In this document: piece by piece, positions 1 to 64,000 of the stretch
Numbering within the stretch: position 1 is the first letter of the stretch
How the letters are laid out: every line of letters starts with the position of its first letter
From: Cycas panzhihuaensis
Taxonomy: Eukaryota; Plantae; Cycadophyta
Length of the DNA: 64,000 nt
Direction of reading: 5' to 3'
Assembly: GCA_023213395.1 (NCBI GenBank)
Contig: CM041465.1
Location: 180,551,741 to 180,615,740, forward strand
Made by a program: the position numbers and the translations under genes
Notes under the pieces: model-generated
The model's database searches: none
What the model saw: the letters and a program-made list of their open reading frames with translations, nothing else
What the model was told of the DNA's origin: nothing

Positions 1-2850
1 TGACTGCTTCAACTGAGTATGTTTTTGGAACATTTTTCTTATACATCATGCTATGAGCCATTTCTATTAAGACTTTGTTTTTCCTTTCTCCAACCCCATT
101 AGATTAGGGTATGTAGGGCATTGTAAATTACTTCTGTATTCCATTGGCCTTACAATATTCTAAAAAGTCTTTAGAGATGTACTCACCTCCACCATTGAAT
201 ATTATACACTTAATTCTTGTCTTTGCCTCCACTCTATTTTAGCTTTAAATTCTTTAAATACATCATAGACTTCTAATTTATTATACAAGAAGTAGACCCA
301 AAATTTTCTAGTTAAATCATCTATGAATGTGAGGAAGTATCTACATCCATTAATGGAGTGTGGAGACAATGGGTCACACAAGTTAGTATGAATTAATTCA
401 ATTTTTTTCTAGGCTTGCCACTTGTTTTCTTGGATGTTGCTTATTAGATTGGCAGCTTTTACATATAAAATTATTAGATGTTATTAAGGGTAGACCTCTT
501 ACTAGACCCTCTTTTGCCATATTCTTTAGTTTTTCTATGGGAAGATGATCATACTTCAAATGCTACATTTTATTACTATGACTCAGTATAGTATATTCTT
601 TTATGTTAGGTAAAATAGGATGCAAAAGTAGCCTATATAGGTCATTACTTTTAGCCCCTTTTGCAATTACATGGCTATTATTTTTTATATCAAGGATATA
701 ACAAAATCCTTTTTCATCAAATATATGTGTAACCCCTTTTTTCTAAGTTGGGAGATAGACAATAGGTTTATTTTAAAAGCATAGACTAAGAGTACATTTT
801 TAATTTTTTCAACCTTATCCTTTATTTTGATATCAATGGTTCCCACTCCTTTTATTTCAATTGGGTATTTATCTCCTAATTCTACTGATTTTTTAGAAGA
901 GTATGGCTACAAGATTTTAAACCATTCTTCTTGGCTATTCATGTGGCGTGATGCTCCTAAGTCAATGTACCACACATCCTTGTCTTTGAGGCTTGATGTA
1001 AGTGCAACAATGAAGGTTGTTTCCTCCTCTTTCTTTTCATGACCAGTCTATTACTTACTATAGTTTTCCCTATTGACCACTTTCCTCTCTAAATATTTGC
1101 TCTCTTGCATTAGTATGGAAAATGTCTTGATGGGCCATAATGATAACACATGTCAAAAGCCCTATATAAACTTGCAAAATGACTAGTCTTACTGTAATTA
1201 TAATAGATTCTTGGAGTAGTACTATGCCCTTGTCCTCTTACATCTTACCAATGGCCTTGTGATGGAGCACAACCTTTAAGAGTTCTCCCTCTTCCTCTTA
1301 CTTCAACCTCTAGATCCTAGGTTTAGTCTGGAGGTAAACGCATCCTCAAGTTCTCCTGTATCCTCATATATTCTATTCCTTTGCTCCTGTCTTAGAAGCA
1401 ATCCTATCAAAGTATCCATTATCATCGTTGCTATCTAATCAACATTGGTGATGGTGTTTATTGTCATATCAAATGACTTGGGTAATTTATTGACTACAAG
1501 TTCTACTAACTCCTAATCTATAATTGGAGCACCCCCACTAGGAAGATCATTTCTTAGTAAAATCACTTTATGCAAGAAATCAATGATGGTTTTAGACTCC
1601 TTTATATGGAGTTTGAAGAGTTCTTCTTTTAGGGTTATTATTTTGGCTTTATTTTTTTATCCATACAAGTTCTCCATGTATTTCTAAATACTTGAGTGGA
1701 GTATAAATTTTCAACATATATAAGAAGGGGATCAAATGTTGATAGTTTTAATATTATAACCTTTGTATATCATGTTCTTCCTAGTTAGTTAAATTAGTCC
1801 CAACAACTTTAGGTTTAGATTCATCTCTCATTGTAATTCTCTAAGTATTTTTTGCTCTAAGAAGTATCTCTATCTTTATTTTCCAAATATCATAGTTGGT
1901 GTCTATGAGATTATCACTATCAGAAAGGTCTAAGATAGATAAGGCCATCTCAGAGAGAAAAATAAAGTTTAAGTTGTCCTAGGTCATACAATAATACAAA
2001 TTTCTTTATGGTACCTAAACAGTACAAATGAAAATAAAACTTACCTTAAAAGAAAGGTATTGAGGAATAGATTATAGACCTATAATTTGTTTCTTGAAAT
2101 AATTCCTAATTAGGGAGAAAAATGGCTTGGAAAATCTAAATAGGCAGCTAGGGTTTCTCATTTTATAAATTTCTCAAAAAAAAGCCAATAAAAATCTTTA
2201 AGACAACATTCACTTAAGACATATGCTCTAAACATAAGATTTTAGATAGATTTTACTTGGAGTTTTAGTCAGATCTGAGCGAAATCTTTGAATCTCCTTC
2301 TCTACTTGTGCAACTGGTAAATAGCCAAAAACACCCTTTGAATGACCTTAGATCACTTCAATGTTGAAGAGAATATTATAGAGGAGCTTGAGATCTCTAA
2401 TCTGGTTGAGTTTCATTAAATTCTAAGACTCTAAAATTTTTAGGTCTGTACAATTGTATGGTTCTATATAGGCAATCCATACTCCTTCTAGAACTTGCCT
2501 TTCTCTTCTTGATTCTACTTTTCTTCCCTTGAAATATTTCGTCTTTCTCTTTGGTTTCTTCTTTATAACTTGACTTAAAGTTGTACTTATCTCCTTCTCA
2601 CAGTTTTACAAAGACCCTCTCTTAATTAGGCAGAATGACCTACTCTAGTACCATGTTAGATTGACACCTCAATGATAGATGAAGAATGATTGATGATTAT
2701 TATTAAGAGTACAAGAGTATATATATAATTAGGGTTTGTAACCCTCTTTGAACTAGCTTGTAACTGACACATTACATAATGACATGTGTCCTTAGTTTAC
2801 AACCATAGAACTTTCTCTAGAGAGCGTAGATCAAATATTATGTTCTAACA
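1..2850 (-). mobile_element. Ty1/copia LTR retrotransposon, degenerate, 5' half (runs off the left edge)
   Basis: Minus-strand remnants of the integrase core (IELIHTNLCDP ~370-405; NGGGEY ~180-197), protease (DVWYIDLGASRHM ~940-980) and gag. Met-type PBS tggtactagag at 2643-2653, next to a 197-bp LTR. Confidence 0.88.
2654..2850 (-). repeat. 5' LTR of the copia element (197 bp)
   Basis: Terminal inverted repeat TGTTAGA...TCTAACA, directly adjacent to the PBS. Confidence 0.8.
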
Positions 2851-3119
2851 CTAAGACTAACCTTTTCTCTTGGTAGTGGTGCCTTCTATTCTACTTTTGG
2901 CCATAAAAGGGGTAGAGTCCTTATTGCCTTAACTCAACTACATACTTATTTAATTTATAAAGATCTATACTACTTTTCTCTTGATTTACTAGAGGGAATG
3001 TTGATATGGAATTTCTATTCATATGATTTAAGTTGGTTTTATTATCTAACCCCTTTTCTTAATGAAAGCATTATATCTTTTGGTATACTATAAAGGACAA
3101 TAGGGAGATAGAGTCAGCA

Positions 3120-3600
3120 TGCCCATATATAATAGCATTCACCCCACTCCTCAGGGTAAGAGAGATATAGGCTCTAGAGGTCTAAGAGCTTCGATCAAAG
3201 TAGGATAGGACCCTATCAGGTTAGGAGCAATTATAGACCTAGGTGAGAGAGTTGGAAGCTTGAGATGGAGGCGGGTTGATAGTAAGGACAACTCCCATAT
3301 AAGTAGATTTAGGCATAGAGGTATATATCGCATTGCTCCAGTAGTAATTCCAAGAGATCTAAAGGGAGAGGGATTACATGCAATATAGGTACAATCACCT
3401 TGTAGAGTGGATGGCTGCAATATCCTTGAGGACCCACAGAGTGACTCCAAAGTGACAATCAAGAGATGTGAGTTATTTACAAGATGAGATGAGTGAAGAA
3501 GGGGTACCCTATCAATTGAGGAGGACCTACAGAGGCATATGGACTCCAGAAAAGGGGAGAGAATAGCCAAGAGATGATGCTCTTTGAGGGAATGAGGGAT
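3120..3600 (+). pseudogene. C-terminal coiled-coil part of the antisense extra ORF of E1
   Basis: Translation through stops (IAFTPLLRVRE...ERDYMQYRYNHLVEWMAA) aligns with the E2 antisense exon (VAFAPLVRARD...ERYHIQA*YD*LVDQMVS). Confidence 0.6.
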
Positions 3601-4189
3601 AATATATATTACATTTGTACTATTAGATTATGGCCAAGAAAGCTTGGACCTTTAGGGGTATATATGCTATGCATATCTTGATGGGTTAATGTACATCCCT
3701 CTAAGGATTCCAACTTCCTAGAGTGCATTTACATTGACACTACATATGTATATTATTTTTTATACATGTATATATATAGAAGACCAATTGGTACCTCACA
3801 ATTTTGGATTTATAAACTCATATGTTTTATCGTTTGTGTGTATGTATATGTGTTTATTTGCTTATGATTGATATGCTATTTGACTTAGTGTATGGCACCT
3901 TAGCTCACATACTAAACCCACATACAACCCACATGAAATGATATCACACGGTTGGAATGCACATTATGATGGGTAGTTTAAGCTCATTTTAGAGTAAGAG
4001 GGAAGCTTCAATAGCATGTCACAACTTCCAAAAGAAAAGGGGGGTATATGAACCCAGGGGTTATCACCATAGTTTTACCTCATCAGTGAATGATCCTCAA
4101 AGGTAAGGTTAAGGGGGGATTACCCCCATAGAGATGAGCCTCAGTAAGTGATCCATTGGGCTAAAATGGAGTCATTTACTAGTGGTAAG

Positions 4190-4600
4190 TGACACTCCAA
4201 GATGAAATCGACTAGGCTATCGACTTTGGTATTAAGTTCACATGGAGTATAACAAACATCTATGAAAGCAAACATAGCCAACAAAGCCCCAATTGTTATA
4301 GCTAAGAACCTCAAATGTGGGGAATGGATATGATAAACTTATGTAAGATAAGATATGATTATCTTAGAGTCACAACATAAGGTAGTGGGGCCATGATTGA
4401 AGCAGAGCACATCCGCCAATGCCTCTATGATGGTGATGCATTTTGTCTCATTATTAGTGGCATTAGATAACAAGATTCTAGATTGCATAAGGGTATGGCC
4501 ATGGTGGTCCCAAATAACCCAAGTAGTAGCAAATGACCCAAGGTTCCCGTGGCTACCCCCATTAGTATGGATAGTCAATGACTCGCTATCCAAGCTATGA
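4190..4600 (-). pseudogene. Archaeal-type RNase HI (aRH) of E1, degenerate
   Basis: ORF 4339-4593: LTIHTNGGSHGNLG...ATNNETK...LCCDSKII matches the RNase HI motifs DG.SRGNPG / TNN.AEY / DS.LV. Confidence 0.82.
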
Positions 4601-7600
4601 GTATGGGCAGATAAGAGGACATCATGAAAAGAAAGCTATCATAGGGTAATGGTAGCTCCAATTTATAATTGAAATCACAAGTAGAAGGGATGTGGTCAGA
4701 ATCATATCATAAGATAGTAGGACATGAGGGATCTGACATGTACCAGACCTCATCATGAGGTGATTGCATTTGGATTAAGTAGGCCTCAATAGTCGATGAA
4801 GGACTAGACCACATGGTGGTGGTATGTACATGAGCAATCCGCTAATGGGTACGCCTCCATGTGGTAGCTTGGGTTGAATGCAAAGGTAGGTGCAAGCCTA
4901 AACCTGGTGACCTAGAAGAATGGTCAAGGGTCCTTGGAGGAGGACTAAAAGGACAGGAAGGATCCTCATGGAAGGCATCCATGGGTGTATGGGAAATAAG
5001 AGTGACATGTTGTATTAAGGGTTTATGGCCCTCAATATCTAACTTAGGGTCACTCATAACAACCAATTAGCCATAGCTACCTATGCTAATAGGGGAAAAT
5101 CTAATTAGATTAAGTTCAAAATGAGACTGGGGCTCATCCTAGCAAGAGTTAGATGACTTAAAGAGGTTTCCTAAAGAGGGAAGAGGCTCATCATAATTGC
5201 TATCTCTAGAATTAAAGATAGTTTGACAAGTGGGAGGAGAAACATGAGAGGGAGGAAGCTCACGAGTGATAACCTTAACTTATCTTTAATGGACAAATTT
5301 AAGTTGGCCCCATTGCAAGGATCAGATAACTTTCATTTGATCAAGCCATAGTTGACCTCACAAGAGGTTGTAATTAACATCAATGTTGAGAATAACTATG
5401 TTTACTAGCATAGTCTTCTCCTCAAAAATGAGTTAGAGGGTCACTATCCCCAAGGGGGACTTCTCACTCCTATCATACCCCTGGCATTTCTAGGGGATAT
5501 ACTTAAGAGCCTCTATGCCTAGCTTTTCTATCATTTGCATAGTCATAGTATTGACTAAGGAACTATTATCTATAACAATCCTCTTCAAGGTAAAATTAGG
5601 AGTATCGATGATGATAGTGAATAGGTATTGCCAATAGTATTCCTATTTACTAGGAAATGGAAGGTCTTGAGGTTAAATTAGATGGTATGAGGTCCATGAG
5701 AGTTAGTGTCTATAGTCTAGATGGGGGTGTCTAATTGACTAAGAGCCTTTAAAATAAGAGTGTGTTGCTCATGGTAACTCCACAAGATGTCCATCATGGA
5801 CATTCCCATAAAATTTGAGTGCAACTCTTCAATAATGGAGAAGGTCTTCCCCTTCCCTATAGGTTGGAGAAGTGCCCTCCTGAAATCATATCACCTAGGG
5901 CATATGGGAATGGTCTTTATGACCACAGGAATCTCTATTGGGAGAGAATTTATAGGGATTTATTGAGAAGAGGAGGCTTTATTAGCCTCTCTAGTAGCTT
6001 GAGACCTCGTGACTGGGTATATGGGGGTAGTCTCTAGCAACTAAATGATCTTTGTCTCCTAGTTATTAGAATGAGAAGAGGAAGTATGGTGAGATATAAG
6101 ATTAGAAGGAGGAGAGGAATTGGTATGGATCTTGACCTTCTCTTGACCTAAGGAAAGGAAGGGATTTCATCTCCTATTCCTCGGTCTCCTATTTTGAAGA
6201 GAGTAATTCCATTCCTCATGGTTAGTAAATAAATCACGATAAACAAGTTACTCTAAATTTGGCTTGGAAGCACCCTGTGAAGGAGGCTCACAGGATGAGG
6301 TAAGTTTAAGGTGTTACTTCCAACACTACAAATCATTATGGAAACACTCACTATGAATGGAATACTACTTCCTTTTAGGAGGGGATCATGTCCCCTTCCT
6401 TTGAGAGGTAGTGTTGGCATTTGTCAATGAGGTGGTCTTGGAAGTTTGATGGACATAACATTCAAATTTATGAGAGGTTTGAGTTGGTTACAATTTAATA
6501 TGTTTAACCATTTGCTCAAAGGAGTGAATAATAGATGTAAGGGGATCTAGGGTTTTGTCAGTTGTGTTAATGGGAAGATTAGAAGCTAGCTATTACTTCT
6601 TTTGGTCACATGAGGGAGGGGGTGTCTCTCAATATTGTGATTACCTTAGAAGCTTTTTGAGACTAGCTTGGATCTTAATACCTTCCAATGCTAAGCATTT
6701 AGCTATAGTGGAATCATAAGAAGTCACTCATATATTTAGGACCTTAGCATATACCTATGGGCACAACACATTAATAAAAAGATCTTGCTTTAATTATTTG
6801 GGTAGTGTTTCCTTCAAAGAATAAAGGAGATCATGGAACTATTGCATAAAGTCATATTTTAGTTCCTCAAGCCTTGTTTAAGTGAGAGTAGGGCTTTGAC
6901 CCCACTCTCAAAAGACTGGGTAATATAAAAAAAAGTTGATAAATTCATCAAAAAATTACTAAAAGGTTGATATGGAGTGAGCAGAGAGATGATATAACCA
7001 TTTAAGGGCATCTCCCTAAAGGGATCTAGGGAAACGTTTCATTAGAATATGGTCATAGGCCTAATAGTTTATGCATGCCATGGCAATTGCCTTAACATGC
7101 TTAGTTAGGTCATGGGAGGAGGTGCCATTGAACTTGGGTACCTCAAGATGATAAGGTAGTGAGTTAGTTATTAGCACCTTAATGGACAATGAGGTTGACC
7201 AATAATTAATGAAGGGATAGGTCCTTAGTTAGATTAGTGGGTTAACTTGGGAATAAGGGGATGTAGTATAAGGTTGCCCATTCCTAACATTTGGTGAGTA
7301 AGGGGTGGCATCGTAAGGATGATGCCCTTGTTGACAAGGGGCATAAGAGGTAGGAGGGTAGGCTATCCCTCCTGATGGACAAGAGTATGCAACCCCCAAA
7401 TAGGTAATCGTTAGATAAGGAGATGGGTAAGAGCATGTCACTACACCTTAGGGATGAGTTATGTAAGAATGTAAGGGTTGAGGATATGCTCCTGTAGGAG
7501 CAGATAGGTAGACATGCAAAGATGAACCTATATAAGGCATAGAGCAAGGTTGACAAAATGTAGGATGGGGAATGGGGTTTTGCCTATATGGAACCCTAAT

Positions 7601-8300
7601 GAGAGAGGAAACCCAATAGGGATGAAGGGGATCAACCCCATATGTATGAAGGGGATTTGATCCCCCATGCCCCCAGGGTTGAGATGTGTACCCTAGAGGA
7701 ATGTAGATTGAAGGGTCCACAGTTTGTGGCCATAAATAGATGGAAGTCATACCCCCATGTCCTGTATGGTATATGGGAAAGGGCATGATTGAAGGAAAAG
7801 AAAGGGTTGATGTGGTAATAGGTTAGAATATGTTAGTTAGAAGTGAAGGCATATTTACCCCTACTCGAGGAGTTTGTATACTTGAAGTGGTTTATTGGCC
7901 AGGAGAGCCACATATGGAAACATGCCCCACTAAAACTACTTCCTAGAGGGTAGAGGAAGCGAAAGGAAGGGATGAAGGAGGGGGAATGATGGAATATAGG
8001 TGAGCCAAAGTTTGAAGGAATCTTTACAACCACTTAGGGAGTGGTTGCATAGTTACAACTTTGAAGCATCCCCATAGGGCTTCAACCACATCCCTATGAG
8101 AAGCATATTATTGTTTTTAAGAGGTGGAAACTTCCCCTTGATGACTAGAATGAGATGGATAGGTTGTAGAGATACGTTTAGGGCATGAAGCAAGGTCCCT
8201 AGGTTGATAACTTCTTATGACATATTAGGGAGTGGTTGAGGGTCTTGGCAACCTTCAACCATCTTAGTATGATAATATGTAGGATCCCCACCAACTTGGG
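4600..8300 (-). pseudogene. gag-protease polyprotein of E1 with Pro-rich N-terminus, many stops
   Basis: Retrotransposon gag core ~6650-7150. The retropepsin (IVIDNSSLVN...CQGYDRSEKSPLG...NYNLL) is near-identical in pattern to E2 28000-28350. Confidence 0.75.
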
Positions 8301-8638
8301 TGAGATTATACTAAGAGGAAAGAGCCTTAGGATGAGGCTAATATGAAGTGTAAGGGTCATTGGCCTAATCATAAGGATAACCCTCCATTGATGATTCTTT
8401 AGTTAAATGAGGGGATATGGGAATAAATAGGCTCTACTTCAATGGGAGGTAAACCACGTGAGTGGTGTGAGAAATGTTGCATTTGTGAGTGAACCATTTC
8501 ACTTAAGGAAGACAAGAGAAGAAGAAGGAAAACAAGTAACAAATAAGATGTCTAAAGGAAACATAGGCTAATAGGCCCTATGGAAGGGGGAAAAGTACAC
8601 AAGCAAGCTAAAGGTGTCTTAAAGCATTCTAACTGGCA

Positions 8639-8656
8639 TCCCTAGTATGGTCACTA
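8639..8656 (-). other. Primer-binding site of E1 (Arg-tRNA-like, Tat/Ogre type)
   Basis: tagtgaccatactaggga follows the LTR end ...gtaatctca after a 1-nt spacer. It is a decayed TGGCGAC...CTGGGGA type and matches the E2 PBS. Confidence 0.7.
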
Positions 8657-8657
8657 G

Positions 8658-11136
8658 TGAGATTACTCTTATTAGGGGTACCTAAGATAACAAACACTGT
8701 GGAGAGCTAGGCTTAGGTTGTGGGACCTAGTATGGGGTGTAAAGTAGTCTTAAGTGGCCCTCATAGGGCACTCATACACCCAAGGGTGTGGATTTAGGAA
8801 TGCATGGGTGTGATCCCTTTCCTTTCCTTAAGGGTTTGGAGAAATATGCCATGATTAGGAAAATTACCTTAGCAAGGGGCCAACATGGTGAATAAAGGGG
8901 AGAGAGAGAGAGAGAGAGGGTTAAGGGATAAATAGGCATAAGCCCACTTAATAGAGCATGAGGGGTATGGTTGGATTTTTTTTGTTAAGTTGTTTGGAAC
9001 AAGAACAAAAAGAAAACAAAAGAGAGGTACCTAACGAGTAAGGAAACCTCGCTCTCTTTTCCTTTAACACTCTCTTCTTTCTTTTCTAAAAAGAAATATG
9101 CATGCTAATTGGAGGAAAGGAAAATAGATATGACCAATTGGGGAGCAAAGAGGGGAGAAGGTAAAGAATCTTTCCCTATATGAAGCCCTAGCCCAAAACA
9201 CCCTTACTTTTAATATTCCTTTTTGCTAAAATAAAAGGGAAATCAAACCTATTTCCTTTCTTGTAAATTAATTTCCCTTTATTTTCACTATGTAAGAAAC
9301 CCTCCCCTACTTCCTTATTTTTCTTTTTTAGTGATAATGCAACTAATAAGGAACAAATAATAAAGGATGGGAAACTATTACAATGGGGAGTAGAGTAAGA
9401 ATAATAATAAGAATATGAAATTACAAAAGAAAAGGGGAAACTGGTACACCTAGATTTAGTTGATGGTTGGTGACCCTGCTCCTCCTCACCTCTCTTTGTC
9501 CTCCTTTCTGATGCTTATGTTATCAGTTGAAGAAAAATCAAGGGGTTTCCACTTACCCACCCCAAATGGAAAGATAACAAATTGAAGGCAATAAAAGGAA
9601 TAAGTAAAAGAATAATGCAACAACAAGCATAAGAAGTGTGGGCCACTCACCTTATTGAGGTGCACCTTCTTCAAATCCTAATATTAATGGTGGAGGGTTG
9701 CTCATTTCTATGCCTATAAATTAGGTCTAGAGAAAGGGCTACTACCCTAATAATCTTTCAAAAAATTCTAATTGTGTGAAAAAGCTAACCAATATATAGA
9801 CATGAAGCACGCATATATGTATATGCAATAAATAGTAGAATGGCAATAGAAATAAATATGAAGCAAAGAGGTGAGAGGTGCCTCAGAATGGTGTGCCCCC
9901 CTCTACAAAGGTGATTTCCTTAATTGTACTAAGGAGAGCCACTATAACATGAACCTATAACTCAATAAAAGGTGTATGCAAAAGGGGAAGGAGAGATCAA
10001 GAAAATCCAACCCTATCTTCTACTATTACAATGGAAGGAAAAGCTACCAAATCCAAACAACCCTAGCTATACAACATAATAACAACAAAGTAAGGAGGGA
10101 AAGAGTGAGAGGGAGTCTCACAAAATGGTAAACCAAGGTAGGGTGGGGAATGCCCAATCTAATGGAGAGGTAAGAAGTAATGGCCTCCTAATATAAAGCT
10201 CTCCAATGCTCCTTTTCATGCACTAGGGTTGATCTCCAACTTCTTCACCTTAGCTCCAAAAGCATGCAAGTCATATTAAGAGTAGAAGGGTTGTTATGGT
10301 AAAATTTTAGAAGCATTTTGGTATTGTAAGAAGAATGGAAGATGTATCCTATCCTACCTTCAAATTGGAGGGGTTTTATAGGAAAAAATAAGGTGTGGGG
10401 GTGGTGGTTTCATGCACATAAGTTGGAGAAACCACCACCTAAAACTTGGATGGAGCTAAGGAGGATGATTCAATTCTTAATAAAAATTGAATTAAAAAAT
10501 GACATTAGAGGTCCAATGAGGTTCCTTAGGGTATGTTGAGCTAACTTGGGCTGATGTGGCACCTCAAGCCTACTAAACAAGGCAACAAAAAGATCCATTT
10601 AGCCATTGGGGATATGATTGGAGGCTGCAACAGTCATACTATAGACAAATCTATGGTACTATGAATTTCTCTATGGTACCACTTTCTGCCCCAAAAAGGG
10701 TAATGGTATAGTAATATAATATTAAAAGGGAGCCCAAACTCTATATTAAGGCCACTCTAACTCCCAAAAACTAGTCCCAAGACCTAAAATAAGGGGTGAC
10801 TAGTAGCTATGGAGGAGAAATGAGACCAAATGAATAAAAATAGGCCTGAAAAGAGAGTTTCAAGGATGTAGAGAGGTTCCCTTTCCAACTGATAGGCCAA
10901 CATTAGGGCGGGGTAGGGAGGGGCTTTAAGGCCATTATAATAGAGTCCTAGTCATCATTGGCATGAAAGAAGGCATAGGCAAGCTAAGCAAGTCAAGCAA
11001 GTATACACTTAACAATCAATCATACAATACAGAAAACAAAATAACATAATAAATGAGATAGGAAATAAATATGGAGATACGTACCTATACTTACCTATGT
11101 CATCGTGTTGATGCCATTCTTAGAAGTTAGGAAATA
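8658..11136 (-). repeat. 5' LTR of E1 (~2.5 kb)
   Basis: Minus-strand start tatttcctaacttctaagaatggc...taggtaagtataggtac aligns to the E2 LTR start tgttttacagctaccaagaatggg...caggtaagcgtaggtac. It ends in CA before the PBS. Confidence 0.72.
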
Positions 11137-12339
11137 GAAATTTTCTGACTAGTCCAACACACAATGGGGAATATGCCATAAATAGCCATAAAAAGAGACC
11201 TTATTAGCCAACTATTGCAATAGCTTTTGCCAAAAAATATAGAAGGTAAACTCTTATAATGTACTAAACACATCCATATCTATATAACGGTACCATTCTT
11301 CATCTGTAATACAATCTACGAGGGGTACATAGGATAACCAACTCCTATTTTATATCCCAATAAAGGCATAACTAATTTTAAGGCTTCTCATCATACACCT
11401 TTCCATTCATACTTTAATTTTATCATAAACACACTAGTAAATCTACATTAGACTTGTTCAAATACGCACACATTGAACAAGCAACCAATAGGCTATAAAC
11501 CTCATGATAACATTTGTTGAACCACCTAAAGTATAATGGCCCACTATAAATTAATAACCACTTATATGAATAGGCTAATAAACTATAAATTCTAAACACT
11601 TTCACCATACATATCTGATATAAAAGCATTGATATAACTTGAATAAAAAACACCACTTTATAATGAATAAACCACACTTTTATAATGAATTTAGAATGAT
11701 CCATTACCATAATCACTATTTTCTTACCATGCAGCTTGATATCTCTATACAACTCACCACCCTTACCCATTAATCACCTTTGTCTCTTATTAATCATTGA
11801 ACTACCATTATCTTAATAACTCTTGCCAAACACACTCTCTCATATAACCACATGCAAGAAGAGTTTCACATCGCCTCATATCGTCAAATAAGTCGCAAAT
11901 TAAGTGTGCCTAATACACTCACTTTACCACATCACCTTATACAAACCTCATACATTCCTTATATTGCCAACAAACATGCCACTTTTATCAATGAAAAATG
12001 CACCGAGAAGTTGCCTTTTTTATGTAAACAATGTACTCAAAGAACACTACTTAGTCTACTCACTTCAATAAGAAATCACACCACCTTATTCATGCCATTT
12101 TTAAACTTTATATATATGTCATACCTCTGAGTACCACACCAAAAATTTATAACTCAAGGTTGACAAAACATAAAATAATAAAATGGCACTTCATACTAGT
12201 GATTGATAAAATGGTGAATGAGTATATTATGTAATGGATCCTTTATAAATATACATAAATTATATCAAAGATAATGATAAGTGACTTCATCATTATCAAA
12301 GGGTACAATATTGGTGACTATATATATCAAATGATGCCT

Positions 12340-12341
<2 letters not shown>

Positions 12342-12379
<38 letters not shown>
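12342..12379. repeat. (TA)n microsatellite
   Basis: Direct reading. Confidence 0.95.
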
Positions 12380-12382
<3 letters not shown>

Positions 12383-12639
12383 CATGGCAAACTGTGATAT
12401 TATATCAAAGGGGTGAAAAAAATATCAAACATTATTAAATATCAATCTTTAAATGCGATCTTGAATATATCATGACAACTATCATTAAATAGTGAATTAA
12501 TATATTCATCAAGCAACAATCAATGATCAAAATATGCATTTAGGTGATTGCATTTAACTAAGAAATTTATCAAAATATAGGCAATGTAATAAAATGGGCA
12601 ATTATAACATATACTATAGAATACCTTAGTTTCTCATAA

Positions 12640-13747
12640 ATTTTATGGGGCCTACAATTATATTTATCAAGGTGGCAATATCTATGCATCTCCTATATCT
12701 TATGCATTTTTGGCTGCAATGTCTACAACTTATATTCTCTCAATGAAAACTATGTTTTTCTATGTCTAAAATTCTATAATGATGTCTACAATCACACATA
12801 TCACTTGTGTATGACTTCAATATATTTAATTGATTTGATTTTTTAGTCATATGACTCTGCAGATTATTCTCTCGTGTATTTAATAACTGCATATATGATG
12901 GGTATACATTCCTCTTTCATGGAAGCTCTGCTCCTCACAACTTGATCAATTAAGCAATGGCATCCTCCTCATCTCTAGGATAATCTATTGTAACATCCAT
13001 AATCTCAGGCTATGATTCTATCATAGCATAGGTGGCTAAACTCCTTAATTTAGTTGCTAACTTAGTGGCACCTTAAATAATTAGATCTTGCACCTTTAAC
13101 ATACTCAAAATGGACACAATGATTGGAAAGAGAGTAACCAAGGGCTACAAATTTAAAAATGGAGATAACAACACTTGCAAAAACCAAAATAACACCTTCT
13201 ACTCATCTGCACATCTCTGAGGACCATAGAATCCTTGTTAAATAAAAAACATAAGGTTCTAGGATCCACACACAATCATCGTACATCTATGGCTATTCTT
13301 TTGGTTATTAGATAAGTCAATGCTTAAAGGGAGAGCTAGCATGACCTAGTAACCAACAATCAAATAATCTACCCAAAATTTATCTACTTGTACACCTCCT
13401 ACCACTCTGATACCATGATAGGAAACACCAAATATGTAAATAAAATGCCAAGATCATTTATATACATAAAAGACTCAAATAGAACATGCATATGTGACAA
13501 ATAGATTTGATGTGGGAACCTTTTCAGGAAAAACCCACCACAGAAATATTATTATTATACTTTTGGTAAATATGAATGTTATATTACAATGGACTTTGAT
13601 CCATATTTATAGATCATAAGTGTCTCAAATATTTGATATTTAAATTATATCCATCAGTCTAATATAACAATATTATATTAATATATTCAAACAATTTATT
13701 CACTACTTTTACATTAGTTAGCAAGTGGTTATAATACCACTCTAACA
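12640..13747 (-). mobile_element. Truncated copia-like element: 5' LTR (13416-13747), Met PBS and gag N-terminal remnant
   Basis: ctctgatacca at 13405-13415 (reverse complement TGGTATCAGAG) abuts an LTR bounded by tgatagg...tctaaca. The left boundary is approximate. Confidence 0.65.
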
Positions 13748-13749
13748 AT

Positions 13750-14146
13750 TGTAATGAAATGGAACTTCAACTTGAGACTTTTGGAGGTTGGATTTTTGGG
13801 AGACTTTAGTAGATTATTAAAGAGTGTATTAATTGACTTATCTTACCCTCTTAATCTCTCATATTTCATTTAGTATCTATGGCTATATGTATTCATTCAA
13901 GACATGGATAAAGGTAAAGTTTGCAAGGTCTTATTAGAAGATAATATTTAATTATAAAAGGTTCACTTAAATAGTATTAATTATTATATAATTAGAAGAT
14001 TAGGTATTTACTATTATTTAACAATTATGAATTATGATCTTTATATGTACACATTTGAGCATTTAATAAATACTTGATTATTTGAGTTTTTTCTCAAATT
14101 ATTAGTTGGGTATATGCACATTTACTTTTGTACATGGTATCAAAGC
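13750..14146 (+). mobile_element. LTR (13750-14134) with Met PBS; internal region lost
   Basis: tgta...taca termini followed immediately by tggtatcaaagc. Confidence 0.55.
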
Positions 14147-14159
14147 AAGCCTAAGTACT

Positions 14160-14850
14160 AGAAAAAATAATGATAATATGCTAGGATAAAATCATAATTT
14201 CCATTAATAATTCACAAGGCTAAATATATATAAATATTGATCATGCACCAAATATAACATGCCAACATGAGAACTAATAATATCATTGTACTAATGTACT
14301 AATAAATGTACATTATCCTCCAATACTCCCCCATGATGCATATTTAGGATGGTAGTTAGGTTTCCTTTAAATTGGTAATGCTTGACCTTGGACACTGCCT
14401 TTATGAAAATGTCTACAACTATAATTCCCCCAACTCTACTTCAACTTGAATTAGGTGCATATTGCCCATTTTGTAAAGGTGTAAAGGTTACAATCAACCT
14501 CTTGATCACACTCTAGATTATAAGCATGACTATACTTATAACTATGATTGTGATTTAAGTACACTCTTCTCAAATTGTGTATGTATTAAAATTCTCTTTG
14601 CTTTGTAATTTTATTCATCCAATATAAGGTAGATGCTTATTCCATACTCCACTAGGTGTAATGGTGCACCGTTTTAGCTTTCGTCATTAGAATAGTGAGT
14701 TAACTTATATTGTATTATGTTATAAGGTGTTAGATTGTACTCTAGTAGCTTGAACTATGTGATCTTTATTTTATTATGTTATGGCTTACATAATACAAAT
14801 GCTAACCAAATTGCTTAGACACATGAATGATGGAGGAATAGAGGGGAATA
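14160..14850 (-). mobile_element. 3' end of a copia element (RNase H remnant, PPT, partial 3' LTR)
   Basis: Minus-strand VVDIFIK (ADIFTK-like) ~14400-14420. PPT ctccccc at 14326-14332 next to tccaata (decayed TGTTGGA start). Confidence 0.55.
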
Positions 14851-17835
14851 TATATGTAAGAGTAGATATAGATTTAGAAAATTTTATGGAATCCTTGGTA
14901 CAAAATTTAATCAATCCTTGGTACAAAATTTAATCAACCAATATATTAAGCTTTCTAAGCAAAAGACTTCGACAAATTTATAAATGAAATGATTGACTTA
15001 CATAGTCCTATTTATAGTTCTCTTATTAGCTAACAAAACCATATTGGATTCACCTTAATAGAATCACAATAAAGACACCATAGCATTGGGATAGCAAGGA
15101 CCATTAAGAGATGCATAATATGGCAAGATGCATGGTAGCTTAGATACAATGGACAATAAGCAACTACTTTAAATGGAATAGTTGAAACTACCTTATAGTC
15201 ACCATATCTTAGAATTTTAAAATTAATATTAATGACAATTATTGGCATGTAACTACCCCTAAAATAGGAGAAAAAAGGTCTAAATAATAAAATAGAGATG
15301 AGAATAGAACATAGAGGATGATTCAAAAAATAAGTTAAAACTATAAAGAGCATGGAGAATGTAGGGAATATAAAGCACTAAACTATGCCATAATAATTGG
15401 CAAGATTAATTTGACAAATAAGTTTAATTTTCTTTAAAATGTATAGGCTACTACATAGAGGAAAGAAAACAAATTACTAGTCTAATTATTATGATTCATG
15501 CTTGTGGTTCAATAATTAATTTATATGGATTTTTGGTGTAGTTTATAGATATTGGTTTTAATAGTTCAAGTTTGGTATCTATTAGCTAGTTTGTATCAAG
15601 TTTTCTATAACAAAGAAATAGGGGATTAATGGTTTAGAGTCTAGTATTTAATGATTAACTTGCATTAGACTTTATACAACCTAGCATGGTGAATCTAATA
15701 ACTAACATGTATGAGATTTTATAGTTTGATAACATGACTCTAGAGATAAATATCCAATTTGATTTTGTGTATTTTAGGTTGGCTATCTATTGACCAATTT
15801 ACATGAGATTTTTACTACTTGGTAGGATGATTCTAGAGATAATAATATAGATTGGTTGGTAAATCCTATGGAAGCAACTACCATCCTATGAAGAGATATA
15901 ATTGGATTATGTCATGTATGCATGTGCAAATCATTTCCTTAATCTCATTGGACCACTTTATAGGTGCTAAATCACAGGCTAAAGATAGGGTAAAGTAATC
16001 CCCTAAATACTATTATTATGGAGGTAAAGTCAGTCCTCCTAAAGCAAAGTAAACCCTTCTATGTTTAGCAAGAAAATTAAGTATTATGAGGTAAAGTAAG
16101 CCTTCACTAGTTATCTTTAGATGTATATGAGATAATGCATATAGGCTATGGATTTACACTCTCATTATTAATGAGTGCTATGTGGTATGAAACACATAAC
16201 CCATCAAGATGAGTAAGGAATGTGAACATATGCAAAATTATTGACATGTGGGTGGTCACAATAAGGTAGTCTATTAATATTAACCTAACAAGAAGCCATA
16301 TATGGATGGAATCTCTAATTTTATTATAATAAATGAGAAAAGTGTAATGCTATGAATATATTGTAGCAATGAATGAAAGCATTTAATAATAATAACCATT
16401 TATAGGAACATTGTAGTAGTGAATAAAAGATTACAATAGTAAACTAAAGGAACTTAGGTGGACTATGTCTTCTCTTGGCCATATTGTTATGCATTGGGAT
16501 GAGCATGTCTCACCTATATTAAAGTAGTGATTAGAAGATTGTAACAATAATAAATATAGATTTGTATTCTAATGAGGTAGTCCTTTATAAATAAGATAGG
16601 TTTAGGAGTTAAGTGAAGAGTGAAACACCAATACCCTCATGTTCATATCATGTGCTCAACTCAAGGGTACTTTCTTCATAGGATTGTTATGGCTGGGTGG
16701 TGAAATTATTGGTAGCAATTTGGTTGCCCCTAACATGGACACCCCCTCCCCCCCCATACACACTCCACCAACCCCCTTTATAAAAGAAATCTAGCTATAA
16801 GTAAATGAACACCCTTGCCACTTGAATTTGTTAATACCATAGGTAAAAGTTTTTGTAGTGCATGTCTTTAGTTTTTACAAATTCAAGTCTTCAATCTTTA
16901 GGATAGATTTAATGCTAGCCTTAATTAAGAACTCAGGTTGGGGTATTGCAATTGATATTAGAGTAGTTAGGCTTGAAAGCTGATATAATTTATTAAAGCC
17001 ACCATATTTGAAGTTATATACCAATAAAAAAAATGGCAAAGAGCATCTATATTAGAAGGTTATAAATTTTTTTACTAGAGGTTGCTTGTAAGCAGATAAA
17101 GAGCTTGTAAAAATCTTACAAGAGTTGGCTTAAAGTTGGTTAGGAACATCATAGAGTTATTTAAAACTAATGAATAACTTTTCAAAGTTATTTAAAGTTG
17201 GTTAAGGACTTTATAGAGTTGATTTGAAGCTTACCTTAAAGCTTACAGGTTAAAAACTTGCATGAATCGTTTTTTTTAATAGTAAGTTGAATATTTATAG
17301 AGATTTTTCAAAGTGCAATTGAAGCTTTGAAATAATAAAGCAACAAGTTTAGAAGCTTACTAAGAGAATAGATTCATTAAGATTGTATCATTGATGAATT
17401 GCTACTAAACTTGTATATGTTTCTCTATTCATAGAATTACTGATAGGGTAAACTATAGTACAATATTGACAATTTACTACCATGTTTTCACATGTTACAA
17501 TATTGGTATATTGCTACTAAGGTTTTGAAGCTTGTGATATTAATATTTGGTTACCAAAATTTTATAAATTATAATGCTAAAATATTACTACTAAAGATTT
17601 ACAAGATGCAACTTTGATAGAGATGCAATAGTGATAAGCTACTATTGAAATTTCATAAAACACTTAGTAGGTTGTCAAACTAAAGTGTAGACACAGATTA
17701 CAAACCATTTAGTTAGGGAAAGAATAGATAGAATAAGGGGTGATATGTCAATACCTCAAGAGGACCAAGAAGATCCAAATCTTGAATACATGGAAATAGA
17801 GGTAAGATTTTCAAATAAATCTAAAACTAAAATGC

Positions 17836-18392
17836 ATATGTTACATTAGTGAATGCTCATATAAATATTAATTGTATAGAGAATTTGAAGGCTCTTAAAG
17901 AAGATGTATATTCCAAAGTCATTTATCTCAATTGGGTACTACTCAAAACCCTTATGCTTATTAATAATAAGTATAGTTTATTAAATGAGATAGGATATGC
18001 TTTCTTAGAGTTAAAAAGAATGGGATCTTTATCAGACATAATTGCTTTCAATGCTATGATTGGTATCTATGGGAAATATGGCCTAGTTGATCAAGCCCAT
18101 GGTATATTAACCCTTATGAAGAAAAAGCAAGTTGAATCTAGATTAAGTACGTATAATTACTTAATGAACTTAAATGGTAGAGAAGGCAGTTGATGGAAAT
18201 GTAGAGAAGTAGCTAGAGGAATGCAAAAGGTTATAGGGAAGCTAGATATTATGTTTTACAACATTGTCAACAATGCATACTATGAGTAGGGCTTAAAGTA
18301 GTAAGTTTCCAAGATATTCTCTAAAATACTAAAGAAAACCATAGTTCTTGCATTACCACTTATAATGTATTTATTGTAGGTTATTCAAACAA
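17836..18392 (+). pseudogene. P-class PPR gene fragment, PPR10 (At2g18940)/At5g02860-like C-terminal region, left part
   Basis: WVLLKTLMLINNKYSLLNEIGYAFLELKRMG..DIIAFNAMIGIYGKYGLVDQAHGILTLMK...TYNYLMNLNGREGS*WKC shows 35-aa PPR periodicity and resembles my recollection of these proteins. In-frame stops follow 18193. Confidence 0.82.
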
Positions 18393-19344
18393 TAGTGAGC
18401 CTAATTAATACATAATTAGGCATTAATAAATAATAATAAAGGGTGATTTTTATTAATAATAAGTCACATCCCTTCATATGATTAGTATAAATATGAACCC
18501 ATTGTAACATTAAATCATTAATTCAATAATATATAAAACATATATGTAGATATTTTGGATCTTTTGACCATAATTTCAACTAGTTTATAAGCATGATTGA
18601 CATGGGTCCCCTCAAGTAGTATCAAAGCCACGATCTTTCCATCATGAAAAAAATTGAAAAAAAAAAATAAAATTCTATAATCACATCTATAAAAACATTA
18701 CTGTAGTAGTGCCCATTAATGTGAATTGTATGCCTGTACCCCTACATGATAGTCATATAATTGTATATATCATTACATATTTCCATATTCCTTTAAGGCA
18801 TATCATTGCTACATATCTATTTAAAGTGTAATTCATCACATTAAATTATATTCACTGTTTGTTGTTATATATAATTTATTGTTGCATAACTTACATATCT
18901 GGCTAATATTGGCAATGTTAAGGTGTAAATATATTCTCTATTGTCTACTACCATTGCATTATCTATGAAAGTCATCACTACATCATCCATTTAAAAGATA
19001 CATATATAGTAAACTATTTTCTATCATTTGTTATTGCTACATTATTTGTGCAAGTCATCACTACATTAGTTTTTATTATTAGTGTTGTAATCCCACTTGC
19101 CCTATTGCATTTAACCTATTGTGGTCATTGTAAAAACTATCACCCTACCACATCAAACCCATTGCCACTATAAAATTGATCACCTTGCTACATTAAATCC
19201 ATCATCATCATTGCTAACATATCACTTCCATCCCTGCTTATACCTTTGCACTACTCATCATGTGTGCCTCTACCATATTTATAGTGCCTATGCCCTATTA
19301 TATTAATTAAGATTATACCATATAGTATACTATACTTTATTAAG

Positions 19345-19459
<115 letters not shown>

Positions 19460-19859
19460 CATCATATTAAGTATATTATATTAAGATATTTATATTATTT
19501 TCTTTTGCATGTCTTTACATTTTAGTGGAATTTTTTCATTCACATTGAGTTAATTCACTTGTATTATTCTCATGTCTATTAGTTATTGGTTATATCATTT
19601 CTTGATTTTACATCATTTTTCTCTTATTCATATTCTCAGGTTTACTCTTACCTTTGGTCCTACCTTGATGTAAATATATAATTAGGCCTTATTACACCTA
19701 ACTTTAGCTCGTAAAATATCATCTTAAACAATATTTTATATTCATCCTTACTAATATTGGTATTCCATTTTATTTCCTCTTACTGATATTTAGCATATAA
19801 ATAATGTTTAGAATACATATCGTCAAAATGACAATAAAATTAATTTCAAACTGTTAGCA

Positions 19860-20240
19860 TGAAATGTCTTATATCAAAATACTTAAAAGAATGGGATCGT
19901 TCAAATCCAACACGTAAACGAGATATGTCAAAAATCAAATATATCAAATTACATTTGCTATGTTCACTAGATTGAAAGATTAAGATTTTTTCTGGCATTT
20001 TATAGTTTTATGAGTTAATCAAATATGTTATCAAATGGTTGCAAGAGTTAGAGAATTTTTTCATGCATCAAAATATTAAAAATAATGAAGAAAAAATATA
20101 TATATATACATAGGGTTGTATATGTATGAAATGATATTTAATTAGCAATGAAAATGGTCATAGGAGTAATAAGATTAGAATCACAAAGCTATAACTTGGG
20201 AACTATTTTCAATAGCATTTAAGAATTATTTTAAAGAAGA
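19860..20240 (+). pseudogene. Degenerate gag-like remnant of element A
   Basis: KIFSG...VIKWLQELENFFMHQNIKNNEEKI...ITWELFSIAFKNYF fits the Ty3/gypsy gag capsid pattern. Confidence 0.55.
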
Positions 20241-21842
20241 TGACACCATTGTTATTAAGGTACAAACTTTAGATGCATAACTTAGTACTGAAGGAATCTC
20301 TAAAGAAATGTTAGTGATATTAAAAGTAGATAAAGAAAGTAAAGGACCTCCTCACTAAGTTCCATTTAAATATTAACCAAAGTTACATTCATATTTGAAA
20401 TAGTAAGCTTTAATGAACCATTATTGTTGGCAATAATAAAAAAAGAAAAAAATAATTTAGGGAAAACTAGGAGTTAACAGATATTTAATAGGATGCACAT
20501 AAAAAAATATCAGTAAATGTTATAAATAACTAAGAATATGGTCTTAAATTATAAAAGATTGCACAAAAGAAAAGTAATCAAATACCTATAATAATAGGAC
20601 ATTAGCTCATAAATACATAGATAAAAGAATAAAATGACGATGGAAACAAACCCATCATTAAAAATTAGATAGCTCGTAAAATAGCCACTACATCTCCTAT
20701 ATCCACTAAGCATCCATATTAGAGATAATTTAGAAATAGGTATCAATCTAATCAAACAATTTCATGCACAAATATGGACCATAATTGGAAAGTCAAAAAA
20801 AAAAAAAAACCTCACATGTAGATAAAGATAATAATTAAAGAATTTGAAAGTAATTTATCCCCATTTCTAGTCTTACTTTCCACATCATTTTTAAGGTTGC
20901 TACTAAAGATGCCAATAGTAAATAGGAACCTCATGAAAGAATATCTTGCCAAATCCTTCCATCATAAAATAAACAACCTGGTGAAGAATTAATTCCTAAC
21001 ACTAACAAAAATAAGTATGGTATGTTGATCAATGATAGAAAATCAAGATTAACAACTAATGACGATAAACTTGAAGAATCAACCAAAGATAGTAATATAA
21101 ACATGAAGTCAAATGAAAAAGATCTTATAATAATATCAATTTAGTATCATCCAATTACTATCACTTGTCCTAGAACTATCATTAGTACTCTTTTTTTTCC
21201 CTATAAAAGTTGAAGAAATTATGTTCAATATCTCTACAACTCAAATTCAAAATATGATAGAAAATTGACAAAAAATTTAGAATTTCATGATACCTAATTA
21301 TAATTTTGAGTGAAAGATTTCTTGAGATGTCTTGCTAGAAGTTCACCTAATGGACGAATATACTATGCCATTATGACAAAGTCAAAAATCATATCAAACC
21401 CAAAGGCAATGGTCTATAATGCCATGGTTCAATAAAAGATTAACTATAATCTAGGATAAGAATCTTTTGGATCACATATTCAATATTTGTTTTACAACTT
21501 AAATCAAACATGAATTTCATAAATTTATATAATATTATACTTCTCAAATGAAGTCTATTCCATTTCAGTAGCCTTTAAGGATGAACCCTTCCAAGAGGGG
21601 AGAGCTTATGGTGAGCCTAAGTAATATATAATTAGACACTAATGAATAATAATAAAAGGTGCCATCTATTAATGATTAATATAAATATAAACCCATTGTA
21701 ACATTTACTTATTTATTTATTTATTTTGATATGGTAAAATAATGAAGGGGTTTAAAAAGGGCCCCAATCCTATTACAAATCTATCTTCTGGTAATCAAAT
21801 TTACCATGAAAAAAGCCTATGGCCTAACTATCCTCTTCCCTC

Positions 21843-24800
21843 TATTTTTCGGCTATTGGGAATGGGCATGGACATGTTGACTCAGGTAAGTGCAAGTACG
21901 CTTCGATCCCTTGTCTGGGTCACTTCTTAAGAAAGGTAAGTTGAAGCATCTATGTTATGTTGCATGACTGATAGATTCATTTGAGTGATCATCTTGCATC
22001 TGCTACTTAATCATACCATATGTCATCGTTCTAGCCTATGACGATCCAGGGATATTAATCCTAATGGAACTCCACAACCCTCCTTTATGTCTCCACAATG
22101 TCCCAAGTACCTTTGGGCCTCCGTAGCCTAGCCTCATCACCTGTTGGTGTATTACAACCCCTGACACCTCGTGCAGGCTTGGTTGGCACCTTCCAACTAT
22201 TTATCGACTTTTCTTAGAATATTTAGCCTTCAATACCTATTTGTTTAAGGTTTTCCTTAGCCCCATAGCCCTTTCCTTCCATTTAGACAAATAGCCATGC
22301 CTCTTAGGCCAATGTGCCCTCTCTTTTGGGCTCCTAACCCTCTCTTTTTTTTTACTTTTGTCTATTTTATGTTGCACCGTGATAATGATTGTGGTATCAC
22401 TGCAAACTTTATGGTACTGCAAAGTTTATTGTAGTGTGACTATCACAAATCAATTTTTAAAATTTACCATGGTAAATTCCATATTTATTATGAAATTACC
22501 ATGTGGATTAGGTGTATTCCTGGCCCCAACCAAACCCTAATCACTCGATTAGGGCTAGGGTTAGGTATAAAAACCAAAAACAACATCATTTCCTCCTCTT
22601 CTAACTCTCTTTCACTCAACTCTCCTAGCACTTCTTCAGAAAAATGCCCTGCAACAAGGATAAAGCCTGCTACATCAGTGTTCTAGCCTGGCATTAGTCT
22701 CTTGCAACTCCAGATACACTGTTGCAGGCCTACAACATGGCCAACAAAGAGAAGGATGTGCTCCAAGTACTTCACCAAGTCCAGATCCACTTTCTTCACT
22801 CCAACTTCCTTCCAACTTGTTGCTTTTCGTGGTTTCTCTTATAAACCCTGTAGGGTGGGTCTCTTTCCTCTATTTTTTTGGTAGATCTGCTATTGATCTA
22901 CCCATACTAGGTACTCCTGAGCCAATATTTTATCTTTCTTTTGCTTTAAGCAATACAAACATCATTTGTTAGCACTCTTACATTATTTTTTCCTTCAGTT
23001 TTCACCATAAGCAGGAGGCAAACGTTCCCCACCTTACTCATCTTTCTCTTTCCCTCTCGATTCTTCTCTGGTTGCTGTAAGGGGGTAGTGAAGAAGAGAT
23101 TTTCTATGAAGAGTGAAATGAGTAAAGGCAGGGTTTTACACCCAATAGGGCTTTTCCTCAAGGGCATCCCCCTTCTCTCCTCATCTGTTCTTGCTCCATG
23201 CCTTCCTTGAGCTCCCAAAAGGCCATTGGAAAGAAGACCATTGCTAGTAGTAGCGTAGGCAACCATTTGTTATTCTCACAACCAACTTTGTAGGTCCTAC
23301 ATGAGGGAATTCTAGCCCTCCATCCCATAGTTTCTTATACCTTTGGCCTAACCATACCAAGGTTGTAATAGTTATAGATTACAACTTTTGCAACATTGAT
23401 AGCATTGGTAATATTTTCCCTTGCTTTCTCACTTGCATCTCAAGGGTTTATTGTCCTCACTTTGTCTCATCTTTCTTGGTACTTGGATAATATGGAGCAC
23501 ACCTGATTAGGAGGGTTAGCCATTCTGAGGCTATCCATCCTCTTTCTCTCTTTGCCCCCCTTTTTCCCATGATTGTTTACTAAAGGGTGTAAAAGGAACA
23601 AGGAGTAATGTTGTAGTAAATAACATTTCTTTTGGCTGAGAATTATGAATTTTATTATTTGTTATATTGTGTATCTATCCTACATGTACTTAGTACCCCT
23701 TGGGAAAGGGTGAACTTGGTTTGATTTACAGGTCACCTTGTTGTGCATAGAGAATGAAGGGAAATCTACTAGGTACATCTCCGTCCCTCTAACCAGTACT
23801 TCTTTTGCTCTCCAAATTATAAGTTAAAGTTGTAATAGTTTTTGCATTTTCTTTCACTTCTTTCCTTACCATTTCCTTTCCTTTTGACTTGGGGAAGGTA
23901 AGGGAGCCCCTCCTTTCTTTGCTGGCACCATCTTGTGCTGTCTATGGTTAGAGAAGGTCAAGGGTAACAAGTATAACAAGGACAATGCCACTTCAGCTGT
24001 TATATTCTAGGTATGCCTTGAGCTTTCCTTGTTTCCTTTTTCTCTCTCTCTTCTCCCCCCTTCATCCATACATTATTCGAAAAAAGGAAAAGACAAAGAA
24101 CTAGTTTTGGTCATCCACTATCAACTAGTTTGCTTGCTTTTGTAGGAAAGTGCATGTAGTAAGAATCTCTCATATTCACATGCTTATCTTATTGCATTGC
24201 TTAGCAAGTTTACATCTTTTGCATTCATTTACATCATGTAGTTGTCATTTATACCCTTCCTTTCTTTTCCTGCTTTTGCATTCAAAAGGCAAAGAGAGAG
24301 AGGATATCTATGTGAGTAAATGAGAGTGAGATTTACATTATTTTATTACCTTGAAAAGTTACTCTTGCTTTATATATGAGATCACACCATTGCATACACC
24401 ACACCAGTTAGCAACCAACCAACGTAAACATTAAGATGCCTCTTATTTGATCTCTATTCCTAAGATCTTCTTAGGTTTAACATTTTGGGGATACTCCCTT
24501 CTTTTAGAGTTGCTCTCTTAGTTGCCTCCACTCGGTTTGATCAAACCATTTAGGCATCGTGATTTTAGGTTGGTACCCAACCTATGAGGTTAGTCCCTTT
24601 CCTAATCTACTACGTGTGTGTGCTACCCACCTTCTCTACTAGAGTCATCCCCTTTGCACTCCCTCTTTATGTGAGGAGCCATTTCCTCACTCACCCTTGC
24701 CTCCCTCCTTTGGCCATCCAAAGGCGAGAGGACCTACCTTTTGAGGTTACTCAGGAAAACAAGGATATCCCTCATACTTTCCACCCTTCAAACCAAAGCT

Positions 24801-24977
24801 GAGTTATCTAGAAGGGGGTTGAGCATCATTTGTGGGTCTCGAACCTAAGTTCTGATACACAGATGCCTTTTATGGGTGATCTCTTTCACTTGCTAAATTG
24901 ATCCTAGATTCTAAAACCCTTCATTGATTGATCTAATCTTAACCAAGTATGATTACCATCCTATAGGTGCGATTCCA
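21843..24977 (+). repeat. 5' LTR of E2
   Basis: Aligns end to end with 33831-36966 (about 11% mismatches in one ~195-nt sample). Starts TA (from TG) and ends gattcca. Confidence 0.93.
22532..22572 (+). promoter_or_regulatory. Putative LTR promoter: telo-box, hairpin and TATA box
   Basis: aaaccctaa (22532-22540), inverted repeat ccctaatc-actc-gattaggg, then tataaaa at 22566-22572. The TATA is retained in the 3' LTR (~34553). Confidence 0.5.
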
Positions 24978-24999
24978 TTGGTAACCATACTAGGGACCC

Positions 25000-27900
25000 G
25001 CTAGTAAAGGATCAACCCTTTCTTGTTGGTGCTACCCTTTCTTGGTAGCTCTCTTTGGTTTGTTGGGTAGCCCCCAACACCTCGACTACTTTATTCCTTG
25101 CTCCTTCTTCTGACTGACATGCAGGTCTTACATGTGATAATTCTCACGTTGCCTATGAGGCTTACCCTCGTTGTTAGAAGATCCCTCAGACCACTCCCTT
25201 CCTTCGTCAGATTCTTATTTAACTATGGAAGGATTTCCCTTAGATTGGACATATCATGCCTACGTATCCAAGTCACATGAGCCTTTAACTTTGTTTCAAG
25301 GTTCTACCCAAGAGGGTAAGGACCCTATCTTTTATCTGGGTAACCAACAACACCCATATGTCCATCACCTATATTCTCATGAAGTAGGGGTCTCATTCCC
25401 TCTCAAGTTCTACCATCAGGGTGGTGACTCCTATAAGGATTGTTCCGTGGGGTCATCTTTATTTAAGGTTCTATCTACCTCTTATGATCAGGCAAATACC
25501 CCTCCTGTCGATGTAGTTGAAGCCCTTAACCAATGCTTCCAAGTTGCTCATCTTTAACCATACCCTAAATAGTTCAAGAGAATCTTGCGAAGCGTTGCAC
25601 CTCCTTTGTCTACATCTTCCATACCTTGCCTATCTCATTCAACTCCTCTACCTATGACAAGTTTGCCTTTTGTCTCATCCATTCCTTTGCATCCATCCTT
25701 TTCAACTCTGCTGTCCACCATAGGGATGTCCATTACATCATCCTTCTTCTTTTGTGGTCCAAGCTCTTCAGGGATCACTCAAGGCATATATTTTTCCCAC
25801 CTTGGGATGAGTATGCCTCACCCAAGTCAAACCACAATACCCTGACCTACTATTAGACATCCACCTCTAGTTAGACTTAGGAGACCCATGTACGTCCCTA
25901 CTTCTAGCCATATGGGGCCTGCCCCCATACATTCTCAAGTCTAGTCTACTAGATCTTCACTTTATATACCTCTAGGCTATATCTCTTAACTGAGGGAGAA
26001 TGACAATGGAAACTCCCTTCCTGCTTATAGGGTAGACCTTTTACACCCATATGGGATCAAACCACCCACGGGTGGCCCATATAGGCAAAACCTAGTTTTG
26101 CACCCCTCTTTTCCATCATCCTATGTCACATCTCATGGTGTGTCATTGTAAGGAAGGAAAGCCCCCTCTTAAGGCACCTTCTCTCAAGTTACTTTCTAAT
26201 ATGTGGTGTTTCCTCAAGGGGGGATAGGTCCTCCACCCCCATCTGCTCCTATGTATATTCCTTTGAAAGCGGGACTAGTGTCTTCTCACCAAACGGGAGG
26301 AGGCCAACATCCCCTTTCAAACCAAAATCCTCAAGGAGGGTTTAGGTAACCTTGGCCACCTCTTCCTCTATCTCTCATCAATCATATGGTCTAGTCAAGG
26401 GCATGCCCTTTTATGGATTATAGATCAACACCCCTATCTATCAATATGCTAAGAACCAACTTACCGCCTCACCCTCTTGAGGTTCCTAAATTTGATAGAA
26501 CCTCATCACAAGACCCAACAGAGCATGTCCATAGCTTTTCTATGGCATGTATCGATTACTAGGTCTATGACCATATCCTTATAAAACTTTTCCCACAATC
26601 CCTCCAAGGCAATACCCTTAAGTGGTTTTATCACCTACCAACACATTCATTTTTTCATTCCAACAACTTGTGGATAAATTCATCAACTATTTTAGCGTAG
26701 CTCGTCTATTTGAGAGTGGAATGAAAGCTCTCTTGTCTCTCAAACAAGGCTACGATGAGATGAATCATGACTTTATGAGATGATTCCATGACCTTCTTCA
26801 CTCTACAAAGGCAACTTTGCCTAAGGAGTTGAAGAGGGACCTCTTTATTAATGCCTTGCGTCCCAAAGTCCATGTCGAAGTCCCTAAATGGAGGTGACAA
26901 TGTGTGATTCTGCCATAGCTAAGTGCTTGGTGCTTGAGGCAATTGAGATACAAGCCAGACTCAAGAAGCCTCTCAAGCCCTCACAACGACGTGAGATGCC
27001 TCTACCACCTTGAGAGACTAAAGTCCAATAGCCTACCAGGTGTTCTTCTCATCTGATGAAAAAGACCTTGGATCCTCTCACTTCTGCTATATGTTCATTT
27101 GAATGTACCATGAAGGAGCTTAAACTCCAAGCCCGTTCATCCCCTACCTCACATAAACTAGTTCACCAGGCTTCTCAAGCCTCTCCCCCCAAGGGTGGTA
27201 GCACCTATTCTTCTCAAGCGAGGAAGCCCAATTCCTCTCAGGAGAAGAAATTATGCTCCATCCATAGGAAATGTTTCCATGAACATTCACAATAACGGGC
27301 TCAACAGCCTAAGGCTACCCCACAATGTGATTCTTCCCCTAAATAGGCATTGAGGCCCAACTTAGACCAGCTAGTCCATAAGGATCCTTTCTCCAATCAT
27401 GGGGAGCATGATCGCAACACCAACTAAAAGGTAACCTAAACAGGGGAAGATCCCCAAACCCTTGCCCTTCATAAGATAAAGGGAAGGGTGCAAAGAACTC
27501 ATCCTCTTCCTCTAGTTCTCCTAAACATCACACTCCCTCACCTTTTTGATCCCAGAATAAGGGAAAGAAGGTCATCTAGATGCTTGAGACCACACTATTG
27601 TACACCGTAACCCAAACTCAAGAAGCCAAAGAGGCAAACAACACCTCTTCTTCAATACCTCACCCTGATCCTCTTTTGGAAATCCCTCTTTCGAAAGTCT
27701 CTACACTCCCTAAGACCATTTCTATGTGCCCTGGTCACTATGACTTTCGAAAAGTTCTTCCCCAACTGGTCGCGAAGGGGAAGCCCTTCTATATTGTCGA
27801 TGAGCTCCACACCGTGGCCATAGGGATATCCATAATGGATGTCTTGAGGAGTTGTCCCAAATAACATACTCTTCTTCTCGAAGATCTTGGCCAACAAGAT

Positions 27901-28900
27901 GCTTCCATCCATGCTATAGGCACCATCTCCCATGGATCGCCTATCATCTTATTCGATCCTCGAGATCTCCCACCTCCTAGTAAATGGGAGAAGCTTTTAC
28001 ATTACCCATTCATCATTACTATTGATACCCTTGATTTCATCATAAAGAGGACTATCGTAGATCAAATCTCCTCAGTAAATGCTATGCCTGCGTGCATGCT
28101 CAAGGAGCTAGGCATAGTGGATCTTGAGTCTATCCCTTGGAAATGCCAAGGGTATGACGAGACTGAGAAGTCCCCCTTAGGGATAGTCTCTCTTTTCCTC
28201 ACCTTAGGAGGGAAGACCATTTCTGTTGATGTTGTTGTACTCGATATCGATGTGGAGTACAACCTCCTATTAGGCCGACCATAGCTCGATCAGATCGGAG
28301 AAATCTACTCCTCACATTATGGATAGCTTAAATTTATCCATGAAGGATGAGTTAAAGTTGTCACTTGTGAGCTTATGCCATCTTACACTTCTTATCCAGC
28401 CTGCCAAGTTGTCTTCGATGATGAAGATAGAGATCCTGAGGAGGCTATCCCTTCCATAGGGACCCTTTTTTAGGAGACTGATCTTCATCAAACAGAACCT
28501 ATGCCTTGTCATGAGCCAAACCTAGTCAGGTTTACCCCTATTGGCATGGGTAATTACGATTAAGTAGTCATCATGGGTGATTCTGAGTTGGATAGTGAGG
28601 GCCATGAGCCCCCTCCTCGGCAAGTCACCTTGGATTTGCACATACCTAAGGAGAGATCCTGATCAGATATTCCCTCTTCTCCCTATTCTACATTAGCTCC
28701 TGAGTCGCTAGTTCTAAACCAACTATTTCTTTGATCTTCTCACCCTTCCTAAGTGGCTTCATGTAGGCATCCACATCGATGAACCACTCGTAGGGGTACT
28801 TCTTCTTCATGATCTAGGTCCTTAACCTTGCCATATGATCTATCGCGTGTTAGGTCCATCGCACTCATATGGTTCTGACCAAAACCATTTTACTCATAGG
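25000..28900 (+). pseudogene. gag-protease polyprotein of E2, many stops and frameshifts
   Basis: Gag core EVPKFDRTSSQDPTEHV...FPQSLQGNTLKWFY ~26480-26630. Retropepsin IVDQISSVNAMP...DIDVEYNLLLGRP ~28000-28300. Confidence 0.82.
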
Positions 28901-29699
28901 CCTAGTTGTATAGGGCTTACCCTTCATCATCCATCTCCATGCCTCATGTGACCTATCCCTACCTCTATGTAGGCTTGTCACACCACTTCTCTCTCTCTCT
29001 CTCTCTCTCTATTTTTTCTCTAAAATGAGCCTAAACTACCACCCTAAGCATGTCCCCATTCCCCTTAACTACAGGTGGAATGGTAATTTAGGGTGGCCTG
29101 GGTTCCTCTTATGGAACCTCTCGTCCTCTCTCCTATGGGGGCCTTGTCCTCCTAATTTGGTGTTCGGTCCCTATTGCTCCTAAGCCTAGGGGCACTCCCC
29201 AACTAGGATGGTGTGCTCGAGTATCATTACTCCCTTTCTCACTAATGCTTCTTTTGCATATCTCACTATGCTCCTATGTGGACATGTATGGTCCCCTATC
29301 TTTTATCCCTACATATGCCTATCACTGATGCTCATGGTGATCGTGCGTGCTTGCTAAGAGTGTGGCCCTACATGAAAGGAAGTACATGCAATACAAACAA
29401 TCCTATAATACTAACCAAACCATGTAATAATCAACTCAAACCATCATGATCTATAGCTCTTTGTACATTTGTATACTCATATATGTACATATCCATAAAA
29501 CATATAGCAAATACATCATCATACACCATCATAACATCATCATCATACACCAAATGGAGTATCAATCACCCCGTATATACATAAAAATCATAATGTGTCA
29601 TATCATACAAATGGTATGGTACATCATCTACGAGAAGCCAAAATCCTTGCAGGGAGGAGTATAATCATGTGGTAACATATGGTGACTCCCTAGAGGTCT

Positions 29700-31680
29700 A
29701 GTGCTTTTCCCAAATCAAAACCTAATAGACCCTACTCCATGGTGATCCTCTACTTATGGCATGTCATCTCCTGGTTGATGTGATCCCTCCCTAGTGGACC
29801 ACATCCCTCCTAAGCTCCTGTTACACCTTTGGGAGTTCCCTGCCTCACTCCCTTCATCTCGAGGCCTCCTTGGCATCACTGCCATCGTGTGAGTATGAGT
29901 CATACTCCATGATGACCTTGACACCATCTGATCTACCAGCTAATCGTATCACGCCTGGATATGATACCTCTCACCCTCTACTCCTTAGAGCCTCTCCTCC
30001 ATCCCTTGGAGCTGCTCCTCTAGTACTGCTACATGGATATGACTCTCCACGTCACTCTCAACTCCTCCCTGACTCTCTAGTGCCTAAACCCAACCTCGTA
30101 GGATATCTCTCTCTACTCTGGTCCCATCCAACTCCCCCTGTAGTTGTCCCACTCTTGCCTTATACTCCTAGGACTCTACTACCCACACGTCTCTAGCCCT
30201 AACCAATGGGGCAAATGCTACTATATGAGCCCTTGCTAACTATGGCTCCTCTCCCATCTAGATGAGGGGATGCCCCTCTGTGTAGGCCTAAGGGAATATC
30301 TCTTAGACTACCACCTCCACCAACCTCCCCATCTCTACTACTCCTGCAAAGTCAAATGCACTACATGTTCGTATATATATATCCGTATATGTATACCAAA
30401 TAAACTAAATCAAAACAAAGCATCTAGATACCTGGTGATTAGAAGACGATAGGAAAAGGTAATGTCTCATCTCTTAGGACTGCAGGCTCCTTGACTTAGA
30501 TGATCACCTCCTCCTTAGGACCTCCCCCAGCTACTGGTACCTCCTCCTCCTCTGGTACCAACTTACCAATAACCTGACCTATCGAAGCATCACCTCCACC
30601 CTCCTCATCTATCACTACCGCTACTACTTGAGATCTCCCAACTATCTGTAATCTCTTAACTAGTGTGTAAGGTGGCCTGCCTCTCCCTATAGCTCTTGAA
30701 GGAGCTACCTCTCCTTTTGCAGTCCCCGAGGGCCCTGCCTCACCATGTGCTACTCCTTATGGGCCAACCTCATCACCTCCATCATCATCATCATCAGGAC
30801 CACCTCCTACTCGTCTTGATCTACCTGCCTCATCATCACTGTCCCACCTCACCCCTTTATATGGGTCTGCCATATAGTCTACCATGGTGAGGAGGTCCAA
30901 TGATGTCACCTCCACCAAGCATCAGACGTGTGCCTAGTCCTTGGTCCCCCTGAAACAAGTCTTCCACCTATGGACCATGGTAGCCCACACTAATATAGGG
31001 TGTGGCCCTCCTGGTGGTGCCACTACCCCAAAGTGGTAAAAAAACTAGCACTGTAGTAGCGTGCTATATGAGAAACCTCCCCTCCCTGTCACCCTGATGG
31101 CATCTAGCTAGGCAATCATGTTCGTCGCTACCAGAGTGGCCCAATCCAACCTCTCTCTGCCCTTGCATCTCCTTACCACCTCCATCCAGTTGCTAGGAAT
31201 GTCTCTATAGTTCTGTTTCTAGGAGATCTAAAATAAAATGCCTAGTGTGACCAATTTCCTCATCTAAGGAACCTGTGATATAACCATAATCTGAGCAAGT
31301 ATCCCTCTCCTCTACCACCTATCTTGGCCTATGAACAAAGTAGTTGCCTCCCTATGTGCAGTGTCATTGCTAGGTAGTGCCCCTAGCGATGCCAGTGTTC
31401 CTGTTGCTGGTACTCCCAAGATCATTTAGATGTCTTCTAGTGTGATGGTGACATCTCCTACTTGGGTGAGATGGAATACATACTGTCGACAATCCCAATA
31501 GGTGATAATATCAACTAAGAGACACTGGTTTGAAGTGTACTGTGGCATCCTGATTATCTTCAACAAGCCACATCTCCCTAGTGTCTGCATATCCTCCTGA
31601 GACATCATCTCCATAAAACTCATCATTGCAACATTGATATTCTCATGGTTGTCCACTATGATAACCACTTGTCAAACACC
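29700..31680 (-). pseudogene. Antisense plant mobile domain (PMD, aminotransferase-like) plus coiled-coil gene of E2, with an intron at 30344-30431
   Basis: LLVDIITYWDCRQYVFHLTQVGDVTITLEDI*MILGVP matches the PMD signature (W...THTFH..GE.TITLEDV..LLGLP). GT-AG U-rich intron, then a Glu/Arg-rich heptad exon. Confidence 0.78.
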
Positions 31681-32949
31681 TAAGAATGAGTCAAAACACT
31701 AATATGTCTATATACCTACCCTTAAGATTGTCCCTCACCCCTCATTGGCTAAGTTCAACACTCCTTTGGGCTATCCTTTACTTTTTTCTATATGTAGGTC
31801 TCTGCCCCGTGCTAAACTCCATAATACTGCAGAGTTTAGTATATGGCCCCACTGAGTTTTCAACGCGACTCAATGGCCTTGTGGTAAATTCTGCAGCACC
31901 ACAATCTTTGCCATGGGACCTTCCATATCCCCACAAAAAGGGGGGGGGTTTGCCCTAGAAAAACCTAAAGTTTTTCCTAGTGGGCCCTACTTAGGCCCAA
32001 CAGGACTAGATCTACCTAATGCCCTGGTCCTCTTTCTCTTTTAGCCTAAGTTGGACCTCGATAGATCCCAGTTTGCCCTTTAGGGGCTAAAAATTACCTA
32101 ATAAAAATGTAAAACTACATTAATTTTAAATGACAAAATGGAAAGGTTAAGGGATGATCCACTCACTGGATCTGGCTTGGCCACTAACATCTCATCTCTT
32201 GGGTCCTAACAACTATCTCTTTGCCTCAATCTGATGCTCTAATCTCCCTTTACATGCCTCCAAAGTTAGGCGATGCTCCACTGCATAAAGAAAAGGGCTC
32301 TAGATTGATCGTGAGCTCATGAAAATGAATCCTATTTTCATTGTGTTTTCCTTATATAGGTGCCCCCATCCCCCTCCCCCCACCCCTCCCTGATGGCTAC
32401 CTTCTCCTTTTTTCCTCCCGCGATAGCCCTCAGGACCATCTCTTTCTCTCCTCATTGCTTTTGCCTTCTAGGCTTATTAGCCATTTTGCCTCGATGGCGC
32501 CTTTCTCTCTATATCTTTTTGGGTGTATTTATGACATCTCCTTCAGTCTCGTAAAGGCCCCTTCTACATCAGTTTTTGCACCATCTCTGAGTGTGCCCAT
32601 GTTTATACCTTTTTGGCTCATTTAGTCATCCTAAAACCATTTTCACCACCCTTTTGGACCTTTGGGGCTCCCAAAGGAAGTGCCCTCCCATCCAAGACTG
32701 CACCTTGCTTCCTTTAGCAATCTTTGGGACCCTAGAGGGGCCGTTCCACCACCGATTCTTTCCCATCTGCCAAGTTGGCCTCCTCATCCTCAGGTAGCCT
32801 CATCCTTAGGTTCTACTACCCTTCATGGCCCTATTATTAGCCACTTGATTCCTGCATGACTGTTTCACCACATTGGATTCCTTTTGCTCATTAATCCCAC
32901 TAGCACTTTTTTCCTTCACTCTCCTTACCAAGATCTCTATCCTCTTTAC

Positions 32950-33350
32950 CATGTCATTACTCGTCTTTACTGATAGTGGAAGTCGCAATAACCCTGGCCC
33001 CTCCATTGCTGCATGGATCCTCTATGACCCATCCAAACATAACTTTATGCATTCTGGAGTCTTCCTTCCTGAGGCCACTAATAATAAGGCTGAGTACACA
33101 TCTGTTATTGGGGGCCTCACTGACGTGCTTCATTTCTACCATGGGCCTATTGTCCTTTTTTGTGACTCTTAGGTTGTGGTGTATCATCTCACCTAGGTCT
33201 ACCAGGTGCATTGCCCATGCCTAAGGGCCCTCGTCTTAATTGGTAGATCTCTTTTGGCAGACTTCTCTTCTATCGATATTCAAACACATCCCTCAGGATC
33301 TCAATGCTGAGGTAGATAACATCATCCATCTCATCCTTGAGCATTGCCTT
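32950..33350 (+). pseudogene. Archaeal-type RNase HI (aRH) of E2
   Basis: LLVFTDSGSRNNPGPSIAAW...EATNNKAEYTSVIGGL...LFCDS*VV...HIPQDLNAEVD. Confidence 0.88.
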
Positions 33351-33830
33351 CCTCTCCTTAGTGACTCCATTTAAGAGACTTTCTAGTCACCAAGGCACCC
33401 AAGTCTTGAGTCAACCCCCTTCCCTCATGTCGTGATACATTTGCACCTCTAAAAGACAACTACTAATGAGAATAAACTATGGCGACTACCATGTTTGTTT
33501 CTACCCTTAGCACCACTTTTAGCACGTAATCCCCACCATCCTTTGACTTACTCATGGACATCACCACCCTTTTTCTTGTACTCCTATGATAGGGGCATCC
33601 CCCTCATCCGTTATCATTGCCAATCTGATATAGGACTACCCATAGGTAGCCCCTATATTACCTCTCTCCCATCTCCATGCCCATGTGTTCTGCCATGACA
33701 CTCACCATCACCCTTGGATTAAATAATTATCATGTTTATTTGTATGTACATATATTGCTAATGTTTTGTTGTTAGCATTAGCCATCACGTTATGCTTCTG
33801 AGCAGTGAGGCTCTGCTGCCAAGAGGGTAG

Positions 33831-36800
33831 TGTTTTACAGCTACCAAGAATGGGTATGGACATGTCAAATCAGGTAAGCGTAGGTACACTTCTATCCCTT
33901 GTCTTAGTCACTTTTTAAGAAAGGTAAGTTGAAGCATCTATGTTCCACTGCATGATTGATAGATTCATTTGAGTGATCATCTTGCATCTGTTGCTTAATT
34001 ATACCATATGTCATTGTTCTAGCCTATGACGATCCAGGGATATTAATCCCAATGGTACTCCACAACCCTCCTTTATCTCCACAATGTCCTAAGTACCTTT
34101 GGGCCTCTGTAGTATAGCCTCATCACCCGCTGGTGTATTACAACCCCTGGCACCTTGCGCATGCTTGGTTGGTACCTTCCAACTATTTATCAACTTTTCT
34201 TGGAATATTTAGCCTTCAATACCTATTTGTTGAAGGCTTTCCTTAGCCCCATATCCCTTTCTTGACATTTAGATAGACTGCCATGCCTCTTAGGCCCAAT
34301 TTGCCCTCTCTTTTAAGCTCCTAGCCCTCTTTCTTTTTTTATTTTTGACTATTTTATGTCACACTATGCTAAAGATTGTAGCACCACTGTAAACTTCATG
34401 GTACCATAGAGTTTACTATGGTGTGACCATCACAAATCATTTTTTAAAATCTACCATGGTAAATTCTACATTTATTACGAAATTGCCACATAGCTTAGGC
34501 TTATTCCTGGCCCCAGTCAAACCTTAATCACTTGATTATGGCTAGGGTTGGGTATAAAAACCAAAAACAACATCATTTCCTCCTCTTCTAACTCTCTTTC
34601 ACTCAACTCTCCTAGCACTTCTCCAGAAAAATTCCCTACAACAAGGATAGAGCCTGCAACATCAACGTTCTAGCCTGCCATCAGTCTCTTGCAGCTCTAG
34701 ATATGTTGTTACAGGCCTGTAGTATGGCTAGCAAAGAGAAGGATGCACTCTAATTGCTTCACCAAGTCCAGATCCACTTTCTTCACTCCAACTTCCTGCC
34801 ATCTTGTTGCTCTTCATGGTTTCTCTTACAAACCTTATAGGGTGGGTCTCTTCCATCTATTTTACTAGTAGATCTACCTTTGATCTACCCATACCAGATA
34901 CTCCTGAGCCAATATTTTATCTTTCTTTTGGTTTAAGCAATACAAACATCATTTGTTAGCACTCTTACATTATTTTTTCTTTTAGTTTTCACCATAAGAA
35001 GGAGGCAAACCCTTCGCACCTTGCTCATCTCTCTCTTTTCCTCTAGGTTCTTCCTTAGTTGCTGCAAGGGGGTAGCAAAGAAGAGATTTTCTATAGAGAG
35101 TGAAAGGAGTAAAGGTATAGTTCTGCACCCAACATGCCTTTTCCTTAAGGGCATCCCCCTTCTCTCCTCACCTCTTCTTCCTCTATGCCTTCCTGGAGCT
35201 CCCAATAGGCCGTTGGAAAGAAGACCATTGCTGACAGCATCATAGGTAGCCATTTGTTGTGCTCACAACCAACTTTGTAGGTTCTACATGAGGGAATTCC
35301 ATCCCTCCATCCCATAGTTTCTTGTGCCTTTGGCCTAACCATATGAAGGTTACAATAGTTGCAGATTACAACTTTTGCAACATTGGCAGCATTGGTAATA
35401 TTTTCCCTTACTTTCTCACTTGCATCTCAAGGGTTTATTGCCCTCAACTTGTCTCATCTTCCCTAGTACTTGGACAATGTGGAGCACACTCGATCAGGAG
35501 GGTTAGCCATTCCAAGGCTATCCATCCCCCTTCTCCCTTTGCCCCCTTTTTTCCCATGATTGCTTACTAAAGGGTGTAAAAGGAACAAGGAGTAATGTTA
35601 TAGTAAATAACATTTCTTTTGGTTGAGAATTGTGAATTTTATTATTTGTTATATTGTGTATCTATCCCATGTGTACTTGGTATCCCTTGGGAAATGGTGA
35701 ACTTGGTTTGATTTGCAGGTCACCTTATTATATGTAGAGAGTGAAGGAAAATCCACTAGGTACATTTTTGTCCCTATAATTGGTACTTCTTTTGCTCTCC
35801 AAATTGTAAGTTAAAGTTGTATTAGTTTTTTGCATTTTCTTGCACTACTTTCCTTGCCATTTCCTTTCCTTTTGGCTTGGGGAAGTTAAGGGAACCCCTC
35901 CTTTCTTCACTGGCACCATCCTGCACCGTCTATGATTGGAGAAGGATGATGGTGACAAGTACAACAAGGACAACGTTGCTTTAACTATCATATTCTAGGT
36001 ATGCCTTGAGCTTTCCTTTTTCCCCTTTTCTCTCTCTCTTCTCCCCCCTTCACCCATACATTATTCGGAAAAAGGAAAAGACAAAGAACTAGTTTTGTTC
36101 ATCTACTATCAACTAGTTTGCTTACTTTCGTAGGAAAATGCATGTAGTAAGAATCTCACATATTCGCATGCTTATCTCATTGCATTTCTTAGTAAGTTTA
36201 CATCTTTTTTGTTCGTTTACATCATGTAGCTGTTATTTGTACTCTTCCTTTCTTTTTCTTGCTTTTGCATTCAAAAGGCAAAGAGAGAAAGGATATCTGT
36301 ATAAGTAAACGAGAGTGAGTTGTGTATTATTTTATTGCCTTGAAAAGTTACTCTTACTTTATATATGAGATCACACTATTGCATATACCACATCACTTAG
36401 CAACCAATCAACGTAAATGTTGAGATGCCCATTATTTGATCTCTATTCCCAAGATCTTCTTAGGTCTAGCATTTTGGGGATACCCCCTTCTTTTAGAGTT
36501 GCTCTCTTAGTTGCCTCCACTCAGATTGATCAAACCATTCAGGCATCGCGATTTTAGGTCAATACCCAACCTGTGAGGTTAGTCCCTTTCCTAATCCCCC
36601 ATGTACGTGTGCTACCTACCTTCTCTACTAGAGTCATTGCCTTTACACTCCCTGTTTATGTGAGGAGCCATTCCCTCACTCACCCTTGCCTCCCTCCTTC
36701 GACCATCCAAGGGGGAGAGGACCTAGGTCTTGAGGTTACTTGATAAACTAAGGATATCCCACATACTTTCCACCCTTCAGACCAAAGCTGAGTTACCTAA

Positions 36801-36966
36801 AAGGGGGTTGGGCACCATTCGTGGGTCTCAAACCTATGTTTTGACGCACAGACTCCCTTTGTGGGTGATCTCTTTCACTTGCTAGATTGATCCTAGATTC
36901 TAAAACCCTTTGTTGATTGATCTAATCTTAACCGACTGTGGTTACCATCCCATAGGCATGATTCCA
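33831..36966 (+). repeat. 3' LTR of E2
   Basis: TG...CA termini, follows the PPT and precedes TSD ccctc. Confidence 0.93.
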
Positions 36967-36971
36967 CCCTC

Positions 36972-38545
36972 CATCCCGTAGCTAGCCACCCTACCATGAT
37001 AAGCCCAGTAACTAACTTATATCTCCAACCTCGAGAAAGTCTTCTATATGTTTTTTAACCAAACTCAAAATCTCCTTGGGGATATCCTCATCCCATTCCA
37101 TTGATATCTTATTAGAGACCCCTCGATTGGCCACCTTATCAACTACCCCATTTCCTTCTTTGTACTTGTGGTAGATCTAGTAACTTTCTTTAGCCCTAAG
37201 GATATCTTGAACATCTCTAATTATAACATTTGTGTTCTAGTCAGCCTCTATTTCCCCTATAATTATCTTTATCACATTTAGGGAATCTCCTTTGATAATA
37301 ATCTTTCTACAGTTTTTCTCAGAGGACAGCTCCACTGCCCTCTGCATAGCCTTAAGTTTTGCCATGTGTGTAGTTTGTTACCCATAGTATTTCGTGAAGG
37401 CCCATAGGACCCAAGCCTTCTAAATTTCTACATATACCACCCCTTCTAGCCTCTCCTAGGTTGCCTTTTTATGCTTCATCAAAATCTATTTAAACCCAGG
37501 TTTCCTTTAGAGGGTGCTAAGTGCAGTGTCTCCTCATCTCTATAGAGAGTTTAGGTATGTTTATCCTCCATCTCTCCATGATGCTACCCTCAAGTTCTGA
37601 GATACTCTTCTCTTCATTTATTTTAGCAGACTCCATAATAATAGCACAAATAAATCCATGGAGTCTAACCTCATCCATCTCCTTCTCCTAAAATATTCTC
37701 TCATTTCCTTCCTTCTAAAGATTCCATAGCAACATTGATGTAACACTTTTCCAAAAATAACCCAAAGGCTTGCTTTTAAATGAACACCCCCACATCATCA
37801 CTTGTTCTTTAAGGGTCTTGGGGGTCACCTAATCCACCCCAAATTGGTTCCAAATAAGCTTCTAAACCTCTCTAGAAAAGAAACAATGTATACTAATATA
37901 ATCCAATGACTCCTCATCTTTTTTGCATAACACACACCCATTTAGAATGGAAAAACCCCTCTTTTGGAGGTTATCCATTGTTATGATCTTATTTCTCAAC
38001 TATAACCACCAAAAGACCACCACTTTGGGGATTACGCCTAACTTCCACGCTCCCTCCATTATGGACTTTTTAACTACACCCCTATACTTACAAATAGCCT
38101 AGTACCCCTGTTTCACCAAGTATTCCTTAGAAGGAGAGGGAGCCCATACCATGGAATCTTCCCTTGCCCTTTTAGGGATATAACATCAGTCAATCTCTTT
38201 TTTAAGTGCAATAATACCTTCCTTTATAATTTGGTCCTTACAATTCCTCAAAAGTTCTCTAACTTTAGGTTCAAACTTGCCCCTCCTAGTAATTCTGTAC
38301 CTTTTTTCCATAGACTCTCTCACACATATCCTACAGGTGGCTAAGGCTAGGTTTGCCTTTCAATCGAGAGTTACTACACCACACATCGTCCCAAAAGTTT
38401 TTGCTTTTAGCATTCCCCAACTTCCACCTCATTCTTGAAACTAGGATAGGTCTCGCTTGCATTATACTTCTCCATATCGATGATCCAATGGTAATTTTAA
38501 TTTCCTCCTCTAAAAAATACTTTCCCCCAAAGTATTTATAGGAGA
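36972..38545 (-). pseudogene. LINE ORF2 C-terminal part: zf-RVT and RNase H-like domain
   Basis: WKLGVIPKVVVFWW...MDNLQKRG...CVLCKKDEESLDYISIHC ~37880-38050, followed by IDFDEA*KGNLG ~37455-37490. Confidence 0.75.
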
Positions 38546-38653
38546 GAATTTGTTAAGAATCTAATCCTTATCTCTCTTCTTCCCAAATCTTATATTTTTA
38601 TTCTTATAATTATCCCACATTCATAAGTCTAAGAGATGGGCAATCTTAATAGC

Positions 38654-38656
<3 letters not shown>

Positions 38657-38692
<36 letters not shown>

Positions 38693-38696
38693 TAGA

Positions 38697-38734
<38 letters not shown>

Positions 38735-38792
38735 TAGATAGATATATGTATGTATGTATGTATGTATATATGTATGTATGTATGTATGTATG
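38657..38792. repeat. Compound (TA)n/(TAGA)n/(TATG)n microsatellite inside the E3 5' LTR
   Basis: Direct reading. Confidence 0.95.
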
Positions 38793-40099
38793 TAATGTAG
38801 GAGTGAGGATCATCTGAAAGTATTGTGATCTTATGTATTGGATGTTGCCCCCTCAAAGAGGCCCATCGATACATATAATTACAGATGCTTTACACTCTTA
38901 TATATAATTTTGGCTCTTGTGTTACCATATGTAATTGGATTTCTCTCTTTTAATTCAGGTTTATTACAATTGGTATCAGAGAAATGATCTGGGAGGTGCC
39001 ATTAAGGGTTTTTGGAGGGTGAATTTGAGACAAAATTACTCACCCTATAAATTTTGAGTGGTTGCACTATAGATTTTAGGATGAAAGTACAAAAATTATA
39101 GCAAAATTAATTTCGGTTTACTTCTTTTCTATCACCATATTTTTAAGATAGATCTATAACCTGAACTTCAAAGAACCATAACTTTGGCTACATGTATCCA
39201 AATGACCTCAATTTTTTTTTTTTTATTCTATGTGTTTTTTAATTTACTTTCTAATGGAAGTGGTTTTGAGTTGATAGGAGTTCATAGTCAAAAGTTATTA
39301 GTATTTTACTAGTAGGTACTATTATAATCCCTAAAAACCCTAATATTGAATTTCTTAAAAGAGACATAACTTTTGATCTGGATATTAGAATTTAATTTCA
39401 TCTAAACTATTGGAATCATATTTTAGAGGTCATCATTTTAATCTATATTTTATGTATTTTTTTAACTATATTTTTTAGAGAGAAATAGTTTTGTCATTTT
39501 CTCTTAATAATTTATAGTAGTTTAGTTTTTGTTCATAATCTTTTTAGTTGGACTAGGCTAGAGACCTTGTACTAGGGGTATATAAATATCATGAGGTACT
39601 GTCATTTTGGGCTAAGCACATTGTGGATTTTCTACCCTTGTATGAAGGATTTGAGATCACACTCTTGAAACAAGCCTTAGATAGAACTTAGTTACAAAAT
39701 TGAGCCGCCATGTACCTATGAGTATATACGAGGACCCCCCTAGGCATTCCTAGTATAGGTAACTATAAGAGACTTATTGGCTATCTATAATTTGGAGTGC
39801 ACTAGTAAGTGGCTAGCTCCAGGAAGTTACTCTCCACATACCCTATAGATGGGGTAGTACAACTGTAGAGTAGAACATTAGCCTCTACAAGTTGATATTA
39901 TTTATGACTAGGATCAGTATAATGGAGGGCCTACGAACTAGATAATCCCAGACTTAGAAATCCCTATGTTATTTGTCTTCATTAGTTTAACTCCAATGAC
40001 TAATCCCTTATTGATTTATTTTTAGTAGATATATTTTTTCTAGATACCCTTTATAAAGCAAACATTCAACTTCGATCAGGTCTTGTAACCACGGCCCCA

Positions 40100-43000
40100 G
40101 AAAATGACCCAGAGTGGAATGAATATATTAATGTAATTAAGGGGACCTTTCAAGAATAATTGGACTTAAGGATGGGTAAGTTTGAACATGAAATTAAAAG
40201 AATTAACAAAACCCTTCAAAAGATTACATGTCAATTGGGATTACAAAAATATAATGAGGGATCCTGGAAGGGGAAAGATAAGATAAGGAGTGAAGGTGAT
40301 CACCATGACCAAGGAGGGCTATGATATAATTATCTCCCTAAATTAGAGATTAGGAAATTTAATGGAAAAGATGTGAGGACCTGGGTTAGCCAAATAGAAC
40401 AATTATTTAGTCTTGACCAAGTACCATCTGATAAAAAAATCATCTTAGCTTCTTTATATATGGAATCAGAACCCTTCTAATGGTACCAATGGATAAAGAA
40501 GAAGTATGAAGGAATATCGTATAAGTGGGAAAATTTTATGGAGGATATTTCACTATAATTTAATAATATTTGGGATGATGACTACTTTAGTCAATTGGAT
40601 AAACTAAAACAAGAAGGAACAGTATCAGAATACAAAATTGCTTGAACTATATATTAGGGCTTTAAAAGAAGATATACGATATGAATTATGCTTGTTAAGA
40701 CCAAGTATCCTAACATAAGTAATCATAGCATCCTGACAAATTGAAGCTAAAAATAGGGCTACTAAAAAATATAATAGGATGGGGGGAAGATAAAAGAAGC
40801 CCATACATTCCTACAACACAAAGGATGACAACTAAATAAATGGATGGGAAAATGCTAAAGGGCATTTGTTTTTGATGCACTGGAAAGATCATAAATGTTT
40901 AGAAAAATGACTATTCATCATTGAAGATACATATGAAGAAGATCTAGAAGAAGTCATTGTAGAAGATGACACTACTCCTGAACCACTAGACATTGAAGAA
41001 GAGAACATATCAATAATATCTATCCATGCTTTAGTAGGGATTGCAGCTCCACAGACCTTGAAGATTATAAGATACATCAAGAAAAAAAAGGTAGTCATCT
41101 TAGTTGATTCACGAAGTACACATAATTTTATTAATAGGAAACTTATAGAAGAATTAAATTATTTTCCTTATCTGGTTAAGAATTTTTAAGTTATGGTTGC
41201 TAATGGTGGTACATTAGCATGTGGAAGTACATGTCATAATATTAAAATGACTATGGGAGATTACCAATTGGCTTCCTCGATGTATGCCATTCTAGTGGGA
41301 GGAGTCGATATAGATTTGGGAGTACAATAGCTAAAAACATTAGGTACTTTTTAACTTAACTTGGAGGAATTATTCATCTATTTTAACTCAAGAGGGAAAC
41401 AATACCAACTCAATGGAATTATCCCACCTCCGTCACAGGTCATTAGTTCACATAGGATGGAGAAGCTTCTAAGAAAAGGAGGAACAAGACTTATAGCTAG
41501 ATGTTATGCGTTAGAAGGGCATGAGTTAGTAGCAAAGGAAGATCTTCATAAGGATAATAACGTAACACCTAAATTGCAAGAAGTATTAGTCAAACATAAC
41601 AAGGTTTTCAAAGACATTCGTAAGGGGCTTCCTCTAGAAAGGGAACAAGATCATGCCATTGAACTCATTGCCCATAGCAATCCACCTAGCATATGATCTT
41701 ATAGATATCCTTATCAACAGAAGAATAAAATTAAAAAATTGGTACATGAACTTCTTGAAGCTAGGGCCATCAAGAAAAGTAAAAGCACATTTTCAGCACT
41801 AGTAATAGTGGTAAAAAAGAATGATGAACCCTTTTGTATGTGTGTGGATTATCAGGAATTAAATAAAATTACTATTAAAGATAAATTCCCCATACCAATG
41901 ATTGATGAATTGTTAGATGAATTGAATGGAGCAACCCTTTTCACCACCATAGATTTAAAATCTGGATATCACCAAGTTAGAATCAAGGCTACTAATGCTC
42001 ACAAAATAGCTTTTCGCACCCATGAAGGCCACTATAAATTCCTTGTCATGCCTTTTGGCTTAACCAATTCACCAACCACATTCCAAGGGCTCATGAATAA
42101 AATATTTTGACCTTATCTAAGGAATTTTATCTTGGTGTTCTTTGATGACATCTTAATGTATAATTAGATAAAGGAACAACATCTTCAACATGTTGATAAG
42201 GCTTTGCAATTATTAGAAGACAATAAACTCTTTGCAAACATATTAAAATATAGCTTTGGAAGGCATAAAGTGGAGTACTTAGGGCACATCATCTCACAAG
42301 AGGGAGTCAAGGTTTATCCAAGGAAGATTGAAGCCATAGTAAATTGGCCACAACCCAAAAATATCAAAGGGCTACATGGATTCTTGGGTTTCATAGGGTA
42401 GTACCAAAAATTTGTTAAAGGATATGCCAAGATTCTAACACCCTTGAAACAATTATTAAAGAAGGATTCATTCATATGGACAGATGCTGCTACTAAAGCC
42501 TTTGAGAGCCTAAAGGTATCCATGACTACCACACTAGTTTTAACAACTCCTAACTTCACTAAAATATTTATCATTGAATGTGATGCCTTGGGACAAGGTA
42601 TTGGAGCAGTCCTCATGCAAGAAGGGAGGCCCATATCCTTTGAGAGTAAAAGGTTAAAACGTAGGGACTTAATCAAGTATACATATGAAAAAGAGATGAT
42701 GGCAATCCTATAAGTAATTCAAAAATGGTGCAAATATTTACTTGGAACTTATTTTAAAATAAAGATAGACCATGAAAGCTTGAAGTGTTTCCTAAACCAA
42801 AGGGTAGCTTATGAGGAACAACAAAAATGGGTCTCTAAAATGCAAGGTTTTGATTTTGAAATTATATATGAAAAATGGAAGGAAAATATAGCAGTTGATG
42901 CCCTATCACGAAAGGAAGGAGATTCTATATTATATGCATTAACAACAATTACCTCTTCATGGATTGAGGATGCAAGGGAAGAGTGCGAAAAGGATACTAA

Positions 43001-44380
43001 GATAAAGCAATTAATATAAGATCTATAGGTTGATCAAGATAGTCATAAAAGCTTTTCATGGATAGCAAACATATTGTGGCACAAATTAGAATATATCTTA
43101 GTCCTGATTCCAAGATTAAGAAGAAGATATTGCATGATGTACATGCCTCTCCAATAACAAGCCATTTTAGATTCCTAAAGACTTACCAACAGATTAAGCA
43201 ACCCCTATTAGAATGCGCTCAAGTAGGATACTAAAATATGGGTTACAGCTTGTGAAGTGTGCCAATAACAAAACAGTAAAATGAGCAAGATGCCTAGTCT
43301 ATTGCATCTATTTCCTATACCAAATCAAAGATGTGAAGAAATATCCATAGACTTCATCATAGGATTACCAAAATCAGATGGGAGAGACGCCATCCTTATA
43401 GTTGTTGATAGATTAATAAAGTATGCTCATTTTTATGGAATCTAGTCCACTTATAAGGTAAAACAAATTGCTAAGATTTTCTTAAAAGAGATACATTGGC
43501 TCCATGGAATGCCTAAGAAGATTGTTAGTGATAGAGACCCAAAGTTCACAAGCATTTTTTGGACTAAACTCTTCTAAGATATAGGTACCAAGCTAATAAT
43601 AAGCACAACATACCACCCATAAATGGATGGACAAACAAAGGTGGTTAACAAATGTTTAGAAGGATATCTCTGATGCTATGTGTTAGATAAACAAAATCAA
43701 TGGCATCATTGACTTCCCATGGCAGAATGGTGGTATAGTACTACTTACCATATGGCAACAAAAACAACTCCCTTCCAGGCATTATATGGGAATGAACCAC
43801 CATCTATTAAGAACTATGCCATAGAGAATTCTAGAGTTCAAGTCATGGTGGAGCATCTACAACAAACTATAGAGACACTCAAGATTTTGAAGGAAATCCT
43901 TAACTTGGATCAGAACCAAATTAAACAACAAACAAATAAATGAAGAAGTAAATGAGAGTTTCCAGTAGGAGATTGGGTTTACTTGTGCTTATAACCATAT
44001 AAGTAAACTTCACTTAAAAGAGAGGGTAAACAAAAAATAGAGCCAAGGTTTTATAGGCCTTATAAAATCCTTAAACAAGTGAGCGAAGTGGCTTATGCCT
44101 TAGAGTTACCCATAACAACTAAAATCTATAATGTTTTCCATGTATCTTGTATTAAAAAAGTAATTAGATAGCAAGTGCAGGTACAAACAAAATTATCAAT
44201 ATTAGATAATGAAAAGAGGATTCAACTGATACCTAAATGAATTTTAGAGGAAAGGGTTAGGCATTTATACTCTCGACACATCAAAGAGTATCTCATCATA
44301 TGGAAGAAGTTATCACACGATGATTCAACTTAGAAAAGTGAGCAATTTATTCAAGAGCATCCAGGACTAGTCAAGGTTTG
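40100..44380 (+). pseudogene. E3 gag-PR-RT-RH-INT-chromodomain polyprotein, disrupted
   Basis: LVDSRSTHNF (PR), KDKFPIP...DLKSGYHQ...MPFGLTN...VFFDDIL (RT), ECDALG (RH), IVSDRDPKF (INT), EYLIIWKK (chromodomain). Confidence 0.9.
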
Positions 44381-44766
44381 ATGCCAAAGCTATTCAAAAG
44401 GGGGGGAACTTGTTACGAACCCAACCTTTATCTCTCTAATTCTCAAATATTATATTTCTATTCTTGTAATTATCCCACATTCATAAGTCCAAGAGATGGG
44501 AAATATTAATAGCCCTATATATATGTATGTAATATAGGAGTGAAGATCATCTGGAAGTATTGTGATCTTATGTATTGGAGGTTGCTCTCTCGAAGAGACC
44601 CATCGATACATGTGATTACATATGCTTTATACTCTTATATGTAATTTTAGCTCTTGTGTTACCATATGAAATTGGATTAATTTTGGCTCTTGTATTCCCA
44701 TATGCAATTGGATCTCTCTCTTTTGATTTAGGTTCATTACAAAATTCTTTCCCATTGCCCCCCTTC

Positions 44767-45089
44767 TATCACAGGTTGTTGTTACACCAAAAGCCCCAGG
44801 GTGATTCGGGAAGAGGACTTCTTCGTGATAGTTAGTGTCATACGCTCCAACACTCCCCTATCATGAGGAGTCGACTACACCTACATGGCATACATGTCCA
44901 CCATAATGTTCCTTGGCAGACCCACTAATGCCTTCACGTATGTCTAGGTGCACTACCATGGTACACAGGACCATTTTTGAACCCTAGTCACTCTAATACC
45001 ACTTGTCATAGATTTCCATTACACCAAAAGCCCTAGGGTGATTCGAGAAGAGGACTTCCTCATGATAGTTAGCATCACATGCTCCAACA
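44767..45089 (-). mobile_element. TRIM (miniature LTR retrotransposon), 323 bp with 86-bp LTRs
   Basis: Direct repeats 44767-44852 and 45004-45089, Met PBS (ctctaatacca 44991-45001), PPT (ctcccctatc 44853-44862), perfect TSD CCTTC. Confidence 0.92.
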
Positions 45090-45094
45090 CCTTC

Positions 45095-47733
45095 TCCCTT
45101 CACCAGTATCCACCCTAGTTTAGCCACTAGGGCCCTATTAAAAGAGGCCAAGCTCTGGGTGTTAAGCCTGCCTACCCATCTAGGGTTATAGACTTTATCC
45201 CATGCCACCAAATAAATTTTATCTTTCTCTTCAACCCCTAACCAAAGGAATCTCTTTTGGATACCTTCTAAAATTATTATAATTTTAGTCAGTATCCTAA
45301 AAATTGACATCAGGTATACCAGAATGCTCTAAAGAGAAGCAGCCGACAATTGAATTTTACTAGCTTGGCTTAACAGGGATCCCTTCCAACCTACCAACTT
45401 CCTTTACATTTGATTAATAATGGGATTCTGTAACTCCTTAGACATCTTTCCTACAAATTAAGTCATCCATAGGTAAAAGGAGGGTAGGGACCGGATGGGC
45501 ATTTCCAATATCCTACTAATCATTCTTTGTAATCTCTCCTTAGTATTAATCAAAAGGACACTACTCTTTTCCAAATTTATCTTTTGATTTATGGCTATCT
45601 CAAATTGATGAAGACCTTCTTTAATAGCCTGTACTTTGCCCACAACATCTTTCCTTAACAAGATGTTATCATTAACAAATTGATGATTCATTATATTATC
45701 TATACTAGATGTGGGATTTATCTTGGTAATCACACCCTTCCTCCTAGCTTCCTCTATCACCCTTCCCAAACTTTTAGCTATGATAATAAATAAATAGGGG
45801 GATAAGGGGTCCCCTTGCCTTAATCCTCTAAAACCTATAAATAAATCTATCGAGGTGCCATTAATTAGGGCCAAATATTGGGGATTAGAAATGCAGCATA
45901 CCACCCACTCCCTCCATGTGTCTCCAAAACTAGATACATGGAGACATTCCAATAAGCAGTCCCATGACACCCTATCATATGCTTTAGAGAGATCAATTTT
46001 CATAATCATACCTGACTCTTTCCTCTAGAAGGCAAAGTGAATAGTCTTATGAAGAACTATTATACCATCTAAAATTTGTCTCCCTTTCACAAATCCATCC
46101 TAGTTTGGAAACATAATCCATGGGATAAGATTCTTAAATCTATTGGCTAATATTTTGCCAAAATTTTATACTTTATATTATAAGGGCTAATTGGCCTAAA
46201 CTCCTCCATCGATTTCTCTCCCTTTTTCTTTGGAATTAGAACTACGAATGTGGCTTGCCATTCCCTTAAAATTACTCTTTTCTCATGAAATTCATCCAGG
46301 GCCTTCTTAAGGTCTTCCTTAATTACACCTCAATACTCTTAAAAGAAACCTAGAGGAAATCTATCAAGACAAAGAGTTTTGTTCCTTGTCATCCTGAAGA
46401 TGACCTTTTCTACCTCCTCCATGGAAAATGATTCTTTCAAAAGACTGTTCTATTCATCATTGATCAAATTTAGAATACAACTCATAAACTCCCCCTTAAT
46501 CTCTACATCTTACCATTTAGGTTCTTCAAATAGCTCCTTGAAATATCCTATTGCTATATTCTTAATTTCTTCCTTGACCCTAGTTTCTGCCCCCTCTCTA
46601 TTATTTATCTTGTTAATCTGGGTACAATACCTATACTTTAGGATAGTCAAGTGGAAGAATTTTGTGTTCATGTCTCCTTTGGCCAACCAGAGGCCCTAGA
46701 ATTTTGTCTCCAATGTATTTCTTCCTTTATCATGATATCTTCCAAGCATTTAAGGAGGGATCTCTCTGATTAGTCTAGTGTCTGGGATCTGCCTTCCTCT
46801 TGGATCTAACCCTTGACCACTTTTAGCTCTTTAATTATCTAACCCTTAGCTTCAAATATATTTCCATAAACCTCTTTATTTTATATTTTTACTTGTATCT
46901 TCACCCAATTTAGTTTCCTAAAAAATTTAAACATGACATGCCTATATATCAATTTCCTCTACCATTCCTCAATCTGATTCCTAAGCTCTGAATGCTTAGT
47001 CCACATAAGTTCAAAATAAAAGGGAACCCTTAAATGTTTCTCAAAGGTATTAAAATTAATCAGAAGAGGAGAGTGATTAGATGCCACATTAGAAAGAGTG
47101 TCTAGCCTAATCCCATTATAAAGACTAACCCATTCATAATTAATCATAACTCTATCCAACTTTACTTGAAATGGTGGTTCCCTAGTCTTCTATTTGACTA
47201 GGCATACTTAGCCCCTCTTAATTGAACACCCATCAATCTCTCTTTTTGGAGGAAGTTCCCCAAGTTGGTCATGCTCTTTGTTCATCCTTCTTGGCCCTCT
47301 TTCTTCTCTCCTAGCAATGAGGCTATGTTGAGGTCCCTAGCCTCCAACTAAGATCCTTTCCATTCTTTGTGAGCCTCCAAAATTTTGTCCCAGAGGTTCT
47401 TCCTACCTTACATTATTATAGGAGTATATATATTAGTAGCTAACTACTAGAGATTTATCCTTCTACATGTCAATCGTATAGACATAAAGCATTCATCCAG
47501 GATATAGTCTTGTCCATGCTAGACCTTCAAACTCTAGAGTGTTACCATTCCCCTAGATCTTTGACTCCCATTCTTTGATGACATTTCTGCTTTCCTTCAT
47601 ATTTTCTTTTTAACCTCTAACCTTTTATCCTAGCACAAGTATATCCACTTCCATCCTTATGTGTAACTCTTTTATATCCCTATGCTTAGAGGGAGTATTT
47701 AGACCCCTAATGTTCCAAGAGATAATCTTTATA
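45095..47733 (-). pseudogene. LINE ORF2: AP endonuclease and reverse transcriptase
   Basis: KIISWNIRGL ~47730, LDRVMIN...SNHSPL (EN), KIDLSKAYDRV...GLRQGDPLSPYLF...HQFVNDNIL (RT). Confidence 0.9.
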
Positions 47734-48163
47734 TCCTCCCTCCTACCTTAGGCTCCTCCACTTATACTGATGCTTCATCTTTTACTTCATAAGGTTGGTC
47801 CCTCACCTCCCCCCTACCTTATGGTTTGTTGAACTCCTTAGTAAATTTGAGATATTGCTCTCTTTATCTCACCATCTTCTAGGTTGGTCTTCCAACCCTT
47901 TTATCACTACCAAGATCTAGGCCCCTTCAATGGCTTGTCCCTCCCTACTCTTCTTGTGAGTCCTTTTCCTTGATTTTCCATATACTAGCAATATTCCCTA
48001 TCTCTTCCTGCATTCCCACAATAGGGAGGCCCTCCTCTGTCTTGTGCCCATCATGGATCTCACAAGGGTCTTAGCTATCACCACCGCCTACCTCTACTCC
48101 TCAGGGGCCTCCTCCAACCTTTCTTCTAGGAAAAGCTCCTCCTCCTCCTCAAAAAGAATATTC

Positions 48164-51100
48164 TGTAGCAACCTCACAAAATTCTTCTAACAGATTTTAT
48201 AGAAATAGACAAAATATCCACCAAATGCACTTGCAAAATATCCAATCAAGAGAGCAATAATACAAATCCACTTGAATACAAATATAAAATGGTATGAATA
48301 TAAAATAATAGATACAATGTTACCAAAAGATCCCACAAATTACTAATGATAAAGAATCCCTCTTCGAGGTGAGGTTCCCTCCACAAGCTCCTCAAAAGGG
48401 CTGAAAATATTGCAGTCCAAGACTTCTTCGATGATGATGAAATGAGGCCGCAAATCCTCCTTAAATAGGCGGCCAACAGATAGCAATACAAGTCAGCCAG
48501 AAAAGATGATATTATTCTTATTACTTCACCCATAGAAGTTAACTAGGACTTCTCCAAAAACTGGCAGGCCAACTTTAAATGGTCATAACTTTTGATACAG
48601 ATGTCAGAATTAACTTTCGTCTAGATCGTTGGAATCATCGTTGAGAGACCTTTGATTCAAATGGTCATAAGCTATATTTATGACCATATTTAGGAATGCT
48701 ACAAGTCTTCCCCCTTCAAAACATGCTTTGCCCTCAAAGCATCGGTAAATTTTTGTACTGTTGTATCCATTCTTCAGATTCCCATGTGGCTTCACTATTG
48801 TCCATTGTTTTCCATTTGATAAGATATTCTGTGATTTCACGAGAACGCAACCTTTTGGTACGTTTCTGAAGGATACCTTCTGGTTCCATTGATAGTCCTC
48901 CTTCCTCATCTAATATTGGAAGTTCTGTCTAGATTGGTACCCTTTCTCCTAACTTCCTCTTCAGGCAAGAAACGTGGAATGTATTGTGTATTCGGCAATC
49001 TGGGGGAAGCTCTAATTTGTAGGCTACATCTCTAATTTTAGCCACAATTTTATAGGGTCCAAAAAATTTTGGTTGAAGTTTATTTCTCCCTGTTTGTTTT
49101 AGGCTATTCTGCTTGTAGGGTTGTAATCGCAGAAAAACCCAGTCTCCTATGTCAAATGAATGCTCTGTTCTTTGAAGATCAGCTTGTTGCTTCATTCGAT
49201 TGCGAGCTAAGTTCAAGTTATCTTTTAAGGTATCTAGTATCTGCCTTGACTATTGGTGATACTCTTCAATTGATTGTACTTTGGATGCCTGGGTCCAATT
49301 AAGAATGGATGGCGGTTCAAATCTATATAATGCTTGAAAATGGGACATCTTGGCCAAAGTGTGGTAAGTTGTATTGTACCACCATTCTGCTAAATGAAGC
49401 CATTTGTGCCATTGGAGTGGGCTTTGAGTGGTGAAATTACATAGATAACCCTCTATGCATTTATTTACGGCTTCTGTTTGACCGTCTGATTGTGGATGAT
49501 ACGCGGAACTCATATTAAGCTTCGTGCCTGCCAATCTGAACAATTCTTGCCAGAAATGACTGGTGAATTTGGGATCGCGATCACTAACTATCACTTTTGG
49601 AAACCCATGGAGACGATATATCTCCTTGATGAATAACTCTGCTATTTGAGGAGCTTTTGCTGTTGCTTGAGTTCCCCTAAAATGTGCATATTTGGTTAGT
49701 CGATCCACAACAACAAAAATAGTATCCTTACCTTCTGATTTTGGCAGCCCCGTGATGAAGTCCATAGATATCTCCTCCCATCTTTGTTTTGGAATTGGTA
49801 GAGGTTGAAGAAGACCTGGAGCTTTTACATTCTCTCCTCTGTTTCTTTGGCAGTGATCACATTCTACTACAAACTTCTGTATTTCTTCTTTCATTCCTTT
49901 CCAGAAGAAATTTTCTCAAACTTTGCGATAAGTTTTGTCTACTCCTGTATGGCCTCCCACTGGTGACGCATGGGCCTCCTCTAAGATCTTTGTTTTAATT
50001 GTCGCTGCTATAGGCACTAGCATCTTACCTTTTCGCAAGATTAAATTTCCTTGGAGAGAGTACTTGGTATTAAGTCCTGCCTTGATTTTTTGCAGCACCT
50101 TTTGAGAATGAGTGTCCTTGTCATAACCTTTGACTAGTTCCTCCGTCCATCTTTGGGCTAATTATGGTAATGGCTTTTAATGATGCTTTATCCTCTTCAT
50201 GATCTTCTGCTACGGATCTTGATAATGCATCTTCTATGATGTTCTCCTTTCCTTTCTTGTAAACTATCAAAAAGTCAAATGCTTGTAATCTGCTAACCCA
50301 CTTTTGTTGTTCATCTGTTAAGGATTTTTGATTCAGGACATATTTCAGACTGTCGTGATTAGTCTTGATGATAAATTTATTTCCTAGCAAATATTGTCGC
50401 CACTGTTGGATGGCATGCATAATCACTAGCATTTCTTTGTCATATATTGGTTTGAGGTGCCCACGGCTATTGAGCTTACGACTTTCATATGCTAGTGGTC
50501 GATCTTCTTGTAGTAAAACTGCTCCCAACCCAAAACCAGAGGCGTCACATTCAATAGTGAAGGATTTTGAGAATTGTGGTAGTGCAAGGACTGGGACTGT
50601 AGTCATAGCTATCTTTAGTTGTTGGAATGCCGCTTCCGCTAATTGATCCCATTTAAATGCCTCTTTTCTTAAATCTGTTAGAGGCGTAGCTATATGAGCA
50701 TAACCCTTGATAAATTTACGTACAAAACCGGCGGCTCCTAAGAATCCTCGAACTCCTGTAACATTCTTAGGTGTGGGCCAATTGATAATCACCTCGATCT
50801 TCTTTGGGTCAATTCGCACTCCTTCGGGAGATATTATATGCCCCAAATATTCTAGCTCTGTTTGCCCAAATATACATTTCTTTTTGTTCGCGACCAATTG
50901 TTGGTTTTGTAATAATTAGAGGATGATCTGTATGTGTTGGAGATGCTCCTACCAAGAACGGCTATAGATTAGAATATCATCAAAAAAAACTAGCACAAAA
51001 TTTTGAATATACGGCTTGAGGATCTGGTTCATCATATTTTGAAATGTTGCAGGGGCATTCGTCAGCCCCAAAGGCATAACCCAAAATTCGAATAGCCCTT

Positions 51101-53787
51101 CGTGTGTGCGGAAAGCCGTCTTATGTGTGTCTTCCTCTTTGATGTGAATCTGATAGTATCTGGAGCGTAGATCAATTTTTGAGAAGAACTTTCCTCCATG
51201 AAGTTCATCCTAAAGGTCATCGATATGAGGAATCAGGTATCTATTCTTGATCGTTAATTTATTGAAAGCCCGATAATCTCCACACATACGATATGATCCA
51301 TCTTTCTTTCGTGCAATTATAACTGGAGATGCAAAGGGACTACTACTTGGGATGATGATTCCTTGTTGGAGAAGATCTTGAGTGATGTGTTCAATCTCTT
51401 ATTTATGATGGAATGGGTGCCTATATGGCCTGATATTAACAGGGGCCGATTGAGGAACCCAATCAATCGCATGCTCATATCCACGACTAGGAGGAAGTTT
51501 AGGTGGTAGTTCCTCAAAAACCTTACTATATTGGTCAATTAGTTCTTGTACCTCCATGGGAACTTCTTCTGCTGCTATCTTATAATAGGAAATCATGAAC
51601 GAAGTGGGATTTTTTCGAAGTATCTTTTCCATATGTTGAGATGATACCAATTGTACTGGAGGAATGTCGAGAGCCTCTAGCTTGTACTTACGTCCCTTTT
51701 GGTGAAAACACATAAACCGCGTCCGAAAGTTGGTAACAAACCCATTGTACTCCTAGAACCACGTCAATCCCGCCAATAGGCATGGCAAACATGCAAGATG
51801 TGGTTGAGTACTCTGTAATACGTAAGCTTACTTATTGGCAATAACCACCACAAGGCATAGTCCTACCATTTGCTATTGCCACTTGGAATATATTGAGTGG
51901 TTGTACTATGAGACCTAACTTTTACTGCGGAGGGCGATTTATGAAATTGTGTGTACTACCACTATCTACCAAAATGGAAACCTCCGCATTTTTTATTAAC
52001 CCTCGAAATCTCAATGTTTGTGGTGTGTGCGTCTCCCCAGTGATGGCTTGAAGTGATATCTGAATATTGTCTGGGTTTGTATTCAATAACTCCTCTATCT
52101 AGGCCTCGTCTTCTTGGACCAATGCTTCCTCTTCTGTAATTTCATCCATAGTTTGATCCGTGAGAGGGTCTTCCTCATTATTCATCATGAACATTTTCTT
52201 AGGAGGGCATATATATTCCCAATTATACTTTCCTCCACAACGAAAACATGTTCCATTCTTGATGTGTTCTGCTCTTGACATTTGTTCATCTTTTTTCTCC
52301 CCCATAGGAGCACTCACTTTAGTTCCCGACTGTGTCCAATTTGGTTTAAATTGCTGGCTAGGAGGTCTTTCAAACTTGGTTCGTTGAACGAAACTTTGTC
52401 TTCCTTCTCTAAATTCTGCTTCAATGTTCCTGGCATGGCGTATGGCATTGGTCAGGAAGCTCACTTCCATGGTCTTTAGTCGATACCTGATATTACCTCG
52501 AAGACCTGCTATGTATACTTCTACGAGTTGAGGTTCACTAATATGGGCATCCACCATACTATGCAGTGCTTGGAACTGTTCAGTATAAGATTGTACCATA
52601 CCGACCTGTTGTAACCTAGTAAGCTAGGTGAAATAATCCGTTTTCGTTGTATCTTCATATTGTTGGAATAGAGACTTCTTAAAAAAAATCCAATTGTAGT
52701 GGATTATTCCCTCATAATTTCCTTGCCACCAATGAAAAAATTGTAAGGCTTTTCTGTATAAGTGCAACGCTGCCACCACCAATTTTTCTTTATTGGTTAA
52801 AGGGGTGGTGTTAAAGTAGACCTCCATCTGCATCACCCAACTACGAATATCTCGGGATCTATCTGGGTCAAACTTTTCTAGCTGAAATTTAGTTCCCTTA
52901 AGACCGAGCCCAACCTGATCTCCTGAGTATTCCCCTTCTTCTTGGCTCTGCTCCTCTTCTTTATCTCTACTTTGAAATCCAAAATCTTTTTTTGGAGCCA
53001 ACAAAATATCACGAATTTCTTGTATATTCGATTTCAATTCCTTGTACTGGGTTTGCATTAGCGCAATACTACCGTCCAAATGGTCCACCCTTTTTGACAC
53101 GTCCTCAATTCCCTGGGAGGCTTGGAGCACCATTTTTCCTATTGTGGTTTTTCCTGACCTTAACTCCGTTCTATTGAAAAAAGTTTCTCAAATATTTCTT
53201 GCAGAGACACGCTAAATACTCGCTTCAAACAAAGCTCTGATACCACTTGTAGCAACCTCATAGAATTCTTCTAACAGATTTTATAGAAATAGACAAAATA
53301 TCCACCAAATGAACTTGCAAAATATCCAATCAAGAGAGCAATAATATAAATCCACTTGAATACAAATATAAAATCGTATGAATATAAAGTAATAGATACA
53401 ACGTTACCATAAGATCCCGCAAATTACTAACGATAAAGAATCCCTCTTCGAGGCGAGGTTCCCTCCACAAGCTCCTCAAAAGGGCCGAAAATATTGCAGT
53501 CCAAGACTTCTTCGATGATGATGAAATGAGGCCGCAAATCCTCCTTAAATAGGTGGCCAACGGATAGCAATACAAGTCGGCCAGAAAAGATGATATTATT
53601 CTTATTACTGTACCCATAGAAGTCAGCCAGGACTTCTCCAAAAACTGGCAGGCCAACTTTAAATGGTCATAACTTTTGATACAGATGTCAGAATTAACTT
53701 TTGTCTGGATCGTTGGAATCGTCGTTGAGAGACCTTTGATTTGAATGGTCATAAGCTATATTTATGACCATATTTAGGAATGCTACA
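48164..53787 (-). mobile_element. Chromovirus-type (Reina-like) Ty3/gypsy element E4, complete, youngest in the window (5.6 kb)
   Basis: 540-bp LTRs 48164-48703 and 53248-53787 (~25 differences by eye), PBS gctctgatacca 53234-53245, PPT next to 48703, perfect TSD TATTC. Confidence 0.96.
48730..53133 (-). pseudogene. E4 gag-PR-RT-RH-INT-chromodomain polyprotein with few lesions
   Basis: ORF-track pieces give gag with CFRCG knuckle, LVDSGSTHNF, VFFDDIL, ECDASG, H-H-C-C and SDRDPKF, GPY, and EYLIKWK...EATWE. Confidence 0.93.
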
Positions 53788-53792
53788 TATTC

Positions 53793-55359
53793 TCATATTC
53801 TAGGTTAATAACCTTTACCTCCCCCTTTATCCCCACCATCTCTTGAGGGAGCACTGGACTAGGCTTCTGGGATTCCTCTTCCCTTTACCTCCTTACCCCT
53901 TTTATTTCCACTGGGATACTTGAGGTGCTATCTAGATTTAGATTTTTATCACCCTCCTCTACTCAAGTCTCTACCTTCTTTGTCTCTCCTGGCCAAGATA
54001 AGATGATATACCTAAATCATATATATATTGATCACCATACATTGTCCAATTCATATACCAGATTCTGGTCCTTGCTCCATCCTTCTGTTTCAATCCTTAC
54101 CAAATCTGGGACTCTTTTATCTAATCTAGATAGCACACAAAATCTAGCATTAATCAACCTACTCCTATTTTTAGTGGTATAATCAATAGCCAACAATGGA
54201 CCTATAGCATTTGCCACCCATTTTATAATGTCTAGATACCACACCTATAGTGGAAGCCTAAGCATATAAACCTAAAAAGGGCCTGTTTAACTATAGATAC
54301 TAATGAATCAAAATTTGGATGCCACTTTTCTAAAATACTACTTTCCTACCTAACATCCATGGTGATTTCAAGATAGTACTCATCATATCTTCCTTGTTTA
54401 TAAATCTAAATAAAACACATAACTTCAGAAGAGCCATAACCTCCGCTGGGTTTTAATCTTCCATTTTATTACTAGTCATTTTCTTATAATACTTAGACCC
54501 GCCCTAGGTCTAGAAAACTTCCCTATAAGACTATTCTCCTAATACTTTCTATTTTCTCTATGAATCTCTTTGGAATGGGGATTTTTATTAGTTCATTCTA
54601 GAAGAAAGATCTTCTTAGAGGAGAAAGATGAGTCTAATTAGGAGAGATTTTTTCCTTTCTTTCATATACAAATATGCAAGACAAATCTTTGAAATTCACT
54701 TAGTCTAAAAAAATAAAACATAAAGCTTCTAGAGCTTTTGTACCACTTGCCCATAGATTTACAACTACATGCTTCTTTAATAGCATAAGAATGGTTGTGA
54801 TCCCTACTATTCTTTCAATAGAATTTCCAGAATGATGTTCTGTTTGATGTGACCTCCTCCTTGGTCCTAACCCATAGTCCAGGGTGTAAACCACTATCTC
54901 TATATTACACCTTTATCCTAGTCCTCTTGCACCTCCCTTCCAATGCCTAACTATCCATCCCACCTCTAATATGTAATATCGAGCACCAAGTTTAATACAA
55001 ATTATCCCTACCTAGATTGAATACATCCAAATAGGTGTATTATTTATCTGGCCACTTCTAAGCTAGGGCTTAATCAGGTTTGCTAGTACCCATCTCTCCT
55101 TGAAGGTTTTCCTATCGCCAATTCTTAATCCTTCACACCTTGTACTCCTCCTTAAACTCTATCCTTGTTTAGAGGAAGCATCACCATCTTCGTGGCGTCT
55201 CCCATTCTCATTATATCAAAGTCTATATTTTGTGAGTAGGTCGCTTAATCTCCTGATTAACTCTAAGATTGAGGGTCCTACACTAGCTTTACATCACCCA
55301 TCCTCCCCAATCCATTTGGGGACTCTTCCCCATCTACTACTGCCTCGATCGTCACCCAT
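53793..55359 (-). pseudogene. LINE ORF1 (DUF4283-like plus decayed zinc knuckle); continues at 47740-48158
   Basis: SLIGKF ~54520, KWHPNFD ~54320, IIKWVANAIGPLLAIDYTTKNRSRLINARFCV (54032-54244). The start position is tentative. Confidence 0.72.
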
Positions 55360-55625
55360 TTCAACCAAACCCTAACTACCTCAAAGAAACTCTTTATGTA
55401 GTACCCTCAATAATTTATTATAATTATTTTCTCAATTATCATGACTTCTTCATAACTTTATCCATTGTAACATTTAATTATTAATTTAATAATATATAAA
55501 TATGAACCCATTATAACATTTAATTATCAATTCAATAATATATAAATATTATATCTATAGATAATTTATGTCTTATGATCATGATTGCAACTAGTTTATA
55601 AGCATGACCAACATGGGTCACCTCA

Positions 55626-55760
55626 TAAAACCTGTTATATTTATTGAGGTTGAAGATGTGGTTAATTGTATAAAGAAATATGGGTGTAATCCTAATGAGT
55701 AGTCCTACTAAATAATAAAGGTGGTATCCAAGGAAAGAAAACTATGTAGAAGACCCTTGG
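55626..55760 (+). pseudogene. PPR10/At5g02860-like fragment, right part
   Basis: FIEVEDVVNCIKKYGCNPNE*SY continues the PPR repeat broken at ...TYNVFIVGYSN (18392). Confidence 0.75.
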
Positions 55761-55891
55761 TTATGTAGCACATAGTGTTATGAAAGGTGATCATCTTCAA
55801 TAATTAATCAATCTCTCTAATTATCCATCAAGATATCAACTAATCTATGAAAATTAGTCTGTATCTATATATATATCTATATGTATGTGTA

Positions 55892-55941
<50 letters not shown>

Positions 55942-56081
55942 TATGTATATATGTATATATGTATATATATAATGTTAAAAATAATACCTAATTCTCACTC
56001 ATCCTTTTTTCTAAGTTAAGTGATGAGTCACATATTAGTGTACACACACACACACACACACACACATACACACATATACAA

Positions 56082-59000
56082 TGTTAAAAATAATATCTCA
56101 TTCTCACTTAATTTTTTCTTTGTGTTGATTAATGAGTCGTATTAGGAAGGTCCTCTCATGAGTTGTACTTTCCATTATTTTATCTCACATTTGAGAGCAT
56201 ATATAAGTGTAGTCTCTCTTATGCAAGAGTATGTATGAGTTGTACCTCATTATTCTCCTACTTTTATACTTTATTCTTTGTTTGCACTCTCATTTAATTG
56301 AGGAGTTATCTTACTCTTGTTGATGTAATATAAGGAAATACATGTCGTGATTGAGTCAATACATTGATGTAAGGAGAGTAGGCTATGGTCCTTCACATTT
56401 TGTTGATATCTAATACAAAATTATTTCTTATATCACTTGTGCAAGTATGTTTGAGTTATTACTCTTATTACTTGCTAGTCTTTGCTCTCATTCTCTCATA
56501 TTTCCAACATGGTATTAGAGACCATAGCATATTAAATGCATTTTTTCTAAGTTTCTTCATGCATTATAACCTGTAAGCATATTATTCTTGTAGTGAAAAT
56601 CTTCATTTTTTATTCTTGCAACTTTCAAGTAAATCCACAAGGGTTTTATCAATTAGAAGTGCATCATTCACTATAAGGGCATGTTTAGCAACATTAGACA
56701 TTTTAAATAACTTATTTTTATAGATTTCTTATATGTGGGACTATTTCCAACAAATCTGAGGACCATTTAACATTGATTTATTTATTTTAAATAAGTTATT
56801 TTGGTTTGTATTACCTCAAAATATTAAGGAGGTCGTTAATATTTTCAACCCCATTTCTTGCTCAAAATTTATAAAATTTGGCTTGTTTCTCCTCTAATTT
56901 TCACTATAAATATGTAGGTTAGCTTAATATTGATCTGTTCCTACCTTTAACATAGAAAAGTCACTTTGATTTTGATCAAAATTGATCAAAAATCTTCAAT
57001 GGAGTTGCATGATCAACATTTTAGCGACGATAATTATAATAAGTTAAAAAATCTTTAACATTGACTTGATTTTTAACTTTAATTTTCTTTTCATTAATGT
57101 TTTAGTGATATTAAAGTATATTTCAATCTATTTTAAAGTCCATAACCTTATGTTATTAGCCATTAGTCACATGGTGCGAAGGCTTTAAATTCTGAAAAGG
57201 GAATAAGCACTATAATGCACCCATTCATTGCCTAATTTTAGTGATTTCAATTGCCAAGTTCTTATCTTTAACTGTACTTTTATTCTATAAGTCCAAAATT
57301 ATAATAAGTCCTTATATCCATTAAGTGTCTTTATAAACTCACACCTATAATCTTGGTTTTTTGTATTTTTCTCACCATGTCAAGTGTGAATCCTATTGGT
57401 TATATTTTATTAGATGCATAGAAACTTAATGGTAAGAACTATATAATCTAGAAATTTAAAAAATTTAATATTTTGGAACTTAAAAATTTAAGAAGTTAGT
57501 TGAAGGGAAGGAATTAAAATGGGTTCAAGTGTCCTCTCAAGTTGTAACTAGATGTACATTTTCGACCTCAAGTGTTATAGTAAAAGATGTTAATGATTAG
57601 GAAGTTCAAGATAGAGACACATTGTTAATCATTATAATTTCTATTATTGATTAATATATTACTCATCTTCAAGGTCAGACTTCGTTCATAAATGCATGAC
57701 ATACTCTTAAAGACATGTATGAGACCAAAAACAAACTAGAGTTTTATACCTAAGAAATTTCTTATACTTATATAAGATAATCATAGATGATTCTATCTCT
57801 ATGCACTTACAAAAATGAAAGGATATTAGAGATCGATTGATTGTAATTAATGAGAAGGTAGGTAGAACATAGTGAGCTTATAAGTATATCTCTTAATAGC
57901 CTTCATGAAGGTTATGACATATTTGTAACCAATTTATGTTTGATCGAGAGAGCTTAATCACTTTCTTTTATGAAGTTTGTTGGACTTCTCTTATATGAGG
58001 AGTAATGCATGGGTGGTTATATAGGTAGTAGTTATAGCATGGCTTTATCTTCCTTTAAAAAGAAGCTTCAAATGGGTGCTCCTAAGTAAACTCCATCACT
58101 TTTTCATAACGTGGGTGAATCTAAAAGTAAATCTAAAAAGCATATCACATGCATATATTGTAGTAGAAAATATCACCTTGAAAAGAACCATTTGAAGAAA
58201 AAAAAAAAAAAAAAAAAGCTAGAAAAACTATCACTCTGTCTATAGATGATGAAAAGGTATTTGTATTTAGTGTTTTTTTGGCACTAATGGTACTTGGTAC
58301 ATTAACTTTGGTGCTTTGAACTACATCACTTTCCATAAAGAGTGGTTTAATAAACTCAAAGATAGATATAATAAAACCATTATTCTAGATGATGACAGTC
58401 AACATAAAGTATCTAAATAGGGTACACTCATTCTTAATTAGTTTGGTCATAAAATTAAAATCTCTGATGTGCTATATATACTATATTTTAGACATAACTT
58501 ATTTTTTGTAAGTCGTATGACTAAGCTTAACTTGAAGGTTGTGTTTGATGCTATTAAATATATTATTAAAGATGGTGATCTTGTAATAGGTCAAGGACTT
58601 GAAGAGAATGGTATTTATAAATTCTTTATTATAACTAAGCATATATTTATTATCAAATCACCTAATACATTATGTATGACTTCTATGGTCATTTGAATTA
58701 TCATAGTCTTTAGTTATTGAATAAGTTAAAAGTGGTACATGATTTACCTTTAGTAGATAAATATAATAAAATTTATAGTATATGTATATAAGGAGAGTAG
58801 AATAGGGAGAAATTTATCAAGTCCATATGGTATTCTAAGGATAAATTGGAGTTAGTTCATTCTAACTTGTGTGGACCAATCATACTAGTTTCACTTGGAG
58901 GCAGTGAGTACTTCATGACCTTCATTAATAACTTAACCTGAAGGACTTGAGTCTATCTTTTGAAGAACAAGTCAAAGAAATTTTTAAGATTCAAGGAGTT

Positions 59001-61372
59001 CAAAGCCAAAGTAAAAAACCTCTTTAGGAAGAAGATTAAGTTTCTAAGGAGTGACAATAGAAGTGAGTACTTGTTAACTGAATTCACTACTTTTTACAAG
59101 TATTATGGCATCAAGAGGTAACTGACTACATCTTATATACTACAATAGAATGGTGTGGCCAAAAGGAAAACTCACACCATTATTGAGATAACAAGATATA
59201 TGCTTAAAGCCAAGAATGTCTCTAATGGATTTTATAATGAAGCTATAAATACAACTATGTGCATTACAAACAAAAGTCCAACTTTAGTTATTCAAAATAC
59301 AACACCTAAATAGTCTTAAATGGGAAGGAAATCTTCTATTTATAATCTTTAAGTCTTCAGTTGCACTAATTTTGTTCATATAGCTAATGTAAAGAGACAA
59401 AAGTTTTATGAAAAAAGTCATAATTATATTCTCATTGGGTATAGTGAGTCGATGAAGGAATATAGGCTCTGGGATTCCTTAGAAAGGAAGACTATAATTA
59501 GTAGGGATGTCTTATTTAATAAGTTTGATGAAGGAATTATCTCTAATATAAATATTAATGCTAAAAGTAAAGATGAAATTAATAAAAAGAATGAAGAGAG
59601 TGAGGAAATTCCTATACATATTCCTTCTTCTTAATCTCCTTACAAAAAGTTACCTAAGTGGTATACTTATACCATAAAAGATTTGAAGGTTGATGATATC
59701 AACACTAGTATAGGTGTTTAGACATAAAATAAGGTCAATTTTACCTTGATATTTAATGTTCCAAATATTGATGTACCTAGGTTATTTACTAAATCCAAGG
59801 ATGCACCTCATTGATAAATAATTATGTAGGAGGAGTATGACTCTATTCCAAGGAATGACACATGGTGTCTTATTGAGCTTCCTTCAAGGAGCAGAGCCAT
59901 TGGTTGTAGATGGGTATACAAGGTAAAGTATCAATCAATTAGTTCTATGGATAAATACAAGGCTTGGCTTATAGCTAAGGGTTATATATAGACTGAAGGT
60001 GTGGACTTTGAGGAGATATTTACACTTATAGCTAAAATAAATACCCTATAAATGGCGATTAATCTTACATCTCACTTTAGTTAGGAATTTTACTAAATAG
60101 ATGTTAAGAGTGCTTTCATTCATTACATTCTTGATGAGGAGGTTTACATGTACTAGCTCAAAGGTTTTGTATAGGTTGTTGAGGAGTATCTTATATGCAA
60201 GTTAAAGAAATCATTATGTGGGCTTAAGAAAGAATTAAGGGTATGGTATTCACATATTAATGAGTACTTCATTTCTCATGGATTCATGACATGCAAATTA
60301 AATCATTGCTTATACATTAAACATGAGGATGGTGATATATTTATTGTAATTATCTATGTTGATGACCTTATAATCATTAGTAGTAATACTTGTTAGGTCG
60401 ATTATCTCAAGGAGTAATTTTTCAAAGCTTTTGGGATGTCTAACCTTGATCTTTTGCATTACTTTCTTAGTATGAAAATTTGGAAAAAGGATGACAACAT
60501 TATTATTTCATAGTCCAAGTATGTATATAGTCTTTTAAAATCTTTTTATATGGAGGAATAACTACCCCATTAGAAGTTGGTATAAAATTGACTAAGGAGG
60601 ATGTTGATAGGATTGTTGATCATATTTTATATAGGCATCTAGTGGGTATCCTCATCTACTTCACCAATACTAGGCCTAACATTAGTTATGTTATTAGTGT
60701 TGTAGCTCATTTTAGAAGTTTTCCATCCTTCTCTCATTAGAAGGCAACAAAGCACATACTAAGGTATGTCAAGGGTACTATAAAATTTAGACTCTTATTT
60801 TTTAGAGTTGATGAGTTCAAAGTACATGGTATATAAACTCAGATTAGGTTGAAGATATTACTAATAAGAAATCTACTTTTGGATATGTATTTGTATCTAG
60901 TTTTAGTGTGATTTCTTGGTGTAATATAAAATAAGCTACTATCTCCTTACCTTTTATAGAAGCAGAGTATAAGGCAATGATTACAACTACATGTGAAGTT
61001 ATTTAGCTTAGGAGGCTACTTGGTTATTTTTAGCTTCTACGAGATGATTCTATACTACTATCTTATGATAATTAGGATGTAATTCAACTTTTGAAGAATA
61101 TAGTCTTCCACACTAGGACAAAGTATATGGAAGTTTATTATCACTTTATTTGGGGAAAGGTACAGTATAGAGCAATTGAGTTGGTGTATTATCCAAGTAA
61201 GGACCAACTTGTTGATATTTTCACTAAGCCTTTGAGTCATGAGAATTTTTAGAGGCTTAGGAGGTTTTTATTTATAAGAGATAATGAATTACACATTATG
61301 AGAGGGTGTTAAAAATGACATATAATTCTTACTCATGATTTTCTCTGAGTTGACTAATGAGTCACATTAAGT
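56082..61372 (+). mobile_element. Ty1/copia element, degenerate; 3' LTR truncated
   Basis: 5' LTR 56082-56509, PBS tggtattagag 56510-56520. Domains: KLNGKNY (gag), LELVHSNLCGP (INT), IYVDDLII (RT), QLVDIFTKPL (RH). PPT gagaggg, then a 3' LTR from 61307 that matches for only ~65 bp. Confidence 0.9.
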
Positions 61373-63366
61373 AGTATTAGAAAATAATACACATTTGTCA
61401 CATTAAATGTAATTGGATAAGCAAAAGGTTATATATGCTTAGTCAACATACAATCCAAATATTATTAGATGTAAGGTAAATTATACCACATATGCTAATA
61501 ACACAACTATATATACACATACTAGATGAGATATATTATGAATGATCATTAAAGACCTTAATGGAAATAATATGATGTTGTTTAGTTGTTCTTAGGTTAT
61601 AATGTCCTGTGGTTAATTTTTTAACATAGTATGATATCATTTGTGAGGACGAGGAAGCTAAAATGAGGATATATAATGAGGTGTTATTTGACTAAAGACT
61701 GCCAATTATCATTGTCTTACTTTAAGCTTATTCTATAAGTAAAAAATCTACTCATTTGATTAATTTATTTTCTTTATAATATATTATTGATGCTTGAAGT
61801 TAGTCATTAAGAGTTCATAGCCTTTTAATTTATGAAAACCTATCAAAATCCTATTAAAAGTCTATTTTTATATATCCTTCCCCATTTGTAAAAATGACAA
61901 ACCTATTTCACCCCATTAGACTCCATTCTACATATGCATCTAAGGAATTAAAAAAAACCATCTTGGTCATTTGATTCTATTTTAGTCCATTCAATTCCAT
62001 TTAACATTGTTTCAAATCCATTTTGCTCTATTTAAGACCATTTCTCATCCAATTAGTCTCTAGTGACCCTATCTGCATAATTTCCCTATGTACTAATCTA
62101 TCTTTAGAAAATTAGTTATTGTTGAATGACCTACTCTAAATCATGCTTCTACTATATGTTTATGAGTTGTGTAACTATGAACCTATAAATTGAAGATATC
62201 TGAACCTCATCTATATACACCTTGATCCATTTGACCATGGTATCTATGACCTCCTAGCTCTATGATCTATCATGACCATTGTGAGTACCCACTGAAGTAT
62301 GAACTTACTCGGTCAATATGTATGATCTCATCCATTGATTCATTGACCCTCTATCTACCTACTATTCATATGAGAAGTGTAAAACCCTACTGCATAGTGT
62401 GGCATCTCTAAAGTGATCCATGTGATGAAGCCATCATCACCAACTACTAAACTCCATGTTGTAATTGTGAAGCTAATTATATACACCTTATTATGAAGTG
62501 AAGTCCATGTATGTGGAATACAAGCATGTGAGTCACAAGAAGTCCTCCTTTGTAATGTACTCATGGCATTGCTTAGCATAAATACATTTTCCTCAACATC
62601 AAGCTCTATAGATTTATAAAGATTTTTTATCTTTTTTAATGGATTTATCACTATACTTTGCATATAGTTTATTAATTAACAAGCATGTATATTTATGATT
62701 TTTAACTTTGGGTTATATTTTTTCCCCAAAAGTTTTATTTTATTAAGCTAAATTGGAATCTAGTTTAAGGTCCATTAACAACACTACCATACTCCCCCTG
62801 ATTGCATGTAACTTCAATGTAACCAACCACTAAACAACAAAGGGTCTAAAGACCTAAAATCATTTTTTGGATCAATTTTTAAGGTACTTATACTCTTCTG
62901 ATCATAACTTTACAACCATGAGTCGAATTTATGAATTATTTAAACTATTGGAATCATTATTCAGAGTTGGTCATTTTGACATATGATTTCAAGAAATTTG
63001 GAGCTATTTTAATTGTGAAAATTTTAATTAAAGTTGACACTTCATTTTGGAACACAATATAGTAGCTAATAAAGAAACTTTTTTATGAACATTTGATGAT
63101 TATCTTGATGTATTTTTGAGAAACATTTTATGAACATTAAAGTTCAATTTTTATCCCTAGGGAAAGTTTATTTTAAACCCTAGTAATGGCCTAATTAAAC
63201 TCATTAATTAAAATTTTAAAAGAGGTAGAAGGTAGTCCCATTTTGTTAGAGCATGTGACTTAATCATGCATATAATGTTTAATGTTAGTGAGATGTACAT
63301 ATATATAATCCTATCATTCACATATATTAAGATATATGAGCTTCATACATATCTATATTAAGATAC

Positions 63367-64000
63367 TATTGGATGATGTAAAGGCTTAAAAAATATGATA
63401 GGCTACTCATGAGGTAAATCTTGATATAAACATATACACACACCACTTCAGAACTTGAAAAAAGTCTATGTCTTGGAGATGTAATTATTATGATCATTAA
63501 GATGAGTCCTAGATCTATCTTTTCCTATTATTTTTTTTTAACACTAGGTTTTCTACATATAAATTAGTTATCTCTTGTGTGATGAATGTTCTTGATTGTT
63601 TTTTATATGCTTGATGTGTTATTTACTTTATGTTTATGTTGATTCCTTAATATGTGTACATAACCCATGAGATAATTCTGCTATTATACTTGCATCTTAT
63701 AATTTTATTATGTTACTCTGCATTTCTAATATGGTATTAGAGTGCAATTATAAATTCCAATAAATTGAAGGGATAAGTGATGAATATCCTAATTTGAAAT
63801 GATGTATGGGTTTGATTGTGCTTGCTCTTAGTACTTCTTATTATGATTGTGATTAATTTACATTTATGGTGGTTGATTTACAAAACTTGGTTGCTCATTT
63901 ATATTTATAATGGATTCCTCATTGTCATCACTCTCTACTCTAAATTTGTTGGTACTTTCTAATTTTAATGGATGAAATTATTTGATATGGTCAAGAAGAA
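63367..64000 (+). mobile_element. Probable 5' LTR (~63367-63731), Met PBS and leader of another LTR element, running off the right edge
   Basis: tattgg...tctaata (decayed TG..CA) followed by tggtattagag at 63732-63742. The LTR start is tentative. Confidence 0.55.

What the first reader, a model, noticed from the sequence alone, without database searches (positions are those of the whole stretch)
21843..36966. RT/integrase-less Tat-like LTR element carrying Gag-PR, an antisense PMD gene and a free-standing RNase H
Seen: E2 is structurally complete (two 3.1-kb LTRs, PBS, PPT, perfect TSD). Its 8.85-kb interior is accounted for by gag-PR, a convergent antisense PMD gene and a separate aRH just before the 3' LTR. 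I find no YxDD-type RT or DDE integrase remnant, and no gap large enough to hold them. The diverged relative E1 also goes from gag-PR-aRH straight into the antisense ORF. Known: Tat/Ogre elements carry aRH and antisense extra ORFs, and gag-only non-autonomous elements exist. Inference: this is a propagated non-autonomous lineage that keeps its own particle, RNase H and a chromatin-related accessory gene while borrowing RT/INT in trans, possibly half of a two-component retroelement system.
Basis: partly seen in the sequence, partly recalled or inferred. Interest (0 to 1): 0.8.

Follow-up and report, generated by a model that had tools for sequence, protein, structure and literature searches.

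The report
RT-less Tat retrotransposon keeping RNase H
An old, broken plant jumping gene lacks its copying and inserting enzymes yet carries capsid, protease, a backward-facing accessory gene and an extra RNase H; a distant relative nearby lacks the same enzymes, so it likely belongs to a family that spread by borrowing them, a new variant of a known lifestyle.

Summary
Observation confirmed. E2 (21843-36966) has two 3.13-kb LTRs (87.7% identical, so old), a perfect 5-bp TSD, a PBS and a weak PPT. Inside are decayed gag and PR, a spliced antisense PMD/coiled-coil-like gene, and an archaeal-type aRH with its own ATG and all four catalytic acids. Tat-derived probes find no RT, RH or INT in E2 or in the visible part of E1, though they find the window's distant chromovirus enzymes.

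E1 (~64% nt identity in gag-PR) shares the scaffold, but its aRH sits right after the PR linker; in E2 it sits behind the PMD promoter. Gaps of only 15-65 nt remain where RT/INT could have been. E1-E2 dN/dS is about 0.3 for PR, linker and aRH. Public contigs cover the whole interior with many diverged copies, but the decisive junction was masked, and no genome was held.

Best reading: a propagated semi-autonomous TatIII-like lineage mobilised in trans (0.55 for one shared loss). Each part is known separately (solo aRH and antisense PMD in gymnosperm Tat; Gag-PR-only Sabrina). New here: aRH kept without RT, at two positions. An obligate two-component system is untested. The scan's earlier notes held no match.

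The parts
21838..21842 (.). left target-site duplication (CCCTC)
21843..24977 (+). E2 5' LTR (3135 nt; starts TA, ends CA)
24979..24996 (+). PBS-like site, shared with E1; tRNA identity not tested
25471..27022 (+). decayed gag (Pro-rich N-part; capsid core 26350-27022)
   Evidence: Retrotrans_gag E 0.007; tblastx to E1; tblastn
27958..28368 (+). aspartic protease, decayed, catalytic Asp position kept
28369..28967 (+). post-PR linker, homologous to E1 5261-4596; first half under purifying selection
   Evidence: dN/dS 0.30 on 28369-28653; distal part z 8.8
28968..29017 (.). 50-nt gap with CT repeat: candidate site of the RT-RH-INT loss; E1 has its aRH cassette here
   Evidence: masked
29018..29040 (+). 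23-nt motif, 22/23 identical to E1 3994-3972; very deep contig cover
   Evidence: best of 200 shuffles 19/23
29701..30343 (-). second exon of the antisense gene, coiled-coil-like
   Evidence: E1 homology z 18; Striatin E 0.019, below cut-off
30344..30431 (-). predicted 88-nt GT-AG intron, phase-consistent between the PMD and second-exon frames; acceptor aligned in E1
30432..31678 (-). PMD exon (Pfam match 31566-30841) plus acidic Gly-rich tail, decayed
   Evidence: PF10536 E 1.1e-8
32352..32358 (-). TATA-like box after a G-rich tract: likely antisense promoter, between PMD and aRH
   Evidence: contig depth 9-13k at 32342-32346 against a few hundred in flanking bins
32951..33371 (+). free-standing archaeal-type RNase H (aRH) with its own ATG; D, E, D, D positions kept; decayed by stops and a frameshift
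33820..33830 (+). short polypurine tract
33831..36966 (+). E2 3' LTR (3136 nt; TG...CA)
36967..36971 (.). right target-site duplication (CCCTC)
8658..11136 (-). E1 5' LTR; both ends similar to the E2 LTR
4596..8656 (-). E1 PBS, gag, PR and linker, colinear with E2
4165..4581 (-). E1 aRH, 15 nt after the linker; 42% aa identity to E2 aRH
2770..3994 (.). E1 shared motif, then the 3' part of its antisense gene (second exon and intron, read on +); cut by a copia insertion at 2769

Best explanation
E2 is a complete, long-dead insertion of a Tat-type LTR retrotransposon that has no RT, RH or integrase, and it likely belongs to a semi-autonomous lineage that lost that block once, before E1 and E2 split, and then spread using an autonomous Tat partner. 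Shown: the anatomy, the absence of RT/RH/INT, the colinear scaffold with E1, multi-copy cover, and purifying selection on gag, PR, linker and aRH between E1 and E2. Inferred: its full-length RNA (LTR, PBS, PPT) was packaged in particles built partly from its own Gag-PR; the partner's RT and INT copied and inserted it; its aRH, made as a Gag-PR fusion (E1 type) or as a separate ORF (E2 type), supplied RNase H to the borrowed RT, whose native RH is degenerate in aRH-bearing Tat (PMC10508981). The aRH cassette changed position within this lineage. The PMD/coiled-coil gene is an inherited antisense unit with its own promoter; its intron survives because the genomic RNA is the opposite strand.
For: No RT/RH/INT with working positive controls. 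E1 and E2 stay homologous through the whole linker to E1 4596 / E2 28967 (score 118, best of 300 shuffles 82). They resume at a 22/23 motif, leaving 15 nt (E1 linker-aRH), about 65 nt (E1 aRH tail-motif) and 50 nt (E2). The E1 alignment has a 35-nt gap at E2 28824, the place where family contigs also carry about 32 more letters, which independently supports orthology. dN/dS is 0.34 for PR, 0.30 for the linker and 0.28 for aRH; gag pS 0.77 vs pN 0.24. aRH dS (1.6) is like the linker's (1.45), so both aRHs date from the E1-E2 split. 78,292-88,464 contigs were laid per run, mostly under 95% alike, covering all 30 bins. The 24 best loose ends shown read, by eye, as local indels or stretch ends that continue into E2-like sequence. 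One X5 contig joins 28937 to 29073 across the gap with 12 other letters, and one 89%-alike contig bridges into the aRH start.
Against: No full-length second copy was seen. The CT repeat at the candidate junction was masked and rows there were dropped (41 loose ends and 4 joints in X6). Only 24 of 1,485 and 24 of 19,233 loose ends were shown. Depth falls towards the gap (195-532 at 28932-28962) and upstream of aRH (about 280-540), which could mean many relatives differ there. The different aRH positions also fit two separate losses. One out-of-frame control for aRH gave dN/dS 0.42, so that estimate is soft, and the HSPs were chosen by protein similarity. The rest of E1 lies outside the window. 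No partner, expression or activity was shown.
Confidence: 0.55

Rival explanations
1. E1 and E2 come from two separate RT/INT losses in sister autonomous subfamilies: one with aRH next to the linker (structure #2, or INT-aRH of lineage III) and one with a solo 3' aRH (structure #3). Each derivative was amplified in trans, and aRH was kept only passively.
For: Both aRH positions exist in autonomous gymnosperm Tat (PMC10508981, PMC13468544). Purifying selection between E1 and E2 could have acted in autonomous ancestors (cannot separate this). Multi-copy cover fits as well.
Against: It needs two losses whose left ends fall within about 50 nt of the same linker end and whose right ends sit at the same motif or at aRH. 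E1 and E2 share LTR ends, PBS, linker and intron, which is closer than the deep Tat E versus H/I split would suggest (inference).
Confidence: 0.28
2. E1 and E2 are single-copy deletions after insertion; the family itself is autonomous.
For: The elements are old and decayed (LTR K 0.138). The junction could not be read. A microsatellite sits at the E2 junction.
Against: 2 of 2 Tat elements in the window lack exactly this block, with near-identical boundaries. One contig crosses the gap without RT, and no shown loose end leads into RT-like sequence.
Confidence: 0.1
3. An obligate two-component system in which the partner encodes RT-RH-INT but lacks gag and/or aRH, so each half needs the other.
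For: aRH-bearing Tat have a degenerate native RH (PMC10508981), so an aRH-less partner would need aRH in trans. The aRH here keeps its catalytic acids.
Against: No such partner was seen or could be searched. Known cases (Quinta/Cereba, Sabrina/Wilma) have fully autonomous partners (PMC11302176, PMC9744471).
Confidence: 0.07

Closest known systems
Gymnosperm Tat lineage III / REXdb TatIII / structure #3 'post-integrase' (Tat H, Tat I) (PMC4408406 section 6 read; PMC6317226 passages and supplements 4, 5; PMC10508981 whole text; PMC13468544 section 2.1 and passages)
   Same: 5-bp TSD, 13-17 kb size, aRH near the 3' end, sometimes as a solo ORF, and an antisense 3' eORF with PMD. Structure #3 makes up 68% of Tat elements in Cycas panzhihuaensis.
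   Different: Described members carry RT-RH-INT. Here that block is missing, and a sister element has aRH directly after the PR linker.
Wheat RLG_Sabrina_SA with partner RLG_Wilma (PMC9744471, passages)
   Same: High-copy family encoding Gag-protease but no RT or INT, proposed to be mobilised in trans and to contribute Gag.
   Different: No retained aRH or PMD gene is described in the passages read. The partner was identified there; none is identified here.
RLG_Quinta/RLG_Cereba (PMC11302176, passages); TR-GAG and TR-RH elements (PMC9784723, passages)
   Same: RT/INT-less LTR elements that keep Gag, or a single domain including RH.
   Different: Quinta is centromeric, with Gag plus an unknown domain. 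TR-RH is one sunflower transcript with one ORF. Neither combines Gag-PR, PMD and aRH.
Ogre / Tat IV-V PMD-CC eORF (PMC4408406; PMC6317226 supplement 4)
   Same: Antisense 3' eORF with PMD followed by a coiled coil.
   Different: Angiosperm elements with aRH between RH and INT. The 2015 paper reports PMD alone in lineage III, whereas here a spliced coiled-coil-like exon follows.

Membership tests
LTR retrotransposon insertion | two LTRs, TSD, PBS, PPT | tested here: met
Tat clade (OTA) | archaeal-type aRH | tested here: met
   RVT_3 E 1e-7; PDB 3u3g, 4e19, 3hst
Tat clade (OTA) | Tat/Ogre-type gag and PR | tested here: met
   named hits at 26-42% identity are plant retrotransposon proteins, many with G-patch or RVT_3
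TatIII / structure #3 | placement in the RT-RH-INT phylogeny | not testable with these tools
   the domains are absent
TatIII / structure #3 | aRH downstream of INT, near the 3' end or as a solo ORF | tested here: inconclusive
   3' solo position met in E2, but there is no INT; E1 has aRH after the linker
TatIII / structure #3 | antisense 3' eORF with PMD | tested here: met
   PMC4408406
TatIII / structure #3 | 5-bp TSD and 12.7-17.3 kb length | tested here: met
   5 bp, 15.1 kb, though with RT-INT it would exceed the range
TatIII / structure #3 | PBS for tRNA-Arg (64%) or His | not tested
   no tRNA set at hand; a paper search for the motif gave nothing relevant; resemblance to an Arg-type PBS after CpG decay is recalled only
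autonomous Tat element | RT, RH and INT | tested here: not met
semi-autonomous family (Sabrina_SA/Quinta type) | many independent full-length copies without RT/INT | tested here: inconclusive
   2 of 2 in the window; piecewise multi-copy cover; junction masked
semi-autonomous family (Sabrina_SA/Quinta type) | autonomous partner sharing PBS, LTR ends and age profile | not testable with these tools
   no genome held

The most novel reading that the evidence does not exclude
An ancient gymnosperm Tat lineage gave up RT, RH and integrase but kept a catalytic aRH under selection, and moved it between a Gag-PR fusion and a solo 3' ORF. aRH would then be a trans-acting helper that a non-autonomous element donates to a partner's RT inside shared particles, and structures #2 and #3 would interconvert by a single cassette move within one family.
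Probability: 0.3. Interest if true: 0.7.

Novelty: new variant of a known kind. Interest (0 to 1): 0.42.

Why it matters
Biryukov and Ustyantsev (PMC10508981) ask how an aRH placed outside pol can work and how the aRH positions of Tat arose. An element that keeps a selected aRH with no RT of its own would show that aRH can act in trans, apart from its RT. Two sister elements with aRH at different places are a close-range view of the shuffle that separates structures #2 and #3. Surveys that cluster elements by RT would under-report such a family (inference from that paper's methods), yet contig cover suggests it is abundant. If aRH is only a passive remnant, this is an ordinary Sabrina-like family.

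Tried and rejected
No genome was held, so copies and partners could not be collected. Word-index protein searches with the decayed PR (longer proteins) and aRH found nothing. The HMMER search gave 1,056 hits at E<=0.001, of which 150 were listed; the closest were short unnamed fragments. The metagenome scan gave 1 locus from 85 pattern matches, L001, which shows no similarity to the window or to the fetched proteins and looks bacterial: false positive. Viral contigs gave 0 loci by protein and by motif. The zero-depth bin 28994-29024 is a masked repeat and no evidence. Summed contig depth is not copy number and was not used as one. Homology of E1's linker to the stretch upstream of E2's aRH was tested and rejected (z 1.5). 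Homology of the aRH tails is weak (z 2.7; 46 nt). dN/dS for the coiled-coil exon (0.65 on 55 codons) is uninformative. A feature search of the PMD protein in the ESM Atlas was not obtained, so remote look-alikes of the PMD product remain unexamined. Literature searches for a described RT-less, aRH-bearing Tat found none: 0 papers; 133, 20 listed; 2, unrelated by title; 0; 5, unrelated by title. The library lacks most subscription papers. REXdb's element table and domain file were too large to read and may list such elements. PMC7730604 (passages) was irrelevant. The scan's notes gave no match by relatives, words or sequence.

Full report
Anatomy. E2 spans 21843-36966. Its LTRs (3135 and 3136 nt) are 87.7% identical, with 307 transitions and 78 transversions and K2P 0.138. 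At a recalled conifer rate of about 2.2e-9 per site per year this is roughly 30 million years, and methylation-driven transitions make that figure rough. A perfect CCCTC duplication flanks the element, a PBS-like site follows the 5' LTR, and a short purine tract precedes the 3' LTR. All coding parts are broken by stops or frameshifts, so this copy is dead. CpG is depleted (observed/expected 0.1-0.2). I did not establish the host; another agent's unchecked note calls this genome a gymnosperm, likely a cycad, which fits the Tat literature.

Coding content. Gag: Retrotrans_gag E 0.007 and tblastn hits. PR: no Pfam hit, but the HMMER and word-index searches return plant Tat/Ogre-type gag-protease proteins. 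Antisense gene: PMD E 1e-8. A GT-AG intron at 30431-30344 links the PMD frame in phase to a second, coiled-coil-like exon, and the acceptor aligns with an AG in E1. A TATA-like box at 32358-32352 on the minus strand lies in a spot of deep contig cover, so the gene likely has its own promoter, head to head with aRH. aRH starts at its own ATG (32951), keeps the four catalytic acids and is closest to archaeal-type RNase H1 structures.

Absence of RT, RH and INT. Pfam found nothing in 18 of 18 sense-frame pieces covering E2 28500-33850 and E1's gaps. The window's own chromovirus RT, RH and INT found nothing there. Of 225 fetched proteins, those with RT, RH or INT hit the two chromoviruses but not E1 or E2. 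An RT profile from 19 Tat-type sequences scored 136-142 bits on the chromoviruses and at most 0.6 in E1/E2. The INT test rests on two probes and is weaker, but no stretch is long enough: the largest without coding homology are 1.27 and 0.73 kb.

Comparison with E1. E1 (minus strand, 11136 to 2770, cut by a copia insertion) shares LTR ends and PBS, gag and PR (about 64% nt), the full post-PR linker (z 8.8), a 22/23 motif (best shuffle 19) and the antisense second exon (z 18). The one structural difference is the aRH cassette. In E1 it lies between linker and motif, 15 nt from the first and about 65 nt from the second. In E2 that interval is 50 nt with a CT repeat, and aRH lies 4 kb further on, behind the PMD promoter. 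Between E1 and E2, dN/dS is 0.34 (PR), 0.30 (linker) and 0.28 (aRH); gag is saturated at synonymous sites with pN 0.24. Out-of-frame controls gave 0.42-1.52, so the aRH figure is soft. aRH synonymous distance matches that of its neighbours, so the two aRHs look orthologous and the cassette moved within the lineage.

Copy evidence. No genome was held. Nineteen runs were listed, and 12 hold part of the stretch, none more than 23% of its words. Six runs were laid in all. At 80% likeness, 78,292-88,464 contigs per run covered 30 of 30 bins of the interior in 4 of 4 runs, most of them under 95% alike. On 28560-29460, 4,966-5,667 contigs per run covered 29 of 30 bins; the empty bin is a repeat the tool masks, which is exactly the candidate junction. 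Three to four in 100 contigs ran on into unlike sequence. The 24 loose ends shown of 1,485 read by eye as indels or stretch ends that continue into E2-like sequence. One contig joins 28937 to 29073, one 89%-alike contig bridges into the aRH start, and one 83%-alike contig covers the aRH tail to 33756. Against this, cover thins just left of the gap and upstream of aRH, and rows at the repeat were dropped, so RT-bearing relatives that part from E2 there are not excluded.

Mechanism. The best reading (0.55) is one ancestral loss of RT-RH-INT followed by spread in trans, with Gag-PR and aRH contributed to shared particles. Native RH is degenerate in all aRH-bearing Tat structures (PMC10508981), which gives a reason to keep aRH. 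Rivals: two separate losses from sister autonomous subfamilies with passive aRH (0.28), private deletions after insertion (0.10), and an obligate two-part system (0.07). Trans-mobilisation, expression and aRH activity are all inferred.

Comparison with known systems. Gymnosperm Tat lineage III has an antisense PMD eORF and an aRH after INT (PMC4408406, section 6 read; PMC6317226, passages and supplements 4 and 5). The solo-ORF structure #3 is 68% of Tat in Cycas panzhihuaensis (PMC10508981, whole text), and its fused-versus-separate status is called controversial (PMC13468544, section 2.1). Gag-protease elements without RT/INT are known from wheat Sabrina_SA (PMC9744471, passages), Gag-only ones from Quinta (PMC11302176, passages), and TR-GAG and TR-RH from sunflower (PMC9784723, passages). 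So E2 works like Sabrina_SA and is built like TatIII minus RT-RH-INT; formal TatIII membership cannot be tested without RT. Five searches found no description of an RT-less Tat keeping aRH; REXdb's large supplements could not be read.

Verdict. Real feature, new variant of a known kind, interest 0.42. What remains of interest is the retained, mobile aRH in an RT-less scaffold.

Noticed in passing
window 1-2769 (-): Decayed copia element inserted into E1's antisense gene (gag_pre-integrs E 2e-5, rve E 0.097); it runs off the window start.
   Followed up: partly
window 17831-18193 (+): Isolated PPR-repeat fragment (PPR_2 E 3e-7) in AT-rich DNA, probably a pseudogene piece or an exon.
   Followed up: partly
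window about 38500-44700 (+): Decayed chromovirus-type gypsy (RT 41697-42110, RH, INT) between 83-90% alike repeats at 38527-38941 and 44384-44678, with an AT microsatellite in the left copy.
   Followed up: partly
window 44993-46600 (-): LINE-like RT fragment (RVT_1 E 5e-14).
   Followed up: partly
window 48164-53787 (-): Younger gypsy element, 540-nt LTRs 95% identical, with gag, RT, RH, INT and an SH3-like C-terminal domain, a few stops.
   Followed up: partly
window 32890-32950 (+): Pyrimidine tract and an AG just upstream of the aRH ATG look like a splice acceptor, so aRH may be made from a spliced RNA (by eye).
   Followed up: no
window 29025-29055: The motif shared by E1 and E2 has far deeper contig cover (34-51k) than its flanks; it may be a cis-signal shared with other Tat families and a handle for finding the partner.
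   Followed up: partly
window 18486-18614 and 55495-55625; 18392-18523 and 21608-21717: Short dispersed repeats (83% and 70% alike) in the AT-rich flanks.
   Followed up: no
window 22946-23269 and 34933-35262 (-): A 107-109-codon stop-free antisense frame is open in both LTRs; this is within chance for 12% divergence.
   Followed up: no
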